Shown here one piece after another: positions 1 to 64,000 of a stretch of DNA of 64,000 bases. Positions within the stretch are counted from its first letter, which is position 1. The number at the start of each line of letters is the position of its first letter. Under the pieces are notes generated by a model. It was not told the DNA's origin and did not search any database. It worked only from the letters and a program-made list of their open reading frames with translations. The stretch comes from an uncultured Bdellovibrionales bacterium (lineage in GTDB: Bacteria; Patescibacteriota; Minisyncoccia; Moranbacterales; UBA1568). The translations under genes and the position numbers were made by a program. The stretch covers positions 50,111 through 114,110 of the forward strand of contig CAZIZG010000002.1 in assembly GCA_964543815.1 (NCBI GenBank), in the 5' to 3' direction.

Positions 1-27
1 CATTTTTCTCCCTTGCTTTGCTGCCAT
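1..27 (-). CDS. rpsE: 30S ribosomal protein S5, N-terminal 9 codons only (gene runs off the window start)
   Basis: The minus-strand ATG at 27..25 gives MAAKQGRKM... directly downstream of rplR in the canonical L18-S5 order. Too short to confirm by sequence alone. Confidence 0.3.
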
Positions 28-52
28 ACGATTATTATGTACGAATCATTTA

Positions 53-409
53 CTAAATACTCACACCGCCTGCCCGTAAAGCCTCAGCCACGGCCTTAAC
101 TTTACCATGATAACGATAGCCTGAACGATCAAAGAGGGCACGCTCGATACTCATCGCACCTAAACGCTTAGCGAGAAGCGCTCCGAGGGCCGTAGCACTT
201 TCCACTGTGTTTTTAGGCGATTTTCCTAAATCAGCGAGTTTAGCATGAGTGAGTGTCCTACCAGAAGCATCGTCAATCGCCTGAACGGAAAGACTCTTCA
301 GACTACGAAAGACCGATATGCGAGGACACTCAGCCGAACCAGAAATTTTGGCTCGGATACGACGCTTGCGCTCGAATCGCTTCACTTTTTTTACAACTTT
401 CTTAAGCAT
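53..409 (-). CDS. rplR: 50S ribosomal protein L18
   Basis: 118-aa basic protein with an L18-like sequence (…RISVFRSLKSL…ERALFDRSGYRYHGKV…). Its position follows L6 in the spc cluster. Confidence 0.9.
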   Translation of the reverse strand: MLKKVVKKVKRFERKRRIRAKISGSAECPRISVFRSLKSLSVQAIDDASGRTLTHAKLADLGKSPKNTVESATALGALLAKRLGAMSIERALFDRSGYRYHGKVKAVAEALRAGGVSI

Positions 410-444
410 AGTTCCAAATATTATTCCAGACGATGTATCACACG

Positions 445-981
445 TTAGGCGGCTGCCTTTTTCCCTTCCTTACGTCGGACAATTTCTCCGACATAGCGGA
501 AGCCCTTGCCCTTATACGGTTCTACCGGCTTTAGCTTACGAACGACGGCGGCAAACTCCCCGACCTGCTGCTTATCCGAACCCGTTACCTTGAGTACGTT
601 ACCTTCTACGAGAGCAGCGATACCTTCAGGCAACAACATTTCCACCGGGTGAGAAAAACCAAGAGCAAGTACCAGTTTTTTCCCCTGAAGGTTCATACGA
701 TAACCAACACCATTGAGCTCAAGCGCTTTCTCAAACCCCGTAGTCACTCCGACAATCATATTGGCAATTGATTTGGCGGTAGTACCCCAAAGAGCTTGTG
801 CCTGTTTGGTTTCGCCCACCTTAGCCACCTGAACGTGCCCTTCTTCGATAGTAACTTTAACTTCTCGGCGATGCTCAAACGTCAGGGTTCCTTTTGGACC
901 TTTGACGGAAACCACCCGCTTGTCGAGTGTTACCTCAACACCGGCTGGGATGGCTACTGGTTTTTTTCCAATTCTACTCAT
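445..981 (-). CDS. rplF: 50S ribosomal protein L6
   Basis: Starts MSRIGKKPVAIPAGVEV…VKGPKG, the canonical L6 N-terminus. Lies between S8 and L18. Confidence 0.93.
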   Translation of the reverse strand: MSRIGKKPVAIPAGVEVTLDKRVVSVKGPKGTLTFEHRREVKVTIEEGHVQVAKVGETKQAQALWGTTAKSIANMIVGVTTGFEKALELNGVGYRMNLQGKKLVLALGFSHPVEMLLPEGIAALVEGNVLKVTGSDKQQVGEFAAVVRKLKPVEPYKGKGFRYVGEIVRRKEGKKAAA

Positions 982-1006
982 AGGTGTATATTGCTCGAGA
1001 TAACGA

Positions 1007-1411
1007 CTACCACACTTTGCACAAATATTCCCCCCCTAAGCCCTTAGCATACGCTTCGCCACCAGTCATCACACCTTGTGAAGTTGAAAGAATAGCAATA
1101 CCGTAACCGTTCTTCACCTTCTTCACTTCATGACTCTTCACATAAATTCGACATCCTTCTTTTGAGACACGAGTGATTTCTTGAATGGCTGGCGCTTTTT
1201 TGGTAGGTGAGACAGTCGTATACTTGAGCCAAACACACAGGGTTTCCTTAGCACCATCAGTTTGCTTCTCGACGCGCGCCACAAAACCTTCGCGCTCCAA
1301 AATCTGAGCGATAACGGCTTTCAGTTTCGAGGATGGAAAAACGACCTGGGCCTTTTGAGCGGCCTGAGCGTTTCTGATTCTCGTTAACATGTCTGCGATT
1401 GGATCAAGCAT
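1007..1411 (-). CDS. rpsH: 30S ribosomal protein S8
   Basis: Starts MLDPIADMLTRIRNA, typical of S8. Sits in the spc order. Confidence 0.93.
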   Translation of the reverse strand: MLDPIADMLTRIRNAQAAQKAQVVFPSSKLKAVIAQILEREGFVARVEKQTDGAKETLCVWLKYTTVSPTKKAPAIQEITRVSKEGCRIYVKSHEVKKVKNGYGIAILSTSQGVMTGGEAYAKGLGGEYLCKVW

Positions 1412-1441
1412 AGTCTTCTTTAGCTAATAGCGCGTTTATAT

Positions 1442-1627
1442 CTACCAGGAAGCCTTCTTCACTCCCGGAATTTCGCCCGTTGAGGCTAGTTCACGGAAGC
1501 AGATGCGACAGATGTCGTACCGGCGCAAATATCCTCGCTTCCGACCACACTTCCAACACCGTCTCACGATACGGGTAGAGAATTTCGGTGTCTTCAGTGC
1601 TCTCGCTTGGGTAGATGTCTTGGCCAT
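1442..1627 (-). CDS. rpsZ: 30S ribosomal protein S14 type Z (zinc-binding)
   Basis: 61 aa with [20 protein letters not shown], the C4 zinc ribbon of short-form S14. Lies between L5 and S8. Confidence 0.92.
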
Positions 1628-1633
1628 AATACT

Positions 1634-2197
1634 TTATTTATCGTTAGTGTCACTCGTCTGAAACGGTACGCCCAAATGTCGGAACAAAGCACGTCCCTCT
1701 TCGGTATTGCGCGACGTCGTCACCACATTCACTTGAAAACTGAAAATATGCTGCACTTTCTCCGGAACAATTTCTGAAAAAATCGTATGGTCCTTAATAC
1801 CAAGATTGAGGTTGCCACTATGGTCAACAGAATTGACCGTCACGCCCTGAAAATCACGTACGCGTGGCAGAGCAATAAGGAACAATCGGTCGAGGAAATT
1901 CCACATCCGCTTCCCATGAAGAGTTGTGCGGGCTCCGATTTCCAAATCCTCACGAATCTTAAATCCAGCGATAGCCTTACGTGCTTTCGTGAGAAGTACC
2001 TTCTGACCAGTGATAGCCTCAAGCGAAGCCACTACCTCATCAACACGCTTCTGATCTTTCAAAATCTTACCAATACCAACGTTCACGACCACTTTAGCAA
2101 TGCGCGGTACCGCCATCGGATTCTCAATCTTGAGATCCTTCTTGAGAGCCGGAACGGCTTTCTCGGTATAGGTTGTCTTGATACTAGGGGTTTTCAT
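1634..2197 (-). CDS. rplE: 50S ribosomal protein L5
   Basis: 187 aa with L5-like sequence (…RIAKVVVNVGIG…) at the expected operon position. Confidence 0.93.
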   Translation of the reverse strand: MKTPSIKTTYTEKAVPALKKDLKIENPMAVPRIAKVVVNVGIGKILKDQKRVDEVVASLEAITGQKVLLTKARKAIAGFKIREDLEIGARTTLHGKRMWNFLDRLFLIALPRVRDFQGVTVNSVDHSGNLNLGIKDHTIFSEIVPEKVQHIFSFQVNVVTTSRNTEEGRALFRHLGVPFQTSDTNDK

Positions 2198-2207
2198 AAT
2201 GCTTCAC

Positions 2208-2513
2208 TTAGAGAGCCTTACCGGCACGCTTACTCATACGAATCTTCTCACCGCCTTCAATCTTCCATCCGATACGAGTCGGCTTGTTGGTATGAGGACA
2301 GACCACCATCACATTTGAGACATGGATGGGCGCTTCTTTCTCGACACGCTCGCCCTTTTCACCTTCCCGACGAGCTTTCATATGACGCTTCATCAGGTTA
2401 GCACCCTTTACCACGACCTTCTCAGTCGTCGGAAAGACAGAGAGTACTTCTCCCTGCTTGCCACGGTCCTTGCCGGCCATGATTTGTACTTTGTCGCCTT
2501 TCTTAATTTTCAT
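2208..2513 (-). CDS. rplX: 50S ribosomal protein L24
   Basis: Starts MKIKKGDKVQIMAGKDRGKQGEV, a KOW motif. Sits between L14 and L5. Confidence 0.9.
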   Translation of the reverse strand: MKIKKGDKVQIMAGKDRGKQGEVLSVFPTTEKVVVKGANLMKRHMKARREGEKGERVEKEAPIHVSNVMVVCPHTNKPTRIGWKIEGGEKIRMSKRAGKAL

Positions 2514-2533
2514 AGTATGAAACTGATGATACG

Positions 2534-2905
2534 TTACAGAACTTCGGGAGCGAGTGACACAATCTTGGAAAATCCCTTCTCGCGGAGTTCACGAGCAACC
2601 GGACCAAAAATACGAGTGCCCTTGGGATCCTGGAGATTAGTGTCGAGGATAACCGCAGCATTTTCGTCAAAGCGGATGTAGGAGTTATCTTTGCGTCGAT
2701 ATTCTTTAACCTGACGCACGATGACTGCCTTGACCTTCTCACCCTTCTTCACTAAACCACGCGGCTCAGCTACTTTGACCGAAGCCACCACAATGTCTCC
2801 AAGAGACGCGTAGCGACGTCGCGTTCCGCCGAGCACCTTGAAACATTCGATGACTTTAGCACCGGTGTTATCAGCTACTCGCAATCTTGATTCTGCTTGG
2901 ATCAT
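2534..2905 (-). CDS. rplN: 50S ribosomal protein L14
   Basis: Starts [17 protein letters not shown], highly conserved in L14. Confidence 0.95.
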
Positions 2906-2932
2906 AGTAGTAACAACGTTTAGAAATACTCT

Positions 2933-3196
2933 TTAGGCGACGATGGCGTGACGCTTATCACGACTCATCGGACGACACTCTTGAAACTCCACCATCGTAC
3001 CAAGGGCATACTTACCACTTTCCTCGACATGTACTTTGTACTTCTTTGAGGAGCGATACTGCTTCTGATACTTGGGATGAGCCTTAATAGTGTCAACTTT
3101 GACAACAATTGTCTTCTGCATAGCGTTACTTACCACTACCCCCTTGAGAGTAGGCGCCTTGCTCATCTTTTCAATTGTCTCTTTCTGATTGGTCAT
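2933..3196 (-). CDS. rpsQ: 30S ribosomal protein S17
   Basis: 87 aa with an S17-like OB-fold sequence (…KGVVVSNAMQKTIVVKV…) at the expected operon position. Confidence 0.9.
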   Translation of the reverse strand: MTNQKETIEKMSKAPTLKGVVVSNAMQKTIVVKVDTIKAHPKYQKQYRSSKKYKVHVEESGKYALGTMVEFQECRPMSRDKRHAIVA

Positions 3197-3216
3197 AAAT
3201 ATATGGAGATATTCTA

Positions 3217-3453
3217 CTACTCGACTTCTACTGCCGCACCTTCTACTTCTACGGCAGAGAGGGACTTGATGGTGTTGAGGCGAGCGATGTCTTTTTTCAT
3301 CTTGCGATAATCGCTGTGGTTTTTGGCTTCACGAGTCGACAAATCAAAACGCAGCTTGCGCACCTTGTCCGAGAGCTCCAAGAGAGCTTTGTCTCGTTCT
3401 GCTTCAGATTTTTCTAGCCATTCTTTTACTTTCATACACGCATCATTATTCAA
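3217..3453 (-). CDS. rpmC: 50S ribosomal protein L29
   Basis: L29-like helical protein (KVKEWLEKSEAERDKALLEL…RKLRFDLS…). The true start may be the internal Met at 3435. Confidence 0.8.
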   Translation of the reverse strand: MNNDACMKVKEWLEKSEAERDKALLELSDKVRKLRFDLSTREAKNHSDYRKMKKDIARLNTIKSLSAVEVEGAAVEVE

Positions 3454-3458
3454 AAACT

Positions 3459-3872
3459 CTATTGCTTGACAACAAACTTTGTCTTGATGGCAAGCTTGTA
3501 AGCTGCGAGACTCATAGCTTTTTCTGCTGCTACCCGTGGAATACCCTCGAGCTCAAACAGTACTTTCCCGGCCCGGACCTTAGCGACGAAGTGATCGACA
3601 CTTCCCTTTCCCTTACCCATCGGGGTCTGCTCACCCTTTTTGGTCATCGGTTTATCAGGAAAAACCCGAATCCACACCTTACCACCACGCTGGATAGAGC
3701 GAGTCATAGCCCGACGTGCCGCCTCAATCTGACGAGCTGAAATGAGCCCTTCCTCCATAGCCTTAAGGCCATAGCTTCCAAAACTCACGCTTGTCCCAGA
3801 GGTGGCCGGTTTCCCGGACCATCCGCCGCGCTGGACTTTGCGATGCTTTACTTTTCTTGGCATTAACAACAT
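3459..3872 (-). CDS. rplP: 50S ribosomal protein L16
   Basis: Starts [16 protein letters not shown], the L16 signature. Confidence 0.93.
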
Positions 3873-3880
3873 AAGCGTGT

Positions 3881-4534
3881 TTATTCGGTAGCTCTAAATT
3901 TTTCTCCCTTGTAAATCCAGGTCTTTACTCCGATGACTCCATACGTCGTTCGAGCTTCAGTACGAGCAAAATCAATATCAGCACGGAGTGTATGAAGAGG
4001 GATTTTACCGCGAGATAACCACTCACGACGAGACATCTCAGCACCCCCCAGACGGCCAGAAATTTCAATCTTTACTCCTTCTGCCTCTTTGTTACCCTCT
4101 ACCTGATCAAGCATCCCCTTCAGAACTCGACGAAACGGCATACGCTTTTCCAACTGTTCAGCCACCTGCTGGCCAACAAGCATGGCATTGAGCTCCGCAT
4201 TCTTTACTTCCTGAACCTCCACCTTGAGTTCAACTTTCTTGCCGGCAAAGAAACGCTTCTTAATAACACGTGAGAGATCTTCGATACCCGTCCCGCCACG
4301 ACCGATGAGTACACCTGGGCGAGAAGTATGGATAACTAAACGTAAAGCATTGGCCGAACGTTCAATCGTGACACTAGCGATTGCAGCCGCCTTCCATTTA
4401 CCCATGATAAACTCGCGCATTTCAACATCTTTGCGCAATTGTTCTCGGTAGGTCTTTTTACTTTCAAACCAGCGTGATTGCCAGTTAGTCGTAATACCGA
4501 GACGGATGCCAGTTGGGTGTACTTTATTGCCCAT
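3881..4534 (-). CDS. rpsC: 30S ribosomal protein S3
   Basis: Starts [23 protein letters not shown] and carries a KH domain, characteristic of S3. Confidence 0.93.
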
Positions 4535-4556
4535 AATGTGTTACGTGTACTTTAGT

Positions 4557-5093
4557 TTACGAGGATTTTCGCTGAAACATTTTCTTGACCACTTTGCCAC
4601 CAGTTGGCTTCGCTCCCTTTATCATCTCTTTCTTGAGTTCAGGTTTGGCAATTTTTGCTACTCCCTTTTCTTCTTTCTTTTCCTCTGGAGCTTCAAGCTC
4701 AGCAGCCTTTTCAGTCACAACGACTTTCGGTTCTTTCTTGGTGGTACGATTTTTTCCCTCTACTCGCTCTTCAAGAATAATCGTTATATTGGAACCACGC
4801 CGCATGAGTGGAGTAGCACGACCGAAAGCCCGAGGCAACCAACGCTCTAAACGAAGACCATCACCAACCCGAATCGCTTCGATATAGAGATTGTTTTCAT
4901 CCAGACCAAAATTATTCGTAGCATTCGCTACCGCACTAGCGAGTAGGGTAGCAATCGGCTGCGAAGACTTCTTGACCATCTTTGAAAGCTGAACAAAAGC
5001 TTCACGGGTATCAACGCCAACCAGAGCATGCGTAACCAAGCGCACTTTTCGTGGGGCGACTCGTAAGTTATTGAGGGTTGCGTATACTTTCAT
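4557..5093 (-). CDS. rplV: 50S ribosomal protein L22 with a ~65-aa K/E-rich C-terminal extension
   Basis: L22 core MKVYATLNNLRVAPRKVRLV… followed by the low-complexity tail …EEKKEEKGVAKIAKPELKKE…. Confidence 0.88.
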   Translation of the reverse strand: MKVYATLNNLRVAPRKVRLVTHALVGVDTREAFVQLSKMVKKSSQPIATLLASAVANATNNFGLDENNLYIEAIRVGDGLRLERWLPRAFGRATPLMRRGSNITIILEERVEGKNRTTKKEPKVVVTEKAAELEAPEEKKEEKGVAKIAKPELKKEMIKGAKPTGGKVVKKMFQRKSS

Positions 5094-5101
5094 AGCTTCA
5101 A

Positions 5102-5443
5102 TTATTTCTTGGCAGTAGTAGCGGCTTTAGCGGCTTTAGCAGCATCGAGCTCACGCTGCTTAGCAGCGATTTCGATTTCCTTTTGCATCTTACCACCATG
5201 ACGACGGAAAGTGCGCGTTGGAGCAAATTCACCCAGACGATGTCCAACCATTTCTTCCGTGGTAAATACCGGGATAAAATCCTTGCCATTATGAACACCA
5301 AAGGTGAACCCTACCATCTCAGGCGAGATAACGCAAGCACGCGACCAGGTCTTGATAACCGTTCGGTCACCGAGCTTTTTCCCTTCAATCTTTTTCAAGA
5401 CTCTCGGGTCAACGTATGGGCCTTTTTTGAGACTTCGTGACAT
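5102..5443 (-). CDS. rpsS: 30S ribosomal protein S19 with an A/K-rich C-terminal tail
   Basis: Starts [19 protein letters not shown] and contains [13 protein letters not shown]. Confidence 0.92.
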
Positions 5444-5467
5444 AGATTTCTTCTTGTGGATTCAATA

Positions 5468-6295
5468 CTATTTCTTGGTGCGACGACGGACGATATACTT
5501 ATTGCTCTGGTTCTTGCGGCTACGGGTCTTCTTGCCAAGTGCCGGCTTACCCCATGGTGTCTTCGGATGCATACCAATCGGCTGACGTCCCTCTCCACCA
5601 CCGTGTGGATGATCCACTGGGTTCATAGCGCTTCCACGAACATGCGGACGACGATTCTTCCAACGGCTACGACCAGCCTTACCGATACGCTCAGCACTAT
5701 GTTCGAAGTTACTCACCTGACCGAGAGTAGCGTAGCATTCTTTGCTCACTAACCGGATTTCACCAGAGGCCAGTTTAATCTGGGCCATCGGACCATCCAA
5801 GGCCATAAGAACCGCCTGAGAACCGGCGCTCCGAACAATCTGACCACCCTTTCCAATCTTCATTTCAATATTACAAATCGTGGTTCCGGCTGGAATATTC
5901 TTGAGAAGCATGCGGTTACCATTCACCACCGGGACACTTTCCCCGGAAACCACCGTCCCACCCTGCTTCATACCGTCTGTCGCGAGAATATAGCGCTTCT
6001 CTCCATCAGCATAGTGTACCAAGGCAATGAGAGCCGAACGATTCGGATCTTTTTCCAAATGAGCTATCTTACCAGGGATATCAAGCTTGTCCTGGCGAAA
6101 ATCAACCAAGCGATAGCGACGCTTGTGACCACCACCCTGGTGACGCACGGAAATCTTTCCACCCGAACGACCAGCCCGCTTCTTGTGCGGAGCAAGCAGG
6201 GACTTTTCTGGTGCCTTATCGGTTATACCGTCAGGCTTAACAATCGACATATTACGTCGACCGGCATGGTTCTTTTTGTAGATCTTGATGGCCAT
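5468..6295 (-). CDS. rplB: 50S ribosomal protein L2
   Basis: 275 aa with L2 hallmarks (…MNPVDHPHGGGEGR…). Confidence 0.95.
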   Translation of the reverse strand: MAIKIYKKNHAGRRNMSIVKPDGITDKAPEKSLLAPHKKRAGRSGGKISVRHQGGGHKRRYRLVDFRQDKLDIPGKIAHLEKDPNRSALIALVHYADGEKRYILATDGMKQGGTVVSGESVPVVNGNRMLLKNIPAGTTICNIEMKIGKGGQIVRSAGSQAVLMALDGPMAQIKLASGEIRLVSKECYATLGQVSNFEHSAERIGKAGRSRWKNRRPHVRGSAMNPVDHPHGGGEGRQPIGMHPKTPWGKPALGKKTRSRKNQSNKYIVRRRTKK

Positions 6296-6310
6296 AGGAA
6301 TTCTCTCTGA

Positions 6311-6670
6311 TTACATGCCTGCTTTAAACAGCTCGATGGTCTGGCCCTTGGCCACACTGACAATCGCCTTTTTGATTGAGCCCTTCACCCCGACCGTCCG
6401 GTTGCGACCAGAGACCCGCTTCTTGGCCGGCAATCGTACCATATTGACTGCTACAACATTGACGCCGTATACCTCTTCCACAGCGCGCTTCACTGACTTC
6501 TTGGTTGACGTCTTGGTCACTTCAAAAACGTATTTGTTTTCAACATTCATCGCGTAGGACTTCTCGGTAATGCGAGGACGGGACAGTAAACGCTCAGCAA
6601 GCGGGCTCTCTTTGGGAGTAAGCTTGCGTAGCGTCTTCTTTTCTTCAGTTGTCTTATCAAACAAAGCCAT
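6311..6670 (-). CDS. rplW: 50S ribosomal protein L23 with an N-terminal extension
   Basis: L23 core (…ITEKSYAMNVENKYVFEV…VNMVRLPAKKRV…) at the L4-L23-L2 position. Confidence 0.85.
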   Translation of the reverse strand: MALFDKTTEEKKTLRKLTPKESPLAERLLSRPRITEKSYAMNVENKYVFEVTKTSTKKSVKRAVEEVYGVNVVAVNMVRLPAKKRVSGRNRTVGVKGSIKKAIVSVAKGQTIELFKAGM

Positions 6671-6678
6671 ACGGTTGA

Positions 6679-7332
6679 TTATTTCTTGATAACAGTTTCC
6701 CAGGCCGCAAAGCGCTTCTCAAGTACCGCGATAGAAGCTTCAGTCAAAATAACATACTCGTGATCCAGAAGCTGTACAACGTTGAGATTCTCAGTGAGCG
6801 TATGGTCTACCTTAGGAATATTACGCGACATAAGGGAAAAAAGGAGTTCATCGTTCGCGAGAGCAAATGTCACACTCTTACCGTTGGTGCCAAGCGCCTG
6901 AAGGGTCTCAGCAAATAACTTCGTACGCTTCTCAGTATAAGAAAGAGTGTCAAGTACGAGAAGCTTTCCAGCGCGGACCTTTTCAGAAAGAGCAATCATA
7001 ACAGCCTTCTGACGCATTTTGGCAGTCGTGTTTTTGGAAAAGTTACGTTCTTTAGTCGGACCAAAAGTGACACCACCCTTGCGCCACAGCGGACTACGAG
7101 TCGCACCAGCACGAGCACGACCAGTACCTTTCTGACGCCACGGCTTGATACCAGAACCGGAACGTTCGCCACGATCTTTGGTGTGAGCAATAGCCACGCG
7201 AGTGTTCGCCGTCAGAGCAACGTAGACCTGATGAAGAAGCGTATCATTTGCTGGCACAGCAAAAATAGATTCCTTCAAGGCTAATTCCTTAACGTCTGCT
7301 CCTTTAATATTCTTGACGGTAACTTTGGACAT
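6679..7332 (-). CDS. rplD: 50S ribosomal protein L4
   Basis: 217 aa with an L4-like sequence (…KPWRQKGTGRARAG…). Confidence 0.9.
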   Translation of the reverse strand: MSKVTVKNIKGADVKELALKESIFAVPANDTLLHQVYVALTANTRVAIAHTKDRGERSGSGIKPWRQKGTGRARAGATRSPLWRKGGVTFGPTKERNFSKNTTAKMRQKAVMIALSEKVRAGKLLVLDTLSYTEKRTKLFAETLQALGTNGKSVTFALANDELLFSLMSRNIPKVDHTLTENLNVVQLLDHEYVILTEASIAVLEKRFAAWETVIKK

Positions 7333-7341
7333 ACAATTTCG

Positions 7342-7959
7342 TTAGTTCGCACTCATGACTTTGACAATCCGACCACTCACACCAGGTATAGCCCCCTTTA
7401 CTCCGATGAGACCTTCTGCTTCGTTAACATACACTACCGAGAGATTGAGCGCTGTCATATTTTCGCCACCCATACGTCCGGCCATTCGACGACCCTTAAC
7501 CACGTGTTCAGGAAAAGTAGCGCCGATACTTCCAGGCTTGCGGATATCATGTTTGCGTCCGTGACTGGTCATCTGACCACCGAAACCATGGCGCTTCACA
7601 ACGCCCTGAAAACCCTTGGACTTCGTCACACCAGCGACGTTAACGGTATCACCTACAACAAACTGGGCCACACTCATTTCAGTAGCTACCGGAAACTTCT
7701 CGAGTTCCTTGACCAGTACTTGCACTGCTTCGGCACTCTTACCGCGAGTCAATGCTCGGTCGATACGAAACTCTTTGCGCACGGTACTCTTGGCCGTCTT
7801 TTTTGTCTCAAGCTGTACCGCCAAATAGCCATCCTTCTCCAGCGTCCGATTAACCGTTACGGTATTTTTCGCACATTCAATAAGGGTCACGTTCAAAGCA
7901 CCCTTTGCCTCATCAAAGAGCGTTGTCATTCCAAGTTTTTTTCCGATAATGAATTTCAT
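7342..7959 (-). CDS. rplC: 50S ribosomal protein L3
   Basis: Starts MKFIIGKKLGMTTLFDE, the canonical L3 N-terminus. The ORF track offers a start 27 nt further upstream (7986), but the MKF start matches family conservation. No clear SD at either start. Confidence 0.9.
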   Translation of the reverse strand: MKFIIGKKLGMTTLFDEAKGALNVTLIECAKNTVTVNRTLEKDGYLAVQLETKKTAKSTVRKEFRIDRALTRGKSAEAVQVLVKELEKFPVATEMSVAQFVVGDTVNVAGVTKSKGFQGVVKRHGFGGQMTSHGRKHDIRKPGSIGATFPEHVVKGRRMAGRMGGENMTALNLSVVYVNEAEGLIGVKGAIPGVSGRIVKVMSAN

Positions 7960-8098
7960 TGCCGTGACATTTCTGATTACAAACAAAAAACTGGGCTTTC
8001 AAAGCGCGCCAGTTTTCAGATTTCCTGAAATTTGGTTCGCTTAGTATCTTCTTTCGCACCTGCTGTCAGTCAAGAGAGAAGACTTGAACGAGTATTCC

Positions 8099-8434
8099 TT
8101 ACATCTTAATCTCCACATCCACACCGGCAGGAAGATCGAGATTGGTAAGATTGTCTATTGTTTTTGCTGTTGGATTGATGATATCAATCAAACGCTTGTG
8201 CACTCGCATCTCGTATTGATCCCGAGAGTTCTTGTGCACAAAGGTCGAACGATTGACCGTCACTTTGTGAATTTCCGTCGGCAACGGCACTGGGCCAATA
8301 ATCACCGCTCCGGTCCGTTCCGCTGTTTCGACGATCTTGCGCGCAGACTGATCAATCACCTTGTGATCATACGCCTTGATCTTGATTCTGACACGCAGAT
8401 TTTGCGTTGTTTCGGTCTTTTTCATTGCGTTCAT
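8099..8434 (-). CDS. rpsJ: 30S ribosomal protein S10
   Basis: Contains …[20 protein letters not shown]…, the S10 signature. The true start may be the Met three codons in. Confidence 0.92.
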
Positions 8435-8515
8435 TATATTCTATTCTGATCCCTTTTTCAAGAGAACTCTTGTGGGGACGATTCGTATCGTCCACCACTG
8501 GGAGTTACCTCGAAA

Positions 8516-9706
8516 CTACTTGGTAATCTTGGTTGCGACACCGGCACCAACAGTGCGTCCACCCTCGCGGATGGCGAAGCGCATACCCTCTTCCATAGCG
8601 ACCGGAGCCAAGAGCGTAATCTTGAGCTTGACCGTATCACCTGGCATCACCATCTCAGTTCCTTCTGGCAACACCACTTCACCAGTCACGTCAGTCGTAC
8701 GGATGTAGAACTGTGGCTTGTAGCCCTTGAAGAACGGAGTGTGACGACCACCTTCTTCCTTGGAGAGGACGTAAACCTCGCCTTCGAATTCGGTGTGCGG
8801 AGTAATAGAACCGGGCTTGGCCAAAACCTGACCACGCTCCACGTCTTCCTTCTTAATACCACGGATAAGGAGACCGGCGTTGTCACCAGCAGTACCCTTG
8901 TCGAGCTGCTTGTTGAACATTTCGATACCGGTTACTACCGTCTTGGCAGTATCACGAATACCAACAATTTCCACTTCTTCGTTCAGGTTGACGACACCAC
9001 GCTCAATACGGCCAGTCACTACGGTTCCACGGCCTTCAATCGAAAAGATGTCTTCAATCGGCATGAGGAAAGGCTTGTCGAGATCACGAACCGGCTCAGG
9101 AATTTTAGAATCAAGAGCGGCCATCAAATCGAGAATCGGCTTGGCTGCCTCCTCATCAGCGCTCTTCGACTCAAGGGCCTTCAGGGCGCTTCCACGAATG
9201 ATAGCAGCGTTATCACCGTCAAACTCGTATTTGGAAAGGAGTTCACGAACTTCAGCTTCCACGAGGTCGATGAGTTCTGGATCATCCACCATATCAACCT
9301 TGTTCAAGAACACAACAATCGCTGGGACACCTACCTGGCGAGCCAAAAGAATGTGTTCACGAGTCTGAGGCATAGGACCATCAGTAGCAGACACCACGAG
9401 GATGGCACCGTCCATCTGAGCAGCACCCGTAATCATGTTCTTGATATAGTCAGCGTGACCAGGACAGTCAACGTGAGCATAGTGACGAGCATCACTCTCG
9501 TACTCACAGTGAGAAGTCGAGATGGTGATACCACGCTCGCGCTCTTCTGGAGCTTTATCGATCTCATCGACGCTTTTTTCCTTGGCGAATCCCTTCATGG
9601 AAAGGACGTGGAGGATAGCGGCCGTCAGGGTTGTTTTCCCGTGGTCAACGTGACCGATGGTGCCGACGTTTACGTGCGGCTTGGTGCGCTGAAATTGCTC
9701 TGCCAT
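8516..9706 (-). CDS. tuf: Elongation factor Tu
   Basis: 396 aa with [18 protein letters not shown] and NKVD GTP-binding motifs. Confidence 0.97.
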
Positions 9707-9807
9707 AACCTTTTACTCAAACGAATTACGTTATTTACACTTGTTGTTTTTCAATCGATTTTTCCCGTCCGAAAACGAAAAAAGCTCGAGAAAAAGCGTC
9801 ACTCGCT

Positions 9808-9836
9808 ATAATATCAACTGGTTGAAAAACTGTCAA
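9808..9836 (-). promoter_or_regulatory. Sigma70-type promoter for tuf (TTGACA-17nt-TATTAT on the minus strand)
   Basis: Minus strand reads TTGACAgtttttcaaccagttgaTATTAT, about 100 nt upstream of the tuf ATG and downstream of the fusA terminator. Confidence 0.6.
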
Positions 9837-10040
9837 GGCGAGTGAGGATTATTGATAAAATACGTTATTTCCCCTTAGGCAAGCAACCTTTCAAAGTACC
9901 ATCGGGTCGCCCCAGCATGGTGACCTGATTGCCTTGAAGTCCTCACTCTTTTTCTTCCAGAAAAAACCATGCCCGTTCTGACTTCAAGGCTACTTTGAAA
10001 GATTCTTGCCAATGGAAAATCTAAGACTCAGCCTACTTTA

Positions 10041-10069
10041 GAAAAGAAAAACCAGCCATCGCTGGCTGG
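10041..10069 (-). terminator. Intrinsic terminator after fusA
   Basis: Stem CCAGCCA / TGGCTGG (plus-strand 10052-10058 / 10063-10069) with a 4-nt loop; on the minus strand it is followed by a T-run (rc of gaaaagaaaaa), directly downstream of the fusA stop. Confidence 0.6.
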
Positions 10070-10097
10070 TTGAGAATTCCTGGCACTCTTTTTCTCC

Positions 10098-12206
10098 TTA
10101 CGCGGGCTTCACATCGCCGGAAGCTGTCCGAGTACCGATAATTTCGGTCGCCACGTTACTGGGGACTTCGGCGTAGTGACCGAATTCCATCGAGTAACTC
10201 GCACGGCCCTGTGACATCGAACGCATCTGGGTAGCGTACCCGAACATTGAGGAGAGTGGCACTTCAGCGTGAATCTCTTTCACCTGAGCAGCTCCTTCAC
10301 CGCGGGCATTCATTTCCTTGATAACACCACGCTTGGACGAAAGATCACCCACGATGTCACCCATAAACTGTTCTGGGGTAATAACTACCACCTTCATAAT
10401 TGGTTCGAGAATCATCGGCTTGGCCTTGCGGCAAGCTTCCTTGAAGGCCATAGAACCAGCAATACGGAAAGCAGCTTCTGAGGAGTCGACATCGTGGTAC
10501 GAACCATCGTACACAGTTGCTTTGATATCCACCATCGGATATCCGGCAAGCACACCCGTGAGCATCGCTTCCTGCACACCTTTATCAATCGGTTTAATAA
10601 ATTCTTGCGGAATAGCACCACCCTTCACTTCATTACCAAATTCGTAGCCCTTACCAACTTCGTTTGGTTCCACCCGAAGCCAACAATGACCGTACTGACC
10701 ACGACCTCCAGACTGCTTGATGTACTTCCCTTCGGATTCCGCTTTACCACGGATAGTTTCACGATAAGCCACTTGCGGACGACCGACATTTACTTCTACT
10801 TTAAATTCCCGACGCATACGATCAACCAAAATATCGAGGTGAAGCTCACCCATACCAGACATAATCGTCTGACCAGTTTCTTCATCAGTATGAACGCGGA
10901 AGGTAGGATCTTCTTCGAGAAGCTTCTTCAGGGCCATACCCATCTTTTCCTGATCTGCCTTGGTTTTTGGTTCAACAGAAATATCAATAACCGGTTCCGG
11001 AAAGGTAATTGACTCAAGAATCACTGGCTTCTCCAAATCACAGAGGGTATTTCCTGTAGTCGTTACTTTCATTCCCACGAGCGCACCGATATCACCGGCG
11101 GAAAGCTCATCGATTTCTTCCCGGTGGTTCGCGTGCATGCGGAGAATACGACCGATGCGTTCTTTTTCATTCTTCGTAGAGTTCAGCACGTACGAACCTG
11201 CTTTGACCGTACCAGAATAAACACGAAAGAATGTCAGTTGACCAACAAATGGATCGGTCGCAATTTTAAACGCCAGTGCTGAGAAAATTTCATCATCGCG
11301 AGTTTCTCGTATTACCTCGGCATCAGTCTTCGGATCCGTTCCCTTAACCGGCGGGATATCAATCGGAGATGGGAGATAGTCCACTACCGCATCAAGCACC
11401 AGTTGAACACCCTTATTCCTAAGTGCCGTCCCAGTCATCACCGGATGAAGTTTCACCGCAATAGTTGCTTTGCGGAGAGCCGCTTTAAGTTCTGCCACGG
11501 AAATCTCTTCGCCATTCAGGTATTTCTCCGTCAAAGCATCATCCGTTTCAGAAATCTTTTCTACCATTTTTTCACGCCATTCTTTAGCCTTATCAGCGTA
11601 TTCTGCTGGAATTTCTCCTTCGATTACCTTTTCACCCATCTCACCATCGAAGGTGTAGGCCTTCATAGTCATGAGATCGATGAGACCGTAGAAATCACCA
11701 CGCAGCCCCATCGGATACTGGATAGCCACCGCGTGCGGAGTCAACCGATTCCAGATAGAAGCAAGTGCCTCTTCGAAAACAGCACCCTCTTTATCAATTT
11801 TGTTGATAAAACACATGCGCGGTACTTCGTATTTCTCCGCCTGACGCCACACGGTTTCAGACTGCGGTTCAACACCCTCCTTCCCGTCAAAGACAACCAC
11901 GCCACCATCAAGCACTCGGAGAGAACGTTCCACTTCAACCGTGAAGTCTACGTGTCCCGGTGTGTCAATGATATTGATATGATGCTCCTTCCAAAAACAA
12001 GTGGTGGCCGCTGACGTGATGGTGATACCGCGCTCCTGTTCCTGCTCCATCCAGTCCATGGTCGCTGTCCCCTCGTGCACCTCACCAATCTTGTGAGTGA
12101 TACCGGTATAAAACAAAATGCGCTCGGTCGTCGTCGTCTTACCGGCGTCGATATGAGCGATAATACCGATGTTACGATACTTGTCGATAGGGGTCTTGCG
12201 AGCCAT
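10098..12206 (-). CDS. fusA: Elongation factor G
   Basis: 702 aa with [12 protein letters not shown] and DTPGHVDF G-domain motifs and EF-G domains IV and V. Confidence 0.97.
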
Positions 12207-12260
12207 ACACGTTATGAAAGGAAATTATTTTACTTCAATGATATTTACTTTAGAAAGGAA

Positions 12261-12291
12261 AGAAGAAAGAAAAGTGACTCTTCTTTCTTCT
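12261..12291 (-). promoter_or_regulatory. 11-bp polypurine/polypyrimidine hairpin in the rpsG-fusA spacer
   Basis: AGAAGAAAGAA-aagtgactc-TTCTTTCTTCT, a perfect 11-bp stem followed on the minus strand by a U-rich stretch. Possible attenuator or partial terminator. Confidence 0.4.
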
Positions 12292-12324
12292 CATTCATGA
12301 CAGGAATAGGACATGGGAGAGCCT

Positions 12325-12792
12325 TTAGGCGAAGTGGGCGAAAGCCTTGTTAGCCTCAGCCATTCGGTGGGTCTCATCACGCTTCTTCATAGCGGAACCA
12401 ACCTTATTCGAAGCATCGAGGAGTTCATCAGCCAACTTTTCTGACATAGCCTTCCCCTTCTTGTTGCGACAAGCATCCCTAATCCAACGCATCGCGAGGA
12501 CCTGACGACGCTCACCCGAAACCGGGACCGGGACCTGATAGTTAGCACCACCTACCCGTCGGCTCTTCAGCTGAAGCAGCGGCGACACGTTCTTGATGGC
12601 TTGTTCAAAAGTATTGAGTCCACCCTTCTTGGTGCGCTCGTGAATGATATCGAAAGCATCGTAAATAATCTTTTCAGCCACGCTCTTTTTGCCATTCCAC
12701 ATAATCATCCCAACGAAATGACCAACTAGCGGATTCTCATACAGGGTATCCGGTTTCCACTCGCGGGCAAATTGTCGTTTTCTTCGTGGCAT
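12325..12792 (-). CDS. rpsG: 30S ribosomal protein S7
   Basis: Starts MPRRKRQFAREWKPD and contains YENPLVG…, the S7 signature. Confidence 0.95.
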   Translation of the reverse strand: MPRRKRQFAREWKPDTLYENPLVGHFVGMIMWNGKKSVAEKIIYDAFDIIHERTKKGGLNTFEQAIKNVSPLLQLKSRRVGGANYQVPVPVSGERRQVLAMRWIRDACRNKKGKAMSEKLADELLDASNKVGSAMKKRDETHRMAEANKAFAHFA

Positions 12793-12815
12793 AGCGTCTT
12801 ACAAAAATATCAGTA

Positions 12816-13232
12816 TTAATCCTTCTTCTTCTCCTTCTTGGCCCCGTACTTACTACGACTCTGTTTACGCTGAACACCAGCGGCATCAAAAATACCTCGG
12901 ACAATGTGATAGCGCACACCCGGGAGATCCTTCACACGACCACCACGAATCATGACGATGGAGTGCTCCTGAAGATTGTGTCCCTCACCAGGGATATAGG
13001 CAGTCACTTCCATACCGTTAGTCAGACGCACACGGGCAATCTTACGGAGAGCAGAGTTTGGCTTCTTGGGAGTCGTAGTCGAAACCTTGATACAAACACC
13101 GCGCTTAAAAGGACTGTCGTGAAAGGTGTTGCGATTCTTAACAGTGTTGATGGAGTACATCATGGCCGGAGACTTCGACTTTTTGGCCGAAGAGCTGCGG
13201 GGACGCTTGATAAGCTGGTTGATCGTGGACAC
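12816..13232 (-). CDS. rpsL: 30S ribosomal protein S12 (GTG start)
   Basis: Starts (M)[13 protein letters not shown] and contains [10 protein letters not shown]…, conserved in S12. Confidence 0.95.
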
Positions 13233-13326
13233 AGTGATGGAATTTAGTGCCGCCAGAGCGGTCGGATTTAGTAACAGAAATACAGTCTAGAAAAAACAGG
13301 AAAACTCGTAGCTTTCCGTAGTGCCT

Positions 13327-13356
13327 ATACTACCCTACAGTGCGCCATTCTGTCAA
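13327..13356 (-). promoter_or_regulatory. Sigma70-type promoter for the rpsL-rpsG-fusA operon (TTGACA-18nt-TAGTAT)
   Basis: Minus strand reads TTGACAgaatggcgcactgtagggTAGTAT, about 95 nt upstream of the rpsL start. Confidence 0.55.
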
Positions 13357-13379
13357 TACTGGGGAACAAAACAGAGTTC

Positions 13380-13435
13380 ACCCTGTGAAATTCCGCCAGA
13401 GGCGAATACTTCGTATCGCGAAGATTTCACAGGGT
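13380..13435. repeat. Palindromic element copy 1: 12-bp perfect inverted repeat ACCCTGTGAAAT…ATTTCACAGGGT with a ~32-nt structured spacer
   Basis: Arms at 13380-13391 and 13424-13435. The right arm contains the TGA stop of the S2P gene. Related copies occur at 25986-26040, 22874-22889 and 14651-14667. Confidence 0.6.
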
Positions 13436-14149
13436 AAACCACAAAAACATCCCTAGAACGGAATTGATAAGGTAACCTATCGGTGCCGAAAAGAAGAATA
13501 TCACGAAAATAAGAAGGAAAAGCCCATACTGCTCGAGCATGAGAATAGTCCGCTCAGAAAGAGGCAGAAGCGTATACAGAATTTTGGATCCATCAAGCGG
13601 TGGAATAGGAAGGAGGTTGAAGCAGGCTAGTACGACATTCCAGAAAATCACCAAAAGAAGAAGTCCGTAGAAAATACTAGGGAACGATCCGGAAAGCGCA
13701 TCAGCCAACAATCTAAAACGCTCCATAAATTCCCCTCGTCCCCCGATAACACCAATAAAGCGACCGAGAATATCTTGTTTCGCCAAAAGGGTCAACGGGA
13801 GAAGATACGCAATAAGTGCGGCGCCAGATGCCAAGAGAAGATTGGAGGCAGGGCCAGCAAGCGCCACCCACGTCGGGCCCCATTTCTGATCTCTTAGGTT
13901 ATATGGGTTGTACGGTACTGGTTTGGCCCACCCAAAAGCAAATCCCGTCGTCACAAAGAGAAGTACCGGGAGCACAATCGAACCAAAGGGATCAATGTGC
14001 TTCATAGGATTCAAATTCAGTCGACCCGCATACTTGGCAGTTAAGTCCCCAAGCCACAAGGCCATCACCCCATGTGACACCTCATGAATAATGACCGAGT
14101 AAATAAGGGTAAGAAGATAAAAGCCGACCAAAACAATTTCGTGTGCCAT
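13427..14149 (-). CDS. Site-2 protease family zinc metallopeptidase (M50), polytopic membrane protein
   Basis: HEVSHG (HExxH) within a TM helix, multiple hydrophobic segments, 240 aa. Confidence 0.8.
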   Translation of the reverse strand: MAHEIVLVGFYLLTLIYSVIIHEVSHGVMALWLGDLTAKYAGRLNLNPMKHIDPFGSIVLPVLLFVTTGFAFGWAKPVPYNPYNLRDQKWGPTWVALAGPASNLLLASGAALIAYLLPLTLLAKQDILGRFIGVIGGRGEFMERFRLLADALSGSFPSIFYGLLLLVIFWNVVLACFNLLPIPPLDGSKILYTLLPLSERTILMLEQYGLFLLIFVIFFFSAPIGYLINSVLGMFLWFTL

Positions 14150-14477
14150 AATTTTCAGAATTCATACGGTTAACTCCAAAACATCCCAGAAGCACTCTTG
14201 CCAAAGAGATACGAATATGATACCGTACCCAAAGTAATATCTCAACCCGCCAGGAGCGCCAAGCGCTTGTCCATGGCAGGAAACCCTAAGTGATATCCTA
14301 TGAGCCGAACTTGTGATTTGACCGGCCGCGGAACCCGCACTGGTAATAAAATCAGTCACTCCAAGCGCCATACCCGTCGTACCTTCGCGGTCAATATTCA
14401 GACCAAGCGTATCGGGGGCATGAAGCTTAAGCTGGCTGCCAAAACGCTCCGCACGCTCGCCAAGAGCACGGCCTAGC

Positions 14478-14518
14478 AAAAAACTAAAAACACCCCCTAT
14501 GAGGGGGTGTTTTTTTCT
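14478..14518 (-). terminator. Intrinsic terminator downstream of tRNA-Pro (bidirectional-looking)
   Basis: Stem CACCCCCT-ATGA-GGGGGTG (plus-strand 14491-14509) flanked by A and T runs. On the minus strand the hairpin is followed by TTTTTAGTTTTTT. Confidence 0.65.
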
Positions 14519-14592
14519 TGTCGGGCTGCCGGGAATCGAACCCGGCCTACATCCACCCCATGGACGCGTACTGCCGATATACTACAGCCCGC
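14519..14592 (-). tRNA. tRNA-Pro (anticodon GGG); CCA not encoded
   Basis: The reverse complement folds as a cloverleaf: T-arm CCGGG-TTCGATT-CCCGG, anticodon arm CGTCC-AUGGGGU-GGATG (U33, GGG, G37), D-arm GTAT/GTAC, and a 7-bp acceptor stem CGGGCTG/CAGCCCG. The exact 5' end is uncertain because there is an extra G upstream. Confidence 0.72.
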
Positions 14593-14620
14593 ATTTGCTT
14601 ATTGAAACAGAAATTTTTAC

Positions 14621-14653
14621 AAATGAAAAGAGGCACCAGTTGGGTGGTGCCCC
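14621..14653 (-). terminator. Intrinsic terminator immediately upstream of tRNA-Pro
   Basis: Minus strand reads GGCACCA-cccaac-UGGUGCC followed by UCUUUUCAUUU. This implies a minus-strand transcript ends here. Confidence 0.55.
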
Positions 14654-15200
14654 TGTGTGATGCCGGACGTTGCCGACTAGTGCTGGATGTTCCAGTTGGT
14701 AATTGAGGTGTCGTCGGGATCGAGCACGAAACGCGCCGCGGGTCTCGTGACAAGCGGAGATGTGGAGGCAACTGGGATAGCCACCCCTTCCTTTTTCTCC
14801 TCTTGGTCCTTCAGTGGTAGCTCGCCTTGGCCGAGGTTACCCTCGGAATTTTGATCAGGCATGTTTGCCTCCTACGTGTGGTAGCGCTTCACCACGGTTG
14901 GCCGACGGGAATCGCCTACGTGGTAACAGAGTTCGATCTGAGCCTGTCCGGAGCGCGGACGCTGAGGCGAAGGGATTGCCCCCGAATTCCGCGTGACGCG
15001 GTCAAGGCCAGTGCGTGATGCCATCCCTGGCATCTGAGATTTCTTGTCGGGCACGAATGTGCCTCCTCAGTTTTAAAACAACTCCACCCGCAAACGAAAT
15101 GCGGGAACCACTTTGGAGCGCGTTTGATGAACGTGCCCCGATAGACATCAGGAGTTTGTGGCTCTCTGATACGCAGCATTATACGCCGCTTTTCCTACTT
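14654..15200 (-). other. Unassigned GC-rich non-coding segment; candidate structured RNA or foreign-DNA remnant (not identified)
   Basis: About 550 nt with no credible ORF. It is GC-richer than the flanking DNA and bounded by intrinsic terminators. The minus strand carries several stable hairpins, two with GNRA tetraloops (CCGAGG-GUAA-CCUCGG near 14835-14850; GAUGCCA-GGGA-UGGCAUC near 15015-15032). Confidence 0.25.
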
Positions 15201-15258
15201 TGTCAACCCTCAAAAAAGCCCTTCTTTTGAGGGAAAAATTCGTATAGAAAAGATACAT

Positions 15259-15298
15259 AAAGAGACTCCCGAGAGAGTCTCTTTATTTTTTATCAGGC
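15259..15298. terminator. Bidirectional intrinsic terminator downstream of ndk
   Basis: Stem AAAGAGACTC-ccgaga-GAGTCTCTTT with a T-run on the plus strand and an A-run upstream. A second hairpin, CCCTCAAAA…TTTTGAGGG, lies at 15207-15235. Confidence 0.55.
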
Positions 15299-15305
15299 TG
15301 TATTT

Positions 15306-15914
15306 CTACTCAAGAATACCGTCGAGGTTTACATCGTAGAGCACCTGCTCCTGTACCAAGCGGTAAGAAATGATATCAGTTGGCTCAAACCAAATCGGGA
15401 TTTCACGTTGAGCCTCCTCCGGACTATCGGAACAGTGAATGAGGTTACGAACCGCCCGATTATCGATACTGGAAAGAGCGTAGGAATCCACCGTCAAATC
15501 ACCACGAATGGTTCCAACATCGGAAGTGGTTGGCTCGGTACCGCCGACAAGTTTTTTAACGATTGCCACTGACTGATTCCCCTCGATAACAGCGGCCAAT
15601 ACTGGGCCAGAAGTAAAAAAATCAACGTTTGATTGGATAATATCTTTGCCATATTCCTTGGCCTCTTTCTCGATTGGCAATCCTTGAGCCGTACGATCAT
15701 CAACGATACGGGTACCTTTTTTCATGAACCACTCATCATCCTTGTTGTAGTGCTTCCAGCACTGATCAGCTTTTGGCAAAAGAAATTTTACGGCCACAAA
15801 CTTGAGTCCAGTGCGCTCAATGCGCCTGAGAATCTCGCCCATAAGTGAACGCTGAATGCCATCAGGCTTCACAATTACTAGGGTCTGTTCTTTCTTCGGG
15901 TGTGCTGCTGCCAT
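15306..15914 (-). CDS. ndk: Nucleoside diphosphate kinase (unusually long, 202 aa)
   Basis: Contains LVIVKPDGIQRSLMGEILRRIERTGL and NLIHCSD (active-site His). About 50 aa of insertion and extension relative to the usual ~140-aa NDK. Confidence 0.85.
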   Translation of the reverse strand: MAAAHPKKEQTLVIVKPDGIQRSLMGEILRRIERTGLKFVAVKFLLPKADQCWKHYNKDDEWFMKKGTRIVDDRTAQGLPIEKEAKEYGKDIIQSNVDFFTSGPVLAAVIEGNQSVAIVKKLVGGTEPTTSDVGTIRGDLTVDSYALSSIDNRAVRNLIHCSDSPEEAQREIPIWFEPTDIISYRLVQEQVLYDVNLDGILE

Positions 15915-16043
15915 ACGATTCTTCTCAAAAACTTAGCTCACAATTTATTATGACACGGAAATTTCTTTCGCGCAATACCATCGGCTTTATTCCGTATCGG
16001 CGCAAGTATATCAGCGCCAAGACGAATTGGCAAGACTCAGAAA

Positions 16044-16892
16044 TTACTGTGCGAAAGCACAGACCATATCCTGACACTGATAAACAATATCTCCTTCCTC
16101 ATCAGTCCGATGAATAGTAATCCCCGCCTGTCGTAATCGGTCAACTACTTCTGGCGCTGGATGCCCATAATTGTTTTTACCCACTGAAATAATAGCCTCT
16201 TTCGGATGGATAAGTTTGAGCCAGGCTTCGCTCGTCGAGTACTTAGAGCCATGGTGCGCCGCCTTGAGCACCGTAACAGGCATTTCCTCTGGCAGCACCG
16301 TTTCCTCGTGTGGCAAATCCCCCGTCAACAAAAAACTGGTCTCGCCATAGACGAAGCGTGCTACAATACTCCCTTCATTGGTATTACTGTTGGATAACTC
16401 TTTAGAGAGTGGTGAAAGCGGATACTCAATCGTCAGCGTTCCCCCCTGTGGCAAGGTAAGAGTCGCTCCTCGAAAGACCGTCGTGGCCTCACCTCCAGTC
16501 GCGCGCACTGTTGCCTCATGAAAGAGCTGTGAGGTCTCAGTTTCACTTTCAGCACCGCTGGTCAATACATGCTTCACGTGATAGGTATCAAGAAGCATCG
16601 GCAAGCCACCAATATGGTCCGCGTCCGGATGGGTCGCCACCACAAATTCAATAGTACGGTCCCAAAAAGGCACGTGCCGCCCAATTCGGGCTAAGAGCTC
16701 TTTGCCGGTTCGTCCTCCATCAATGAGAATTTGAACACCGCCCTGAGAAATAAGGATGGCGTCACCCTGACCAATATTGAGAAAAGTAACGCTCGTTTGT
16801 TGCTCGAGGAGTGACAAGTGCCACAGGAGTAGCCCGCCCATTACCACAATCAGACCTATGATGAGCAATCCCAGTTTATACCCGGATTTCAT
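16044..16892 (-). CDS. ComEC/Rec2 C-terminal metallo-beta-lactamase domain protein (TM helix plus MBL fold)
   Basis: HPDADH metal-binding motif and an N-terminal TM helix. Overlaps the upstream ComEC membrane ORF by 17 nt in a different frame. Confidence 0.8.
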   Translation of the reverse strand: MKSGYKLGLLIIGLIVVMGGLLLWHLSLLEQQTSVTFLNIGQGDAILISQGGVQILIDGGRTGKELLARIGRHVPFWDRTIEFVVATHPDADHIGGLPMLLDTYHVKHVLTSGAESETETSQLFHEATVRATGGEATTVFRGATLTLPQGGTLTIEYPLSPLSKELSNSNTNEGSIVARFVYGETSFLLTGDLPHEETVLPEEMPVTVLKAAHHGSKYSTSEAWLKLIHPKEAIISVGKNNYGHPAPEVVDRLRQAGITIHRTDEEGDIVYQCQDMVCAFAQ

Positions 16893-18351
16893 AAATGTAT
16901 CGTGGAAAAATTCGTCCCACCACTAGAATACACAGGAAAAGACAAGCGTACCAGACGAGAAATGCCGTGAAACCAAAGTGAGCAACCGTAATACTGGTGC
17001 CAGGGATATTACCCAACCATTCAACCGTACGGGTCATAATCGTAAGAATCAGGTAGGCAAGTGTCGCCAAGAAAACGTGTGTCCCTGGCCAAAGGAGATA
17101 GAGAAAAGCCGATCCAAAGGCTGTAGTCATCGCAAAAGGCACAAGAAGCACCAGGAAATTTCCCACCACAATGAGGGGTGAAAATGCCTGAAAAGACAAG
17201 AGGATAATCGGGAGAACAAAGATCTCCACCGAAAGCGTCATAAGCACTACCTCACCCACCTGCTTCAGTACCGCCCGCTTCGAACACAGACGCCCCTGAT
17301 AGGGAGCAATAAAAAGAATGCCAAGCGTGGCGAGGAACGATAATTGAAACCCTACATCGTATCGGAGCAGAAGCGGATTATGGACAAGCATGATTACTCC
17401 AGCAAGCAGAAGTGCGTTCACTGGCTGCGCCAGACGTCCGGTTTGGAACGCGATAAAGACGATACTCGCCATAGCTCCAGCTCGAGCCGCTGAGGCAGGC
17501 ATACCAATCATAATAATGAAACAGACAATTCCAATCAGCGCTGTCCAGATAGCGTGGCGCCGCCACAACCCCAGAAAAAGTCCGAGAGAAAGGAGAAGTT
17601 CCGCGATGATGGTAATGTTGTAACCTGAAACGGCAATCATGTGGGAGAGGCCGATACGCGTGAAACTCTCCTTCAGTTCCTGTGGTAGATACCCATCGCC
17701 ACCAAGGAGGAGTCCCTTGGCTAAACCGGCTTCAGGCTCTGAGAGTACTTGTGCGAGCGCTTGCTCTAACCACTGTTTCGGCTGATAAAAATACCCCATT
17801 GCTCGCCCGATATTGTCAGGTGGCAAAAATGCGACTGACTGAGCCAGAGGACATAGATAGCCAATTCCCTCTTTGGCCAGATACATGCGGTAGTCAAAAT
17901 CGGAATCAAAATTCTTGGGCAATTCCAGAGTACACTGGAATAAAAGCACGTCACCCGCTTCAAAACGGGAGCCAAGTGGCGCCTGCCACAACACGGCGAC
18001 CGTCGGACAAACTTGATTCTCGCACTCAGTATAACGGACAATTGTACGCCGATAAAAATCTCGATCCTCCGGATCATTCACTATCCGAACCACACCAATC
18101 ACTAGAGTCGAAGGTACTGAAAGTTTCTGGTATTCTTCGCTACGCACGAAAGCAAGCCATGCTCCTATCCCAAACGCAGCTACTAACACAACAAGTGACA
18201 GCGCCGTCTTGAATTGGAAAGCCACCCACAGAGAAAACAATAGAGCGGCAACAAGAAGGAGAAACGACATGCCCTTCAATCCAAAAGAACCAGCCAAAAT
18301 CCCAGCAACGAATGATAGTAACGTAAAGAAGAATACTCGCTCTTTCTCCAT
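16876..18351 (-). CDS. ComEC/Rec2 N-terminal polytopic membrane (competence channel) domain protein
   Basis: 491 aa with at least 10 hydrophobic helices, in a competence-domain-like arrangement. Together with 16044..16892 it equals a full-length ComEC. Confidence 0.8.
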   Translation of the reverse strand: MEKERVFFFTLLSFVAGILAGSFGLKGMSFLLLVAALLFSLWVAFQFKTALSLVVLVAAFGIGAWLAFVRSEEYQKLSVPSTLVIGVVRIVNDPEDRDFYRRTIVRYTECENQVCPTVAVLWQAPLGSRFEAGDVLLFQCTLELPKNFDSDFDYRMYLAKEGIGYLCPLAQSVAFLPPDNIGRAMGYFYQPKQWLEQALAQVLSEPEAGLAKGLLLGGDGYLPQELKESFTRIGLSHMIAVSGYNITIIAELLLSLGLFLGLWRRHAIWTALIGIVCFIIMIGMPASAARAGAMASIVFIAFQTGRLAQPVNALLLAGVIMLVHNPLLLRYDVGFQLSFLATLGILFIAPYQGRLCSKRAVLKQVGEVVLMTLSVEIFVLPIILLSFQAFSPLIVVGNFLVLLVPFAMTTAFGSAFLYLLWPGTHVFLATLAYLILTIMTRTVEWLGNIPGTSITVAHFGFTAFLVWYACLFLCILVVGRIFPRYIYEIRV

Positions 18352-18389
18352 ACCAGTTGACCAACGATTACGCTGCTCGCCACGTAACC

Positions 18390-18836
18390 CTATTTCAACT
18401 TTTCGAGAGCCTTAAGGAAACTCCTGGCACTCCCAAATGACTTGTACACAGAAGCGAAGCGGATATAAGCCACCTCATCAACATTCTTTAACTTTTCCAT
18501 AATGAGGGTACCGATTTCTCGGCTCGGAATTTCTGAAACCTGTTTTTCGTGAAGTACATATTCAATTTCCCCTAAAATCTTTTCAATTTTTTCTTCGGCC
18601 AGAGGACGCTTTTCAAATGCTCGACGTAGACCCTTCTCAATCTTAGTCTTGTCATACTCCTCCTTGTGACCATCTTTCTTGACGATGAGTAATCGAAAAA
18701 TCTCTACTTCTTCATAGGTACTGAAGCGAGCCGCACACTTCTCACATTCACGCCGACGCCGAATAGCCCGTCCCTCTTGGGTTTCGCGGGAATCAACAAC
18801 GCGGGTATCAGGATGACCACAAAAAGGGCAAAGCAT
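18390..18836 (-). CDS. nrdR: Transcriptional repressor NrdR
   Basis: Starts MLCPFCGHPDTRVVDSRE (zinc ribbon) and carries an ATP-cone, 148 aa. Confidence 0.9.
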   Translation of the reverse strand: MLCPFCGHPDTRVVDSRETQEGRAIRRRRECEKCAARFSTYEEVEIFRLLIVKKDGHKEEYDKTKIEKGLRRAFEKRPLAEEKIEKILGEIEYVLHEKQVSEIPSREIGTLIMEKLKNVDEVAYIRFASVYKSFGSARSFLKALEKLK

Positions 18837-18894
18837 AGGTTAATCAGTTATCTAGAGCATAGCAGAATCGCAGGAAAAAAGGCAAAAATACTGC

Positions 18895-19794
18895 TTAGTG
18901 AACAACAAGTACCGTCCCAATATCAGCCCACTCATAGACGTATTGAGCACTTCCCATCCCGAGCCGGATACATCCATGCGATACCGGACGACCAAGATGA
19001 CTTGCCCCTTCCTTGTAACCACCCGGCCATTCCGGCAATTCATGAATACCGAATTTTCCATCAGGGGTAAACGCCATCCAGAACGGCATGTACAGACCAT
19101 ACGCCTTGGACCAAGGACGCACGGCCTTGTTCTGTACAGAAAACTCCCCTCTGGGTGTGTCCATCCCCCGCTTACCGGAAGAAATCAAGTACTGCTTAAC
19201 TGCTTGGCCATCCTGAAAAAGCACCATCGTTTGACTTGCAATATCGACATCGATATATTTTCCTTCCGTCCGTCGTGCCATGACAGTGGCGGGTGCCACA
19301 TCAAGTGGCGCCACGGTAGTGGTCCGCTGAGTGGTAAAACTCGTTTCAATCAAGGGCCTATACACTCCATCGGGTGTTTCTCGCGGAACATAAGAGATCC
19401 GAAGTATATAACGCGTGCCATCACGCAAAGGCTCTTTGGGTAATAACCGAAACTCTGTTTTCTCTGGATTATTTTCGTACACTACCTCCACCAAAGGGTC
19501 GAGTTCGAAGTGAATATAATACGATTTAACCGACTCCTGAAAACGCACGACAATAGGATCCTCAATCCCAAGAAGTACTTCGGTTGCATCCTCTTCTGGA
19601 ATCACTTCGACCAGACGTGGCGGAAAGACTGTTGGTACTGTGCTCGTAGTCGTGTCGATTACTATCGGTTCAGTTCGAGCAGACGAATCCTGATTGGGAT
19701 TAAACACCCACACGCCAATACCAGAAAGCACCAAAAGAAATAGCCAGAATTTTAAAAAATGAGAGAAGTTTTTGGGTGAAAACTGTATAGACAT
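18895..19794 (-). CDS. L,D-transpeptidase (YkuD domain) with an N-terminal membrane anchor
   Basis: C-terminal …GRPVSHGCIRL… (catalytic His/Cys) and an N-terminal hydrophobic helix. Confidence 0.85.
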   Translation of the reverse strand: MSIQFSPKNFSHFLKFWLFLLVLSGIGVWVFNPNQDSSARTEPIVIDTTTSTVPTVFPPRLVEVIPEEDATEVLLGIEDPIVVRFQESVKSYYIHFELDPLVEVVYENNPEKTEFRLLPKEPLRDGTRYILRISYVPRETPDGVYRPLIETSFTTQRTTTVAPLDVAPATVMARRTEGKYIDVDIASQTMVLFQDGQAVKQYLISSGKRGMDTPRGEFSVQNKAVRPWSKAYGLYMPFWMAFTPDGKFGIHELPEWPGGYKEGASHLGRPVSHGCIRLGMGSAQYVYEWADIGTVLVVH

Positions 19795-19844
19795 GATTTT
19801 GTTTCGCTACAGAGATTCTTCATTCAGCATATCAAGAATCATTA

Positions 19845-19882
19845 CAAAAAGAAAAAGTCATCCGAGTGTTCCCGAATGACTT
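19845..19882 (-). terminator. Putative terminator after the receiver-domain gene
   Basis: 7-bp stem AAGTCAT/ATGACTT with a 14-nt loop, followed on the minus strand by TTTTCTTTTTG. Weak. Confidence 0.35.
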
Positions 19883-19895
19883 GGCGGTTCCGCTA

Positions 19896-20291
19896 TCAAG
19901 CGGTGGCGGCGCGGCTCTCCAAAGCTTGACGAATAACTCCTTCAAGCTCTGCCCTGGTGAAAGGCTTGGCGATGAGGCCAGCCGCCCCGTACTCCAGAGC
20001 AAGCGCCCGGTCCTCCGTCCGAGGATCAAGCGTCATCATGAGCACCGGCACATGCTTCAGACTGTCGTCGGCCTTGATGGCCTGGAGGAGCCCAAAGCCA
20101 TTCAGGCTGGGCATGTTGATATCGGTCAGAACGAGGTCATACTCGGCTACCCGGAGCAGAGAAAGTGCCTCGACCCCATCCGCCGCTTCGACGGTCTGTG
20201 CTTTCATGGCCCGGAGCAACATGCCGACACTTCGGCGCATGGCCAATGAGTCGTCAACGATCAAGACTCGAAGATAAGCAAGTTCGGTCAT
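19896..20291 (-). CDS. Stand-alone response-regulator receiver (CheY-like) protein; GC-rich, compositionally foreign
   Basis: VLIVDDSLAMRR…DLVLTDINMP…AKP (Asp pocket and phospho-acceptor Asp context), 131 aa. Visibly much GC-richer than neighbouring genes. Confidence 0.85.
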   Translation of the reverse strand: MTELAYLRVLIVDDSLAMRRSVGMLLRAMKAQTVEAADGVEALSLLRVAEYDLVLTDINMPSLNGFGLLQAIKADDSLKHVPVLMMTLDPRTEDRALALEYGAAGLIAKPFTRAELEGVIRQALESRAATA

Positions 20292-20299
20292 GTGTCCCC

Positions 20300-20638
20300 C
20301 TAGAGAGCAGTCTCGGCAGGAACTTGACTGAGCTCATTGTTGGCCCAGGCCAGGTAGAGAGCATCCAGTCGCCGCATCATTTCGGCAACCACCGCGGTAC
20401 GCACCACCCATTCCCGGTCCATCCCGACCACGGACATGCGTACCTCGAGCGCCCGCTTCTCGCCATCAATCCAGTCGTGCATCACCAGAATCTCTGGCGG
20501 ACGGAAAGGACTGACAGCAAGCTGTTGTAAGCGCCTGACCATATCAGGCCTCAGCATTTGAATCATCTTCATCTCCTCAGATTGGAAAGGAGGCAGCGCC
20601 TCCGAACGCGAAATCATGTCCGATTTCGGACCACTCAA
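20300..20638 (-). CDS. Hypothetical protein (112 aa), GC-rich, co-oriented 8 nt upstream of the receiver gene
   Basis: ORF with the same GC-rich codon bias as the receiver gene. No recognisable family. Confidence 0.5.
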   Translation of the reverse strand: MSGPKSDMISRSEALPPFQSEEMKMIQMLRPDMVRRLQQLAVSPFRPPEILVMHDWIDGEKRALEVRMSVVGMDREWVVRTAVVAEMMRRLDALYLAWANNELSQVPAETAL

Positions 20639-20664
20639 CCTACCATATTTCCGTGTTTCTGTCC

Positions 20665-20698
20665 ATCAAACCAAACTAAAACCCGAGGTCTTCCCTCG
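20665..20698 (-). terminator. Intrinsic terminator after the AT-rich orphan gene
   Basis: Minus strand reads CCCGAGG-gaaga-CCTCGGG followed by UUUUAGUUUGGUUUG. Confidence 0.55.
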
Positions 20699-20735
20699 GG
20701 TAAATCAGTCCAACAGCAACGGGACTAGCTTAGAT

Positions 20736-21419
20736 TTAATTTTCTCTAAGCCAACTCAAGGCAATATCAATGTTCTCTTCAGCGTGTTTCCCTAATCTAA
20801 CCTCATTTGCTAGCCAAAATCTTAGGCCATCTGTCTTGTTTATAAAATTATCTACAAACAAATGTATTCTTCCGTCAGCCATTTTCATGAACACCATACC
20901 AGATTGATCAGCTACTTCTTTCGCCTGCTTATAATTTTCCCCGCCCATTCTAGTATTTAACTGATACCCATTTTCAGGAATTACCATATGCGTAAGCTTA
21001 TTGCGCAAGTCATCCCATACCTTAAAAAGGTCATTCTGGGGCATCCCCCAACTGATGTGAGCATCTTCCATTAATTGTTTAAATGCATCTGTCTCGTTAA
21101 TCTGCCCAACACGTTTAACTAAAACCCGATCTTTAATTTCTGGATGTTCTTTAAAAATTGGTTTCAACAACTCTTTAGCATGATCCTTTTGAGTTTTTGT
21201 AACCACATCCCTCCCATTCAGAATTGCATTTATTTTTGCTAAATATCCGATTACAGCAAATAAGCCTAAGACTATAAGAAAGTTTCCGCCACCTATTTCT
21301 TTAATCTCACTAAAAACCGCGGGGTGTTCAGCGCGGGCCCAAACAAAAGTATTTGTATCGGCTATTATGCTAAATGGACGATTTTCAATGAGAGAAGCTA
21401 GCTCTTCTAATTTATCCAT
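20736..21419 (-). CDS. Hypothetical protein (227 aa, one predicted TM helix), AT-rich orphan
   Basis: Long ORF whose composition is markedly AT-richer than its surroundings. No recognisable domain. It has its own terminator and sits right after the ftsZ terminator. Confidence 0.55.
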   Translation of the reverse strand: MDKLEELASLIENRPFSIIADTNTFVWARAEHPAVFSEIKEIGGGNFLIVLGLFAVIGYLAKINAILNGRDVVTKTQKDHAKELLKPIFKEHPEIKDRVLVKRVGQINETDAFKQLMEDAHISWGMPQNDLFKVWDDLRNKLTHMVIPENGYQLNTRMGGENYKQAKEVADQSGMVFMKMADGRIHLFVDNFINKTDGLRFWLANEVRLGKHAEENIDIALSWLREN

Positions 21420-21430
21420 GGAATTCTATA

Positions 21431-21458
21431 TCTATTAAAAAGCGCCTCGTAGGGCGCT
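21431..21458 (-). terminator. Intrinsic terminator after ftsZ
   Basis: AGCGCC-cuacga-GGCGCU on the minus strand followed by UUUUUAAUAG. Confidence 0.55.
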
Positions 21459-21463
21459 CGTTA

Positions 21464-22702
21464 TTATTTCTTCATCTTGCGACGGATAAAGGCCGGGATT
21501 TCGAGGTCTTCTTCCTCGACCAGTTCTTTCGATTCGCTCCGAGGAGCTATGCCACGGGGCTGAATCTTTTCGTCAATAATCATGACTGGCTGTTCAATCT
21601 TCCGGGACGGGAAGGTAATAACCTCATCGAGAATTTCCTCTTCGTCCTTTTCTTGCTCCTCCTCTACCACGGCCATCTGAGCGGCCCGCTGACGACTCGC
21701 GACACTCGGAGCACGGTTGATGAGACCGGGCATTTCTTTAGTACGAGGAATATCGAAACCGGTCGCCACCACCGTAATCTGAATTTCACCCTTCCTGATC
21801 TGATCATCCGTTACCGCACCAAAGATGACCTTGGCATTCGGATCAATGTTTTCCGTAATGATATTAGCAGCCTCGTTGATTTCAAGCATCGTGAGATCGC
21901 TTGAACCAGAGATATTAAACAGCACGCCCTTGGCACCATCGATGGAAAGCTCAAGAAGCGGACTGTTGATAGCCGCCTTGGCAGCCTCTACCGCTCGATT
22001 CTCACCGGAAGCAATACCAATACCCATAAGCGCGCTCCCGCTATCTTCCATGATGGCCCGCACATCGGCAAAGTCCACATTGACGATACCAGGCTTGGTA
22101 ATAAGGTCAGAAATACCCTGGACACCCTGGCGGAGCACATCGTCCACGATACGGAAAGCATTTACGAGGGTGGTCTGACGATCGATAATGGAAAGAAGTT
22201 TGTCGTTCGGAATAGTAATGAGCGTGTCGACGCGGTCCTTCAAATTCTCAAGAGCTTCTTCAGCAATAGATCGTCGCTGTGATCCTTCGAAGGCAAACGG
22301 CTTGGTGACAACACCAACAGTGAGCGCGCCTAACTCTTTGGCAGTTTCAGCCACGATAGGAGCAGCCCCAGAACCGGTACCACCACCGAGGCCACAGGCC
22401 ACAAACACCATGTCAGCACCCTTCAACACTTCCTGAATTTCATCACGATTTTCTTCGGCTGCCTGACGACCAATTTCCGGATTCATACCAGCACCAAGTC
22501 CCTTGGTCAGGTTCTTACCGATATGAACTTTCTCCTGAGCCTTAGAATGATGGAGTGCCTGAGCATCCGTGTTGATAGCAACAAATTCTACCCCCTTAAT
22601 CTTAGCATCAATCATCCGAGAAATGGCGTTGTTGCCAGATCCACCAACACCCACCACTTTGATTTTTGCGAATGTCTCGATATCGGGTTTGATCTCAGCC
22701 AT
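21464..22702 (-). CDS. ftsZ: Cell division GTPase FtsZ
   Basis: Contains [10 protein letters not shown] and [10 protein letters not shown] tubulin signature motifs, with a C-terminal acidic linker and conserved tail. Confidence 0.97.
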
Positions 22703-22873
22703 AGATCTCTGTGGATTAGAAATAGTTTTCGTTAAGTTCTTTCAGTATAGCGCTCCTGGCAACACCTACACAAGTGCCCAAATAAGCAGAAATTATCTGA
22801 AAATTCACTCTATCACAGCAGAATATTGAGTGTCAACCCAATGCAATACTGGCTTTGCCAGTCCGCCTTTGTA

Positions 22874-22889
22874 GCGGAATTACACAGGG
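22874..22889. repeat. Solo arm of the palindromic element (GCGGAATTACACAGGG) in the ftsA-ftsZ spacer
   Basis: Matches the right arm of the copies at 13380-13435 and 25986-26040. No left-arm partner nearby. Confidence 0.45.
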
Positions 22890-22965
22890 CCAATCCCACT
22901 ATTTTTGGTAAATAAAAAACAGAAAAAGGCTTTCTTTAAGAAAATTTACCCATGACTTTCGAGTC

Positions 22966-24225
22966 CTAGGGCAAAAATCGAGCTGACCAATGCTTCACCT
23001 TACTGACCATAGTTTGTAACCCTTCCGGGAGAGCCCCAAACATCTTGTGAGGAGAAAACGTTTTGCGCTCTCCGCCCGTCTCCTGTGACAGGAGCAGTAA
23101 TCCAATCACTGTAGCAAACTGCGGATTGTCCACTTCATCCAGGATGCCACCGAGCGCCTTGGGGTATCCGATCTGTGCCGGCAAACGAAGAATTCGTTTA
23201 GCTAAATCCACTACACCAGGAAGGAGCGCTCCACCACCGCACAGCACCGCCCCACCTGGGAGCAGTCCTTCGCGGCCAATATTTTTCAGTTCGGTGTTCA
23301 CAAAAGAAAATATTTCCTCAAGTCGCGCTTCGATTATTTCAGCCACATGATGACGTGATACCATTCCCTCTTCCTGCGAATCAATCGATCCGAGATCAAT
23401 CTCTTCTTTCTTGCCTACCTCGTCAGGCAAGGCCGTTCCGTACTGAAGCTTTACGGCTTCGGCCACTTCAATCGACGTGCGAAGCCCAATAGCAATGTCA
23501 TTGGTAACATGAGCTCCGCCAACGGGAAGAACGGCTAGGTGAAGCAAATCCCCATCCTCAAAAACAGCGAGTGATGTGGTGCTACCACCGATATTGATAA
23601 GTACCGTGCCAAGCTCCTTTTGTTTATCATGCAGCACCGCCTCGGCCGATGCCAATGGTTCCACCACAAAGTTTTCCGCACTCGTACCAGCCTGTTCCAA
23701 GCTCCGGCTGATATTTTTGATATGAGCCGTGCTATCACTCACCACAAGTGCATTCATCTCGAGACGCACCCCATGCATCCCAAGTGGATCTTTGATATTC
23801 TTCTGATCATCTAGTCGATAGTCTTTGGGAATAACATGAACGATTTCACGATTGAGCGGCAGAGTAAGGCGAGCCTGCACCTCCTCAAGAACCCGAGACA
23901 TATCATCATAAATCACTTCACCGTCAGCCCGACCAACAGCAATCACTCCAAGAGCGTTTTGGCAAGCGATTTCTGTACCAGAAACACTCGCTACAACACT
24001 TTCAGCCGGATGACCAGCCATATGCTCAGCCTGTTCCAAAGCAGCATTGCAGGCTTTGGCTACTGCCTCAGCATTCACTACTGACCCTCGTCGAATTCCC
24101 TGCGAAGGAGCCGTTCCAATCCCAACCACTCGGAGCGGTTCTTCTTCCGTAATTTCCTGTGCGATGACAGCCCGAATACTCGAAGATCCGATATCGAGCC
24201 CGACATGGTAATTACTTTTCGACAT
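22966..24225 (-). CDS. ftsA: Cell division protein FtsA
   Basis: Actin-like ATPase starting …GLDIGSSSIRAV…, 419 aa, immediately upstream of ftsZ. Confidence 0.93.
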   Translation of the reverse strand: MSKSNYHVGLDIGSSSIRAVIAQEITEEEPLRVVGIGTAPSQGIRRGSVVNAEAVAKACNAALEQAEHMAGHPAESVVASVSGTEIACQNALGVIAVGRADGEVIYDDMSRVLEEVQARLTLPLNREIVHVIPKDYRLDDQKNIKDPLGMHGVRLEMNALVVSDSTAHIKNISRSLEQAGTSAENFVVEPLASAEAVLHDKQKELGTVLINIGGSTTSLAVFEDGDLLHLAVLPVGGAHVTNDIAIGLRTSIEVAEAVKLQYGTALPDEVGKKEEIDLGSIDSQEEGMVSRHHVAEIIEARLEEIFSFVNTELKNIGREGLLPGGAVLCGGGALLPGVVDLAKRILRLPAQIGYPKALGGILDEVDNPQFATVIGLLLLSQETGGERKTFSPHKMFGALPEGLQTMVSKVKHWSARFLP

Positions 24226-24313
24226 AAAAAATCACAATAGCCAAAATACAAGGAGAAGCTCCATCCGACGGCGGAACTCTGTAGTTCGCATTATACCCCA
24301 AAATACTTTCTGT

Positions 24314-24347
24314 CGCAAAAACAAAGAAGGGTCTCGGCCCTTCTTTG
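24314..24347 (-). terminator. Intrinsic terminator after dgkA
   Basis: Minus strand reads AAAGAAGGG-ccgaga-CCCUUCUUU followed by GUUUUUGCG. Confidence 0.55.
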
Positions 24348-24361
24348 TTTCAATCTATCGA

Positions 24362-24712
24362 CTAACGGAGAATATGCGGTAAAAAAATCATGGTACCGAC
24401 GATACAGGCCCCGAGCGACACGACAAACACTGCTCCTGCCATTACGTCCTTCACTACCCGCGCATAGGGATGGACTCGTGGTTTCAGGATATCCATGATG
24501 CGCTCCACTGCTGTATTGACAAGCTCAAGTGCTAATACCATAACGATGGTAAGAACAAGAAGCATGTTTTCAAAATGAGAGAGTGGCAACCATAGCATAA
24601 GAAGAAGCACCACTCCAGCTGCTGTCAGCTCCATCTGAAAATTACGCTCCTGACGGAAAGTATAAAAAATACCTTTGGCAGCATGGAGAATACTTCGTCC
24701 TAATCTACGCAT
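24362..24712 (-). CDS. dgkA: Diacylglycerol/undecaprenol kinase (DgkA family)
   Basis: 116-aa three-TM protein with a DgkA-like pattern (…NFQMEL…ALELVNTAVERIMD…). Confidence 0.8.
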   Translation of the reverse strand: MRRLGRSILHAAKGIFYTFRQERNFQMELTAAGVVLLLMLWLPLSHFENMLLVLTIVMVLALELVNTAVERIMDILKPRVHPYARVVKDVMAGAVFVVSLGACIVGTMIFLPHILR

Positions 24713-24746
24713 AATTTGCTTATTTTGTGTATTTTTTGTTGCTTCC

Positions 24747-25202
24747 CTATTTCCCCTTGGGGCGTGCCTCGGTCACAGCGTCCTGAATAGTGAACATTTC
24801 ATCACTATGGTCATAGCCAAGGAGATGAAGTACGCCGTGCGAAAAGACATAGGCCAATTCATGCTCAAGCGTTACCTCATCTTCTTCCGCTGCTGCCTTG
24901 ATAACATCATAGCAGAAAAAAATCTCACCTAGAAATACCACCTGATTATTATCAGCGACACAAGCTGCGGTGTCCGCATACTCCCCAAAGGAAAGAATGT
25001 CGGTCACGGCATCTTTGTCACGATAGGTACGATTGAGCTCCTGGATACGTAGCGCACTCACTGCCACGGCCGTGAGCGAGATATCTTTGGATAAAAGACC
25101 CGGAAGTGGGCAGCGCTTGATGGTCTCACTGGCTATCGCAGCAAAAAAAGATTCTGGAACAAGATTATCAACCTCAGCACTGTAGCTTAGGTGAACGGCC
25201 AT
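24747..25202 (-). CDS. ybeY: rRNA maturation endoribonuclease YbeY
   Basis: Contains HGVLHLLGYDH, the zinc-binding H3 motif. Confidence 0.9.
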   Translation of the reverse strand: MAVHLSYSAEVDNLVPESFFAAIASETIKRCPLPGLLSKDISLTAVAVSALRIQELNRTYRDKDAVTDILSFGEYADTAACVADNNQVVFLGEIFFCYDVIKAAAEEDEVTLEHELAYVFSHGVLHLLGYDHSDEMFTIQDAVTEARPKGK

Positions 25203-25203
25203 A

Positions 25204-25665
25204 CTAGGACAGAAGTAACATCACTACCCGTCGAACATCGTCACCAGGAGCGCGGCCGGCAATTTTTTTCATTACGACTCCCATCGCTTGACCAAGCTGT
25301 GTTTTGGAAGTAATACCCGCCTCGGTGAGGGTCTCCTTCACAATCGCCTTGAGTTCCTCCTCTGGCATCGCGGCCGGAAGATAAGCAGAAAGGAGAGTTA
25401 GCTCCTCTTGTTCTTTGGCAGCTAGATCAGCCCGGCCACCACTTGTATACTGTTCAATACTGTCTTTGCGTTGCTTGACCAGTTTCTTGATAACATCCAT
25501 CACATCTTCGTCGGACATATCTGCTGGCGTCACCCGCTTGTCGATAGCGATGTTTTTAACGGCACTCTGAAGCAGACGAAGCGTGTCCCTACGGAACGCG
25601 TCGCCTGCTTTCATTGCCTGTTTCAAATCATCGGAGAGAGTTTGATAGAGACTCATACGGACCAA
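25204..25665 (-). CDS. GatB/YqeY domain protein
   Basis: 153 aa with a YqeY-like sequence (…LKQAMKAGD…RRDTLRLLQSAVKN…). Confidence 0.8.
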   Translation of the reverse strand: MVRMSLYQTLSDDLKQAMKAGDAFRRDTLRLLQSAVKNIAIDKRVTPADMSDEDVMDVIKKLVKQRKDSIEQYTSGGRADLAAKEQEELTLLSAYLPAAMPEEELKAIVKETLTEAGITSKTQLGQAMGVVMKKIAGRAPGDDVRRVVMLLLS

Positions 25666-25671
25666 AAAAGA

Positions 25672-25926
25672 TTAAATTCTCTTTTTAATATCACGGAGTG
25701 CTTCATCGTCGAACTTACCGAGTTTCTTGAGCCGAGTAATTTCTTTGCGAATCTTGACTTTGTAGAGAGCTCCAGCACGTCGTTTGTCACGGCTCTGCTC
25801 TTCGGCCCGAAAACGAAGCTTTCGAACCTGCTTCAAAACACCACTCTGTTGGACGCGGCGAGAAAAACGCCGAATGAGACTTTCAGCTGTTTCGCGCTCT
25901 TTTCTTTTTACCTGAATCATATACAA
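25672..25926 (-). CDS. rpsU: 30S ribosomal protein S21
   Basis: 84-aa basic protein with …ESLIRRFSRRVQQSGVLKQVR…, as in S21. Confidence 0.85.
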   Translation of the reverse strand: MYMIQVKRKERETAESLIRRFSRRVQQSGVLKQVRKLRFRAEEQSRDKRRAGALYKVKIRKEITRLKKLGKFDDEALRDIKKRI

Positions 25927-25985
25927 GACCTCCTTTCAAAATGAGCTTTCGCTCTTCTATCGAATCATAGGGCACCTTACGAGAT

Positions 25986-26040
25986 TTACCCTGTGTAATT
26001 CCGCGAAGCGGACCGGCTACGCCGGATTACACAGGGTGAA
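25986..26040. repeat. Palindromic element copy 2: TTACCCTGTGTAATTCCG…CGGATTACACAGGGTGAA with a nested CCGGC-TAC-GCCGG hairpin
   Basis: Arms at 25988-26003 and 26023-26037. The right arm contains the TAA stop of the HIT gene. Lies in the spacer upstream of rpsU. Confidence 0.6.
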
Positions 26041-26377
26041 TATTTTCGCTTAAACGTGCCCCGCCGAGGAGATGAAGGTGCAGATGGTCAATCTCTTGGC
26101 CACCATCCCTCCCTACCCGGATAAGCAGTTTATACCCTTTTTCAGAAATTTTCAAGTCTCGAGCAATATCTCGGGCTACCCGAAACATATTCCCAACTAT
26201 GAGTACGTCCGTATCCTCCAAATGGGCGATACTTTCAATGGGCTTCTTCGGAATAATAAGGATATGGATTGGAGCCATTGGATGAATGTCGCGGAAGGCC
26301 AAGATATCCTCATCTTCATAGAGAATATCAGCAGGAATTTCTTTCCGAATAATTTTAGAAAAGATAGTCTCGGCCAT
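26027..26377 (-). CDS. HIT-family (histidine triad) nucleotide hydrolase
   Basis: HLHLHLLGG histidine-triad motif, 116 aa. Confidence 0.88.
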   Translation of the reverse strand: MAETIFSKIIRKEIPADILYEDEDILAFRDIHPMAPIHILIIPKKPIESIAHLEDTDVLIVGNMFRVARDIARDLKISEKGYKLLIRVGRDGGQEIDHLHLHLLGGARLSENIHPV

Positions 26378-26382
26378 AGCAC

Positions 26383-27810
26383 TTAGACATTGAGCGACAC
26401 ATTGGTTTTCAAAATCTTTTTGACTGCGTCGACGAGTTTCTCTTGGGTTACGGTTTCTTGTGTTCCAGAGACCATATCTTTGACAATAGCAGTCTCATCA
26501 AGTGCCTCTTTCTGACCAATGATAACGGTTACCTCAACACCAAGCCGATTGGCGACCCGCATCTGAGACTTGAGACTGCCCCGGCCAAAGCTCTCTGCAA
26601 TGAGAATACCATTTTTCTCGAGAGCCGAGAACAAACGTAGACTCTTTTTCTTGGCCATATCACCGAGCTGCGCCAAAAAGACACGGGGTTTAGGTTCTTG
26701 ATATGGCTTGACCTGAGTGCGCTTCATCTCAAGCACGATACGATCAAGCCCCAAACCAAAACCAATGACCGGGGTCGGCTCACCACCAAGTGTTTCAATC
26801 AAGCGATTGTAACGACCGCCGCCACCGAGTGAATAGTTCTTGCCATCCTTGTCGGTCGATCGAATTTCGAAAACGGTATTGGTGTAGTAATCAAGACCAC
26901 GAACAAGCCGAGTGTTAATCGAGTACGGAAGCTCGAGCTCATCGAGATATTCAAGCAAACGCTTGAAATGATCACGTGATTCCTGATCGAGATAGTCGAT
27001 AGACTGCGGTGCATGGGCGGTCAGCTGGATACACTTGTCTTCCTTGCAGTCGAGAATGCGCATTGGGTTAGCAACTAATCGTTCGCGACAATTTTGACAG
27101 AGTTTGGTTTTCTGAGCTTCGAGATAACGCACCAGCGCCTTCTCATAGTCCCGTCGTGATTCCGGAGTACCAATACTATTCACTTGAAACTCGATATTTT
27201 TGAGCCCGAGCTGACCAACCACTCGATACGCGAGCTGAACAGTCTGCGCATCAATGATAGGATCATTCTCACCAAAGATATCAAAGTTAGCCTGCCAGTG
27301 CTCACGGTAGCGTCCCTCCTGTGGGCGGTCATAGCGAAACACCGGGCCCATCGTAAAGAGCTTGATAGGTTTGGGTAAAACACCCATGCCATGCTCGATG
27401 TAGGCACGACAAAGTCCAGCTGTCATCTCGGGACGAAGCGCCACTCGGTCTCCACCGCGAGTATTGAAAAGATAAATTTCCTTATCCAATATATCTGTCC
27501 CTTCACCAATAGTACGGAGATACAGATGGGCATATTCTACGGTCGGCAAGTCAATACGTTGAAAGCCATATTCTTGAGACGCAGCGGAGAGCGCCTTGCG
27601 CACTCGTTCCCAGTACGGCTGCTCATCGGGCATGATGTCACGCATCCCACGCAGTGTCTGAAGCAGCAACTCCTCCTGATCTTTTGAGGTAACAACTTTC
27701 TTCGATGTATCTTTACTGGTCGCTTCTTTCTTGGTCTGGACAGATTTTTTTACAGCACTCTTTTTGGTGCTTTTGGTGGATTTCTCCTTGCTTACTTTCT
27801 TCTCTGGCAT
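26383..27810 (-). CDS. hisS: Histidine--tRNA ligase with a ~50-aa lysine-rich N-terminal extension
   Basis: Class II aaRS motifs (…LRGMRDIMP…, …GGGGRYNRL…). The N-terminus reads MPEKKVSKEKSTKSTKKSAVKK…. Confidence 0.93.
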   Translation of the reverse strand: MPEKKVSKEKSTKSTKKSAVKKSVQTKKEATSKDTSKKVVTSKDQEELLLQTLRGMRDIMPDEQPYWERVRKALSAASQEYGFQRIDLPTVEYAHLYLRTIGEGTDILDKEIYLFNTRGGDRVALRPEMTAGLCRAYIEHGMGVLPKPIKLFTMGPVFRYDRPQEGRYREHWQANFDIFGENDPIIDAQTVQLAYRVVGQLGLKNIEFQVNSIGTPESRRDYEKALVRYLEAQKTKLCQNCRERLVANPMRILDCKEDKCIQLTAHAPQSIDYLDQESRDHFKRLLEYLDELELPYSINTRLVRGLDYYTNTVFEIRSTDKDGKNYSLGGGGRYNRLIETLGGEPTPVIGFGLGLDRIVLEMKRTQVKPYQEPKPRVFLAQLGDMAKKKSLRLFSALEKNGILIAESFGRGSLKSQMRVANRLGVEVTVIIGQKEALDETAIVKDMVSGTQETVTQEKLVDAVKKILKTNVSLNV

Positions 27811-27843
27811 ACCCGTAGGTGATTAAGGATAAGGATGAAATAA

Positions 27844-28473
27844 CTAGTAAATAGAAAAATGACTTACTGGCCACGCCCGAAGTAATACCCGCCCAATAAC
27901 CTTACTCTCGTCAATCGGTCCGAAGGCACGAGAATCATAACTGAACATTCGGTTGTCACCCATAGCAAAGTACTGCTCCTGACCAATCTCCATCCGCGGC
28001 ATATCCTGTGTCAGTACTGACGAACTCAGGTAGGCGCTTTCATCAAGAACAAATCCTTCTGGGTGTTCGGTATTATAGATAATGACCTTGCCCCGCCGAA
28101 TTTCAACAGCCTCGCCTGGTAGACCAATGACTCTTTTAATAAAAAACTCCTCCGTATTCTTCGGAAATCGGAACACCATAACATCCTGACGCTTGATTTC
28201 TTTGAAAGGTTTCACCTGAAAAAAAGATGTGTCACCCAATCCGACGGTAGTCTGTTTGTAGCCAAACTCACTAATGACGAGATACTGCCCATCCTGGAAA
28301 TTCGGCTCCATACTGGAACCTTGCACAAAAAACGGCTGGAACAAAAAAACCCGAACAGGTATAATAATAACTACGGCGAGAAGAAAGACGCGTACCATTT
28401 CCTTGAATAATCCCCCGATACCGAGGTACTCTTCTTCTGGCTCTGCTTCTCCCTTCTTCATCTCTTCGCCCAT
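27844..28473 (-). CDS. lepB: Signal peptidase I
   Basis: N-terminal TM helix, catalytic-Ser box (GSSMEPNF) and box D (GDNRMFSYDSRAFG). Confidence 0.88.
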   Translation of the reverse strand: MGEEMKKGEAEPEEEYLGIGGLFKEMVRVFLLAVVIIIPVRVFLFQPFFVQGSSMEPNFQDGQYLVISEFGYKQTTVGLGDTSFFQVKPFKEIKRQDVMVFRFPKNTEEFFIKRVIGLPGEAVEIRRGKVIIYNTEHPEGFVLDESAYLSSSVLTQDMPRMEIGQEQYFAMGDNRMFSYDSRAFGPIDESKVIGRVLLRAWPVSHFSIY

Positions 28474-28523
28474 AGCACAAACAACGTTTCAAATTAGCAA
28501 AACATTGCTATTGTAACAGATTT

Positions 28524-28545
28524 TTGACCCACTAGCAAGGGTCAA
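28524..28545. promoter_or_regulatory. Inverted repeat TTGACCC-N8-GGGTCAA in the divergent lepB / LCP promoter region
   Basis: 7-bp perfect IR between two divergently transcribed genes. Candidate operator or overlapping -35 elements. Confidence 0.35.
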
Positions 28546-28586
28546 ATGAAGGCAGAAAGAAGCCTCTTTTATCACTTACACGCGAC

Positions 28587-30158
28587 ATGGACGATATCAA
28601 GAAAAAAATCACAGAGACTAGACCGCGTCCTTTCGTGCTCACCCCCACCGAACCAGAAACGGTCACGATACGACCAGAGCTGTGGAGCAGACCGCCCAAA
28701 AAAAAGCGTCCTTTCCGGATATCACTTGTCATTCTTCTTTCTGCTTTAGTCCTCTTTATCGGTGGCTTTTTCCTCTTACTCTCAAAGGGTATTTCCATCG
28801 GTCAACATATGCAGTTTGACAATAGCGCCAAACGATCATTTTTGACCGAGCTCCGTGCTCTGACGAACACCTTTCTCGGCGATGATACCAAGCTCCTTCG
28901 TGGTGAAGAGAAGGGTCGGATTAACATCCTTCTCCTTGGTCGGGCCGGAGAACACTATCCCGGCAAGAACCTCACCGATACGGTTATGATAATGAGTATT
29001 GATACTGCACACAAACGCGTAGCGCTCCTCTCTCTCCCGCGCGACCTCTACGTCCCCTTAGGGAAAGGCGAATACTATACCAAGCTCAATTCCGTCTATC
29101 AGTACGGCCTCACAAATAACACCGGCATCACTCCACTACTTGAAACAATTGAGACAATCACAGATCTTCCGATTCACTACTTCACGACACTGGATTTCGA
29201 CAGCTTTGAAAAAGTCGTTGACACCTTAGGTGGTATCTCCGTTGATGTACCCCGTGACCTCGTCGATACCCGCTATCCCGGCAAGAATTACAGCTACGAA
29301 ACTTTCCAGATTGAAAAAGGTTGGCAAACACTTGATGGTACCACTGCGCTCAAGTACGTCAGGGAACGACACGCTGATCCAGAAGGTGATTTCGGTCGGG
29401 CCAAACGCCAGCAACAGGTTATTCAGGCAATCAAGAACAAGGCCTTCTCGCTTGGCACTCTCTTTAATGTCTCCACTGTGAGCCATCTCCTCGATACCCT
29501 GGGTGACAGCGTAAAGACAAATATGACCATCGAAGACATGGCACGCTTTCTTGAACTCTCACGCACCCTCGATACCAAGAATGTCACCACTGTGGTAGTA
29601 GATGCCTGGAAACCAGATAGTCTCCTTCGTGTTTCTCACCTCCAGGTTGGTCCCGTTGCTGCCTTCATTCTTGTACCCCGGGTCGGCAATTGGAGCGAAG
29701 TTCATGATTTAGCAGCTACTATCTTCAGTCAGGACCAGCGAGAAAAGCGAAGGAGCTTGATTCAAACTGAAGCATCAACACTCACCATCCTCTCGGGGGC
29801 CAGTAATCGAGAAACGGCAGGTAAAATTGCCACGCTCATCGAAGAAGAAATTGGCTTCGCCAAAGTTACCCTTGTCACCCTGCCCGCTTTGGAAAAAGTG
29901 CCTGAAGAGAGTATCATGACAAAGAGAGGGTCTCTCGACAAGCCCTATAGCGAGGATGAGCTCCTCAAACGCTTCTCTCTTACGAAAGCTGCCTCATTAC
30001 CCGGGAATATCACCTCGAGTGTAAACAACGATTTTACCATCCTCCTCGGCAGCGATCTCGTCGACTTGTTTTCCCTGGCTAATACGCCAGTTGATACCAC
30101 GATTGACGACGGTACCTTCTCCGAACCCCTTCCACCTCAACTGAAAAAGAAGCATTAA
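28587..30158 (+). CDS. LytR-CpsA-Psr (LCP) family cell-wall polymer transferase
   Basis: N-terminal TM helix and LCP core (…INILLLGRAGEH…TDTVMIMSID…LLSLPRDLYV…), 523 aa. Confidence 0.85.
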   Translation: MDDIKKKITETRPRPFVLTPTEPETVTIRPELWSRPPKKKRPFRISLVILLSALVLFIGGFFLLLSKGISIGQHMQFDNSAKRSFLTELRALTNTFLGDDTKLLRGEEKGRINILLLGRAGEHYPGKNLTDTVMIMSIDTAHKRVALLSLPRDLYVPLGKGEYYTKLNSVYQYGLTNNTGITPLLETIETITDLPIHYFTTLDFDSFEKVVDTLGGISVDVPRDLVDTRYPGKNYSYETFQIEKGWQTLDGTTALKYVRERHADPEGDFGRAKRQQQVIQAIKNKAFSLGTLFNVSTVSHLLDTLGDSVKTNMTIEDMARFLELSRTLDTKNVTTVVVDAWKPDSLLRVSHLQVGPVAAFILVPRVGNWSEVHDLAATIFSQDQREKRRSLIQTEASTLTILSGASNRETAGKIATLIEEEIGFAKVTLVTLPALEKVPEESIMTKRGSLDKPYSEDELLKRFSLTKAASLPGNITSSVNNDFTILLGSDLVDLFSLANTPVDTTIDDGTFSEPLPPQLKKKH

Positions 30159-30174
30159 TTCTTCTCATCCCGCT

Positions 30175-30717
30175 ATGAAACTTATTATTGGACTCGGTAA
30201 TCCCGGCAACAATCACACGCTCACTCGTCACAATGCTGGTTTTCTTTGTCTCGACTCTCTCCAGAAAGAATGGGGCGCCGAAGCTTTCCAGCCAAACAAA
30301 AAAATGTCCGCTCTCGTGAGCGAAGGGGCCGTTGGCCGAAACAGAGTCCTCCTCGTCAAGCCAGAAACCTTTATGAATGCTTCCGGCACTGCGGTCAGTC
30401 AGCTCGTCCACTTCTATAAGCTCGAGCCAACCGACATCGTCGTGATCCATGACGACCTCGACATCGCCCCTGGTACTTACAAACTCACTCACTCATCGCG
30501 CGCCGCTGGTCACAATGGCGTGGCTGATATTATCGAAAAGCTTGGCACCCAGGACTTCACCCGCATCCGCCTCGGTATCGGCCGACCGACTGAGGTCTCA
30601 GGTATTTGCATGCCATCCCATGATTTCGTCCTCCAAAATTTCTCCAAAGACGAACTTGCTACTCTCTCTGCTCTCTTTCCGCAAGTAAAAGATGAGCTTG
30701 TCAAATGGCTCAATTAG
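30175..30717 (+). CDS. pth: Peptidyl-tRNA hydrolase
   Basis: Starts MKLIIGLGNPGNNHTLTRHNAGF, the canonical Pth N-terminus. Confidence 0.93.
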   Translation: MKLIIGLGNPGNNHTLTRHNAGFLCLDSLQKEWGAEAFQPNKKMSALVSEGAVGRNRVLLVKPETFMNASGTAVSQLVHFYKLEPTDIVVIHDDLDIAPGTYKLTHSSRAAGHNGVADIIEKLGTQDFTRIRLGIGRPTEVSGICMPSHDFVLQNFSKDELATLSALFPQVKDELVKWLN

Positions 30718-30723
30718 CAAAGA

Positions 30724-30755
30724 AAAAAGACCAGCGTATCGCCGGTCTTTTTTGT
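30724..30755 (+). terminator. Intrinsic terminator after pth
   Basis: AGACCAGCG-uau-CGCCGGUCU followed by UUUUUUG. Confidence 0.6.
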
Positions 30756-30935
30756 CGTTTCTCGTTTCTATCCTCAGCCGAAGAGAGCAAAGACAAACCT
30801 TCACTCCCCTACATTTCAGAAAGAACGGGCTAGGAGGGATGCCAGTTCTTCCCCTGAGGACAGAAACCAAAAACTACTCATCAGTGGAACCCTATTGTAG
30901 CAAAATTCCCATCATTTGTCAACGCGTCTATAGTT

Positions 30936-30970
30936 CAAAAAAGACCCTCTGTGACGAGGGTCTTTTTATT
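30936..30970. terminator. Bidirectional intrinsic terminator after rplY
   Basis: AAAAAAGACCCTC-tgtgac-GAGGGTCTTTTTATT, with A and T runs on both sides. Confidence 0.6.
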
Positions 30971-30989
30971 GTTCTATTTGAAAAAAAGA

Positions 30990-31676
30990 TTACTTTTTCT
31001 CTTCTTTCTTGGTGGCGTCGGCAGCAGGAACAGTAGTATCCGCTTCCTTGACCACACCCTCTACCTTAGTGACATCAGCTTCTACCTTTTCATCAAGAGC
31101 AGCCATCTGAGCCTCGGTACGAGGTGCTTCCACAAGGACGATAGTGGTTAACTCATCATTCAAAACCTTCACACCACTTGGGAGCACCAAGTCCTTCACC
31201 TGCACATGTGTAGAAAAATCCTTGAGAGTCGAAAGATCAATAGTGATGCTATGTGGCAAATCCTTCGGGAGACAGCTCACGGTTACTTCTTCGAGAGTCT
31301 TCACGAGAACACCACCAAGCTCACGAACAGCTGGGGACTCATTCACGAACTCAAGTGGGATATGAGCTTCCAACTCTTCGTTCATGCTCACCTCAAAAAA
31401 ATCAATATGAGAGATACGATTAGACATCGCATCATGAGCCAAATCCTGTACGATGACACTAGCCTGCTTCTTGTCTCCAATAGCAAGGTTGATAATACTC
31501 GATTCACCAGCCACGGCATACACCTTACTAAAGGTCAAAAAATCAACCCAAAGCATCTGTGGTACACTCTTGTGACCATACATGATTGCAGGAATCTGAC
31601 CCTTCTTGCGAGCGGCCTCAATCTTGGCACTCGAAACTTTTTCACGAAGAGTAGCTGCCAGTTTAATATCTGCCAT
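30990..31676 (-). CDS. rplY: 50S ribosomal protein L25 / general stress protein Ctc
   Basis: 228 aa with an L25 N-domain (…GQIPAIMYGH…) and a Ctc-type C-terminal extension with an acidic/lysine tail. Confidence 0.85.
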   Translation of the reverse strand: MADIKLAATLREKVSSAKIEAARKKGQIPAIMYGHKSVPQMLWVDFLTFSKVYAVAGESSIINLAIGDKKQASVIVQDLAHDAMSNRISHIDFFEVSMNEELEAHIPLEFVNESPAVRELGGVLVKTLEEVTVSCLPKDLPHSITIDLSTLKDFSTHVQVKDLVLPSGVKVLNDELTTIVLVEAPRTEAQMAALDEKVEADVTKVEGVVKEADTTVPAADATKKEEKK

Positions 31677-31715
31677 AACGAAATACTACCGGATTAGACT
31701 GTTTAAAAAAAATGT

Positions 31716-32039
31716 TTATGGTATCAATCCCTCGACACCACCAGTATAGTGTTTCAGAAATTGGTGGGCCTCGATGACATTGTCCGCTGAGACTGCTTCC
31801 CCTGAGAATACCGTTCGGGCCTCACTCTGTTCCAAATCAGTCAGCGTCCCCAGAGTCACGACCCCAAACTGGCCGAGTGACACGAAAACGATGGTTGAGG
31901 CACTACAGCCATCACAGGTCATGTGGAGAGTGGTACGCTTATCATCCTCGTCAATCACGAGCATTTTAGTCGAACGGTACTTTTTATTGCAGACCGGACA
32001 ACGGATGAGTGACTGGATGTTTTCAAGTGGCAGTTTCAT
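31716..32039 (-). CDS. Hypothetical zinc-ribbon protein (CPVC…CDGC)
   Basis: 107 aa with CxxC…CxxC at the N-terminus. No family recognised. Confidence 0.5.
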   Translation of the reverse strand: MKLPLENIQSLIRCPVCNKKYRSTKMLVIDEDDKRTTLHMTCDGCSASTIVFVSLGQFGVVTLGTLTDLEQSEARTVFSGEAVSADNVIEAHQFLKHYTGGVEGLIP

Positions 32040-32121
32040 GTTTGTATACTAGCAAAAATGGCTCGAAACAAGCAACTTTTGAGTAAAAGCAGTCTACCAG
32101 AAACTACCATGGAGGTCAACC

Positions 32122-32148
32122 CCAAGAAAAAAGAGCCTGGGGAGGCTC
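32122..32148 (-). terminator. Intrinsic terminator after hypothetical gene 32162..32638
   Basis: Minus strand reads AGAGCCU-cccc-AGGCUCU followed by UUUUUUCUUGGGG. Confidence 0.6.
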
Positions 32149-32161
32149 TCATAATCGCATG

Positions 32162-32638
32162 CTAGCGATAATAACAGGAAGAAGCACCAGAATGCGGATC
32201 GTACACGATATAGACCAGTGCACCGCCCTCGAGATCCCATTCCCAATCATTCCGAAAGCGCGTCTCTTCGGCGGCCCTGAGCATCTCAATCCGAGCAAAC
32301 AACTCATCTTGCCATTCCGGCAGGAAATCTGTCACCCAGGGATTCGACAATGCGGTCTCAGCAAATCGTTCCACCACGTCACCGCGATCACATTGCCGAT
32401 AACGAAATCCTGGACAAGAGAGCAGTGGGTACTGATACCCCCGCCTCGGCTTGAAGAAAGTTTGCACATCCCCACCCCGTCGAAGCGGATTACCCTCCTG
32501 GTATTCCAGATCGGGCCACAGTCCGGAAGACGCGTTCCTTTCAAGCTCAGACCGGTCACGATGGAGAATCTCCATCTGACCACAGTGTGCGCACAAAAAA
32601 CCAAACATAACGCCCTCGCTTTTCAACAAAATTATCAA
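32162..32638 (-). CDS. Hypothetical Cys-rich protein (CAHC … CPGFRYRQC), possible metal-binding
   Basis: 158-aa ORF with its own terminator. No family recognised. The start may be the internal Met (MFGFLCAHCG). Confidence 0.5.
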   Translation of the reverse strand: MIILLKSEGVMFGFLCAHCGQMEILHRDRSELERNASSGLWPDLEYQEGNPLRRGGDVQTFFKPRRGYQYPLLSCPGFRYRQCDRGDVVERFAETALSNPWVTDFLPEWQDELFARIEMLRAAEETRFRNDWEWDLEGGALVYIVYDPHSGASSCYYR

Positions 32639-32681
32639 TGTTCAATGTTCAAAAACGTAGCACACCCCTCTCCACTCCGTC

Positions 32682-32712
32682 AAATAAAAAAGAGCCTTTA
32701 GAGCTCTTTTTT
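32682..32712 (-). terminator. Intrinsic terminator after gyrB
   Basis: Minus strand reads AAGAGC-ucuaaag-GCUCUU followed by UUUUUAUUUG. Confidence 0.55.
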
Positions 32713-32731
32713 ACATCATGAAAAATCAGCA

Positions 32732-34783
32732 CTAGATATCCAAGTTTTTGACGGTCTTGGCATGCGTTTGAATGAAGCGACGGCGCGGCTCCACTTCACT
32801 CCCCATCAAAATATCAAAGAGTTCATCAGCTGCTTCTGCATCTTCAATCGTCACCTGAAGCATGCACCGGTGATCAGGATTCATGGTCGTTTCCCATAGC
32901 TGTTCTGGGTTCATTTCTCCGAGACCCTTGTAGCGCTGGATAGCGACGCCGCCAATTGTTTCCGAACCCTCAATAGCTTCTTCCAGCACCGGTTCCTGGC
33001 CCGCTTCTAAGGCCTCTTTGGCTTTCTTGGCTTTCTTGGCAGTCGACTTGGCCGAGGCCTCTTTTCTCATTTCATCGAGTACACGCTCTTTTTCAGCGTC
33101 CGTGTAAACATAACGAATGTCCTTACCCTTGGCCAATCGATAAAGTGGCGGTTGAGCGATATACACATTGCCGCCACGCACCAACTCTTCGTAGTAGCGA
33201 TAGAAGAATGTGAGAAGAAGCGTCCGAATATGCGAACCATCGACATCGGCATCGGCCATGATAATAATCTTGTGATAACGCAACTTGGCGACATCAAAAG
33301 TCTCGCCGATACCGGTACCCAGAGCAATAATAATCGGCTTCAAAGTATCAGACTTCACCACCTTATCGAGACTGGTTTTCTCCACGTTTACCAACTTCCC
33401 CCGAAGTGGCAAAATAGCCTGAAACATTCGATTACGCCCCTGTTTGGCACTACCGCCGGCCGAATCCCCCTCCACGATGTACATCTCCGACCGACTGGCA
33501 TCACGACTGGTGCAATCAGCGAGCTTTCCCGGGAGCGTCATCCCCTCAAGAGCGCCTTTGCGCAGCACCGCATCCTTGGCTGCTCGAGCTGCTATTCTCG
33601 CTCGCACTGTAAGGAGGCACTTTTCAATCATCGCTCGAGCATCGCTCGGGTGAGTATCAAGAAACTCTACCAACGCCTCCGATACAACGGAAGAAACGGC
33701 GCTACGCACCTCAATATTGTTAAGTTTGTCCTTGGTTTGACCTTCAAACTGAGGATTGGCCAATTTCACCGATACTACCGCCGTCAATCCTTCTGCCAAA
33801 TCATCGGAGGTCATCGAGCCCTCCTTTTCCTTGATGAGATTATTCTTTTTAGCATAATCATTAAGCACTCTCGTGAGAGCCATCTTGAGTCCCGTGACAT
33901 GTGTTCCGCCACCAGGATTCAAAATATTGTTCGCAAACGAAAAGAGATGTTCTTTAAAACCATCCGTAAACTGAAGCGAGGCTTCAACGTTGATATTGTC
34001 AACATTTTTCTCGACATAGAATGGGGTTACATTCTTGACTGTGCGCTTGCGATTGAGAAATTTAACAAACGAAATAATACCGGAATCAAAATAGAAACCA
34101 TGACGCTTCACTTTGTAAGCTTCTGCCTCTGTCGGAGCTTCACGCCAATCCTCCACTTTGACGCGCACACCCTTAGTAAGGAATGCCTGATAACGGAGGT
34201 ATTCAAGAATCTTGGTCCAAGAATATTTAATTTCTGGAAAAATCTCTGGGTCAGCCTGAAAAGCTACTGTGGTACCAGTGCGATCAGATTTACCAATAGA
34301 CTTCACCGCGCCTTCTGGCTTACCACGCTTGTAACTATGAACCCATATCTTTCCTTGGCGTTCTACCGTCACCTTAGTATGGACAGAGAGGGCATTCACT
34401 ACCGATACACCCACCCCGTGTAGACCACCAGAAATTTTATAACCACTGCCTTCACCACCAAACTTACCTCCAGCATGGAGCACCGTCATGACCGTCTCGA
34501 GGGTCGACTTCTTCGTCTGAGGATGGATATCAACTGGAATACCACGACCGTTATCGACAACCTCAACCCAATTATCCGGGAGCAGGCGTACGATAATTTC
34601 ATTACAGTAACCGGCCATGGCCTCGTCAATCGAGTTGTTGACCACTTCCCAAATAAGATGGTGTAACCCTTCAAGGGAGGTGCCTCCAATATACATACCA
34701 GGGCGTTTGCGTACTGGATCAAGTCCTTCAAGTACCTGGATGGAACTCGCATCGTATGAAGATTGGTCTGTCTTTTTGGCCAT
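32732..34783 (-). CDS. gyrB: DNA gyrase subunit B
   Basis: 683 aa with a GHKL ATPase N-domain (…PGMYIGGT…), a TOPRIM domain (…EGDSAGGSAKQGR…) and a C-terminal GyrA-interaction region. Confidence 0.97.
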   Translation of the reverse strand: MAKKTDQSSYDASSIQVLEGLDPVRKRPGMYIGGTSLEGLHHLIWEVVNNSIDEAMAGYCNEIIVRLLPDNWVEVVDNGRGIPVDIHPQTKKSTLETVMTVLHAGGKFGGEGSGYKISGGLHGVGVSVVNALSVHTKVTVERQGKIWVHSYKRGKPEGAVKSIGKSDRTGTTVAFQADPEIFPEIKYSWTKILEYLRYQAFLTKGVRVKVEDWREAPTEAEAYKVKRHGFYFDSGIISFVKFLNRKRTVKNVTPFYVEKNVDNINVEASLQFTDGFKEHLFSFANNILNPGGGTHVTGLKMALTRVLNDYAKKNNLIKEKEGSMTSDDLAEGLTAVVSVKLANPQFEGQTKDKLNNIEVRSAVSSVVSEALVEFLDTHPSDARAMIEKCLLTVRARIAARAAKDAVLRKGALEGMTLPGKLADCTSRDASRSEMYIVEGDSAGGSAKQGRNRMFQAILPLRGKLVNVEKTSLDKVVKSDTLKPIIIALGTGIGETFDVAKLRYHKIIIMADADVDGSHIRTLLLTFFYRYYEELVRGGNVYIAQPPLYRLAKGKDIRYVYTDAEKERVLDEMRKEASAKSTAKKAKKAKEALEAGQEPVLEEAIEGSETIGGVAIQRYKGLGEMNPEQLWETTMNPDHRCMLQVTIEDAEAADELFDILMGSEVEPRRRFIQTHAKTVKNLDI

Positions 34784-34801
34784 AGATCTGAATGTAGCGG
34801 T

Positions 34802-35200
34802 TTAATCTGCAGAGTCTGAAAAAATACGGCGGAGCGAAAATTCAATAAGGAGCACTGCCGAAAACAAAAGAAGAGCATCCCACCAATTAAGTAACCGTTC
34901 TTTCTGGAGGAAAATAACCCCGATAATAAAGAGGGTTAATAGGAAGGATTGTCGAAAAGCTCCGCCCAAATAATGAATCACGCCTACTCCTAACATACGC
35001 CGATAGAGGGCTGTCATGATAAGCGTCATAACTCCGAGCAAAAAAGCGAAGCCGCTCACAAAAAAAAGTACCTCCGCTGTTAATCCTGTATCTGGATTAA
35101 CAGCCACCACAATACCCAACCACGCGCCAAACGAGAGAAGTGTGAAGAGACGAACCCCCCACAAGTAAACTTGAAGCGACATAGCGCGTGAAAAAGGCAA
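34802..35200 (-). CDS. Hypothetical integral membrane protein (4 TM helices)
   Basis: 132-aa hydrophobic ORF. No family recognised. Confidence 0.5.
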   Translation of the reverse strand: MPFSRAMSLQVYLWGVRLFTLLSFGAWLGIVVAVNPDTGLTAEVLFFVSGFAFLLGVMTLIMTALYRRMLGVGVIHYLGGAFRQSFLLTLFIIGVIFLQKERLLNWWDALLLFSAVLLIEFSLRRIFSDSAD

Positions 35201-35305
35201 TAGTCCAAAAAATACTCAGGAAGTACCCTTGTATTTCCTCTCCTATTCTAGCTGCTTTTCCACAAAAGAGCAATCCCATGAAAGGAGAATATTACACCTT
35301 AAATA

Positions 35306-35338
35306 AGCCAAAAAACAATCCCGCTTCCGCGGGATTGT
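35306..35338 (-). terminator. Intrinsic terminator after efp
   Basis: Minus strand reads CAAUCCCGC-ggaa-GCGGGAUUG followed by UUUUUUGGC. Confidence 0.6.
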
Positions 35339-35351
35339 AACGGATTGTAAC

Positions 35352-35909
35352 TCAGGCACGTGAGACGTAGGTACCCTTTTCCGTATTGATAATGATACGG
35401 TCACCCTGCTTAACAAAAAGCGGTGTTGTGACCTGAAGTCCGGTTTCCAGTGTTACCACTTTGTCACCACCTGAGGCCGTATCACCCTTTAATCCTGGGG
35501 GAGCTTCAACAACGGTCAGGGTCACTTTAACCGGAATTTCTAGGTTAATCGGGCGACCATTCCAATTAAGAATACTGACTTCCGTCCCTTCAACAAGATA
35601 CTTCGTCATGGCTCCGAGTACCTCCTCAGAGAGAAAAAATTGGTCATAGCTCTCAGTATCCATGAACTGATACTGGTCCCCTTCATGATAAAGATACTGA
35701 GCATGTGACTTTGACATTTCTGCCTCTTCTACTTTGTCAGCACCCGAAAAGGTGAAGTCGATAATCACCCCAGAGAGAAGATTTTTAAGCTTGGTGCGCA
35801 TCACCGCCCCACCGCGTCCAATCATGGAGTGGAGGTATTCAAGCACAAGATATGGCTCACCGTTATGAATAATGGTTCGCCCTGTTTTGATATCGGTCAA
35901 TCCGAGCAT
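35352..35909 (-). CDS. efp: Elongation factor P (Arg at the tip of the modified loop)
   Basis: MLGLTDIKTGRTIIHNGEPYLVLEY… aligns to EF-P. The KPGKG loop is replaced by IGRGG. The ORF-track start at 35960 would overlap rpsR, so the internal Met (35909) was chosen. Confidence 0.88.
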   Translation of the reverse strand: MLGLTDIKTGRTIIHNGEPYLVLEYLHSMIGRGGAVMRTKLKNLLSGVIIDFTFSGADKVEEAEMSKSHAQYLYHEGDQYQFMDTESYDQFFLSEEVLGAMTKYLVEGTEVSILNWNGRPINLEIPVKVTLTVVEAPPGLKGDTASGGDKVVTLETGLQVTTPLFVKQGDRIIINTEKGTYVSRA

Positions 35910-35919
35910 AGTCCAAACC

Positions 35920-36114
35920 TTAGCGAACAAGATACGGGACGAGAGCCATATAACGGGCACGCTTCACGGCGAGAGCCAAACCACGCTGTTCCTTGGCGGA
36001 CAAACCGTAACGCTTCGGCGGATACATCTTGCCCTGCGAGTTCAAAAACTTGCGGAGAAAATAAGCGTCTTTGTAATCGATATTAGCGAGCTTCTTGCTC
36101 ATTGCTGCTTCCAT
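35920..36114 (-). CDS. rpsR: 30S ribosomal protein S18
   Basis: 64 aa with …IDYKDAYFLRKFLNSQGKMYPPKRYGLSAKEQR…, the S18 signature. Confidence 0.88.
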   Translation of the reverse strand: MEAAMSKKLANIDYKDAYFLRKFLNSQGKMYPPKRYGLSAKEQRGLALAVKRARYMALVPYLVR

Positions 36115-36144
36115 GGTCGTAATGTTAGATAATAAATCGCTCTA

Positions 36145-36618
36145 CTAGAATGGTACATCTTCGATCTTTATTTCATCCTTTTCATCGTCGAGGTTGATAG
36201 TTGGAATTTCTTCCTCTGCTGGAACCGGCGCACTCTTGGTAGCTGCTGGAGCGGTATTTCTCGGAGCACTTTGACTCTGGGCACCACCCTGAGCTCGACT
36301 ACCAAGCTGCATCGTTTCCCCTACAATCTCAGTTACTTTGCGTTCAGTGCCATCCTTGGCAGTATATTCCCGACTCTGAAGTCTCCCCTCAACATAGCAT
36401 TCTTGACCCTTGGTCAGATACTGACCGGCAATTTCCGCCAACCGACCCCACAAAATGACCGTATGATATTCTGTACGTTCCTGACGAGTCCCTCCCTTAT
36501 CGGTCCAAAAATTATTGGTAGCCATCGAAAGCGTAGCCACTTGCTGACCACTCGTCGTTGTCCGCATATCCGGATCACGGGTTAGACGTCCGACCAAAAT
36601 CACTTTGTTGACGTTCAT
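36145..36618 (-). CDS. ssb: Single-stranded DNA-binding protein
   Basis: Starts MNVNKVILVGRLTRDPDMR… (OB fold) and has an acidic C-terminal tail …EDVPF. Confidence 0.92.
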   Translation of the reverse strand: MNVNKVILVGRLTRDPDMRTTTSGQQVATLSMATNNFWTDKGGTRQERTEYHTVILWGRLAEIAGQYLTKGQECYVEGRLQSREYTAKDGTERKVTEIVGETMQLGSRAQGGAQSQSAPRNTAPAATKSAPVPAEEEIPTINLDDEKDEIKIEDVPF

Positions 36619-36646
36619 ACGCCTACTGTTAGGATTATTTGTTTAT

Positions 36647-37153
36647 CTAGATGTCCAACTTTGCTTTGAGTTGTTCATCAATTTCAGCCGTGCTCACTGC
36701 CTTCTTTTCTGTCTCCTGAGAGACTACTGGAGCCTGGGGCATTGGACGAACAGCTCCGCGCTTCTCATAACGATTGCCACGATTTTCAGTCCGTGGACGT
36801 TCCTCACGCGGAATCGGCTTGAGTTCTGGTAAATCATCAGCACTGACGATCAGGAATCGTAAAACATCCTTGGAAAGTTGCAGGGCCCGATTAATCTCTA
36901 CCAACGGATGAATCTCTGAGACTGTAGCCAGCTCATCCTGTTCATCCTTATCAGGCAAAGTAAAACGACGAGCAATATATGTCCCACGAACCTCTTTTTT
37001 TACCGGGTAGGCTAATTTCCGCTTTTCTTCCGTCTGCGGGGCAAGAAATGCACCGCCAAAAGAAACCACTAACTTCTCTACCTCTTCACGGATGCGACCT
37101 ATTTCAGCGTCTTTCGATTCCCCCACTAAATAAAATAACTCGTACTCCTTCAT
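36647..37153 (-). CDS. rpsF: 30S ribosomal protein S6 with a C-terminal extension
   Basis: Starts MKEYELFYLV…, an S6-like N-terminus, at the internal Met. This completes the classic rpsF-ssb-rpsR arrangement. Confidence 0.85.
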   Translation of the reverse strand: MKEYELFYLVGESKDAEIGRIREEVEKLVVSFGGAFLAPQTEEKRKLAYPVKKEVRGTYIARRFTLPDKDEQDELATVSEIHPLVEINRALQLSKDVLRFLIVSADDLPELKPIPREERPRTENRGNRYEKRGAVRPMPQAPVVSQETEKKAVSTAEIDEQLKAKLDI

Positions 37154-37322
37154 ACCATTTATAACTACTAATAAATTACAAAAAAGCCCACAACGAAAGA
37201 AAATCCTCCGCATGCGGGCTGGTTGCTCCTGGTCCCTTCAACGAAGTTCAGGGCGGGAGAAACATCGGACTTTCTTGTTGTGTCGGAAGCGTACCAGAAA
37301 AATCAAATCTTGGCAAGTACCC

Positions 37323-38237
37323 CTAGGAAGATCTCCGACGCATCAGTATGGCGCCACCAATCCCAAGAACCAGGGTTCCTGTGAAAATCAGGAAGATCAG
37401 CAACGGACGAGGAACCTTACCGAAAACCTGCAAGTATTTCTCGTCGACTCCCTCTGTAACCAACCTTTTCTCTGGAAGGCCCACCGCCAAAATCTTTTGG
37501 TCAAGAACCTCATTATCACTCCCTCGCAGGCTAACAGTCACCTGATTGGCGCAAGTACCCTCAGTCGGAAATGACGCAATCACCGTCTCGGCACCTGAGG
37601 TAACGATTTGTTTTTCCATTAAAACCGCACACTCCTTGCCGCTCATGTCATCCAGCGTTACATGAAGGAAGAGGGTCTTTTCTGAAACTACCGCTTTTGT
37701 TTGGTCGATATTCACTGTAAGCCGAAAACTATCTTGCCAGGCGTACCGTTCCCGATCAAATTTAGCACCAGTTATCCTCGCTTCTGTCTGCCCAACCTCT
37801 ACCGAACCGAGAAGATAGGACTCGTGAGCCAACGCTCGACCTGAACCATTTTCCTGAAGAGAAAACGTGTACTGATACTCTCCTCCTTGAAAGACCGCTG
37901 GGAAAGTAAGCGCGACACTTGCTGTTTCATTTCCTTTGAGCATAACCACACTTCCAGTCGTAGAAAGGTCTCTTCCCTCAAAAACCTGCTTTCCGAGAAT
38001 GAAAGCTGAAAGATCCTTATTTTTATCAGTTGCAGAAACATCACAATGTACCGTCAATGCTTCACCCGAAACCTGAACAAATGCTCCGACGATATCAGTC
38101 TTTGTATTTTCAGGAAGACAATATATAGACACGGGATAATCAACTGGCGCCGACTTGATCCTTTGTAGCGGCACAGCCAACCCCAATACCGTAAGAAACC
38201 CGAGAAAGATGGAGGTTGTGAGATTCCTCTGTTGCAT
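37323..38237 (-). CDS. Secreted surface protein with a C-terminal TM anchor; paralog A of the N-terminal module of the giant ORF
   Basis: Signal peptide (MQQRNLTTSIFLGFLTVLGLA…), a beta-rich body, and a C-terminal TM helix plus basic tail (…LVLGIGGAILMRRRSS). Local similarity (G-K/E-ECA … VSL.GS…VLD) to aa ~300-400 of the 38282..42679 product. Confidence 0.6.
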   Translation of the reverse strand: MQQRNLTTSIFLGFLTVLGLAVPLQRIKSAPVDYPVSIYCLPENTKTDIVGAFVQVSGEALTVHCDVSATDKNKDLSAFILGKQVFEGRDLSTTGSVVMLKGNETASVALTFPAVFQGGEYQYTFSLQENGSGRALAHESYLLGSVEVGQTEARITGAKFDRERYAWQDSFRLTVNIDQTKAVVSEKTLFLHVTLDDMSGKECAVLMEKQIVTSGAETVIASFPTEGTCANQVTVSLRGSDNEVLDQKILAVGLPEKRLVTEGVDEKYLQVFGKVPRPLLIFLIFTGTLVLGIGGAILMRRRSS

Positions 38238-38281
38238 AGCTTTTATATTGAAAATACGACTTATTTAACCCATCCTGTGAC

Positions 38282-41200
38282 CTATGGCGCCACTTCTTTC
38301 CAGTTGTAGTCACAAGAGCGAGTCCCCGGACAATTGATGGTGTTACCACAGCCATCATTAGTAATAACATACTGAGAACCCACGCAGACATTGTCTGTAT
38401 CAGCAGTATGATTGACACAATTATCCGTCGGAACACAAACGTTTGAACATATCGTTCCGTTCCAAAAAAGAGGGATCGCACAGGTAGCACCAACACTTTT
38501 AGTACTGAGTGTTATTCCGTCATGGACGAAAGTAAAGGTATTCCCTCCAGCAGAAACGTGCTTAATTGGTCGGATAACCGTACCCGGGGTAGCTGATGTC
38601 GCTGTACTAAACTCGATACCATCCTGCTGAATTGAGGGAGTCATTGTGAGATTCGAACTCGTCCAAGCAACATAGATATTACACGTTGAAGCACCATTTG
38701 GTATGGTACAAGCCCCATTAGTGAAGTTGGCCGTTGGTACCCCCGCCTCACAAATCCCAAGCGTTGCATTCCATACACCCGCACAAGTCCCACGAACCGT
38801 GACCATATCGCGCGTGGCAAGAGTATCATCACGCAAACGTACCGAATTATTCCCAAATGTTATGGGAAATGCTACGGCCGTACCAGACAGAGCAGTTGAA
38901 TACGTAATATTGCGAGTCCAATTATAGACACTGGCACTCGCCAAATTCTGTGTCCACCAGGTGAAATTGACATCGCACGTTGATTGACCCACGGGAATCG
39001 TACAGCTCGTTGGCCAAGCCGAAAGCATCCCCCCACTTGCCTGGCAAATACCCTGATTCCAGATGAGCGCACCGAAACAAACCGCTGTCATAGTAGCCTG
39101 TTCAAACAATCCTCCCTGATCTCGCAATGTAACCGTGTGAGAGCCGTAATCCAAAGCAACCGGCTGGTTACTCGCTGCTGGATTGTTACTCGTATAGCCC
39201 GTTCCAGAAACTGAGAGTTCGATTGGCGGCACCGCATCGCCGGCAGTTGTCCAGCTCACTCGCCCAGTACAGGTACTATTACCCGCCAAAATAGTACAAC
39301 CTTGAGCCTGAGTAATACCACTCGTTGTTCCCATTCGAAAAGTCACACTGATAGTACCATTAGAAGTAATATTATTAAACGTATACGAACCCGGAGCGCC
39401 AATATTAACCGGGCCGCTCCCCGTATTTACGATAACAGTATCAATAACGTATGGGTAATTTTCTGTAATAGTAAAAGTGCGACTGCTTCCGGCAGGAATA
39501 CCACTGATACTGCCTGAGGGAGAAATGAACCCACCTGAACCAGCCGTAGCAGTAATGGTATAGGTCGTGGGAATAGGTGCGGTGCACGTACCACTATTGG
39601 TACCGACCGGACTACCAGCACCAAGACAGGTCCACTGATAATTAAGCGCTGTGTCAGCCGGTGAATTCGAGTACGTTCCGGAAACACACGTTTCTGCGGT
39701 CACGCCACAGACTCCGTTTATGGTCGTGACACAAGCATTCGGAGCACTCGTATTAACCGCTCCTGACCAACTTGATGACCCGCTTCCATTGGTCGCCCGC
39801 ACGGTATAGCTGTGCGCCGATCCCGCCATGAGACCCGTGTGACTGAAGCTTGAAGTAGCCCCATCATAAATCTGAGTTCCACCGTCGCGGAGCTGATAAC
39901 TGGTAGCGCCGGAAACACTGTTCCAACCAATGTTTATAGTACCACTGCCGCAGGCAGCTGGTGATGCATTAAGCGATGTAGGTGTGCCAGGAATGCCGGC
40001 GGCACAAGCATTCGGAGCATTTGCGTTAACTACCCCCGACCAAGCCGACGATCCGCTCCCGTTCGTTGCTCGTACCGTATAACTATGGGAGGATCCATCA
40101 GTCAGTCCCGTGTGATTAAAGCTCGGAGTGGCCCCATCATAAATCTGAGTTCCACCGTCGCGGAGCTGATAACTGGTAGCGCCGGAAACACTGTTCCAAC
40201 CAATGTTTATAGTACCACTGCCGCAAGCTCCGGGATTTGCTGAAAGCAACGAGGGTGTACCAGGGACACTCACTGCCTTCGCTTCCGTACACGAGGGGGA
40301 ATTAGATCCGCCACCTGAACCCATACAGGTCCAGTTATAGGTAGTAGCGGTATCACCATCCAACCGAGTTGTTCCAGCAACACAATTGTAGTGCGTCGGG
40401 GCACAAACTCCATCTACCCGAGGAGGATTCACGGTGATAGTTGTCGTATCAGTAGCTGTTCCTGCCACATTAGAACAACTGATGGTATAGGTAAATACCC
40501 CGGTCGGTAGACCCGTCAACCTATAATTACTATAGCTCAAGTCACTCCTACTGATACCATTTCCAGAAACCGAGCAACTCGTAGCACTAGTCGAACTCCA
40601 AGTCAGTGCTGCGTTCTCACCCACAGTGATAACGGTACCACTTCCAGCATGTACTACGGAATCCCCTCCCGTTATCACTGAAAATGTTTTTCGCCACCAA
40701 GATTCTTCGACAGACGCGACTGGACCACTTGCTGAAATAGTAGCGGTTGGAGCTACTACTGCTGGATTCACCTGAAGCGTCCGCGTCAATGAGGTAGCCG
40801 ACCCACCGGGGCCCGTACAGGTCACACTCTGTGTGTAGGTCCCAGCGCTCATCGCCGGTGTACTAATTCCAGCATTACTCGTTCCTACATTGCCATTCCA
40901 GATACCTGACCCCGTACAAGAAGTGGCATTCGTTGAGGAGAAAGATATTGATGATGTACTCCCAGCTGTTATAGTAGCGGGATTAAAGGGACTCAGTGTC
41001 ACCGTTGGAGCAGGTGGAGCGGCTATCATAAAATTTAACCGCCCTATATCCATAGACCAGGCCAAATCGGCGCCGGAGCTATTTCTGACGTTGATGACGA
41101 GACGCAACGAAATAAAGTGCCCTCCCGATGACATGCCTCCCGGAATAGCAAATGAGGCATTATAAGGACCAACCACTGTTCCAAAAAATGACATCCCTGA

Positions 41201-42679
41201 AAAGGGCACTTCTACATATCCCCAGGCCGGCAAAGTCTGAGTACCGACTATATCAGCATCGTAGATGGGTCCTGAAAAGTACCCTACCGTTGCAACAGTC
41301 TTTGAAGCTGCCCCCATAGGAGTATCCTTTTCAAAGGTGTACGTCGTTGAAAGTGTCATTGTGTCTCCTGGAACGTATGATGCCTTATCTGAAGATACCG
41401 TAGCTGTTGATGTGACCGCCACTTCACCCATATACATTTGTGTAGTAGACAGGGTCATGGCATGAGTCTGATGCGCTACCCCTATAAGCCCTCCTCCTAC
41501 CACAATAAGAAAAACTCCAACCTTCATGACGCTCGATCGACGGAACAAGGCTCGCCCTCGAAAGAAAACAGCCATGATAACAATGAGTCCCACTATTGCG
41601 TACCCGACCCTTTGTTTGGTAAAAAAAGGAGATGCAACATCCTTCGAGGCATCCTGCGGAAGAAAAAGATTCTGATTCGTCATTTTTTCCAAAGAGAATG
41701 ATTGCTCAATACTATCAAGCACATCACCCGATGAACTAAGCAACGTCACCTCCGCCACACCAGAACGACACGATGCCTGAAATGAAAACTCTGCGACAGC
41801 GCCCATACTATCATTAGTGACATCGGCGCATTCCCCTTGGTCGTGCTTCAAAACAAGGTGTACTCGCAAATCCCTCGTGGGTCGATTAATGGCAACCACC
41901 CCTGACACACTTCCTTCTTTTTGTCCTTTGTACAGAAGGACATTCGCAATTTTACTGGCGGGACCCGGGACCCGAAAACGGAGCACAGAGACCTTTCCTT
42001 GTGTCGTATGAATGATAGCGACATACCCACCAGCGGAAAGTTTTGGCTGCACTACTACAGCCTTGCCGGCCTCTAGATTTACTTTTTCTGATCCTGCCTC
42101 AACACCAAAAAATGATTCTTTGTGATAAATAATATCCAACGTTTCATCTCCTTCTTGAGAAATACAGGAAAAACCACTTTCATTTCCATCAACCGAACAA
42201 GATGCTTTGCTCCCATCTCTTTCGCCAAAATCCCTTTCTGTTACCTTTTGTCTTCCCAAGGGAACACCTCTCTCGGTCTCAGCATATATCCATACTACAA
42301 CTTTACCTTCAAGAGAAACAGGAAAAACGTATGAAAGAGGCATAACCCTTACCTCCCCTTCGTGCAGAGTATCGATTTTTCCAATTGGCATTACATCAAG
42401 AGGATTACCCTCTTCATCCGTTGTAATGATTCCATAGACAATACCATTTTGCTGCCCTCGCCCCCCTAGTACCGAAAATGACCCCTCTACTCCATCTTCC
42501 CGAGATTGGACAGAAACATCTCCAACGTTGACGTCAGCTACCACCGTGGTGTGCTGTGATGATGCAGGAATATCTGCCGGCACTGATTGCATGGCTGTAT
42601 CCTCTGCTCGCACAGAAAAAACACTAAAAGAAAAAACTGCCAGAAGCACGAATCCAAATACAAAACTTCTGAAAATCAT
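38282..42679 (-). CDS. Giant cell-surface protein (~1465 aa from the ATG at 42679): signal peptide, paralog-B module with TM anchor, a second signal-peptide-like segment, then a long Ser/Thr/Gly/Cys-rich body with two tandem Fn3-like repeats
   Basis: The ORF-track version begins at a TTG (42748); the first ATG with a signal peptide is MIFRSFVFGFVLLAVFSFSVFSVRA at 42679. At aa ~385-430 the sequence reads …IVGLIVIMAVFFRGRALFRRSS-VMKVGVFLIVVGGGLIGVAHQTHA…, a TM anchor plus basic tail followed in frame by a signal-peptide-like segment. There is an internal ATG at 41527. Confidence 0.6.
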   Translation of the reverse strand: MIFRSFVFGFVLLAVFSFSVFSVRAEDTAMQSVPADIPASSQHTTVVADVNVGDVSVQSREDGVEGSFSVLGGRGQQNGIVYGIITTDEEGNPLDVMPIGKIDTLHEGEVRVMPLSYVFPVSLEGKVVVWIYAETERGVPLGRQKVTERDFGERDGSKASCSVDGNESGFSCISQEGDETLDIIYHKESFFGVEAGSEKVNLEAGKAVVVQPKLSAGGYVAIIHTTQGKVSVLRFRVPGPASKIANVLLYKGQKEGSVSGVVAINRPTRDLRVHLVLKHDQGECADVTNDSMGAVAEFSFQASCRSGVAEVTLLSSSGDVLDSIEQSFSLEKMTNQNLFLPQDASKDVASPFFTKQRVGYAIVGLIVIMAVFFRGRALFRRSSVMKVGVFLIVVGGGLIGVAHQTHAMTLSTTQMYMGEVAVTSTATVSSDKASYVPGDTMTLSTTYTFEKDTPMGAASKTVATVGYFSGPIYDADIVGTQTLPAWGYVEVPFSGMSFFGTVVGPYNASFAIPGGMSSGGHFISLRLVINVRNSSGADLAWSMDIGRLNFMIAAPPAPTVTLSPFNPATITAGSTSSISFSSTNATSCTGSGIWNGNVGTSNAGISTPAMSAGTYTQSVTCTGPGGSATSLTRTLQVNPAVVAPTATISASGPVASVEESWWRKTFSVITGGDSVVHAGSGTVITVGENAALTWSSTSATSCSVSGNGISRSDLSYSNYRLTGLPTGVFTYTISCSNVAGTATDTTTITVNPPRVDGVCAPTHYNCVAGTTRLDGDTATTYNWTCMGSGGGSNSPSCTEAKAVSVPGTPSLLSANPGACGSGTINIGWNSVSGATSYQLRDGGTQIYDGATPSFNHTGLTDGSSHSYTVRATNGSGSSAWSGVVNANAPNACAAGIPGTPTSLNASPAACGSGTINIGWNSVSGATSYQLRDGGTQIYDGATSSFSHTGLMAGSAHSYTVRATNGSGSSSWSGAVNTSAPNACVTTINGVCGVTAETCVSGTYSNSPADTALNYQWTCLGAGSPVGTNSGTCTAPIPTTYTITATAGSGGFISPSGSISGIPAGSSRTFTITENYPYVIDTVIVNTGSGPVNIGAPGSYTFNNITSNGTISVTFRMGTTSGITQAQGCTILAGNSTCTGRVSWTTAGDAVPPIELSVSGTGYTSNNPAASNQPVALDYGSHTVTLRDQGGLFEQATMTAVCFGALIWNQGICQASGGMLSAWPTSCTIPVGQSTCDVNFTWWTQNLASASVYNWTRNITYSTALSGTAVAFPITFGNNSVRLRDDTLATRDMVTVRGTCAGVWNATLGICEAGVPTANFTNGACTIPNGASTCNIYVAWTSSNLTMTPSIQQDGIEFSTATSATPGTVIRPIKHVSAGGNTFTFVHDGITLSTKSVGATCAIPLFWNGTICSNVCVPTDNCVNHTADTDNVCVGSQYVITNDGCGNTINCPGTRSCDYNWKEVAP
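39735..40285. repeat. Tandem direct repeat (2 copies of a ~273-bp unit) inside the giant surface-protein gene, encoding two ~91-aa Fn3-like modules
   Basis: A near-identical ~100-bp core (…ccccatcataaatctgagttccaccgtcgcggagctgataactggtagcgccggaaacactgttccaaccaatgtttatagtaccactgccgca…) begins at 39859 and 40132. The protein repeats read GTINIGWNSVSGATSYQLRDGGTQIYDG…YTVRATNGSGSS. Confidence 0.85.
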
Positions 42680-42808
42680 ATATAAAAAATGTTTGTTTTC
42701 TTTTTTATACCACAAATATACTCTGTTTCCAAATAATGAGATATCCAACCCTTGCTGTCATCAATGGGATTAAGGAGTAATCTTCTGTTTTGATTTCATC
42801 ATTTTTTG

Positions 42809-42851
42809 AGAAAAAAAAACCGCCACCTTAGAATTTCTTCTAAGTTGGCGG
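42809..42851 (-). terminator. Intrinsic terminator after the GC-rich lipoprotein gene
   Basis: Compound stem CCGCCAC-CTTAGAA-tttc-TTCTAAG-TTGGCGG. On the minus strand it is followed by a run of 9 U. Confidence 0.6.
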
Positions 42852-42865
42852 AAACTGATGGTCAG

Positions 42866-44815
42866 TCAGTTCGGTGCGAGAATGGCCCACGGCTGTGGAC
42901 CCACTCCCGCGATGACACGCTTCACGGCAAGCGTCTGGCGATCAAGTACCGCCACACTGTCACCATCGAACCAGATGTCCTTCCGGGGCAGTGCCACCCA
43001 GACTTCGTTCCCAACCAGAGTCATGCCCATGGGCATATCCCCAGTCATCACCCGTCCGGTTTCCTGAAGCGTCGCTGGATCGTAAGCCACGACATGGGAG
43101 TCGTAGTCACTCACGAGGAGTCGCTTGGTAACCGGATCGATCAGAAGTCGCATGGCATGCTGCCACTGACCCGTAAGCCCCGGCAAGCCACGTGTCACCA
43201 CGTTGCCTGTCGAAAGGGTGATGGTTGAAAGGGTGTTGTCGCCGGAGTTGGCGACAGAGAGCACCCCTCCATCCTCCACCACATCCTGCGGCACCGACCC
43301 CACCGTGAAGGTTCGGCTGATTTGGCAGGATGACTCGCAGCCAAACTCGGTCACCGTACCGGAAGTACCAGCCCGATAACCATCGCGACTCTTATAGGTG
43401 TCTTGCTCACCGTACATACCACTTCTGGCAGCATTGAGCGAGTAGAACTTTCCAGTAGTCGCCGAGTAGTGCAGCCTCATGGAGACCATGTCGGCCGGAA
43501 TGAATCCCGGCCCTGTCTCCAGCCGTTCACCCGTGAGGTGATTAAAGCAGATGACCTTGCCCTGCCAGATATAGGCGTCCGGATACTGATTGCCCAATAT
43601 CACGCACACCTGCGTCGGTGACGAAGCGACACTGTGAATCCCGTGTGCCAGAGCCGGCGCCGGATCAAGCTGGAAGGCTGAGAGCACCACTCCTGTCTCA
43701 CCATCCAGGCGATACAGAAACTGAGCGTACGTGGCCGGCGCAGCGTAGACCACGCCCGCCACCGCACTCCAAGCCAGGTGGCCATTGGTGAACTGGTAGC
43801 TCCCAAGCGCATCGCCCAGGTGTACCGTCCGCGACGCACCCGAGGCCGAGACAATGGAAACGCCCGCCTTGGTCGTGAAGTTTCCCTTCCAATTCCCCAC
43901 AAACACCTGGCCATTGGTTGTGGCCGAGCGAGTAGTGAAACTGAGGGTGGTAGCGGCACTGGGGTAGCCGAGGCTCCCCTGAATGCCGCCGACCGTGAGC
44001 GTATTGCTCGCGCCCATCGGCCAGCGCTCTTCACCCGGGAGACCCGGGAGGATGTTGACGGTCTTCCCCGCACTGTCGCAGGTAACCGTCGCCAACACTT
44101 GACCCATCTTGCCCGTCCCACTGACGCCGGTGCAATTGAGCACCTGGTCGTAGGTCAGGGTGAGCCTGGTCAGTTTGGCAACAACATCCGTTGCACCATC
44201 AGCCGGCACTTGGCGGTCAGCGGTGACAAGCGTCGCTTGCAACAACTTCGGACCGCACAGGGTCGGCTTGACCTGACACTTGAAGTCACCGAGAGCGCCG
44301 AAGCGCACGAGGACATTCCCGGTGTAGGGCCCGATGCCATACACCCCACCGACATCACTGCCGCCGACACGCACGCCCACCAGGTTGCCCCGGTAGTCAC
44401 GGTAGTCATAGGAGTTACCGTCAGCGAGCACGTTGTAGTTCGTGCTCGCCGCACCGACGAAGAGCGACGGGTAGCGTACTGCTGCCCAGTCAAAGAGCTC
44501 GTCGTTACTCACCTGGTCAGTATTGACTGCCAGGGCCTGAGCTCGTCCACCCTGACCGGTCTTGGCCGGGGTGAACCGAATTTCGATGGTCGCCGGAGCG
44601 ACTGAAGGTGGCACTGAGAGCGCCTGAGCCCGTGGCGACCCATCAAAAACGGTACCGCGGTCGACAGCTGACCCAGTGAAGGGGACTGCGACTATGGGCT
44701 TGTCAGTCACAGGAGCAGAGGGAGTAGTGGCTGATCCACCACCTCCACAACCGGAAAGCACCAGAAATGAAACCGCGGCCAGGGCCGCGCAAAGCGTACG
44801 ATAGACCGAGGCCAT
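42866..44815 (-). CDS. Lipoprotein with Ig-like and YVTN/beta-propeller-like repeats; GC-rich, compositionally foreign
   Basis: Lipobox FLVLSGC right after an N-terminal signal, 649 aa. Repeated …DSHVVAYDPATL… and …LLVSDYD… beta-propeller-like segments. Strong SD (GGAGGG) before the ATG, unlike native genes. Visibly high GC with overlapping spurious ORFs in other frames. Confidence 0.65.
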   Translation of the reverse strand: MASVYRTLCAALAAVSFLVLSGCGGGGSATTPSAPVTDKPIVAVPFTGSAVDRGTVFDGSPRAQALSVPPSVAPATIEIRFTPAKTGQGGRAQALAVNTDQVSNDELFDWAAVRYPSLFVGAASTNYNVLADGNSYDYRDYRGNLVGVRVGGSDVGGVYGIGPYTGNVLVRFGALGDFKCQVKPTLCGPKLLQATLVTADRQVPADGATDVVAKLTRLTLTYDQVLNCTGVSGTGKMGQVLATVTCDSAGKTVNILPGLPGEERWPMGASNTLTVGGIQGSLGYPSAATTLSFTTRSATTNGQVFVGNWKGNFTTKAGVSIVSASGASRTVHLGDALGSYQFTNGHLAWSAVAGVVYAAPATYAQFLYRLDGETGVVLSAFQLDPAPALAHGIHSVASSPTQVCVILGNQYPDAYIWQGKVICFNHLTGERLETGPGFIPADMVSMRLHYSATTGKFYSLNAARSGMYGEQDTYKSRDGYRAGTSGTVTEFGCESSCQISRTFTVGSVPQDVVEDGGVLSVANSGDNTLSTITLSTGNVVTRGLPGLTGQWQHAMRLLIDPVTKRLLVSDYDSHVVAYDPATLQETGRVMTGDMPMGMTLVGNEVWVALPRKDIWFDGDSVAVLDRQTLAVKRVIAGVGPQPWAILAPN

Positions 44816-44952
44816 GATGGGCCCTCCATAAAAGTTGATACTAAATTGTCAAAGCCCGCATGGCGGGGTGACTGTGAGACGAGTCAAAAACAAGGGATTA
44901 ACCTGCCTTCTCGTTGTCAACAAAATAGCATTATTAAGCCATTTTGTCAATA

Positions 44953-46230
44953 TTAAAGGAGCTTTTTATAATTATCAGCCCAGTAGAGAATACCATTGAT
45001 GTATGGAGCATAGCTCGTCCCAAGATAGGCTGCGGCTGCCCGTTTCCAGGCCGACCGATTCCCATCATCTACTCCGGGAACCTTATCAAGCTTCAAGGCC
45101 ATCGCCATAACACCATCTGTTAGATTCCAGGGACTGGGTGGATTATGTCCAGTTGCTGAGGCTACCGACGACTTATAAGCGACCCAGGTGTCGGGCATAA
45201 ACTGCGCCACCCCCATAGCCCCACCAGTTCCAATATACCCTTTAGGATTACAGGATACTTTTTGTTTACGATAATCGATATCAAGTTCCTTCGTAATTGT
45301 TTTGAAAATATCACGCCGACGGAGAAAAGTGGCCCAGGCTGTCTTACCAAGTTTCTTTGCTTTATAACTCGCATTCGCTCCATCCTCAACCTGAGCATAG
45401 GTGCAACCTCCAACATTAGCACCGAGGTTTGTTTCCATTTTGAGAACTCCGAATAAAAAACCCTTAGGAACGCCCGTTTTCTTACTGGCAAAATCTACGG
45501 CATCTTCAATATCTTTAGCGTTGTAGGACTTACCAAGTATCTTATTCAAATCACCCTGCAATTCACTCAGTTCTTTTTTTAATCGATTCACCGTGGTAGC
45601 CTGGTCCTCAAGATCATCCTGGACATCATTCTTTGCCACCACCAAATTTTGTTTTTGTTTATTTTGGATAGCAAGCAGCTCTTCGTGATCTTGTTTCGCA
45701 TCTTCTAGTGTCGACTTCTCATCTACAATTTTACTTTTCGTCACATTGATGTCATCGATTATCGAGGCTATCTTTTCCTGCGTTGAGAGCAGACCCTCCT
45801 CATTTTGAAAAAAATGAGTTACATCATCCTGAGAGAGAACAATTTCCACAAGTGGCGTACCATCTGATAGATAGAGCTCCTGCATGAGGCTCCCTAAAAT
45901 TTTCCGTTCCAAGGTAAGTTGATTATCCAAATTGGCAATTTCAGCCTCTTTTTGATCGATGGTCTGACTGGTCTGATTGAGGAGATTCTGCACACGAAGT
46001 ATGGCTGCCTGAGTCGATGTCAGATTGGTCGTAATCTGGTTGAGATTACTTTGGAGAGCGCCATACTTTTTCTCAGCATCCTTCAGTTTCTTTTCCAGTT
46101 TTTCGATATCATCCTGAATCTCGTCCGCTGATTCATCAGCCTGCGCCGGATGAGCATACACACATAAGGAGAGGATTCCAAAAAATCCAAGAAAAAACAG
46201 ACTCAAAAAAGTGGTTTTGATATTGCTCAT
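44953..46230 (-). CDS. Secreted coiled-coil protein with a C-terminal MltB-like lytic transglycosylase domain
   Basis: Signal peptide at the internal Met (MSNIKTTFLSLFFLGFFGILSLCVYAHPAQA). About 230 aa of coiled coil, then …GGAMGVAQFMPDTW…, the MltB/Slt35 signature. Confidence 0.75.
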   Translation of the reverse strand: MSNIKTTFLSLFFLGFFGILSLCVYAHPAQADESADEIQDDIEKLEKKLKDAEKKYGALQSNLNQITTNLTSTQAAILRVQNLLNQTSQTIDQKEAEIANLDNQLTLERKILGSLMQELYLSDGTPLVEIVLSQDDVTHFFQNEEGLLSTQEKIASIIDDINVTKSKIVDEKSTLEDAKQDHEELLAIQNKQKQNLVVAKNDVQDDLEDQATTVNRLKKELSELQGDLNKILGKSYNAKDIEDAVDFASKKTGVPKGFLFGVLKMETNLGANVGGCTYAQVEDGANASYKAKKLGKTAWATFLRRRDIFKTITKELDIDYRKQKVSCNPKGYIGTGGAMGVAQFMPDTWVAYKSSVASATGHNPPSPWNLTDGVMAMALKLDKVPGVDDGNRSAWKRAAAAYLGTSYAPYINGILYWADNYKKLL

Positions 46231-46407
46231 AGTACCATCTAGTATATCATACCCCGGTCTTCGGGGCATTGACACGGATTCACTCTTATTCCATACTAGT
46301 CGAGTTGGTCCTGTTACTTCAGTCAACACTTGGGAATCTCCAAGGGACACTGACCTGACTGGATTAACCCTTTTTTCTAGTTCCTACCAACCAGAGGAGG
46401 TCCCGCT

Positions 46408-46989
46408 GTGGATTTTCAGAAAAACCCCGTTACGCATGCCATTCTGACCTGCTACGACGATCGTATCGATGACGTCGTGGGTCAGGAAGTGGAGCGAATT
46501 CGGTCAGAGGGCGGCATCATTCGGGACAAAGACATCATCCGACCCCCAGGTGGCGTGCACATGCTTGCCGGCAAGACCGACTGCCGCAAGGCCTTCTACG
46601 AGATGATTTCTGGCCTGCATGTCATCGCCAGGACGACGGTCTTCCATCTTTGGCCTCACACCAACTGCCAATACTGCGGCATCCATCTTCCAGAGAAACT
46701 GGGCAACGGCAGCAAAAGCGATCTTCGCTTTCACCTGCGAAGCGCCGAAAAGATGCTCGATGGAGCCATGGGACACTTCGCTGCCAGCGCTGCGGGCACC
46801 GTTCCCACTCTCGATGTCCGCATCATCCTGACTGTCGACCAGCGCATCATCACCATCGACCAAGCGCATGGCCTACTTCCCAATGTCCCTGAGGGCAACC
46901 AACACGGCGCTCCGTGCTTGAGCTCGACCCTTCACCCAGGCAACGGACACCATCGTTCCCACGGAATCTCTCATCATCAGCAGAGCTAG
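46408..46989 (+). CDS. Beta-carbonic-anhydrase-like protein (tentative); GC-rich, strong SD, GTG start
   Basis: CxDxR (ILTCYDDRID) and HxxC (HTNCQYCG) motifs spaced as in beta-CA, 193 aa, with a His-rich C-terminus. GAGGAGG lies 7 nt before the GTG. Confidence 0.4.
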   Translation: MDFQKNPVTHAILTCYDDRIDDVVGQEVERIRSEGGIIRDKDIIRPPGGVHMLAGKTDCRKAFYEMISGLHVIARTTVFHLWPHTNCQYCGIHLPEKLGNGSKSDLRFHLRSAEKMLDGAMGHFAASAAGTVPTLDVRIILTVDQRIITIDQAHGLLPNVPEGNQHGAPCLSSTLHPGNGHHRSHGISHHQQS

Positions 46990-47011
46990 TCTCCGGTGGT
47001 AAACCACCACT

Positions 47012-47046
47012 AGGCGTACCTGTAACACCAGGACGCCTTTTTCATT
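47012..47046 (+). terminator. Intrinsic terminator after the beta-CA-like gene
   Basis: AGGCGUACCUG-uaaca-CCAGGACGCCU followed by UUUUUCAUUUC. Confidence 0.55.
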
Positions 47047-47048
47047 TC

Positions 47049-47789
47049 TTATACTTTCTGAAGAAGAGTTTGCTTTTTCTGCCAAATAGCAATGGTCAGA
47101 GCCAAACGAAGAGCAATAACAGCGCAAACCAGGAGAAATATCATGAAGTTAAGTGGCGGCAAGACCATGGTTGACGTCTCAAGCATCATTCTCCACTCTG
47201 GAAAATTTTTGATAAAGAAGTGAAGTGCTGCTGACACATAGGCAAGATACCCAACACGGAGGAGCCGTCGCCACCAGATACCACCAAGCTCTTCAATAGC
47301 ATAACGATTGGAGATAACCGCCATCATAATGAAGATGGCGAGCGCGACCAGGGCCGCCGCAAACGCATAGAGATTAGAAACGAAAAATGTTCCAAAGTTC
47401 CATTGGTGATCAAGGATAAATATCGGGTTTGTTTCATAGCCGCGTGGTTTCCACCACAGATAGAACACCAGCGACATAACGGCATGAGAAAGACCAAAGG
47501 CAAAACCGGCCAATCCGAGATATTTCCGATAGATAATAAGACAATCAACGAAGTCCCAGAAATAACACAGACCAGAAAGACCAAAGGAGAGACCAATAAG
47601 TATCATTGCTCCATCAGCCAAAGCCTTATTCAGGATAACAGGAAGTGTTCCTGGTTCAGTAATCGAAAGATACCAAGCACAGAACGCGAGTATCACTCCG
47701 CTAAACCAAAGCGTATGGAACCAGAGCCGAAGCGGTACAATAGCTCCACATTTAGCCATGATTTCTCCAAACCGCCGCGCAAAAGGCAT
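47049..47789 (-). CDS. Hypothetical polytopic membrane protein (~6 TM helices)
   Basis: 246-aa hydrophobic ORF with conserved His residues in TM segments. Possibly ferric-reductase/MsrQ-like, but not established. Confidence 0.5.
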   Translation of the reverse strand: MPFARRFGEIMAKCGAIVPLRLWFHTLWFSGVILAFCAWYLSITEPGTLPVILNKALADGAMILIGLSFGLSGLCYFWDFVDCLIIYRKYLGLAGFAFGLSHAVMSLVFYLWWKPRGYETNPIFILDHQWNFGTFFVSNLYAFAAALVALAIFIMMAVISNRYAIEELGGIWWRRLLRVGYLAYVSAALHFFIKNFPEWRMMLETSTMVLPPLNFMIFLLVCAVIALRLALTIAIWQKKQTLLQKV

Positions 47790-47809
47790 ACTGAGTAACT
47801 CCTATTGTT

Positions 47810-48865
47810 TTATTTTTCTTCGGCTTCTTCAGTATCACCATCTGGTGCCACAATCATCTCTTTTGATTGTTTGAGAATGCCCTTTTCGATTTCACTCTGT
47901 ATCTTGGGATTTTCCTTAAGGAAAGCCTTGGCGCTCTCGCGGCCAGCACCGATCTTGGTTTCACCATAGAGAAACGAATTACCTGATTTCTTGAGCACGG
48001 CATAGCGTACACCAGAATCAAGTAGATCACCAACTCGTGAAATGCCCTCATTGTACATGATATCAAATTCAGCCGTACGGAATGGGGCTGACACTTTATT
48101 CTTCACTACTTTGACTTTCACTCGATTTCCAACCACCTCTTCTCCCTTCTTAATCTGAGCGCTGCGCCTCACCTCCAAACGAACCGATGAGTAAAACTTA
48201 AGCGCTTGACCGCCAGTGGTCGTCTCTGGATTACCAAACATCACGCCAATCTTCATACGAATCTGATTGATGAAAATGACTGTGGTATTGGAATTGGCAA
48301 TAATAGCCGTCAATTTTCGCAGCGCCTGTGACATAAGACGAGCCTGACGACCAACATGCTGATCACCCATTTCTCCCTCTATTTCCGCCTTGGGGACGAG
48401 TGCTGCTACTGAGTCAACGACAATTACATCCACCATATTTGATCGGACCAGGGTCTCGACAATATCAAGTGCCTGCTCACCGGTATCCGGTTGAGAAATG
48501 AGAAGATCGTTGATTTTAACTCCAATCCGTTTAGCGTACTCGGGATCCAAAGCATGTTCAGCATCGACGAACGCCGCTACGCCGCCACCTTTCTGAGCGT
48601 TAGCTACAATATGCAGTGTCAGTGTCGTTTTACCAGAAGATTCTGGGCCATAAATTTCAACGACCCGACCCCGTGGCACGCCACCAATACCGAGAGCGAT
48701 ATCGAGCGAAACTGATCCAGTAGGTATCGCCTCCACATCTACTTTTTTTACATCGCCAAGCTTCATCATCATTCCCTCGCCAAACTTTTCCTCAATAGCA
48801 TCCAGTACTGCATCGATACGTGTTTTCTCCCCTTTCTCTCCCGACACCTGTTTTGCCTTAGCCAT
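47810..48865 (-). CDS. recA: Recombinase RecA
   Basis: Contains …[16 protein letters not shown]… (Walker A) and …[24 protein letters not shown]… (L2 loop), 351 aa. Confidence 0.97.
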
Positions 48866-48924
48866 AAGATTTATGTATTTCTTGTTTACTTCACTTTCAT
48901 ATTACAATACACCAAAAAACTTGT

Positions 48925-49662
48925 CTAGGGATTTATTGTTTCTACTGCCGGTACCACCGATTCCTCTGGTGTGGATAGAGTCGGTACATAGCGAGATTCC
49001 ACAGAAAGCGTCACGACTTTCTCACGATTAAATCGATTCATCGATCGTACCACAATCGTATTCGTGCCAGAACGAACAATGAGCGTATCAGCAAATTGCC
49101 CGTTAGTATCAACGAAGACATTCTGCCCGTTCAACGTTACCTGCGCCCCTTTATCCGTTCTCCCTCGCACACTAACCTCCTGACTATCTATAACTGATCC
49201 GTTTTCCGGCTCAAATAGCGAGAGCTGGGGTTCGGCTGCAAAACTCTTAAATTCGCGATAGAGGTAAAAAAAGGCGCCAAAGACTGTCAGAAAGATAAGC
49301 CCGACTACCAATGAACGCGACGTGATGACGAATGAGAGCGGGGAAAAAGAACTCGCCCCTTGAGGCTTTTGTTCCTGGCCCAAATTTACTTTAATATTCC
49401 GCTCCCGATCATAGAGCTTTATCATGGCTCGTTCGTCCACATTCAAATAACGTGCATAACTCCGAAGAAATCCCCGCACATAAACATCGGCTGGCAACTG
49501 TTCGTAGGCGCCATTCTCCAATGACTCAAGGTACTTCACTTGAATACGGGTAGCCTTGGAAACATCCTGCAGACTCATGCGAAAATCTGTTCGCAATTTG
49601 CGCAACTTTTCACCAAGCGTCAACGACTCAACTTTTTTTCGAGTAAATCCTGATTGTGCCAT
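48925..49662 (-). CDS. RodZ-like protein (HTH domain, TM helix, C-terminal DUF4115-like domain)
   Basis: N-terminal XRE-type HTH (…LTLGEKLRKLRTDFRMSLQDVSKATRIQVKYLESLENG…), one TM helix and a beta-rich C-domain. Start taken at the internal MAQSG. Confidence 0.7.
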   Translation of the reverse strand: MAQSGFTRKKVESLTLGEKLRKLRTDFRMSLQDVSKATRIQVKYLESLENGAYEQLPADVYVRGFLRSYARYLNVDERAMIKLYDRERNIKVNLGQEQKPQGASSFSPLSFVITSRSLVVGLIFLTVFGAFFYLYREFKSFAAEPQLSLFEPENGSVIDSQEVSVRGRTDKGAQVTLNGQNVFVDTNGQFADTLIVRSGTNTIVVRSMNRFNREKVVTLSVESRYVPTLSTPEESVVPAVETINP

Positions 49663-49741
49663 AGTACCTCGAGTATACCATACCAATACAGACGAGAAAA
49701 TACTTTAGATAAAGGATATTTTAAATTTTTCCTCTTCCTAA

Positions 49742-49766
49742 AATGAAAAACCCCACCATGGGGTCT
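49742..49766 (-). terminator. Intrinsic terminator after ftsK
   Basis: Minus strand reads ACCCCAUGGUGGGGU followed by UUUUUCAUUUU. Confidence 0.5.
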
Positions 49767-49778
49767 TTCTCTTTTCTC

Positions 49779-52157
49779 CTAGATTTGCCACTTGTCACGT
49801 TCGGCCTGCTCCGCCAAAGGATCGTCTTGCTCTGGCTCCTCACCACTCTCGGCATCACTCGCGCCAGAGGCCTGTGAAAGGAGTACCTTTTTCTTGCCGT
49901 CAACGATACCAATCACACCGTTTTCCTCCAAAAGATGCATCAGGCGAGCCGCTCGTGGGTAACCGATACCAAACGTTGTCTGCAAATTTGTTGTCGAGGC
50001 CCGACCTGATTGGATAACAATACGTTTTACTTCATCATAGAGATCATCCTGTTTCGAACCATCGTCCATGGCATCCATAGCAAGAGTAATGCTATCACTC
50101 CCAGCATCATCACCGAGAGTATCATCCGTTTCATCGTTTCCGAGATCATCTTTCTGGTCTTCCAAAAATGTTGTGACCCGCTTTACCTCATCATCTGAAA
50201 CAAAAACTCCCTGAATACGCTTCATTTCCTTACCGTCAGCTGCCGAATACAACATATCTCCATTTCCAAGGAGCTTCTCCGCTCCACCAGTATCCAAAAT
50301 GGTTCGAGAATCGATTTGGCTCTTGAGCTGAAAGGAGATACGAGCTGGGATGTTTGCTTTGATGAGACCAGTAATGACCGTTGCTTCTGGACGCTGCGTG
50401 GCCAGTACCAGATGGATACCAACGGCCCGAGAAAGTGAAGCCAAACGAACAATAAGTGATTCCACTTCTTTGCCATGGGTAGCCATAAGATCCGCCATTT
50501 CATCAATCATAATGACAATGTATGGCATATGTGGGAAAGCTTCTTCGGTAGAGCGGCCCGTCTCAGCATCAACGATACGTCGCTTCTCACCTTTTTCAGT
50601 CAAATCGTGATACCCTTCAATATCCTGGACCCGTGCCTCCTCAAGGATTTTGTAACGATGATCCATTTGTCCGGCCGCCCACCTCAAAACATTAACCACT
50701 TTTTTATTCTCAACAATAACCCCCGTCTTCAGATGCGGGATACCCCGATACCGCGAGAATGAAACACGCTTCGGATCAACCAAAATAAGCTGTAAATCCT
50801 CGGGAGAATTTTGATACAAAAGCGAAAGAAGGAAAGTATTCATACAAACACTTTTCCCCGACCCAGTCCGACCAGCAATGAGCACATGTGGCATTTTGGC
50901 CAAATCAGCAAAGATATGATTCCCCGCTACATCCTCACCAAGTACCACCATCAAATCGGAACGACGTTTCTTCCATGATTCACTTTCCAGTACTGCCTTG
51001 AGACGTACCGTCGCCACGGACTGATTTGGTACTTCGATACCGATGAGTGACTGACCCGGGATAGGCGCTTCAATACGGATGGACTTAGCAGCCAAAGCCA
51101 GGGCCAAGTCACTATTCAGTGTCGTAATCCGAGAAAGCTTCACTCCAAAAGCGGGTCGAAAAGTATACTGGGTCACGGTCGGTCCAATACGAACGTCACC
51201 CGGCTCGACATCAATACCAAAGTGCTTAAGGGTACTTTGGATAATATGCTTATTTCGCTCCACATCCCCTCCTACTGCCTGACCAGTAGTTGACTCAAGC
51301 AAATCAACTGGCGGTAGTTCCCACTGATATTTTCGACGGCGCAAAGAACGTTTTGGTCGTATGAAAGCTGGTACCAACACCGTCTCTTCATCAGCATCCT
51401 TAGCTACTTCTTTTTCTTCGTCACCACGAAACTCAATTTTACTAATATTATGTTCCTCCAGGGCCGCTTGAGGCGCTGCTGCCACGGGGGCTTCCTCAAA
51501 CTCGTCGGCAAGGGGCGATGTCAGGAGTGGCTCAGTTTCTGATTTAGCGACACTCTCTTCCTGACTCGCTTCTTTAGGTACTTCTTTACTTTCCTTTTCT
51601 CCACGCATCCGTGTCATCATCTGCTCAAACGTATGCATCAGTGAAACATTAAAAGCCGCAATCATACCAACCGCGAAAAGAGCAAGCGCAATAAGCGTCC
51701 CAGCAATTTTTCCGGTAAAAGCAAAAAAGATATAGGCCAATCCAAATCCGAGATACCCACCACCTCGGCCATTTTGAGCCACCTTAAGCATTTCCTTGGT
51801 AGTATCAGCCGTATAGAGGTGAAGCAATCCAAGAAGGGCCACGAAACCAACGATAAGCCCAATGAACTTGACCGCATCCGCGAGCGTCGTGGTTCGACGC
51901 CGAAGAAACATGAGCGCAGCCGCGAGGAGCACCAGCGGCGAGAGCCACTTCCCAAAACCAAGCATCATCCCCAGTCCCGTATCAAGCCACTCCCCTAAAA
52001 TACCAGCGGCACCAAAAAATCCTAGGAGAAAGAGGATTGCCAAAGCAAATAAAAAAACGGCGGCGATGCTCCGCTTGGCATCACTATGCAGTATCTCTTC
52101 CCAATTAAATCCTTCTTCCGTGCTCTCCTCGACTAATGCTTTTTTCTTTCGTCCCAT
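49779..52157 (-). CDS. ftsK: DNA translocase FtsK/SpoIIIE
   Basis: N-terminal TM segments, a linker, an ATPase domain (…LIAGRTGSGKSVCMN…, Walker A/B) and a C-terminal gamma domain, 792 aa. Confidence 0.93.
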   Translation of the reverse strand: MGRKKKALVEESTEEGFNWEEILHSDAKRSIAAVFLFALAILFLLGFFGAAGILGEWLDTGLGMMLGFGKWLSPLVLLAAALMFLRRRTTTLADAVKFIGLIVGFVALLGLLHLYTADTTKEMLKVAQNGRGGGYLGFGLAYIFFAFTGKIAGTLIALALFAVGMIAAFNVSLMHTFEQMMTRMRGEKESKEVPKEASQEESVAKSETEPLLTSPLADEFEEAPVAAAPQAALEEHNISKIEFRGDEEKEVAKDADEETVLVPAFIRPKRSLRRRKYQWELPPVDLLESTTGQAVGGDVERNKHIIQSTLKHFGIDVEPGDVRIGPTVTQYTFRPAFGVKLSRITTLNSDLALALAAKSIRIEAPIPGQSLIGIEVPNQSVATVRLKAVLESESWKKRRSDLMVVLGEDVAGNHIFADLAKMPHVLIAGRTGSGKSVCMNTFLLSLLYQNSPEDLQLILVDPKRVSFSRYRGIPHLKTGVIVENKKVVNVLRWAAGQMDHRYKILEEARVQDIEGYHDLTEKGEKRRIVDAETGRSTEEAFPHMPYIVIMIDEMADLMATHGKEVESLIVRLASLSRAVGIHLVLATQRPEATVITGLIKANIPARISFQLKSQIDSRTILDTGGAEKLLGNGDMLYSAADGKEMKRIQGVFVSDDEVKRVTTFLEDQKDDLGNDETDDTLGDDAGSDSITLAMDAMDDGSKQDDLYDEVKRIVIQSGRASTTNLQTTFGIGYPRAARLMHLLEENGVIGIVDGKKKVLLSQASGASDAESGEEPEQDDPLAEQAERDKWQI

Positions 52158-52227
52158 AAAATTTCTAGGCCATCAATAACAGAAATATTATACCATGCAT
52201 GCAGGCATTCGTTTCGCCTTACCCCGC

Positions 52228-52860
52228 TTATGAAAACATGCCTTTAATCTTCCCGAGCCATCCACCATCAGGTCTCTTTGCAGCCACTTTCGGCATTGCA
52301 GTGAGCCTCCCATCTTGTTCCATTTGTTGTTTCATCTGGTTCAGGATGATTTCCGCTGCTGCGACATCATTGGTAGCAGCACGAGCTGCTGCCGTTTCTA
52401 CTCTTTGTTGTTCCTGAAGCTTTCCTATGCGTGCCCGAGAAGCATTAAGCAGCCGATCCTGCTCCTCTTTTATTTCCATGAAGCGGTTCTCACGTATCAC
52501 CCGCTCCACTTCCTCTCGCACCATAGCTTGATTGGTTCCCCGATACAATGAAAGCGTCATGAGATCGGCTATGGTCTCATCAATCGCGGGTCGTATCTCG
52601 GCGGGTAACAGCACTGATATTCGCCTAAAATCAGGCATCTTCACACCCTGAAGCGCTTCTTCCAAACGCAGAAAGATAGCGCCCTTATTCACGTATTCAT
52701 GCTGAAGCAAACCCTCCGCTTGTATTTTTTCCTCAATCGTTTGTGGCACCAGCCTCCCCTCTTTCATTGAAGCGACTGACACTTCCTCCAAAGGAGCAAG
52801 ATCAAGCTCGATATCTACTGTTTTATGATGTTGCCCCGACTCAGAAAATGCTTCCGACAT
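52228..52860 (-). CDS. Hypothetical protein (210 aa) with a C-terminal amphipathic helix (…GGWLGKIKGMFS)
   Basis: Helical, charged ORF. The terminal segment looks like a membrane-targeting amphipathic helix of the MinD/FtsA type. No family recognised. Confidence 0.5.
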   Translation of the reverse strand: MSEAFSESGQHHKTVDIELDLAPLEEVSVASMKEGRLVPQTIEEKIQAEGLLQHEYVNKGAIFLRLEEALQGVKMPDFRRISVLLPAEIRPAIDETIADLMTLSLYRGTNQAMVREEVERVIRENRFMEIKEEQDRLLNASRARIGKLQEQQRVETAAARAATNDVAAAEIILNQMKQQMEQDGRLTAMPKVAAKRPDGGWLGKIKGMFS

Positions 52861-52875
52861 AGATTTTAATAAAGT

Positions 52876-53136
52876 TTACTGTTGAATTTCTCCAGACGCA
52901 TCAGCCCTATCAAGCTCAGCCAAAAGGTCAATACCCGCCTGTTCCAAGGCGGTTACCTCAGCCTCAATCTCAACATCAAACTGCCGCTGCAACGCCACGT
53001 TTCTTGCCCTGGCTTCATCAGATAACAAAGTACTCTCTCGAAGCAGTGACTCAGTACGTAAAACACCGGTATCACTTTCAGCAAGTAACGCCTCGATATC
53101 AGCGTGATTCGCATTGGTTTGTGTATCCTCTGTCAT
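52876..53136 (-). CDS. Hypothetical small acidic protein (86 aa)
   Basis: Sits between two co-oriented unknowns with 15-17 nt gaps. No family recognised. Confidence 0.45.
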   Translation of the reverse strand: MTEDTQTNANHADIEALLAESDTGVLRTESLLRESTLLSDEARARNVALQRQFDVEIEAEVTALEQAGIDLLAELDRADASGEIQQ

Positions 53137-53153
53137 GGTATCAATTCAATCAA

Positions 53154-54359
53154 TTACCCCATGGCCACCGAATATTTGCGCCGCGCCGACCTTTTCGTTG
53201 GTACTGGCGGTTGCACTGGAATGTCCACTTCCGGACCAGCTGGCACCGCTGACTCCACTGTTTCAGCTATTTTTGGCCTAACCTTGCGCACCTCGAGGTC
53301 AGTATTTTGCTTTTCTAAACTGGCTATTTCACTTTGCACCACAGCCAAAACCTCGCCCAGATGTCCGAGACTTCTCAATTGCTTTTCTTTCCGCTGTGCA
53401 AGATCTTTCATCGATGACTCAAGCGCCTTCCGCAGTCCACCCCGCACCATTGATTGAATTTGAGTCTCAAGTGCTTGATACTGAGCCTCCACTTTAGCTC
53501 TTTCAGCCTCAATCTGCCGCTTCTCGACCAACAACTTTTCTTCCTCTGCCCGCTGTTTTTTCAAAACCTCATTATTTCCTTCTTGTTTAGCTGTAAGCCG
53601 AGCATTAATCCGTTCAGATGCAGAGGCGACGAGATTCTGATAAGACTCATACTTTTTTTGGAGCTCCGCCACCCGTACGCCCCGTACGCCCGCTTCTTGT
53701 CCATATTGACGCTCCCGGTCCTCTGCGAGCGCAATCTCGACTTCGGCTGATTTGAGTGCTTCCGGACTTACCGTCATACCAAGTCTCTCCATGCTTGCTT
53801 TGAGATCATTCATGCTTTTTCTTCCGGAAGCTGCCCTAGTTGCCGCTGCGTCACTCTCTCTATTGGCTTGCTTTTGCTGCTCAGCAGCCGCTCTTACCCT
53901 CCCCTCAAACAGAGCTGCCATTTTAGCACTTTTCCATACCCGAAACCGATCCAGAGCATTTTGCACCGGTGTTGTATTTTTCACAGACTCATAAGCTCCT
54001 TTGAGAAGGTCTTGAGTAGCCCGTTTCAGTTCACCAAAGCGTGCTCGTTTGGTCAGGGAAGTTATGGCGTCAGGTCCTGTCGGTCTTTGCTCGGACACAA
54101 ATTCCTCAGACTCCACCCGAAATGACTGTTCTGCACCTGGGCGAACTTCCAGGACATTATCGGTATGCCCGATACTCTCCATGCCAAATTGGGAATCATT
54201 CGCCGAATCATCTGATAAATCAGGTTCCTGATTCGGATTCGATTCTTCATCGAGTGGTGCCAGTTCCAAATCTCCGGCCAAAAGCGCCGCATTCTCCTCC
54301 GGCGTCAGATTTGGATCTATGGTATGAGAAATGTCCAGTTGTCGTTCAAATGATGGCAT
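53154..54359 (-). CDS. Hypothetical coiled-coil protein (401 aa) with an acidic disordered N-terminus
   Basis: Long heptad-like Q/E/K/R-rich region (…ERAKVEAQYQALETQIQSMV…). No NTP-binding motif. It is the first gene after the rpoC terminators. Confidence 0.55.
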   Translation of the reverse strand: MPSFERQLDISHTIDPNLTPEENAALLAGDLELAPLDEESNPNQEPDLSDDSANDSQFGMESIGHTDNVLEVRPGAEQSFRVESEEFVSEQRPTGPDAITSLTKRARFGELKRATQDLLKGAYESVKNTTPVQNALDRFRVWKSAKMAALFEGRVRAAAEQQKQANRESDAAATRAASGRKSMNDLKASMERLGMTVSPEALKSAEVEIALAEDRERQYGQEAGVRGVRVAELQKKYESYQNLVASASERINARLTAKQEGNNEVLKKQRAEEEKLLVEKRQIEAERAKVEAQYQALETQIQSMVRGGLRKALESSMKDLAQRKEKQLRSLGHLGEVLAVVQSEIASLEKQNTDLEVRKVRPKIAETVESAVPAGPEVDIPVQPPVPTKRSARRKYSVAMG

Positions 54360-54404
54360 ATTCTTTTCGTTTGTTTGTTTTCAGTATAGTCCTTTTTTTG
54401 CTTT

Positions 54405-54434
54405 CCAAAAAGAAAACGGGGTTTCAACCCCGTT
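54405..54434 (-). terminator. Intrinsic terminator (second of two) after rpoC
   Basis: Minus strand reads AACGGGG-uugaaa-CCCCGUU followed by UUCUUUUUGG. Confidence 0.55.
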
Positions 54435-54462
54435 CGTTCCTTATTCAACTCAAGCATTATAG

Positions 54463-54496
54463 CACAAAAACACCCCTTTTACAAGGGGTGTTTTGT
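54463..54496. terminator. Intrinsic terminator (first) after rpoC, bidirectional-looking
   Basis: ACACCCCTT-ttac-AAGGGGTGT flanked by A and T runs. Confidence 0.6.
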
Positions 54497-54517
54497 TCGA
54501 GAATCTCCTGCACAGCA

Positions 54518-57500
54518 CTAGGCATTCTTCTGAACATCAAGTCCACGATAGCCCGTACCAGCTGGGATGAGACGTCCGATAATGACGTTCTCTTTGAGGC
54601 CACGGAGACGGTCCTCCTTACCAGCCACAGCGGCATTAATAAGAACTCGGGCGGTCTCCATAAACGAAGCAGCCGAGAGGAATGACTCAGTCGAAAGAGC
54701 CACCTTGGTAATGCCCAAGACCATAGACTCACCGACCGCTTCTCGACCCTTCTTCCCGAGAGCCTCTTCGTTAGCCTCCAAGAACTGGTCCTTTTCGACA
54801 ATATCACCCGGAAGGAGGAGGGTATCACCCGGATCCGTCACTCGGATACGAGACAGCATCTGACGAATAATTACTTCGATGTGCTTGTCATTAATAGCCT
54901 CACCCTGGGTAGCATAGATTTCTTCAATCTCACGGATGATATAGCGGTGTACTGCTTCCTGGCCCATAACCGTGAAGAGCTTGCGGAGGTCGAGATGTCC
55001 CTCAGAAAGAATGGTTCCAACAGAAACCAAATCCCCTTCTTTCACTTTAAGGGTCACGTTCTGTGGCACCTGGTACTCATGCTCCTTTTGGTCATTATCC
55101 ATCACATGTATCTTGACCACCTTGGCGCTATCACGGGCAATGGATTTAACCTGTCCGTCTACCTCGGAAAGAATAGCTTCCGTCTTTGGTACACGCGCTT
55201 CAAAGATTTCTTCCACTCGTGGGAGACCCTGGGTAATGTCAGAACCAGCCACACCACCGACATGGAACGTACGCATCGTCAGCTGGGTTCCTGGTTCACC
55301 AATAGCTTGGGCGGCCACGACACCGACTGAGGCACCAAGTTCCACCAAAGCACTGCGACCAAGGTCAACACCGTAACAGAGACGACATACGCCACGACGA
55401 GACTTACAGGCAACCAACGAACGAATCTTCACCTTATCGATAGCTTTCTTCGCCTCTACCAATTTACCCTGTTCACGGTCAATAAGCACGCCCTTCTTCA
55501 CCAGCACCTCTTTGGTTTCCGGATCTTTAATTGCCTCGACCGTTACTCGGCCTTCGATTCGGCTCCCGTAGTTCTGGCCAATGGCATCAGAATCAGCTCG
55601 GTACAAATAGGTCCCTTCAGTGTCCTGACAATCTTCTTCTCGAACAATAATATCCTGGGACACATCCACCAAACGGCGTGTGAGGTATCCGGCAGTAGCA
55701 GTACGAAGAGCGGTATCGGCCATACCCTTACGAGCACCGTGAGTTGAGATGAAATACTCGAGAACGTTAAAACCTTCCTTAAACGAGCTCTTGACCGGGA
55801 GTTCGATGGTTTCTCCGGTCGGACCGGCCATTAATCCCTTCATACCAGTCATCTGTACCACGACTGACTCAGAACCACGAGCTTTGGAATAAATCATGGC
55901 ATGGACCGGCCCCTCTTTATCGAGGTTGGCTCGAACAGCATCCGTAATCTTATTCTTGGTCTCATTCCAAATTTCAATCACTCGGTTTTTGCGTTCTTCA
56001 TTGGTAAGGAGACCCATATTATACTGGTCTTTCACCTCAGAAATACGCACTTCTGCTGCTGCCATCAAGTCTTTCTTTTCCTTCGGTACGATAAGGTCAT
56101 TCATACCCCAGCTGATAGCAGACCTCGATGAAGCCTTAAAGGTCAAATCCTTCATGCGATCAGCGAATGTAGCCGCTTTATCCTGACCGAGGGTCTCAAG
56201 GATACGAGACATGAGCACCTTCAAATCCTTCTTGGTCATTTCCTCATTCACGAAGCGGAGACTTTCCGGCAAGATATCATTCAGGAGAATCCGGCCAACC
56301 GAGGTCTCAATAATGGTGCCCTGGAAAGAAAGTTTTACCTTGGCATTCACCGCCACAATACCGTTCTGGTAGGCAAGGATAGCCTCATCCATAGTACCAA
56401 AGGCTTTTCCTTCGCCCTTCTGACCCGTTTTCATATGGGTCAGATAGTAGGCACCAAGTACCATATCAAGCGTCGCAGAAACAATTGGCTCCCCGGAAGC
56501 GGGCTTCAAAAGGTTCTTGGACGAGAGCATAATGGTTGCGCTCTCATGACGAGCCTGATCAGTAAGCGGCACATGCACCGCCATCTGGTCACCATCGAAG
56601 TCGGCATTGAATGCGCTACACACCATCGGGTGCAGACGAATAGCCTTTCCTTCAATCAGAACTGGCTGGAATGCCTGGATGGACAAGCGGTGAAGAGTCG
56701 GTGCTCGGTTCAAAAGCACATAGTGGTGCTCGATGATTTCATCAAGAATTTCATAGGCCTCTTCGGTTTCGGCATCCACCATGCGACCAGCCGTTCGGAC
56801 GTTATGAGCATATTCTTTGGCGATGAGCTTATTGATGATGAACGGTTTGAAGAGCTCCAGTGCCATCTTCTTCGGTAGTCCGCACTGATGGAGCTTGAGC
56901 TTCGGTCCAACCACAATAACAGAACGACCGGAGTAGTCCACACGCTTCCCAAGAAGGTTCTGACGGAAGCGGCCCTGTTTCCCCTTGAGCGCATCCGCGA
57001 GTGAGCGAAGTGCTCGACGCTGACCAGTTGAAGCAGCCGTTGAAGCCTGGCCTCGACGAGCCGAGTTGTCGAAGAGAGCGTCTACCGCTTCCTGAAGCAT
57101 ACGCTTTTCGTTGCGGGTGATTACTTCTGGCGCCCCAATTGACATCAATTTCTTGAGACGATTATTACGGTTGATGATGCGGCGATAGAGATCATTCAAA
57201 TCAGAAGTAGCAAATCGACCGCCATCAAGCGCCACCATCGGACGAAGATCCGGTGGAATAACTGGGATAGCAGTTGGGAGCATCCACTCGAGACGTAGAT
57301 TCGCCTTTTCAAAACCCTGATACACTTTGAGACGCTGCAAAAGCTTCTTTTGGTCAACGGATTCGTCGGTTGAGAGCTCCTCCTTGAGGACTTTGACCTG
57401 GGAAGGGATATCAATTTTCTCGAGAATCTTTCTAATAGCCTCAGCACCGATGCCGGCAGTAAAAATCTGGCCGAAGCGACTCGAGAGGTTGAAGTATTCA

Positions 57501-58114
57501 ACCTCAGACAAAATCTGATAGGAACGCACGTTCTTGATATCCTCTTTGGTATCACGATACTGGGCTTTCAATTCTTCGAGATCTTCCTCAAGTTTTTTCT
57601 CGTTCTTCTCTGCTGCCTTCATTTCCTTCTGCTTGCTCTTGTACTCCTTTTCGAGGGCATCAAGGGCTTGTTCCTTCAGCTTCTCATCCACACTCATGAT
57701 GATGTACGAGGAGAAATAGATAACACGCTCGAGATCCTGCGGGGAAATACCGAGGACGAGACCAATTTTAGACGGCACGCCACGGAGAAACCAGATATGA
57801 GAGACTGGTGTCGCGAGCTTGATATAGCCCATACGTTCCCGTCGCACGATAGCACGGGTGACCTCGACACCACACTTGTCACACACGATGCCGTTGTAAC
57901 GAATCCGCTTATATTTGCCACAATAACACTCCCAATCCTTGGAAGGACCGAAAATCTTTTCGCAGAACAAACCATCTGGTTCGTAACGCTGAGTGCGATA
58001 GTTGATGGTTTCCGGCTTGGTCACTTCGCCGTTCGACCAATCAAGAATCTGATCAGGGCTGGCGAGAGTCAGTCTCACGCTGTCGAAATCGCTTACCTTG
58101 GTAATGTTTTCCAT
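54518..58114 (-). CDS. rpoC: DNA-directed RNA polymerase subunit beta'
   Basis: Contains a zinc finger (CYCGKYKRIRYNGIVCDKCGVE) and NADFDGD (catalytic), 1198 aa. Confidence 0.98.
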   Translation of the reverse strand: MENITKVSDFDSVRLTLASPDQILDWSNGEVTKPETINYRTQRYEPDGLFCEKIFGPSKDWECYCGKYKRIRYNGIVCDKCGVEVTRAIVRRERMGYIKLATPVSHIWFLRGVPSKIGLVLGISPQDLERVIYFSSYIIMSVDEKLKEQALDALEKEYKSKQKEMKAAEKNEKKLEEDLEELKAQYRDTKEDIKNVRSYQILSEVEYFNLSSRFGQIFTAGIGAEAIRKILEKIDIPSQVKVLKEELSTDESVDQKKLLQRLKVYQGFEKANLRLEWMLPTAIPVIPPDLRPMVALDGGRFATSDLNDLYRRIINRNNRLKKLMSIGAPEVITRNEKRMLQEAVDALFDNSARRGQASTAASTGQRRALRSLADALKGKQGRFRQNLLGKRVDYSGRSVIVVGPKLKLHQCGLPKKMALELFKPFIINKLIAKEYAHNVRTAGRMVDAETEEAYEILDEIIEHHYVLLNRAPTLHRLSIQAFQPVLIEGKAIRLHPMVCSAFNADFDGDQMAVHVPLTDQARHESATIMLSSKNLLKPASGEPIVSATLDMVLGAYYLTHMKTGQKGEGKAFGTMDEAILAYQNGIVAVNAKVKLSFQGTIIETSVGRILLNDILPESLRFVNEEMTKKDLKVLMSRILETLGQDKAATFADRMKDLTFKASSRSAISWGMNDLIVPKEKKDLMAAAEVRISEVKDQYNMGLLTNEERKNRVIEIWNETKNKITDAVRANLDKEGPVHAMIYSKARGSESVVVQMTGMKGLMAGPTGETIELPVKSSFKEGFNVLEYFISTHGARKGMADTALRTATAGYLTRRLVDVSQDIIVREEDCQDTEGTYLYRADSDAIGQNYGSRIEGRVTVEAIKDPETKEVLVKKGVLIDREQGKLVEAKKAIDKVKIRSLVACKSRRGVCRLCYGVDLGRSALVELGASVGVVAAQAIGEPGTQLTMRTFHVGGVAGSDITQGLPRVEEIFEARVPKTEAILSEVDGQVKSIARDSAKVVKIHVMDNDQKEHEYQVPQNVTLKVKEGDLVSVGTILSEGHLDLRKLFTVMGQEAVHRYIIREIEEIYATQGEAINDKHIEVIIRQMLSRIRVTDPGDTLLLPGDIVEKDQFLEANEEALGKKGREAVGESMVLGITKVALSTESFLSAASFMETARVLINAAVAGKEDRLRGLKENVIIGRLIPAGTGYRGLDVQKNA

Positions 58115-58147
58115 AGTTTTGAATTGAAACGAGTGATTGAAAGTGAG

Positions 58148-61100
58148 TTAGACGGTTTCGACATCGGCCACTTCGGTCACGTCGTCGTCCTCTGTCCGAG
58201 CTCCCTTCAATTCGACATTGAGACAGAGACCCTTCAGTTCGTTTACCAATACATGAAAACTTGCTGGCAGGTTCGGACTCTTAATTGGCTCGCCCTTGAT
58301 GATCGACTCATACGCCTTGGAACGACCCAAGACATCATCGGACTTAATTGTGAGCATTTCTTGCAATGTATACGCGGCGCCATACCCTTCAAGGGCCCAT
58401 ACTTCCATTTCACCGAAGCGCTGTCCACCGAACTGTGCCTTACCGCCAAGCGGCTGCTGAGTAATGAGTGAGTAGGGCCCGATGGAACGCATGTGGAGCT
58501 TGTCTTCAATCAAGTGATTGAGTTTCATGATGTACATGACACCCACTGTTGATTCATTATCAAACGGTTCACCACTCTTACCATCAACGAGACGAATCTT
58601 GCCGTTCTCTGGGAGACCGGCTTTCTTCAGTTCCTCACGGATATCTCCTTCAGAAACACCATCGAGAGCTACCGAAGCTACCTTATACCCTTGTTTCAAG
58701 GCCGCCCAGCCCAAATGAGTTTCAAGAATCTGGCCAATGTTCATACGAGAAGCGATACCCAGGGGATTGAGAATCACATCAACCGGAGTACCATCAGGCA
58801 GATACGGCATATCCTCAGCTGGCGCCACCATTGAGATAACACCCTTGTTACCGTGTCGTCCGGCAAGCTTGTCACCCACCGAAATCTTACGCATCTGAGC
58901 GACCGATACCTGAATCTGTTCAAACACACCCATCGGGAGCTTGTCGCCACGTTCTCGGGAGAACACCTTCACATCAACCACTTTACCGTGCTCGCCGTGC
59001 GGAAGGTAGAGTGAGGAGTCCTTCACATCACGCGACTTCTCACCGAAGATAACACGGAGCAATCGTTCTTCAGCAGTCAAATCACCTTCACCTTTCGGAG
59101 TAATCTTTCCGACCAAAATATCACCGGAAGAAACTTCGGCACCAATACGGATGATACCACTCTCATCAAGATTTTTGAGGCGGTCCTCACCGATGTTAGG
59201 GATATCTCGAGTTACCACTTCCGGTCCAAGCTTCGTATCACGTACATCGATGGAGAAATCCTCGATATGAATAGAGCTCCAGCGATCCTGCTGAACAATG
59301 CGCTCAGAAACGACGATGGCATCTTCGTAGCTAAATCCTTCCCAAGAAACGAAGGCAACCACCATATTCTGACCGAGGGCCAACTCACCATGATCAGTTG
59401 AGGCACCATCAGCCAGGAGATCACCCTCCTTAACCATTTCTCCCTTAAGCACACGCGGCACCTGGTTCATGGAGGTAAACGCGTTACTCTTTTCAAAACT
59501 CTGGAGGAGATACTCGGTATCGATATAATCCTTTTTGGCACCAGCCGGGGCTGCTGAACGAACAACAATGCGATTGGCATCAGAAGCGATAACTTCACCA
59601 GCCTGAAGCGCGAGCACTACCTGGCCAGAATCACGAGCAGCTTTGTCTTCAATCCCAGTACCAACAATCGGTGCCTGCGGAATAACACAAGAAACAGCCT
59701 GACGTTGCATGTTTGAGCCCATAAGAGCACGGTTGGCATCATCATGCTCGAGGAATGGAATGAGAGCCGTCGCAATAGAAATACACTGCTTGACCGAAAC
59801 ATCGATATAATCAAGCGCCTCCGCCTCGATAGTTTCTGGATGACCTTTTACACGAGCACCCACCATCTGCTCATTGATATTACGATGATCATCGAGTGAA
59901 ATACGAGCATGAGCGATAATTTTTCGATCCTCTACGATAGCATTCAAATACTCAATATCGAGAGTCACAAATGGTTTCACTTTAACCATCTCCCCCTTCT
60001 TTTCTTTGGCTATTTTTTCAGCCATTTCAGTAGTCAGCTTCTCACCTGCCTTGTAACCAGCTACTGCTTCACGCAAAATGCGGTTTTCCAATTCCTCCTT
60101 CTTAGCTGCCACTTCCTTTTTCACCGCAAGGTATGGCGTTTCGAGAAAGCCGTATTCATTGACCCGAGCATAGCTCGCGAGGTGTCCCACGAGACCAATG
60201 TTTGGACCTTCCGGTGTTTCAATTGGACAGATGCGACCATAGTGACTGTGATGCACATCACGAACTTCGAAACCAGCACGCTCACGAGTGAGACCACCAG
60301 GACCCATCGCTGAGAGGCGACGCTTGTGTTCGAGCTCTGCAAGCGGGTTCACCTGATCCATGAACTGCGACAGCTGTGAACTTGAGAAAAATTCTTTGAC
60401 CGATGCGGCTACTGGACGCGGGTTAATCAGCTGTCCCGGGACGACTGTATCAGGGTCACAGGTACTCATGCGATCCTTGATGTTCCGTACCATACGGTAC
60501 ATACCAACACGAAGTTTGTTCTGGATGAGTTCGCCAACGGCACGCACCCGACGATTCCCGAGATGGTCGATGTCATCAGCCTTGGCTTCCGGATCATTGT
60601 TGAGACGAATAACCTCCTGAACGATGAGAATCAAATCATCTGTGTTCAAGATACGGTTTTCCTCAGTGTCGGCCCGTTCGATAGAGAGACGCTGATTCAA
60701 ACGATAGCGTCCGACGGAACCGAAGTCATAGCGCTCAAAGTTGAAAAACATGGCGTCAATCATCTGCTTGGCATTCTCTTCAGTAGCCAAATCACCTGGA
60801 CGAAGGCGCTTATAGACTTCCCGATAGGCTTCACCTTGATTATGCGAAGGATCCTTTAAAAGAGTGTTCTCAATAAATTTGTTGTCACCCTGATCAGTGT
60901 CGGTAAATTCAGCCCGCAATCGCTTCTCATCAAAACCAAAGGCCTTGAAAAGCGCCGTGATAGGCAGCTTACGCTTGCGATCAATTTTCACAGAAATTAC
61001 TCCGTCGAGGTCAGTTTCAATCTCGAGCCAGGCACCACGATTCGGAATAATTTTAGCCCCAAAAAGCTTCTTCCCCTTCTGATAATCCATGGTGAAGAAC

Positions 61101-61558
61101 ACGCCTGGAGAGCGAATAAGCTGAGAGACAACAACGCGCTCCACTCCGTTGATAATAAACGTACCGCGCTCCGTCATGATGGGGAAATCACCGAGGTAAA
61201 TTTCCTGTTCCTTGACCTCGCCGGTCTTTTTCATGAGGAGCGTCGCCTTGGCACGGAGTGGTGCCTCATAGGAAATATTCTTATTCTTAGCAATAAGAGC
61301 TGGGTACTTCGGCTCATCAAGGTAGTAATCTGTAATCGTCAATTCCAAATCCTTGCTCGTAAAATCAGCAATAGGATTAATTTCAGAGAAAAGCTCCTTA
61401 AGACCCTTATCCCAAAACCACTGGTAAGAGTCCTTTTGTACCTCAATAAGGTCAGGAAGTGATACCGTTATACGATTATTGAAAAACCGACGCTTCGAGA
61501 GGGATGATTCCTTCCCAAAACTTTCTTTCACTCGCAATGCTTTCTCTGCTTTGGACAT
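58148..61558 (-). CDS. rpoB: DNA-directed RNA polymerase subunit beta
   Basis: 1136 aa with conserved beta-subunit blocks (…GQRFGEMEVWALEGYGAAYTLQE…). Confidence 0.98.
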   Translation of the reverse strand: MSKAEKALRVKESFGKESSLSKRRFFNNRITVSLPDLIEVQKDSYQWFWDKGLKELFSEINPIADFTSKDLELTITDYYLDEPKYPALIAKNKNISYEAPLRAKATLLMKKTGEVKEQEIYLGDFPIMTERGTFIINGVERVVVSQLIRSPGVFFTMDYQKGKKLFGAKIIPNRGAWLEIETDLDGVISVKIDRKRKLPITALFKAFGFDEKRLRAEFTDTDQGDNKFIENTLLKDPSHNQGEAYREVYKRLRPGDLATEENAKQMIDAMFFNFERYDFGSVGRYRLNQRLSIERADTEENRILNTDDLILIVQEVIRLNNDPEAKADDIDHLGNRRVRAVGELIQNKLRVGMYRMVRNIKDRMSTCDPDTVVPGQLINPRPVAASVKEFFSSSQLSQFMDQVNPLAELEHKRRLSAMGPGGLTRERAGFEVRDVHHSHYGRICPIETPEGPNIGLVGHLASYARVNEYGFLETPYLAVKKEVAAKKEELENRILREAVAGYKAGEKLTTEMAEKIAKEKKGEMVKVKPFVTLDIEYLNAIVEDRKIIAHARISLDDHRNINEQMVGARVKGHPETIEAEALDYIDVSVKQCISIATALIPFLEHDDANRALMGSNMQRQAVSCVIPQAPIVGTGIEDKAARDSGQVVLALQAGEVIASDANRIVVRSAAPAGAKKDYIDTEYLLQSFEKSNAFTSMNQVPRVLKGEMVKEGDLLADGASTDHGELALGQNMVVAFVSWEGFSYEDAIVVSERIVQQDRWSSIHIEDFSIDVRDTKLGPEVVTRDIPNIGEDRLKNLDESGIIRIGAEVSSGDILVGKITPKGEGDLTAEERLLRVIFGEKSRDVKDSSLYLPHGEHGKVVDVKVFSRERGDKLPMGVFEQIQVSVAQMRKISVGDKLAGRHGNKGVISMVAPAEDMPYLPDGTPVDVILNPLGIASRMNIGQILETHLGWAALKQGYKVASVALDGVSEGDIREELKKAGLPENGKIRLVDGKSGEPFDNESTVGVMYIMKLNHLIEDKLHMRSIGPYSLITQQPLGGKAQFGGQRFGEMEVWALEGYGAAYTLQEMLTIKSDDVLGRSKAYESIIKGEPIKSPNLPASFHVLVNELKGLCLNVELKGARTEDDDVTEVADVETV

Positions 61559-61783
61559 AAAAAGGCACTCATGGGCGCTCTCCTTGTTAGAACAAGTAGG
61601 GCCGATGAGATTATCGGATAAACTATTGGATTATGGATAGGAGGTGGATCCGCTCCATTGGGTTGGAAAATGTTAGCTTTGCTTTCAGCGCAACCATTTC
61701 CTTCTCGGTCTCGCCATAGACCTTGCACCCAAAGGCGATTCGAGGCTAGAAAAGTCAGTCACTTTTTCTCCACAGTACGACTC

Positions 61784-61812
61784 AGTGTAACAATCTTTAT
61801 TTTTTCTGTCAA
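61784..61812 (-). promoter_or_regulatory. Sigma70-type promoter for rpoBC (TTGACA-17nt-TACACT)
   Basis: Minus strand reads TTGACAgaaaaaataaagattgtTACACT, about 225 nt upstream of the rpoB ATG. Confidence 0.5.
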
Positions 61813-61913
61813 ATAGAAACCAAAAAACGGCTCAAAATAGGCCCTTGTTACGAAAAATATTGGTTTTGGCTCCACAAGGTACTTCACATGGGGTAATACC
61901 ATCTCCTGAAAAA

Positions 61914-62198
61914 TCAGGAGGATTCCTTCTGCTTCACACCAAAAGCATACACCTTTTTTACCGTTTCAGCAATGCGAGTCGAGGTATATACATCGGGAAG
62001 CTCTGATTCTACCACTACTTCAGCAATCTCATCTGGTTTTAGCTGATACTCTTTCAAAATTTCAGTTATCCCCCCAAAAACCTGCTGACCCATATCGCGT
62101 GCTTCCGGCCATTGACGAATGGCTAGACACTCCCCATCTCGCAGTAGCGCTAGAGATGAGGTTGCCTTTTTTAGTTGAAGCTTTAATACGTAAGACAT
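61914..62198 (-). CDS. TsaB/YeaZ-like N-terminal domain protein (truncated; GPGSFTG motif degenerate)
   Basis: 94 aa aligning to the N-terminal half of TsaB (…ALLRDGECLAIRQW…ARD…), but with …ELPDVYTSTRIAE… where …GRGPGSFTGVRIG… would be. Confidence 0.4.
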   Translation of the reverse strand: MSYVLKLQLKKATSSLALLRDGECLAIRQWPEARDMGQQVFGGITEILKEYQLKPDEIAEVVVESELPDVYTSTRIAETVKKVYAFGVKQKESS

Positions 62199-62207
62199 AA
62201 GTAGAGG

Positions 62208-62948
62208 TTAGTGTAGCTGTTTCCAGTCAAAGTTCCAAGGATCGGTCTTGCGATCCGGCGCGATATCGCTGTGGCCCACAACAGACTTGATACCGTACTT
62301 CTTCTTAAAGAACGACACAAGCGCATTGACGGCTTCATACTGGGCCTTCGTAAAATTCGCATCCTCCTTATTCATTATCTCAATACCAATGGAAAAATCA
62401 TTCACGCCCTTGCGACCATCCGGCATCTTACTCACTCCGGCATGATAAGCAATGTTTTGATCCTCTACCAGCTGATAGATGGTGCCATCACGAGCGATGA
62501 GATAATGAGCGCTCACCCCGTATCCCTCATAAATCTGAACGATTTTTTCCACTGAATACGGGTCGCTGCCGTTGGGATTATAGGACGAATGAAGCACAAT
62601 CGTATCAATAGTTCGGGATTTCTTTGAAACAGAAAAGCCACTATTCATGAGACGTCGTGATATCGCTGGACCACCTTCTACTTTCTCCGGTATCGCCTCT
62701 ACATCGGCAATTTTGCTTGTTTCTGTTTCAATCTCAAGCACCGCCATCTCTTCTTGGGCCCGATTCTCGGCCGTATCTTTAATCGTGTTGGCCTCTGATT
62801 TTAATTGCTCATACCGCCCCAATCCTGATGTCTCAGGCACGGAATGAGAATTAGTAAAGTTCATCGTCGAATGAGAAACACTGAAAAAATAGTACCCAGC
62901 ACCGAGTACCATAATACCCAACGTCACAAGAAGCCCAAATAGTCCCAT
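62208..62948 (-). CDS. N-acetylmuramoyl-L-alanine amidase (Amidase_2/PGRP fold) with an N-terminal membrane anchor
   Basis: Contains …HYLIARDGTIYQLV…AYHAG…FSIGIE…GHSDI…. Start set at the internal Met (62948), because the longer ORF-track start would overlap the neighbouring terminator hairpin. Confidence 0.8.
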   Translation of the reverse strand: MGLFGLLVTLGIMVLGAGYYFFSVSHSTMNFTNSHSVPETSGLGRYEQLKSEANTIKDTAENRAQEEMAVLEIETETSKIADVEAIPEKVEGGPAISRRLMNSGFSVSKKSRTIDTIVLHSSYNPNGSDPYSVEKIVQIYEGYGVSAHYLIARDGTIYQLVEDQNIAYHAGVSKMPDGRKGVNDFSIGIEIMNKEDANFTKAQYEAVNALVSFFKKKYGIKSVVGHSDIAPDRKTDPWNFDWKQLH

Positions 62949-62980
62949 ATATTTCAAGTATACACCTGCTCCCCGAAGGA

Positions 62981-63007
62981 CCAAAAAGCCCGGCATTGAT
63001 GCCGGGC
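62981..63007 (-). terminator. Intrinsic terminator after the ElaB/YqjD-like gene
   Basis: Minus strand reads GCCCGGCA-ucaa-UGCCGGGC followed by UUUUUGGUCC. Confidence 0.6.
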
Positions 63008-63035
63008 CATGTTTTCTCCTCTAAGAAAAAAGTGT

Positions 63036-63293
63036 CTATTTCTTCTTGCTCTTTTTTCCAGAACTCATGAGCAGTGCAGCAGCCGCGCCCAAAGCAGCAC
63101 CAATACCAGCTGCTACAATAGCTGCCTTCTCCGGATTCTTCTTAACATAGCTCTCAACTGTTGAATATGTGCTCTCAAGCTGCTTCTTCACCTTGGCTAC
63201 CTCCTTTTCGGCCAACACTTTACTCTTGTCTATCTGGGCTACTACTTTATCTTTCAGAGCCTCCGCCAATGCTACCGTTTGCTTCTTTGCCAT
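63036..63293 (-). CDS. ElaB/YqjD-family (DUF883) C-terminally membrane-anchored protein
   Basis: 85 aa: helical N-part, then …KNPEKAAIVAAGIGAALGAAAALLM… TM anchor and KK tail, as in YqjD/ElaB. Confidence 0.6.
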   Translation of the reverse strand: MAKKQTVALAEALKDKVVAQIDKSKVLAEKEVAKVKKQLESTYSTVESYVKKNPEKAAIVAAGIGAALGAAAALLMSSGKKSKKK

Positions 63294-63317
63294 ACACTTT
63301 ACCGTAATGTTATTTAA

Positions 63318-63656
63318 TTATTCACGATTGGAAACCATTGAGAGTAAAAGCGCTACCGACCCCATGATGATGCCTACCACTATTTCTCCCAGTCCAGGAA
63401 GCTGGTAGGCCGCATCCAAAATCCTCGCCAAGCCAACCAGAAAAAAGAGTACGCCAAGAAAAAAGAATGCCACCAGAATAATACGACGAAGGAGTACCTG
63501 CACATAACGTTCCACACCGTGCCTTGCGCTCTGCATTACTCCCTGAGCAATCCCCTGCATGCCACCCAAAACATATTCCACTGCCCCTCCCAATGATCCA
63601 AGGGCACTATCACTCTTTTTAGTTCTCGCTGATTCTGTTTTCTTTTTTTCTGTCAT
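63318..63656 (-). CDS. YqjE-like (DUF1469 / phage_holin_3_6-family) membrane protein
   Basis: 112 aa with two TM helices, adjacent to the YqjD-like gene as in the yqjD-yqjE pair. Confidence 0.5.
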   Translation of the reverse strand: MTEKKKTESARTKKSDSALGSLGGAVEYVLGGMQGIAQGVMQSARHGVERYVQVLLRRIILVAFFFLGVLFFLVGLARILDAAYQLPGLGEIVVGIIMGSVALLLSMVSNRE

Positions 63657-63699
63657 AATTTTATGTTCGTATTTATTATAGCATATTTTAAAACTATCG

Positions 63700-63727
63700 C
63701 ATCGACTTCTTCAGTCTATGCTATAAT
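63700..63727 (+). promoter_or_regulatory. Extended -10 promoter (TGcTATAAT) for the lamin-tail-domain gene
   Basis: The sequence tatgcTATAATaag lies 20 nt upstream of an AAAGGAA SD and the ATG at 63748. Confidence 0.45.
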
Positions 63728-63747
63728 AAGAACACTAAAAAAAGGAA

Positions 63748-64000
63748 ATGAAACCTGGTGTGTACCTCGGCGTGGGGGCGTTCGGGATTCTCTTTTTCTT
63801 ATTTTTTCCTTCTCGGTCCCAAGCGACCACTGATTTTTCTGTGATGTTCAGCGAGGTCTCTCTCGCTGGCGATTCAGCAAACGATGAGTTCATTGAACTC
63901 TACAATCCAAGTGACATCCCGCTTTCAATCGCTGGTTGGCAGCTTCGACGTCGCACGGAAAGCGGTACCGAAAGCTCAATTAAGGTCTTTGGTAAGGACG
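63748..64000 (+). CDS. Lamin-tail-domain (LTD) secreted protein, N-terminal part (runs off the window end)
   Basis: Starts MKPGVYLGVGAFGILFFLFFPSRSQA (signal peptide), followed by …DEFIELYNPSD…IAGWQLRRR…, the LTD signature. Confidence 0.6.
   Translation, partial: MKPGVYLGVGAFGILFFLFFPSRSQATTDFSVMFSEVSLAGDSANDEFIELYNPSDIPLSIAGWQLRRRTESGTESSIKVFGKD

Follow-up and report, generated by a model that had tools for sequence, protein, structure and literature searches.

Almost all genes of the window, the 64-kb stretch of DNA that was analysed as a whole, lie on the minus strand. Three copies of a palindromic element, here called c1, c2 and c3 (Table 1), are all located within minus-strand transcription units. 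Gene calling relied on a simple self-trained codon-usage caller; of 70 window genes it recovered 66 on the minus strand, and its calls were in general agreement with the supplied genes at the fetched loci. According to Pfam, c1 is preceded by the gene of an M50 (site-2-protease type) peptidase and followed by that of S12, a HIT protein is encoded upstream of c2, and FtsA and FtsZ are encoded around c3. The 84-aa product encoded after c2 is S21-like, a similarity that did not reach 1e-4 in the Pfam search.

Table 1. Positions of the three element copies and of adjoining signals in the 64-kb window
Feature	Position	Remarks
c1 with extended stem (GTTCA...TAAAC)	13376-13439	core 13380-13435; spacer between M50 peptidase gene and rpsL
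c1 left arm ACCCTGTGAAAT	13380-13391	arm motif
c1 inner hairpin A	13392-13406	stem CGCC/GGCG, loop AGA
c1 inner hairpin B	13409-13423	stem CTTCG/CGAAG, loop TATCG
c1 right arm ATTTCACAGGGT	13424-13435	contains TGA stop (13427-13429, minus strand) of M50 peptidase gene 13427-14149
Sigma-70-like site after c1	13356-13327	
Canonical terminator hairpin	14654-14629	adjoins 14651-14667
c3	22836-22890	ftsA-ftsZ spacer
c3 left arm ACCCAATGCAAT	22836-22847	degenerate, 4 substitutions
c3 inner hairpins	22849-22861; 22862-22878	
c3 right arm ATTACACAGGGC	22879-22890	intact
Sigma-70-like site overlapping the c3 end	22836-22807	
c2 with extended stem (ATTTA...TGAAT)	25984-26041	core 25988-26037; between HIT gene and 84-aa S21-like gene
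c2 left arm ACCCTGTGTAAT	25988-25999	arm motif
c2 inner hairpin A	26000-26012	TCCGC-GAA-GCGGA, contains GCGAAGC
c2 inner hairpin B	26013-26025	CCGGC-TAC-GCCGG
c2 right arm ATTACACAGGGT	26026-26037	contains TAA stop (26027-26029, minus strand) of HIT gene 26027-26377

Two of these copies, c1 and c2, had been recognised as full palindromes in the initial annotation, and both are present. The similarity of their arms is genuine: with at most one mismatch allowed, the arm motif occurs six times in the window against 0.5 expected, and none of 100 shuffles reaches six occurrences. A covariance model built from unrelated family members and run over the 64 kb with filters off returned exactly three copies, namely c2 (59.3 bits, E 8e-16), c1 (45.1 bits, E 1.8e-11) and c3 (28.4 bits, E 2.3e-06); the next-best match had an E value of 0.78. 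What had been described as a solo arm at 22874-22889 is really the right arm of c3, a degenerate but complete third copy. A weaker arm proposed at 14651-14667 is not a member, since the covariance model finds the three copies only, and this match is due to chance. Three further palindromes in the window (9931-9990, 40624-40680 and 63673-63729) were considered and placed outside the family, as their arms differ.

In each copy two short, GC-rich hairpins sit within an outer stem of 12 bp, or about 16 bp with one mismatch when extended. Hardly any nucleotides remain at the point where the stems meet, so that a three-way junction results. The inner hairpins of c1, c2 and c3 have no sequence in common. 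Hairpin A of c2 includes GCGAAGC, known as a mini-hairpin motif of great stability in DNA. Folding of the copies as RNA, suggested in the initial annotation, predicts very stable structures for c1 and c2 on either strand (-29 to -37 kcal/mol) and for c3 on the minus strand only (-27.8 kcal/mol); the plus strand of c3 folds no better than shuffles (-17.5 kcal/mol, z -1.0). As single-stranded DNA, c1 is predicted to fold with -21.3 kcal/mol (z -7.3), c2 with -22.0 kcal/mol (z -8.4) and c3 with -12.7 kcal/mol (z -2.6). By these predictions the elements would fold equally well as RNA and as single-stranded DNA.

The proposal that the element supplies the stop codons of upstream genes is correct for c1 and c2, whose right arms contain them. 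The two copies landed in the last codons of these genes, so that the arm supplies F-T-L-stop and P-V-stop, respectively. It does not describe the family, in which only 8 of 159 assessable elements (5%) overlap the stop codon of a gene ending beside them, and the supply of stop codons by the window copies is incidental. A location just upstream of a promoter was likewise confirmed in part: one sigma-70-like site follows c1 and another overlaps the end of c3, but the promoter scan called none after c2. The end of c3 donates the TTGACA hexamer to the promoter-like site before ftsZ. The end of c1 is overlapped by a small alternative hairpin followed by TTTGTT. No terminator was called by the terminator scan at c1, c2 or c3, all of which lack a U-tract, and canonical terminators are present nearby.

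Distribution and fold of the family

Further copies were sought with the pattern CCCTGTGNAAT-N22-50-ATTNCACAGGG, in which both arms had to be perfect, in one genome per species and in metagenomes. At least 119 genome loci and at least 120 metagenome loci were found, where about 16 matches would be expected by chance in 596 Gb (an estimate from the information content of the pattern). Owing to the requirement for perfect arms, the distribution and the copy numbers given here are minimum estimates drawn from a biased sample. Among the matches listed there are at least 236 distinct elements with common arms. The 2.9 million contigs of the viral collection gave no match, and a phage-borne origin was rejected on this basis.

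The matches listed carry about ten phylum-level labels: Bacteroidota (many families), Desulfobacterota and other 'delta' lineages, Cloacimonadota, several Patescibacteria groups, Chloroflexota, Ignavibacteria, Omnitrophota, Spirochaetales, Marinimicrobia and Bdellovibrionales-labelled MAGs. One isolate, Mesohalobacter halotolerans, is among the labelled matches. An enrichment analysis of neighbouring genes yielded only common paralogous families, namely response regulators, ABC/FtsX permeases, histidine kinases and DUF559 (4 loci).

The inverted repeat of the family reads (R-Y-Y-C-R)-CCCTGTG-N-AAT ... ATT-N'-CACAGGG-(Y-A-R-R), and its pairing gives a stem of 12-16 bp, in which a C.A mismatch is conserved at the second position beyond the core (-2/+2). 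When the elements are oriented by their flanks, positions -5 to -1 are R-Y-Y-C-R and positions +1 to +4 are Y-A-R-R. The orientation defined in this way corresponds to the sense orientation of the GIY-YIG ORF in the full-length copies described below and agrees with the position of purine-rich loops in 28 versus 9 cases. Another candidate marker of polarity, the 6-bp hairpin coming first, was consistent in 14 sequences but agreed with flank polarity in only 16 of 34 cases in the larger set and was dropped. Over all loci the spacing between paired arms is bimodal, with values of 0-50 nt and a second peak at about 265 nt.

A miniature typically measures 50 nt and consists of the stem around two hairpins of 5-6 bp, mostly with C-NNN-G triloops. 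Two flush, perfect hairpins are present in 101 of the 236 distinct elements against 0.5 in shuffles, and the variable position of the arms is complementary in 222 of them. Three-nucleotide loops account for 77% in the same set; 84% of hairpins have a C-G closing pair, and the commonest loops are GAA/TTC and AAA/TTT. Covariation was assessed in 59 distinct 50-nt elements laid out in one fixed 12+6+5-bp structure. Here 95.2% of cells pair, compared with 35-43% in slid controls, and compensatory changes occur in all 11 inner pairs. The arms co-vary as well, as seen in the variants CCCCGTG/CACGGGG and CCCTGTT/AACAGGG. This pairing together with the compensatory changes indicates that the fold is constrained while the inner sequence is free. 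Rfam 15 returned no match for the whole window in gathering mode and, in E-value mode, only sub-threshold, spurious look-alikes of miRNA hairpins for c1 and c2.

The window itself belongs to a Moranbacteria-like member of the Patescibacteria, and three loci, L110, L106 and L067, are syntenic with it at about 70-77% identity. The element is present at the c1 site in L067 and at the c2 site in L110. At these orthologous sites the arms and four to five flanking bases are identical, whereas the surrounding spacer is unalignable, which indicates that the window copies are old and that their arms have been maintained. Relative to c2, the interior of the copy in L110 is inverted and the flank orientation kept; the L067 copy, by comparison with c1, is turned round in its entirety, the -2/+2 mismatch with it. 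These patterns suggest that the arms continue to be maintained, either through selection or through conversion from other copies, and that they recombine with each other and thereby flip the interior. The long retention of perfect arms could reflect host selection for a function. The third copy, c3, looks to be in decay.

Insertion sites and the gene-carrying form

Filled and empty sites could be compared in several relatives. On contig L196, the same 57-nt miniature is inserted into four repeats of a CRISPR array, which from the repeat sequence we presume to be of the Cas12a type; the empty site is represented by three repeats that are intact, and a target duplication is absent. Compared with L094, locus L216 has a 54-nt insertion at the start of an epimerase-like gene, with a duplication of at most 1 nt. 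The insertion in L060 relative to L032 lies in the loop of a pre-existing hairpin, an event that accounts for extra outer stems around some copies, and that in L191 relative to L105 lies in a hairpin loop of another family member. A repeat family represented by L155, L108 and L214 includes filled and empty members and would fit either the absence of a duplication or one of 4 nt. Between the filled/empty pairs the boundaries of the element vary by 1-3 nt, and its target motif reads, provisionally, R-Y | A-R-R. Near-identical copies are found on different contigs of a single MAG, five copies occur on one 6.5-kb contig (L070), and in L106 a terminator and the gene that follows it are separated by a copy that the window lacks at this place. 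These comparisons show that insertion proceeds without target duplication (at most 1 nt), that hairpin loops, CRISPR repeats and a single fixed position in PF05635 genes tend to be the landing sites, and that copies are gained and lost between relatives.

The contig with the miniature-filled CRISPR array, L196, also contains a small ORF bracketed by arm variants, and tblastn with subsequent inspection revealed the same arrangement in L229, L182 and L114. These four loci were found by the pattern; L240, L242-L248, L249 and L250 are contigs chosen by protein identity alone. The order is left arm, a few bases, ATG, an ORF of about 85 aa, stop, a few bases and right arm. L240, from an isolate of Desulfothermus naphthae, reads CCCTGTGGAAT-AAA-ATG...TAGT-ATTCCACAGGG, and L242-L248 and L249 read CCCCGTGAAAT-AGA-ATG...TAGT-ATTTCACGGGG. 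L250 has the left arm of L242-L249, but about 50 nt separate the stop from its right arm. Terminal inverted repeats with 11-nt arms are thus common to the miniatures and to the ORF loci L182, L196, L229, L114, L240 and L242-L250. In the protein-selected groups P0112 and P0081, a co-varying arm pair, CCCTGTTAAAT/ATTTAACAGGG, is located at the 3' end of the ORF and not around it, so the architecture is not uniform. Besides the known GIY-YIG-carrying loci, nine inspected loci with arm pairs 200-600 nt apart (at most two mismatches) contained no GIY-YIG ORF, and none is encoded within the 64-kb window. In L114 a miniature lies in frame within the GIY-YIG ORF itself.

The encoded protein, a GIY-YIG domain (PF01541) whose close relatives form more than 2500 clusters, is 85-89 aa long and comprises the catalytic domain only. 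Among solved structures, phmmer placed the UPF0213 proteins 1zg2 (E 3.3e-07) and 1ywl (E 5.6e-05) nearest and gave a faint match to Slx1. In a survey of the superfamily, 1ywl and 1zg2 are assigned to the Slx1 family as minimal stand-alone GIY-YIG domains (PMC1564403). Slx1-Slx4 is described as a structure-specific endonuclease of branched DNA (PMC8287910, PMC4407285). The gene-carrying form is recurrent at one site of PF05635 four-helix-bundle genes, directly after the codons for N-I-A. At these sites the Glu codon of N-I-A-E-G seems to be altered; the events are not reducible to a simple insertion and the boundary is not base-exact.

From these sequence comparisons we propose that c1, c2 and c3 are non-coding miniatures belonging to a dispersed family of DNA elements. 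As a single strand or as an extruded cruciform, such a sequence would fold into a three-way junction, since its stem encloses two hairpins. In the full-length form the same stem surrounds the gene of a stand-alone, UPF0213/Slx1-like GIY-YIG protein of about 85 aa. The product of this gene may recognise the folded or branched form and cut at or near the base of the fold. By cut-and-repair or by homing-like copying, the nuclease would then move its own gene and, in trans, the miniatures, and effects on the transcripts of rpsL, the rpsU-like gene and ftsZ would be a by-product. We consider it probable that the window copies are non-autonomous miniatures of an inverted-repeat element whose full-length form carries the gene of a stand-alone GIY-YIG nuclease. 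Among the interpretations offered in the initial annotation, that of a REP/MITE-like repeat family is supported, as the palindrome is dispersed, multi-copy and cross-phylum and has a protein-coding full-length relative.

A broader proposal is possible and should be read as tentative. It holds that these sequences represent an undescribed class of mobile elements, in which a stand-alone Slx1-like GIY-YIG nuclease would read a branched repeat and, with no duplication of the target, move its own gene and many 50-nt miniatures. Hairpin loops, CRISPR repeats and a fixed four-helix-bundle site would be among the targets, and the class would span ten or more phyla, the Patescibacteria with their reduced genomes among them. 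Within the literature searched, the coverage of which was incomplete, and within Rfam, no description of such an element was found.

Transcription context and alternative explanations

The spacers that harbour elements are co-directional in 81 cases, convergent in 19 and divergent in 16, which are ordinary proportions, and 18 of the 236 elements lie inside genes. Relative to host transcription, 20 elements have the same polarity and 22 the opposite one, showing that orientation is independent of host transcription. An apparent excess of wobble pairs on the sense strand (21 versus 9), obtained with crude longest-ORF calls, disappeared with the codon-usage caller (20 versus 22). Among inner-stem mismatches, G.T outnumbers A.C by 23 to 13, an excess that is not significant (binomial p of about 0.13, an estimate). 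An orientation-dependent role as RNA is therefore not supported by context, polarity, stop-codon overlap or mismatch counts. As the element is nearly symmetric, an RNA hairpin would form in either orientation, and incidental effects on transcripts may occur.

These counts bear on the explanation that the elements are RNA structures selected by the host: a processing site for RNase III or another enzyme, or a 3' stabiliser, that separates the upstream messages from those of rpsL, the rpsU-like gene and ftsZ and whose arms are read by a host RNA-binding protein. The position of all three window copies inside minus-strand transcription units and their very stable RNA folds are what one would expect of such a structure, but in the family at large polarity is random and copies are also found in divergent spacers, in genes and in CRISPR repeats. 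The better pairing of c3 on the sense strand through G-U would fit as well; it rests on three transitions, however, and a pattern of this kind is expected by chance in about one of five cases (estimated from arm composition). At orthologous sites, conservation of the arms far exceeds that of the spacer beside them, which could speak for a selected RNA, yet the same orthologous copies are flipped relative to the genes. Moreover, triloops dominate rather than tetraloops, a match in Rfam is absent, the excess of G.T mismatches is not significant, and a nuclease gene is framed by the same arms. We therefore regard a host-selected RNA structure as an unlikely primary explanation, while a secondary, exapted RNA role may exist at individual sites.

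The suggestion of a compound terminator, or of an intrinsic terminator of the upstream genes, takes up the strong hairpin at the 3' end of two genes and the small hairpin with TTTGTT that overlaps the end of c1. A U-tract is absent after c2 and c3, though, and terminators elsewhere in this genome are canonical. Members of the family occur in all types of spacers and in either orientation and are not concentrated in convergent spacers or at the 3' ends of genes, and termination would leave the conservation of the arms across phyla unexplained. A function as terminator thus appears highly improbable. It is scarcely credible, finally, that the element is, as had also been envisaged, an operator for translation and division operons, to be bound by a dimeric transcription factor. 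The half-sites would be the conserved inverted repeats, and c1 and c3 do lie near promoter-like hexamers, but half-site spacing varies from 22 to 50 bp and reaches about 265 bp around the GIY-YIG gene. No gene family is enriched beside the element, its neighbours in about ten phyla are unrelated, copies are located inside genes and CRISPR repeats, and the inner hairpins are conserved as structure, for which an operator has no need. For the window this removes the idea of a shared regulator of ribosomal-protein and division operons.

If the link between the repeat and the nuclease holds, the GIY-YIG nucleases would join the short list of enzymes that drive small bacterial repeat elements. A biological role would then be assigned to part of the large and unexplained family of stand-alone GIY-YIG proteins of about 85 aa. 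The link would likewise account for a structured sequence of 50 nt that genome annotation and searches for RNA motifs will meet again and again in Bacteroidota, Desulfobacterota, Cloacimonadota and candidate phyla. The element changes the ends of genes and interrupts both genes and CRISPR repeats, and is thus relevant to genome annotation and possibly to the function of CRISPR.

Comparison with known systems

The proposed GIY-YIG-driven element resembles REP/REPIN sequences and their RAYTs in several respects. Both comprise short structured palindromes that lie mainly between genes, are numerous in a genome and sometimes stand in tandem; in both, one nuclease gene goes with the repeats and is framed by them; and both persist vertically over long times and lack target duplication. 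Copies inside the nuclease gene are a further likeness, known from RAYT subclass 2.4, and 'atypical secondary structures' are reported for the Bacteroidetes subclass 2.6 (PMC6006769), which we also counted in favour of a REP/REPIN family moved by a RAYT, a Y1 HUH transposase. The repeatedly framed gene, however, encodes a stand-alone GIY-YIG protein and not a Y1 protein. Alignments of 14 and 60 elements with their flanks show no GTAG/GTGG or CGTC guide tetranucleotide at the foot of the hairpin, and a weak test, in which the 1140 ORFs lying no more than 3 kb from 121 elements were scanned with the regular expression HUH...Y(I/V)xxNP, gave no match. In addition, the element forms a three-way junction instead of a single hairpin or REP doublet, and its arms are common to several phyla, whereas REPs are lineage-specific. 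Mobilisation by a RAYT is very unlikely in our judgement. Elements of the IS200/IS605 type and their PATE derivatives are comparable in hairpin-based recognition, duplication-free insertion and small size. They differ in having subterminal hairpins, in lacking a long terminal inverted repeat, for it is a 12-16 bp repeat that defines the element described here, and in using a Y1 transposase and a fixed tetranucleotide target, neither of which was seen near the elements.

Like MITEs such as Correia/NEMIS, ERIC and RPE, the miniatures are non-coding, have the terminal inverted repeats of a coding parent, land in gene 3' ends and contribute codons or stops. In contrast to MITEs, the target-site duplication is at most 1 nt (4 nt or none in the L155 family), the ORF of the parent is PF01541 and not a DDE transposase, and the interior is kept as structure, not as sequence. 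Integron attC sites are characterised by R''/R' boxes (RYYYAAC/GTTRRRY) and by cassette arrays next to intI; the arms of the present element have another sequence, and its copies lie between housekeeping genes. The intervening sequences of 23S rRNA, which are located in rRNA helices and removed by RNase III, may contain an S23p four-helix-bundle ORF, that is, a small ORF within an inverted repeat forming a long stem. This layout is similar to that of the gene-carrying form, and PF05635 is the preferred host gene of the latter, but the element resides in ordinary genes and spacers.

GIY-YIG homing endonucleases such as I-TevI and the Seg proteins, which are free-standing or borne by introns, share the occurrence of a GIY-YIG catalytic domain in a selfish element and the repeated insertion into the same conserved position of a gene family, which in the present case is PF05635. 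In the I-TevI type the GIY-YIG domain is joined to one that binds DNA and usually resides in a group I intron; the protein of about 85 aa has no DNA-binding domain, and it is framed by inverted repeats and accompanied by abundant non-coding miniatures. The NCBIfam model of group I intron endonucleases, TIGR01453, scored 17-23 bits against a cut-off of 56, and the Rfam searches matched no ribozyme or intron model. By sequence, the Slx1/UPF0213 (YhbQ-type) proteins 1zg2 and 1ywl are the closest. They are treated as housekeeping repair factors, for which the literature searched gave no link to a repeat element. Slx1 is described as cleaving branched DNA (PMC8287910, PMC4407285), the kind of substrate that a three-way junction or cruciform offers.

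The GIY-YIG-carrying form in PF05635 genes

The full-length form of the element, in which the arms enclose the GIY-YIG nuclease ORF, was found in five PF05635 genes (23S rRNA IVS/four-helix-bundle; Table), always at one identical site directly past N-I-A codons. Both halves of the split host gene are still open reading frames at all five loci, and exact in silico deletion from CCC to GGG kept the host frame in L182, L240, L242 and L249, the four that could be assessed.

Table. Coordinates of host genes, array and other features
Feature	Location	Remark
GIY-YIG-carrying form in PF05635 gene	L240 2359-3128	Desulfothermus naphthae isolate
GIY-YIG-carrying form in PF05635 gene	L242 2323-3000	
GIY-YIG-carrying form in PF05635 gene	L249 2323-2978	
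GIY-YIG-carrying form in PF05635 gene	L250 1326-1915	
GIY-YIG-carrying form in PF05635 gene	L182 1580-2050	
CRISPR array	L196 1-640 (metagenome contig Ga0256914_1098383)	repeat ATCTACAAAAGTAGAAATCTTATAGGACTTCTAAG
Perfect inverted repeat	window 9931-9990	arms unrelated to element family
Perfect inverted repeat	window 40624-40680	arms unrelated to element family
Perfect inverted repeat	window 63673-63729	arms unrelated to element family
tRNA-Pro(GGG)	window 14520-14591	sole tRNA of window

Inversion, rearrangement and clustering

At orthologous sites on two contigs syntenic with the window, elements are flipped relative to the flanking genes with identical arms: the interior in c2 (window 25988-26037) versus L110 7584-7633, the whole element in c1 (window 13380-13435) versus L067 5822-5871. 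One repeated host sequence family has both filled and empty members (L155 at 4749-4807 and 5803-5861; L108; L214). The filled copy at L155 5803 matches this family on its right flank only, so the element may have been a site of rearrangement. A single Bacteroidota contig of 6.5 kb carries five family members (L070 244-6291). Two of them, at 6183-6234 and 6235-6291, are arranged head to tail; the variant arms are CCCAGTG/CACCGGG.

Surroundings of the elements

In the window, a promoter-like site upstream of ftsZ (22807-22836; TTGACA-18-TAGAGT with a TG extension) takes its TTGACA from the outer end of c3, the degenerate copy in the ftsA-ftsZ spacer. The three other perfect inverted repeats have 11-13-bp arms around 31-38 nt, and their ssDNA folds beat shuffles (z -3.4 to -5.2). 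No Rfam family reached the gathering score across the 64-kb window, despite its ribosomal-protein operons.

Genes for DUF559 (Vsr-like endonuclease) recur close to elements on other contigs (L094 4682-5089 plus three further loci; L248 1651-1995), and PIN and PemK are among further small multi-copy genes nearby. They may form a common neighbourhood of small selfish genes.

Miniatures within a CRISPR array and a nuclease ORF

In the L196 array, which, judging by its repeat, appears to be of Cas12a type, an identical 57-nt miniature interrupts four repeats and three are uninterrupted; these insertions might knock out crRNA processing. In L114 (2101-2412), a miniature inserted in frame into a GIY-YIG ORF adds the residues P-C-G-I-N-R-R-F-N-A-Q-H-Y-S-T-G, reminiscent of the REP sequences reported within RAYT transposase genes.

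Follow-up and report, generated by a model that had tools for sequence, protein, structure and literature searches.

What occupies the 1.1 kb of DNA between the S2P/M50 protease gene and ndk (14149-15306) in the window, a 64-kb stretch of a Candidatus Moraniibacteriota (Patescibacteria/CPR) genome? A preliminary description of the interval recognised tRNA-Pro as its only confident gene and regarded the two segments beside it, block 1 (14160-14480) and block 2 (14654-15200), as ORF-less, structured DNA that might encode one unrecognised structured RNA or two RNAs, or be what is left of an island inserted at the tRNA. Our analysis suggests a plainer answer. The interval probably consists of ordinary bacterial DNA in dense use and comprises four expression units, namely the S2P promoter on the minus strand, rpmB on the plus strand, tRNA-Pro(GGG) on the minus strand and a minus-strand mRNA of ~550 nt (Table 1).

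Table 1. Features of the interval and its flanks, in order of position in the window.
Feature	Position	Strand	Details
S2P/M50 protease gene	13427-14149	-	
S2P/M50 protease promoter, predicted	14217-14245	-	TTGAGA-N17-TATCAT, 10/12 matches
rpmB, ribosomal protein L28	14300-14476	+	58 aa; Pfam PF00830 Ribosomal_L28
Bidirectional intrinsic terminator	14486-14514	.	Common to tRNA-Pro (-) and rpmB (+)
tRNA-Pro	14520-14591	-	Anticodon GGG, intact, CCA not encoded; ARAGORN, Rfam RF00005
3' UTR of block 2 unit	14622-14676	-	Small hairpin, intrinsic terminator, U-tract
Intrinsic terminator stem of block 2 unit	14654-14629	-	10-bp stem, 6 G-C pairs, tail TTTTCATTTGT
Small 3' UTR hairpin of block 2 unit	14676-14663	-	
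ORF-B	14862-14677	-	61 aa, ATG start after GGAGG, pI 4.5, acidic, predicted disordered; example tryptic peptide FVLDPDDTSITNWNIQH
GNRA hairpin	14831-14846	-	CCGAGG-GUAA-CCUCGG, within ORF-B codons 6-11
ORF-A	15054-14872	-	60 aa, GTG start, pI 10.9, basic, C-terminal GDSRRP, 'type 1'; example tryptic peptide SGQAQIELCYHVGDSR
GGGA-loop hairpin	15017-15034	-	
Structured 5' leader	15048-15172	-	~125 nt, four hairpins P1-P4
P4	15063-15050	-	ORF-A GUG start codon in 3' arm
ORF-A SD	15068-15062	-	GAGGAGG, abuts P4
P3	15105-15087	-	
P2	15139-15115	-	
P1	15171-15146	-	5'-terminal, loop CACAA
Sigma-70 consensus promoter of block 2 unit	15178-15206	-	TTGACA-N17-TATAAT, 12/12 matches
Second hairpin	~15207-15232		Just upstream of block 2 promoter
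ndk terminator hairpin	15257-15286	-	13-bp stem, terminator-like on both strands
ndk	15306-15914	-	

Gene content and synteny of the interval

Block 1 contains a gene that had been missed, the preliminary description having weighed only the minus-strand ORF of this block. The product of rpmB matched PF00830 at 56.5 bits, where the cut-off is 27 (E = 2.8e-15), residues 3-55 aligning to positions 1-59 of the 60-position profile, as in a full-length L28 protein. The gene is conserved: more than 15 Moraniibacteriota loci are 72-87% identical to 14295-14520 at the nucleotide level. Like known L28 genes, it lies near translation genes (S12, S7, EF-G and EF-Tu); it is otherwise unremarkable, being short, without an obvious SD and convergent with tRNA-Pro, with which it shares a terminator (13-bp stem, arms 100% complementary, T-runs on both strands). 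The minus-strand ORF, of 105 codons with a TTG start, was rightly judged spurious, since it runs antisense to rpmB. Some public gene calls annotate this antisense 105-aa ORF instead of rpmB.

Identification of tRNA-Pro was upheld by ARAGORN, which read the anticodon as ggg, and by Rfam, where it scored 49 bits (E = 4e-9; cut-off 29 bits). The gene is 93-96% identical to the tRNA of relatives. There are also relatives in which the tRNA-Pro gene is interrupted, and the locus has clearly undergone insertions. On the far side of rpmB, the 29-nt block of the predicted S2P promoter is 93-96% identical at loci L003 and L006, and a matching stretch of 51 nt at L009 is 88% identical.

The S2P and ndk genes flank the interval as first described. 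Identity of ndk reached 96% to its L001 homologue and 82-96% to those of other close relatives, all Moraniibacteriota MAGs; contigs carrying the locus are present in public assemblies ERZ27282978, ERZ27283041, SRR6837564 and SRR6837583. At ~20 loci ndk is followed by a gap of 500-1240 nt and then by tRNA-Pro. Gene order in relatives is ComEC, ndk, block 2 unit, tRNA-Pro, S2P, S12, S7, and the order ndk, block 2 unit, tRNA-Pro, rpmB, S2P is syntenic in many Moraniibacteriota genomes.

Two further features of the preliminary description were recovered. Terminators lie at the block edges, and a scan for terminator-like hairpins returned nine sites against 2.0 ± 1.3 in shuffles. Block 2 is GC-rich (0.565-0.60 across 14700-15099 against 0.40-0.47 in the flanks), an excess that we attribute to its stems and to codons for disordered Pro/Gly/Arg/Ala-rich proteins. 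The label ORF-less did not survive for either block, rpmB lying in block 1 and two small ORFs in block 2. Scans that equate the lack of a long ORF with non-coding DNA overlook rpmB and small genes alike.

The predicted block 2 transcript and its structured leader

Block 2 appears to encode a single minus-strand mRNA of ~550 nt, with a predicted start at ~15172 and a predicted end at ~14625; terminator efficiency and translation of the unit are likewise predictions. The inferred start lies just downstream of a perfect sigma-70 consensus promoter, the sole TTGAC[AT]-N16-18-TATAAT site in the window and apparently its strongest promoter. Its -35 box, its -10 box and the GC that follows the -10 box are kept at L001, L002, L004-L009, L013, L105 and L168. 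Upstream of it, an inverted-repeat search found 12-nt arms that are 100% complementary in the ndk terminator hairpin. At the other end of the unit, both 3' UTR hairpins are kept with compensatory changes in an alignment of relatives, to which this region is ~77% identical by blastn. A looser metagenome search with the pattern GTATAATGCN{12,17}CACAAGCT was abandoned as too permissive: it matched 120 stretches, with a -35 box and leader in only L105 and L168.

The first ~125 nt of the predicted mRNA fold into four consecutive hairpins. A covariance model (R1) seeded with three sequences retrieved the leader, full-length and preceded by the same promoter, from 17 further loci (E = 1e-19 to 2e-5), 15 of them outside the seed. 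In the leader alignment 90.4% of cells were paired, a value that none of 500 shuffles reached (72.8 ± 1.1%) and that lies well above the 36-44% of slid controls. Double-sided changes were seen at 24 of the 33 pairs among 17 distinct sequences and the covariation score was 0.513 against 0.205, counts that are inflated because the alignment was fitted to the model and the sequences are related. RNAalifold, with a covariation term of -6.25, predicted these four helices as well, and the same layout appeared in 10 of 12 independent MFE folds; single-sequence fold z-scores ranged from -0.5 to -4.6. Bases in the P1 loop and in the J2/3 linker are near-invariant.

Neither the leader nor the rest of block 2 matched an Rfam family on either strand (cmscan, 4227 families of Rfam 15, E <= 10, permissive filters), the only signal in the block being a chance match of 14.5 bits at the terminator, and eight homologous loci of relatives gave no Rfam match at E <= 1. 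The preliminary description had held that the absence of an Rfam hit, of conservation or covariation and of transcription would favour decayed foreign DNA; Rfam is indeed silent, but relatives show clear conservation and covariation. From these comparisons the leader appears to be a conserved structured cis-acting RNA, held at a fixed position relative to promoter and start codon, and it provides a candidate RNA motif outside Rfam with good covariation. The proposal of an unrecognised structured RNA is right in that a covarying RNA not previously described is present, and wrong in its extent: it is confined to an mRNA leader, and neither block is a free-standing ncRNA.

How might such a leader act? 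P1, at the extreme 5' end, would protect the mRNA from 5'-end-dependent decay, and P4 would limit or regulate initiation at ORF-A, with P2, P3 or a factor recognising the CACAA loop perhaps helping. Three simple hairpins in succession that lack a multi-helix junction need not bind a ligand.

Alternatively, the leader itself could be the product, a stop or processing event after P3 freeing a P1-P2-P3 sRNA of ~95 nt, and the ORFs being reached by conditional read-through, in the manner of an attenuator or riboswitch. We consider this quite improbable. The G+C-rich P3 stem is followed by a U-rich stretch within 8-12 nt in the window, L105, L201 and L006, and the leader, near-invariant bases included, has diverged less than the downstream ORF-A slot. 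But the U-run is separated from the stem and absent in several members (L001, L007 and L009), P3 was not called in the terminator scan, no alternative antiterminator pairing was found by eye, and the junction typical of ligand-binding aptamers is missing. We favour a cis-acting leader at the head of a two-gene mRNA.

Two small ORFs behind the leader

Public gene callers predict both ORF-A and ORF-B, and Candidatus Moraniibacteriota genomes carry homologues of the two in the same place, between ndk and tRNA-Pro. Judged by their sequences, they are probably protein-coding small ORFs, clearly so for ORF-B and with weaker evidence for ORF-A type 1, and seem to be tiny, fast-evolving genes restricted to Moranbacteria-like bacteria.

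Among 1.84 billion representatives searched with phmmer, ORF-B matched only P0026 (E = 1e-8) and P0027 (E = 4e-6); a further homologue lies at L168. Its N-terminal motif is EGNLGQGELP and its C-terminal motif FDPDDxSxTNWNIQ, the latter present in three close relatives only. The ORF-B slot of Moraniibacteriota also holds a wider 'B1' family of small proteins (25 clusters), with the motif LTPEQ..RL..VQ.R..NPNLADTP..AEHGF. A profile of the family from which the window was excluded reached ORF-B with E = 1.7 and over the N-terminal 17 residues only, which does not place it in that family. ORF-B appears instead to belong, with P0026, P0027 and L168, to a sister subtype, 'B2', which shares EGNLGQGELP and the core D-D-x-x-[IV]-[TN]-N-[WP]-N-[IL]. 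A frameshifted B1 copy was considered and rejected, as a six-frame hmmsearch found the B1 motif in no frame. An AF2 model of ORF-B (pLDDT 62, pTM 0.16) was disordered, its only secondary structure being one short helical turn near the C-terminus.

Coding evidence for ORF-A type 1 is weaker and appears to rest mainly on one short motif, GDSRR[PW], in five protein clusters. Gene callers predict an identical 60-aa product in public assemblies (P0028), the motif is in frame in homologues P0029-P0032, and the GDSRR codons vary among homologues at synonymous third positions only. The pN/pS of 0.57-0.75 adds little weight, given poor alignments and a saturated pS. We rejected type 1 as a frameshifted form of the Cys-rich type 2, whose profile found no match in the forward frames of type 1 loci.

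The stop codon of ORF-A, UAG, overlaps the SD of ORF-B, and ORF-B would be translationally coupled to ORF-A. Across seven loci the pI of ORF-A was 7.1-10.9 (8.4-10.9 without L001), and that of ORF-B was 4.1-5.0 in six of the seven. Types of the two occur in mosaic combinations between genomes, with at least three unrelated ORF-A types and two ORF-B subtypes; the slots would be reshuffled by recombination between lineages, and the products would act as a pair of short-linear-motif proteins. Pro makes up 10% of both ORFs against a background of 4.2%. An attenuation link to tRNA-Pro was nevertheless dropped, because their proline codons are not enriched for CCC and CCU, which anticodon GGG reads.

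Could block 2 be mainly a non-coding structured RNA or sRNA of ~550 nt, its ORFs incidental and its conservation one of nucleotides and structure only? The whole block does fold better than shuffles (z = -2.97), in line with the minus-strand hairpins first noted there. Both GNRA-tetraloop hairpins of the preliminary description, with GUAA and GGGA loops, were found again, and the one in ORF-B is kept, with GUAA or GCAA loops, at L168, L201, L204, L002, L011 and L105. It shows a compensatory change, from GAGG/CCUC to GAGA/UCUC, which replaces G by S in the amino-acid sequence. The ends of the block are conserved and its interior is divergent, unrelated sequences fill the ORF-A slot in different genomes, and ORF-B is predicted to be disordered, all of which would suit a non-coding RNA. 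Against this, FDPDDxSxTNWNIQ, GDSRRP and NPNLADT...AEHGF persist where blastn cannot align the nucleotides, and differences fall at synonymous positions: pN/pS was 0.38-0.69 for ORF-B and, over 64 pairs, 0.28-0.83, below 1 in all 64 (0.28-0.66 for closely related pairs). The SD and start codon of both ORFs are retained in every relative, the frames are intact in all of at least 17 loci, and Rfam offers no family for such an RNA. We regard the non-coding reading as very unlikely and retain that of a two-gene mRNA.

Decayed foreign DNA, such as the island at tRNA-Pro first suggested or a prophage there, is extremely improbable and largely refuted by synteny: block 2 adjoins a tRNA at a locus with insertions in relatives, exceeds its flanks in GC, has an interior highly divergent among species and has at 15040-15052 an exact copy of a 13-nt sequence (TTTCTTGTCGGGC) from the tRNA 3' end, but the unit lies upstream of the tRNA 5' end, whereas islands integrate at the 3' end, it keeps its place, promoter and terminator in many species, it has no integrase or other mobile-element gene and no phage, plasmid, PHROG or PADLOC match, and the second repeat copy is the conserved Met-Pro-Asp-Lys-Lys start of ORF-A. 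We judged the repeat a chance match rather than an att-like site (by our own estimate, 2.6 kb should contain ~0.05 13-mer repeats by chance), and the 64-kb window held no meaningful tRNA-derived flanking repeats.

What the two-gene module does can be approached only speculatively. ORF-A and ORF-B had no match in Pfam, NCBIfam, PADLOC, PHROGs or PDB sequences, and a search of the full-text literature found no description of the leader motif or of either protein. One idea, which we think unlikely, is that the leader is a new class of cis-regulatory RNA, its CACAA loop recognised by a protein or small molecule, that controls a Moraniibacteriota-specific, recombining basic/acidic pair. If true, the shuffling of alleles is the pattern expected of a toxin/antidote-like, self/non-self or host-interaction system in episymbiotic ultra-small bacteria. 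The module is a lineage-restricted curiosity, not the answer to a long-standing question, and brings to light two uncharacterised small-protein families. Patescibacteria genomes are tiny, with little spare DNA, and a conserved, putatively highly expressed module is therefore a reasonable target for metatranscriptomics and proteomics.

Comparison with known systems

The ompA 5' UTR stem-loop is a 5'-terminal mRNA stabiliser, and ROSE and fourU are RNA thermometers. Like the former, the leader has a hairpin, P1, that begins 1-2 nt from its predicted 5' end; like the latter and other start-codon-sequestering hairpins, it has one, P4, that takes the start codon into a stem next to the SD. It differs from these systems in matching no Rfam family and in its four-hairpin layout and invariant CACAA loop, which are clade-specific.

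As adjacent genes of ~60 aa that are probably translationally coupled, with one basic and one acidic product and mosaic partners among strains, ORF-A and ORF-B recall type II toxin-antitoxin pairs and other two-gene small-protein modules. They do not qualify as a type II system, however, as neither product is homologous to a known TA or defence family. Their products are shorter than typical toxins, and ORF-B, the one modelled, is predicted to be disordered. The locus is syntenic and core-like, unlike mobile TA loci, and its very strong, constitutive-looking promoter and long leader are atypical of TA operons.

Finally, ROOL and GOLLD are large, ornate ncRNAs often found beside tRNA genes, and block 2 is like them in its size (~0.5 kb), its place beside a tRNA, its many hairpins and its GNRA loops. 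Neither Rfam nor ARAGORN matched the block to ROOL, GOLLD, RNase P, tmRNA, SRP or 6S, in agreement with the failure to find RNase P, tmRNA or SRP motifs by eye. What sets block 2 apart from these RNAs is codon-type conservation over most of the region.

A conserved, predicted transcription unit between ndk and tRNA-Pro

Block 2 (14654-15200), one of two tracts flanking tRNA-Pro, is best read as a structured-leader small-protein operon limited to one Patescibacteria lineage. Its promoter is the sole site of its kind in the 64-kb window and, with the terminator, delimits one predicted transcription unit with an RNA of ~550 nt. The order promoter, leader, two ORFs, terminator is conserved, as is every one of these elements. 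We fetched 80 related loci with ndk as handle; the nearest were Candidatus Moraniibacteriota MAGs (ndk identity up to 96%), and in ~20 loci a 500-1240-nt gap separated ndk from a tRNA-Pro(GGG) next in order. Only the promoter and terminator regions of block 2 aligned to relatives by blastn, because its interior is too diverged.

Features of the tRNA-Pro region and its boundary genes (window coordinates)
Feature	Position	Strand	Remarks
M50/S2P protease gene	13427-14149	minus	bounds region 14149-15306
Promoter-like site of S2P gene	14245-14217	minus	promoter scan
rpmB (L28), ATG ORF	14300-14476	plus	Pfam Ribosomal_L28; product begins MSRTCDLTGRGTRTGNKISHSKRH
Bidirectional terminator hairpin	14486-14514	both	terminator scan
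tRNA-Pro(GGG)	14520-14591	minus	ARAGORN: sole tRNA in whole window
Terminator	14654-14629	minus	terminator scan
Small hairpin	14676-14663		directly 3' of ORF-B stop; conserved
ORF-B	14862-14677	minus	61 aa
GUAA/GCAA-loop hairpin	14831-14846		codons 6-11 of ORF-B; conserved
ORF-A	15054-14872	minus	60 aa; GTG start 7 nt after GAGGAGG, upstream of ORF-B
GGGA hairpin	15017-15034		within ORF-A
P4	15063-15050		3' arm holds ORF-A start codon, adjoins SD
P3	15105-15087		inner stem free to vary, with compensation
P2	15139-15115		inner stem free to vary, with compensation
P1	15171-15146		starts 1-2 nt from inferred 5' end; loop CACAA near-invariant
Promoter TTGACA-N17-TATAAT	15206-15178	minus	12/12 consensus; promoter scan
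Hairpin	15257-15286		terminator scan
ndk	15306-15914	minus	other boundary of region 14149-15306

What is conserved over the first ~125 nt after the promoter is architecture, not sequence. When 12 homologous leaders were folded independently by MFE, 10 gave the same hairpins, and folding z-scores ranged from -0.5 to -4.6 across homologues. A four-helix covariance model (P1-P4), built on three ungapped sequences (the window's own locus and related loci L105 and L201), matched at full length directly after the promoter in every locus with this promoter type (E = 1e-19 to 2e-5), including six loci fetched later via the ORF-A and ORF-B proteins. Among 17 distinct sequences, standard pairs were formed in 90.4% of cells (72.8 +/- 1.1% in shuffles, 36-44% with slid partners), 24/33 pairs were changed on both sides (13.3 in shuffles), and the covariation score was 0.513 (0.205 in shuffles, ~0.09 with slid partners), all upper estimates, given an alignment fitted to the model and the relatedness of the sequences. 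RNAalifold on this alignment returned the same four helices. P4 was retained despite second-codon changes (GGCAC/GUGCC, GGGCG/UGCCC, GCCA/UGGC). No Rfam family matched the leader. It is conceivable that P1-P3 act as an attenuator or an sRNA, but in several members no U-tract directly adjoins P3.

In the distant Moraniibacteriota loci L010, L017, L014, L035, L037 and L011, the ndk-to-tRNA-Pro gap is devoid of the P1-P4 leader. L014, L035, L037 and L011 carry ORF-B directly, and L010 and L017 carry unrelated small ORFs. ORF-B therefore appears to be the older component; judging from the sequences compared, the leader and ORF-A slot appear to have joined it later, in one subclade.

Two predicted small proteins of block 2

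Listing ORFs in the ndk-to-tRNA-Pro gaps of relatives revealed a recurrent small protein, ORF-B, with the ordered motifs LTPEQ..RL..VQ.R, NPNLADTP and AEHGF. When 5.8 billion proteins were searched with a profile, 25 clusters fell into this family, all unnamed and none with a Pfam domain. The family profile built without the window sequence did not recognise the window ORF (E = 1.7). Among 1.84 billion representatives searched exhaustively with phmmer, window ORF-B had two real relatives, protein clusters P0026 and P0027 (E = 1e-8 and 4e-6; 56% identity), and a third was found in metagenome locus L168. In all four, EGNLGQGELP lies near the N-terminus and the C-terminus carries FDPDDxSxTNWNIQ. 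Alignment identified a core common to window-type ORF-B and the larger family, D-D-x-x-[IV]-[TN]-N-[WP]-N-[IL], and the window protein was therefore treated as a subtype, B2, without the AEHGF tail. AlphaFold2 on a 27-sequence alignment predicted ORF-B to be disordered (pLDDT 62, pTM 0.16).

Window ORF-A has only the C-terminal GDSRR[PW] in common with its relatives in L004, L006, L168 and cluster P0032. The motif is in frame in all four, with codon differences at synonymous positions only (GGC/GGU, GAU/GAC, UCC/UCA/UCU, CGU/CGC, CGG/CGA/AGG/CGC). Other genomes carry unrelated proteins at the same place, either a Cys-rich type 2 (W.C....NP.C.L......C.N.IR.G.C.R) or a third type (M.SLLKLY), neither of which was detected in any frame of the window. 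ORF-A types and ORF-B subtypes combine freely across loci: type 1 occurs with B2 (window, L168) and with B1 (L004, L006), and type 2 with B1 (L002, L005, L105) and with B2 (L201, L204).

Pairwise pN/pS (uncorrected) was 0.28-0.83 in 64/64 comparisons and 0.28-0.66 in closely related pairs, and both window ORFs are predicted by gene callers in public assemblies. ORF-A is basic to neutral (pI 7.1-10.9, seven loci) and ORF-B acidic in 6/7 loci (pI 4.1-5.0). The stop codon of ORF-A and the SD of ORF-B overlap (UAGGAGG), which suggests that the two may be translationally coupled. Protein and family library searches gave no functional hint for either. Block 2, proposed in the preliminary description to be ORF-less, thus carries ORF-A and ORF-B, and its RNA is unlikely to be purely non-coding in view of this codon-type conservation. 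The suggestion of an unrecognised structured RNA survives in part, as the conserved, covarying leader without an Rfam match. The first of two reported GNRA tetraloops is the GUAA/GCAA-loop hairpin, conserved in relatives; the GGGA hairpin falls within ORF-A.

rpmB, tRNA-Pro and the flanking genes

Block 1 (14160-14480) had also been called ORF-less, and its plus strand carries rpmB, whose product covers the entire Ribosomal_L28 profile (E = 2.8e-15, 56.5 bits, cut-off 27). The 105-codon minus-strand ORF, rightly dismissed, is merely antisense to it. Gene calls in public assemblies of the same organism (L207-L210) include this spurious 105-aa ORF (equivalent to window 14162-14479, minus) and omit rpmB. 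Three relatives share the S2P promoter-like block at 88-96% identity.

The physical description of the region was otherwise accurate as to neighbours, tRNA-Pro, terminators, raised GC (0.565-0.60 over 14700-15099 vs 0.40-0.47 alongside) and stable minus-strand folding (14625-15172 against dinucleotide shuffles, z = -2.97). The terminator scan gave 9 sites vs 2.0 +/- 1.3 in shuffles. tRNA-Pro scored 49 bits with the Rfam tRNA model in an evalue-mode scan of the 1.4-kb region. Gathering-mode cmscan of the entire window returned 0 matches and so missed this tRNA despite a family gathering score of 29; that null result is therefore not to be over-trusted. The ndk product has 202 aa, a length conserved in relatives, and contains two stretches that match the NDK Pfam domain; the better one aligns residues 86-180 with profile positions 50-134. 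Typical NDKs have ~140-150 aa, and the extra length suggests an N-terminal extension or internal insertion.

rpmB and tRNA-Pro are ordinary, converging on one shared terminator in the window, vs 1-2.7 kb of extra DNA between them in five relatives (L004, L006, L010, L013, L020); in this lineage the tRNA-Pro 3' side therefore seems to be a hot spot for insertions. In several relatives, not the window, tRNA-Pro is interrupted at position 37/38 (approximate locus coordinates L005:1500-1920, L006:4820-5110, L007:6170-6440, L009:6145-6420). In the window-type tRNA-Pro(GGG) of these loci, G37 of the anticodon loop is the last base before an insert, a few hundred nt long, that carries a second, complete tRNA-Pro(GGG) gene, with the outer 3' half downstream; nesting reaches three deep in L005. 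The two flanks of the insert complement each other (..CGGGAAUUU.. / ..AAAUUCCCYG..), and the anticodon is a further potential partner for their CCC. Outer copies have small hairpin inserts in the D and T arms too. Rfam detected no group I intron in the interrupted loci L005, L006 and L009. Group I introns have been described in tRNA genes of Patescibacteria (PMC13011429), in a text where "tRNA-Pro", "tRNAPro" and "nested" do not occur. One possibility is that the insert is a tRNA-hosting intron; another is a small tRNA-Pro-targeting element bringing its own copy.

An exact 13-nt direct repeat, TTTCTTGTCGGGC, lies at 14514-14526 (tRNA-Pro 3' end and trailer) and 15040-15052 (first codons of ORF-A), and a weaker 15-nt similarity links the T-arm (14524-14538) with the GDSRRP codons (14900-14914). 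We estimate that chance alone would give ~0.05 exact 13-mer repeats across 2.6 kb; we judged the 13-nt repeat coincidental. Several findings contradict the earlier option that block 2 is the remnant of an island integrated at the tRNA: it is syntenic in relatives, it lies upstream of the 5' end of the tRNA, it has no mobile genes, and it resembles neither phages nor plasmids.

Proposed mechanism and known systems

For the operon, we propose that P1 would stabilise the 5' end of the mRNA and P4 would restrain initiation at ORF-A. Translation of ORF-B would be coupled to that of ORF-A, and the two products may act through short linear motifs. In this the leader would resemble 5' stabiliser hairpins and start-occluding hairpins that are already known, but no described family includes it. 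No homology test tied the ORF-A/ORF-B pair to TA systems, but in layout and charge the pair resembles these and other small two-gene modules.

Follow-up and report, generated by a model that had tools for sequence, protein, structure and literature searches.

A probable small gene-turnover hotspot between ftsZ and nrdR in Moraniibacteriota, with a GC-rich p88-receiver layer and a recent AT-rich layer

How did a short run of genes with discordant base compositions come to lie beside the cell division gene ftsZ, and do any of these genes function together? The question arises from the window, the whole 64,000-nt stretch of DNA that was analysed and that belongs to an uncultured Moranbacterium (CPR), where the initial annotation described a GC-rich receiver gene with a small partner, and an AT-rich orphan gene, between an L,D-transpeptidase gene and ftsZ. 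We consider it probable that the ftsZ-nrdR gap of Moraniibacteriota is a small gene-turnover hotspot, occupied here by a GC-rich layer consisting of p88 and the receiver and by a recent AT-rich layer carrying p227. The locus is an example of a known process and not of a new kind of system; it leaves current concepts unchanged and offers a well resolved case with one testable twist.

The features of the locus are summarised in Table 1. The L,D-transpeptidase (ykuD) gene, originally taken as a fixed flank, belongs to the variable segment, and the anchors of the gap are ftsZ and nrdR. The compositional claims were borne out when they were computed against 59 window genes (median GC 0.483, MAD-sd 0.025; median GC3 0.480, MAD-sd 0.056). 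The receiver gene (GC 0.591, GC3 0.674) and the p88 gene (0.577 and 0.663 as the 88-aa version at 20300-20566, or 0.566 and 0.655 when taken as 20300-20638) are high outliers, with robust z values of +4.3 and +3.7 for GC and +3.5 and +3.3 for GC3, while the p227 ORF (GC 0.374, GC3 0.325) is a low outlier (z -4.3 and -2.8, respectively). In 300-nt sliding windows GC is correspondingly uneven, with a peak of 0.613 at 19950-20249 and a trough of 0.363 at 21150-21449. Codon usage deviates too, but not extremely: in synonymous-codon likelihood the receiver and p88 genes are the second and third lowest of the 59 and, since z is only about -1.7, the usage of the pair is atypical without being extreme for genes so short. 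The separate terminators that had been noted are also present, as three hairpins each followed by a T-run (21441-21458, 20681-20701 and 19855-19882), and the 8-nt spacing between the stop codon of the small ORF and the receiver ATG was confirmed.

Table 1. Features of the ftsZ-nrdR gap and its anchors in the window.
Feature	Coordinates	Strand	Basis or remark
ftsZ	21464..22702	-	412-aa ORF; Tubulin and FtsZ_C domains (identical contig); upstream anchor of the gap
AT-rich insertion, ~760 bp	20705..21463	-	carries the p227 ORF and a terminator-like hairpin at its ftsZ-proximal end
Hairpin AGCGCC-ctacga-GGCGCT then TTTTT	21436..21458	-	palindromic stem 21441-21458; inside the insertion
p227, 227-aa ORF	20736..21419	-	strict ORFan
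Native ftsZ terminator (putative), ACCCGAGG-loop-CCTCGGGT then TTT	20678..20701	-	terminator scan (stem 20681-20701)
Leader of the p88-receiver operon	20567..20677	-	alignment of the window, L093, L102, L094 and L095
p88, 88-aa protein	20300..20566	-	stop 8 nt before the receiver start
Stand-alone receiver, 131 aa, probable derived CheY	19896..20291	-	Pfam Response_reg, PDB and NCBIfam comparisons
p88-receiver operon terminator (putative)	19855..19882	-	12-bp stem then TTTTCTTTTT
L,D-transpeptidase (YkuD) gene	18895..19794	-	Pfam YkuD 4.6e-21; GC 0.478, host-like
nrdR	18390..18836	-	Zn_ribbon_NrdR and ATP-cone domains; downstream anchor of the gap

Composition shifts abruptly within 1.6 kb, as it might in an assembly or binning chimera. 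This explanation is exceedingly improbable, given that the identical arrangement occurs in independently assembled contigs from several samples (ENA and Logan) at 99.94-100% identity, that other assemblies show related arrangements and that the junctions coincide with gene and terminator boundaries. The compared contigs, being 99.94-100% identical, yielded no usable strain polymorphism for dN/dS.

The variability of the gap emerged from 80 Moraniibacteriota/Patescibacteria loci, across which FtsZ is 74-98% identical, and from 67 species representatives. The distance from ftsZ to nrdR is at most 276 bp in 41 of the 67 Moraniibacteriota species representatives, and 22 representatives carry inserts of 0.69-5.6 kb that differ in their contents. 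In the nearest species representatives (FtsZ 92-98% identical) ftsZ is followed by nrdR, or by ykuD and then nrdR, and the synteny comparison showed the three-gene block to be absent from all of them rather than conserved there. Neither p227 nor p88 occurs in any of the 80 loci fetched, and a receiver is present at the site in only one of these (L057). Among loci showing both anchors, ykuD was found in the window, L016, L018, L022, L093 and L102, which form one BLAST cluster of six, and additionally in L015 by tblastn.

Parts of the block recur elsewhere in different combinations. The closest module-bearing relative, L093, has the order p89-receiver-ykuD-nrdR and lacks p227; L102 has kept the leader and the receiver, and its p88 gene is missing; L094 and L095 carry p81, a 141-aa gene and then a receiver of a second type; and in L104 and L105 a p91-receiver pair lies within a larger island, which in L104 comprises p91, CheY, a ParB-like 371-aa gene, genes of 317, 228 and 163 aa and a second receiver. 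The loss or absence of individual genes in L093 and L102, together with the close relatives that lack the three-gene block, upholds the earlier claim that the site is a hotspot whose cargos, two or more in number, arrived independently. We envisage an ancestral order of ftsZ, ftsZ terminator and nrdR, onto which an older, clade-endemic layer would have been added in the form of the GC-rich p88-receiver operon with its own conserved leader and terminator, followed by a later layer, a 760-bp AT-rich insertion with a terminator-like hairpin and p227 that came to lie after the ftsZ stop codon and ahead of the native terminator; the variably present ykuD gene would lie beside both layers.

As an islet, the block thus shows presence/absence polymorphism and a cargo of deviant composition, but it bears no signatures of mobility. 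There is no integrase or transposase gene among the called genes at the block, no tRNA gene at the site (the only one in the window lies at 14520-14591) and there are no direct or inverted repeats flanking the 760-bp insertion; moreover, no Rfam family matched at the locus, the leader included. Because integrase, tRNA and flanking repeats are all absent, entry and exchange would most likely have depended on the uptake of DNA and its recombination within the strongly conserved flanks. Oliveira et al. 2017 (PMC5635113) describe hotspots that are free of mobile elements and show recombination at the core genes on either side, and the ftsZ-nrdR interval is similar to these in its lineage-specific accessory genes, fast turnover, deviant composition and want of integrase, tRNA or repeats. 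It differs from the hotspots presented there in being very small (one to four genes) and located in a reduced CPR genome, and in being defined across the species of a phylum instead of among strains, with flank recombination being deduced.

The AT-rich layer is sharply delimited. In blastn comparisons with L093 and L102, homology is lost at window position 21465, at the ftsZ stop codon, and regained at 20704/20701, and L093 has 25 nt where the window has the 760-bp insertion, the GC content of which is 0.36-0.39. In both relatives the ftsZ stop codon is followed at about 30 nt by the native terminator hairpin, which in the window has been pushed 760 bp downstream, so that the insertion appears to be wedged between the stop codon and the native terminator of ftsZ. 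The hairpin at 21436..21458, absent from L093 and L102, probably now serves as the ftsZ terminator.

The single gene of this insertion, as had been stated, has no recognisable domain. The only match to p227 among 5.8 billion proteins is p227 itself, and searches of Pfam, PHROG, PADLOC, NCBIfam, PDB sequences and viral contigs, and of phages and plasmids by tblastn, yielded none; a weak match to HHH_RecD2 that fell short of the cut-off (E 0.0028) was set aside. Given that p227 is a strict ORFan, its layer is likely to be recent, and the insertion has been seen only in the window's population. The protein has a hydrophobic helix at residues ~46-67 and an RNKLTH (Rx4H) motif at 139-144. A single-sequence AF2 model reached a pLDDT of 37.5, which is unusable, and it was kept out of the fold search.

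The hydrophobic helix and the motif bear on the suggestion that the whole block, or failing that p227 alone, is anti-phage cargo, with p227 a divergent HEPN/abortive-infection toxin that is perhaps regulated by the receiver pair, a reading that we regard as unlikely. It draws on the Rx4H motif and the one hydrophobic helix, and on the occupants of the same position in two other loci. Directly 3' of ftsZ, L112 has an AT-rich HEPN_AbiV gene (Pfam 8e-13, GC 0.36) and L099 an AT-rich SLFN_AlbA_2 gene (26.6 bits, cut-off 25.3), the latter accompanied by a protein whose N-terminal segment is hydrophobic and may span the membrane. The resemblance of p227 to HEPN_AbiV (PF18728) extends to size (227 against 230 aa), AT-richness in a GC-richer host and the Rx4H motif and, for the L112 gene, to the position immediately 3' of ftsZ. 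However, p227 has no sequence similarity to the AbiV-like protein of L112 in a pairwise comparison and, even when thresholds were relaxed, it matched nothing in PADLOC, Pfam, PHROG or NCBIfam, no HEPN family being found in Pfam even at E<=10, and the model is unusable for comparison with this family. By a rough estimate, moreover, an RNxxxH motif occurs by chance in ~1-2% of proteins of this size, and a terminator stands between p227 and the receiver operon, the two of which appear to have been acquired separately. The receiver pair itself bears no defence signature: in PADLOC-DB 2.0, p227 and p88 have no match and the receiver has only marginal receiver-type matches (E at least 1e-3), and with hits so negligible the defence-related role once suggested for the pair found no support. 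By its motif and by analogy of position, p227 may nevertheless encode a HEPN-like toxin or defence protein, small and associated with the membrane. In this phylum AT-rich single genes seem to have landed repeatedly at the site directly 3' of ftsZ and, since some of the occupants carry abortive-infection or Schlafen-type domains, it is a practical place in which to seek CPR defence genes.

The partner of the receiver required some redefinition. The 112-aa version begins at an upstream TTG, and the ATG at 20566 (MIQML...) has GAGGAG 6 nt upstream; as all homologues start at the equivalent of this ATG and it is preceded by GAGGAG, the protein has 88 aa. Nor is it a DUF, as it had been called, for it matches no named one. 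It is a three-helix protein of an uncharacterised family of ~79-91 aa proteins, with 59 clusters, found so far only in CPR-like contexts. No match was obtained in Pfam, NCBIfam, PHROG or PADLOC, in profile searches of the PDB and Pfam, in a scan with alignment A1 or in a viral-contig scan with P0189. A CsoR-like identity, for which the CsoR/RcnR/FrmR three-helix repressors had been considered as neighbours in fold, was rejected on account of absent ligand residues. The 141-aa gene of L094 and the 140-aa gene that follows the long form in L106 proved to be unrelated on comparison.

Upstream of p88 lies a leader that is conserved across the window, L093, L102, L094 and L095, including L102 which lacks the small gene. 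It contains a hairpin, GGTCCG-AAAT-CGGAC, at 20618-20632 and the GAGGAG ribosome-binding site, and in L094 and L095 the hairpin is maintained through a C-to-T (G-U) change. A promoter formed by TTGATG (20664-20669), a 16-nt spacer and TATGGT (20642-20647) is put forward as putative because it matches the consensus at 8 of 12 positions and the scan did not pick it up. The p88 and receiver genes would be co-transcribed.

The receiver is readily recognised. It matches Pfam PF00072 (Response_reg) with 90.3 bits (cut-off 30.2, E 1.2e-25) over profile positions 1-110 of 111, and its best solved-structure (PDB) matches are all CheY (1djm, 3oo0, 1a0o and others), with an identity of 41% to E. coli CheY and 53% to betaproteobacterial-type CheY. 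Like CheY, it is a single receiver domain, of 131 aa, with equivalents of the phospho-site residues: D13, D14, D57, T87 and K109 align with CheY D12, D13, D57, T87 and K109, and all are intact. Among the 18 sequences of alignment A4, D13, D57 and K109 never vary, an acidic residue always occupies position 12, and position 87 is always T or S. Unlike CheY proper, defined by the NCBIfam NF007901 equivalog with a cut-off of 189 bits, the window receiver scores 94.6 bits, below the 161.6 of L057 and the 190.6 of L104, which alone exceeds the cut-off. It has no chemotaxis or flagellar neighbours, and its host belongs to a phylum, the Patescibacteria, reported to be without flagellar and chemotaxis functions (PMC7137472).

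The receiver also departs from CheY on one surface. Residue Y106 is replaced by Leu and the alpha4-beta5-alpha5 face, which in CheY binds FliM, CheZ and CheA-P2, is unconserved. The alpha4-beta5 face has been rewritten by A88L, A90P and Y106L, with the equivalents of A88, A90, K92, I95, Q100 and V108 all replaced, and the 25-residue face segment of CheY gives way in the window receiver to TLDPRTEDRALALEYGAAGLIAKPF. The window clade has in common TLDPR...GLIAKPF where the CheY type has TAEARKE...GYIVKPF.

Other members of the series point to where this receiver came from. The L104 receiver shares 66% identity with E. coli CheY, and 79% in protein and 79.4% in nucleotide sequence, within the ORF alone, with a betaproteobacterial-type cheY, which is located in a FlhDC-MotAB-CheY-CheZ-FlhBAF locus of 64% GC; by the NCBI equivalog score the L104 receiver, a sister copy that another Moranbacterium carries at this locus, is a genuine CheY. 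The motif DINMP..NGF.LL.AIKAD.SLKH.PVLM is common to the L104, L057 and window receivers. On these sequence comparisons, the window receiver appears to descend from a proteobacterial CheY captured by Moranbacteria at the ftsZ-nrdR junction, with one lineage retaining a near-canonical CheY and the window clade keeping the phospho-acceptor pocket while the alpha4-beta5-alpha5 surface was rewritten. A literature search on Moranbacteria together with CheY returned nothing. Lateral exchange is also suggested by a mismatch between receiver and flanks: the window receiver is 65% identical to that of L102 and 60% to that of L093, whereas the flanks show the opposite order (ComEC 56% vs 79% and NrdR 90% vs 97%, respectively).

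How far the composition of the pair testifies to its origin is a separate matter. Receiver GC3 exceeds that of the host in all mid-GC hosts, and the derived receiver class remains GC3-rich in hosts down to 56% ComEC identity, so the excess may owe its persistence to selection or biased gene conversion and not reflect recent import. In relatives of 57-59% GC, the composition of the pair is nearly host-like. The pair could, in a stronger version, be long resident, with its composition owed to forces intrinsic to the genes, for instance expression-driven codon selection or, at a locus prone to recombination, GC-biased gene conversion, and to no foreign origin, and we judge this to have a low probability. 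Ribosomal-protein and EF-Tu genes in the window, which are highly expressed, do have mildly raised GC3 (0.55-0.61, above the 0.48 median) but the pair, at 0.66-0.67, is higher still; and the derived receiver class is common to the window, L093 and L102 despite flank divergence, with GC3 of 0.63-0.67 in all three, yet receiver identities are incongruent with those of the flanks. The modest synonymous-codon deviation would also suit long residence, against which stand the empty sites, the receiver being missing from 12 of the 14 close species representatives and from 79 of the 80 fetched loci, and a lineage traced to a proteobacterial-type cheY of 64% GC. The notion of the pair as acquired cargo therefore holds as regards a proteobacterial CheY origin but not as a one-off alien arrival, since the pair recurs here in several Moranbacterial lineages. 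Within the turnover hotspot that we favour, these copies would form a traceable series, from a near-canonical CheY newly arrived in a Moranbacterium, through intermediates, to a derived copy with a rewritten partner surface. Such a series would be a natural experiment in the re-purposing of a receiver after cross-phylum transfer.

Does the derived pair retain a function? The island in L104 is much larger and the window retains just two of its genes; the window receiver lacks Y106, and its score lies far under the threshold of the CheY equivalog; and no partner kinase was found within +/-10 kb or, by a crude motif scan, in the 64-kb window. Receiver and p88 might accordingly be decaying leftovers of an L104-like island that have lost their function, but this is very unlikely: neither ORF is disrupted, the phospho-acceptor residues do not vary among members that are 54-68% identical, the remodelled face is conserved within the clade, and the leader, ribosome-binding sites, 8-13 nt gene spacing and terminator are all conserved. 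With the phospho-acceptor residues intact and the two-gene operon conserved, the pair is plausible as a minimal signalling module, as the initial annotation had proposed.

CPR/Patescibacteria have tiny genomes, with few signalling genes and no chemotaxis reported. Among the called genes within +/-10 kb of the receiver there is no CheA, CheW, CheZ, FliM, flagellar, Hpt, kinase or chemotaxis gene, and the crude scan of the 64-kb window revealed no kinase H-box or G-box motifs. Most probably, D57 would be phosphorylated by a small-molecule donor or by a kinase whose gene lies elsewhere, and the receiver would use its remodelled face to signal, by protein-protein contact, to a partner that is not flagellar. 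Stand-alone receivers that act by protein contact outside chemotaxis include DivK, CpdR, PilG/PilH and the Cle proteins. The window receiver resembles these in having no output domain, in needing to bind a partner and in being encoded beside cell division genes, but it shows no sequence-specific affinity to them, CheY being the best match throughout.

The prime candidate partner is p88, which might be the target of the receiver or its modulator, and the locus nominates the whole family as possible receiver partners. More speculatively, a cheY captured by a non-flagellated CPR bacterium could have had its output face rewired (Y106L) for p88, to yield a new two-protein phospho-switch with a non-flagellar target; this specific proposal is tentative and we do not expect it to hold, although cell division, through the neighbouring ftsZ and ftsA, and type IV pili would be candidate targets. 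The p88-family members gave no match in Pfam to receiver-phosphatase or binding-peptide type families (Spo0E, CheZ, FliM-N). Adjacency of p88 and receiver is seen in few lineages, namely the window, L093 and L104/L105, with the two genes one gene apart in L094/L095. Family members also occur in loci that have no receiver (L112, L106 and L108-111), in L108-111 beside NERD and an rve integrase, and p88 may therefore have a function that is independent of the receiver. Its 'LDALY..W' segment bears a tentative resemblance to IDALL, VDDLL and SQELD, considered as candidate docking motifs.

All genes of the region are coded on the minus strand (Table). Within it, the initial annotation had described a GC-rich receiver and small ORF beside an AT-rich ORF, and its estimate by eye agrees with the values computed for each gene, in a window with 48.3% GC overall. 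Given that GC3 deviates in the flagged genes, amino acid composition is not the cause of the contrast. Codon choice proved a weaker measure: the likelihoods of the receiver and small ORF rank second and third lowest among 59 genes, but their distance from the median is only about 1.7 robust SD. The pieces are divided, as had been claimed, by three hairpin-plus-T-run terminators. The same arrangement recurs at 99.94–100% identity in the compared contigs, which were independently assembled from several samples, and it is therefore not a chimera.

Table. Positions and composition of features in the window; robust z values are relative to 59 window genes
Feature	Position	Strand	GC	GC3	z GC	z GC3
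MBL-fold protein	16044–16892					
comEC	16876–18351	minus				
nrdR	18390–18836	minus				
ykuD (L,D-transpeptidase)	18895–19794	minus				
Terminator	19855–19882					
131-aa receiver	19896–20291	minus	0.591	0.674	+4.3	+3.5
Small ORF (values for 88-aa version, start ATG 20566)	20300–20638 as listed	minus	0.577	0.663	+3.7	+3.3
Helix 3 of small protein	20300–20350					
Leader hairpin	20618–20632	minus				
Terminator	20681–20701					
227-aa ORF (p227)	20736–21419	minus	0.374	0.325	-4.3	-2.8
Terminator	21441–21458					
ftsZ	21464–22702	minus				
ftsA	22966–24225	minus				
fn3/Ig-like 1488-aa ORF	38282–42748					
649-aa ORF	42866–44815	minus	0.607		+4.9	
SLT-domain coiled-coil protein	44953–46350					
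193-aa ORF	46408–46989	plus	0.574			
Median, 59 window genes			0.483	0.480		

The region was compared with 80 species-representative loci retrieved by FtsZ, almost all of which bear the label Candidatus Moraniibacteriota or Patescibacteria, and gap counts cover the 67 in which both conserved anchors, ftsZ and nrdR, are visible. The anchors lie no more than 276 bp apart in 41 of these and 376–440 bp apart, with little or no coding sequence, in four, while in 22 the gap is filled by 0.69–5.6 kb of differing genes, the ORFs of which form, on clustering, a number of small recurring families besides many singletons. In the 14 closest representatives (FtsZ 92–98%), nrdR directly follows ftsZ in ten and ykuD intervenes in the other four (L015, L016, L018 and L022). 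Neither the 227-aa gene nor the small protein occurs in any of the 80 loci, and a receiver is present at this site in L057 alone. By these comparisons the gap is a turnover hotspot and the three flagged genes are accessory. As a small islet of accessory genes flanked by core genes, the block is of a known kind. What makes it notable is that a proteobacterial CheY appears to have been captured and remodelled, in steps that can be traced, in a non-motile CPR lineage, where it is paired with an uncharacterised family of small proteins.

The ykuD gene has a host-like composition, yet among the loci examined it is seen only in the four named, in L093 and L102, and in the window. The gene thus belongs to the accessory content of the gap, lying within the variable region and not, as first annotated, at its edge. 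A larger recurring island is found in the same gap in L104 (3686–7588), L057 (12006–14162), L052 and L087, and it holds a ParB-like protein of 366–371 aa (TIGR00180, 1.3e-09, under the cut-off), an uncharacterised 317–339-aa protein common to four loci, further uncharacterised proteins and a second, distinct receiver type. The two-gene operon of the window may be a reduced version of this island. The second receiver type adjoins nrdR and is seen in L104 (L104b), L094 and L095.

The proposal of a hotspot with two independent cargos was sharpened by comparison with L093, the nearest relative carrying the module (ftsZ 88.7% nucleotide identity), where the order is ftsZ, p89 (a homologue of the small protein), receiver, ykuD and nrdR. 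Nucleotide homology between the two ends with the stop codon of ftsZ (21465) and restarts at 20704, with about 760 bp in the window against 25 nt in L093. Moreover, the hairpin ACCCGAGG...CCTCGGGT-TTT, which lies 3' of the 227-aa gene in the window, is located about 30 nt past ftsZ in L093 and L102. Therefore, the 227-aa gene and a new terminator-like hairpin entered together, as one cassette, between the ftsZ stop and the native terminator. In L102 the terminator, leader and receiver are present and the small gene is missing and, thus, each element varies independently.

The product of the cassette gene, p227, is a strict ORFan, the only match among 5.8 billion proteins being itself, and no match was found in phage, plasmid or viral collections, PDB, Pfam, PHROGs, PADLOC or NCBIfam, consistent with its original description as an orphan lacking a domain. 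A single-sequence structure model was unusable (pLDDT 37.5). The protein carries a single strongly hydrophobic helix at residues ~46–67 and an RNKLTH motif at residues 139–144. AT-rich genes occupy the same spot, directly after ftsZ, in GC-richer hosts of other lineages. Immediately 3' of ftsZ, L112 (3779–4471) encodes a 230-aa HEPN_AbiV protein (Pfam 8e-13, GC 0.36), and L099 (5022–6652) an SLFN_AlbA_2 protein, barely over Pfam's cut-off, together with a 244-aa protein whose N-terminal segment is hydrophobic. The L099 genes have a GC of 0.37–0.39 versus 0.58–0.59 for the host ftsA and ftsZ, and these two host genes have 56–59% GC across both loci. This site seems to collect small AT-rich cassettes, some with abortive-infection or Schlafen-type domains. 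A defence or toxin function for p227 would be a reasonable guess because of these genes at the same position, but it is an unlikely one since p227 shows no similarity to their products. A defence role is only circumstantial for the ORFan and unsupported for the receiver pair, for which it was raised initially and for which a signalling role is plausible.

The receiver is a CheY-type single domain; every best match among solved structures is a CheY and it is 41% identical to that of E. coli. On the NCBIfam CheY equivalog model (NF007901, cut-off 189 bits), receivers at the same junction in Moranbacteria form a series, with 190.6 bits for L104, 161.6 for L057 and 94.6, below the cut-off, for the window. 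L104 (GCA_052034935.1, contig JBPOIB010000008.1, 3100–3495), like L105, carries a p91–receiver pair between ftsZ and nrdR, p91 being another small-protein homologue. Its receiver, over the cut-off, is a near-canonical CheY in a Moranbacterial MAG and shares 66% identity with the E. coli protein and 79% with P0015, a CheY whose gene lies between motAB and cheZ, beside flhDC and flhBAF, on a contig of 64% GC. Nucleotide similarity between the L104 and P0015 genes (79.4% over 388 nt) is limited to the cheY ORF, and the L104 gene seems to have crossed phyla recently, as a single gene. Receivers of the window clade (window, L093, L102 and P0007–P0011) are 46–56% identical to those of L104 and L057 and have in common with them the diagnostic stretch DINMP..NGF.LL.AIKAD.SLKH.PVLM, which differs from that of E. 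coli. These sequences are most simply read as a proteobacterial cheY that was captured across phyla and then diverged within Moranbacteria.

Residues D13, D57 and K109 are invariant in an alignment of 18 receivers, and in all 18 position 12 is acidic and position 87 is Thr or Ser. The window clade carries TLDPRTEDRALALEYGAAGLIAKPF in place of a 25-residue segment of CheY (A88L, A90P, Y106L, V108A and others), which, by established CheY structural knowledge, is the alpha4-beta5-alpha5 face, where FliM, CheZ and CheA-P2 bind. With the pocket residues kept and this segment replaced, the phosphorylation chemistry looks preserved and the output surface rewritten. No kinase or chemotaxis gene was found within ±10 kb, nor any kinase motif in a crude scan of the 64-kb window. 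Published surveys describe Patescibacteria as being without flagellar and chemotaxis functions (PMC7137472), and CheY-like genes have been noted in some ultra-small MAGs (PMC9938205).

The GC-rich pair is near host composition in Moranbacteria of 57–59% GC (L094, L104), and in every mid-GC host (window, L093, L102, L057) the receiver has a GC3 of 0.63–0.76 versus 0.43–0.55 for its neighbours, a persistent excess that selection or biased gene conversion could alternatively maintain. The window receiver is 65% identical to that of L102 and 60% to that of L093, incongruent with the flanks, since ComEC, the MBL-fold protein and NrdR all place L093 as a much closer host than L102. Between the window and L093, identity is much lower for the receiver (60%) and small protein (62.5%) than for FtsZ (98%), NrdR (97%), YkuD (85%) and ComEC (79%). 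Both observations fit lateral exchange of alleles among Moranbacteria, which would proceed by recombination through the highly conserved flanks. Integrase, tRNA and repeats were all absent from the site, and comEC is located two genes from it. Hotspots that are free of mobile elements and show recombination at the core genes on either side have been described, above all in transformable bacteria (PMC5635113).

The small protein was annotated as 112 aa, a TTG-extended reading. All of its homologues start with MIQML, MFQML or MVKML at the position matching ATG 20566, upstream of which lies GAGGAG, and the protein is therefore 88 aa (p88). A search of 1.84 billion proteins with a profile of four close homologues retrieved 59 cluster representatives, mostly of 76–91 aa, with the consensus YRPxEI..L..EIxGE.R.AE...G.ID....IV.MKL.LD.LY..WA.GEI. 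Sequence comparison with Pfam and PDB gave no match for the family, which, contrary to the initial annotation, belongs to no Pfam DUF. An AlphaFold2 model from a 47-sequence alignment is a confident three-helix structure (pLDDT 89), for which fold searches yielded only generic helical matches. CsoR-family repressors ranked highest and were rejected, as the ligand residues are missing and the fold scores non-significant. Helix 3, the C-terminal helix, carries a motif, L-D-x-L-Y-x-x-W, conserved across the family; it resembles the CheY-binding peptides of FliM and CheZ (IDALL/VDDLL) and the SQELD of Spo0E, and by this analogy it is a lead as a candidate receiver-docking element.

The p88-family gene lies directly upstream of the receiver, with a gap of 8–13 nt, in the window, L093 and L104/L105, and one gene from the second receiver type in L094/L095. 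No receiver is nearby in L112, in L106 (8001–8492), where the domain forms the C-terminal part of a 163-aa protein, or in L108–L111 (e.g., L108 877–4547), where a NERD-domain gene plus uncharacterised genes flank it on one side and an rve integrase on the other. It is also the C-terminal domain of proteins of ~156–165 aa (P0149, P0169, P0172, P0179 and P0183). The closest subfamily is thus genuinely paired with the receiver, but the pairing is not universal. In the window, L093, L102 and L094/L095, the operon follows a conserved leader that contains a putative promoter and the hairpin GGTCCG-AAAT-CGGAC, and this conservation indicates that the operon travels with its own predicted control region. 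The hairpin is conserved in L093 and L102, and a G-U-compatible change keeps it in L094 and L095. No Rfam family matches the hairpin, which may have a regulatory or stabilising role.

Elsewhere in the window, two further GC-rich ORFs, of 649 aa, with a beta-propeller YVTN repeat as the only match, and of 193 aa, with no family match, adjoin the giant fn3/Ig-like ORF and the SLT-domain protein, and this region may constitute a second variable or acquired block.
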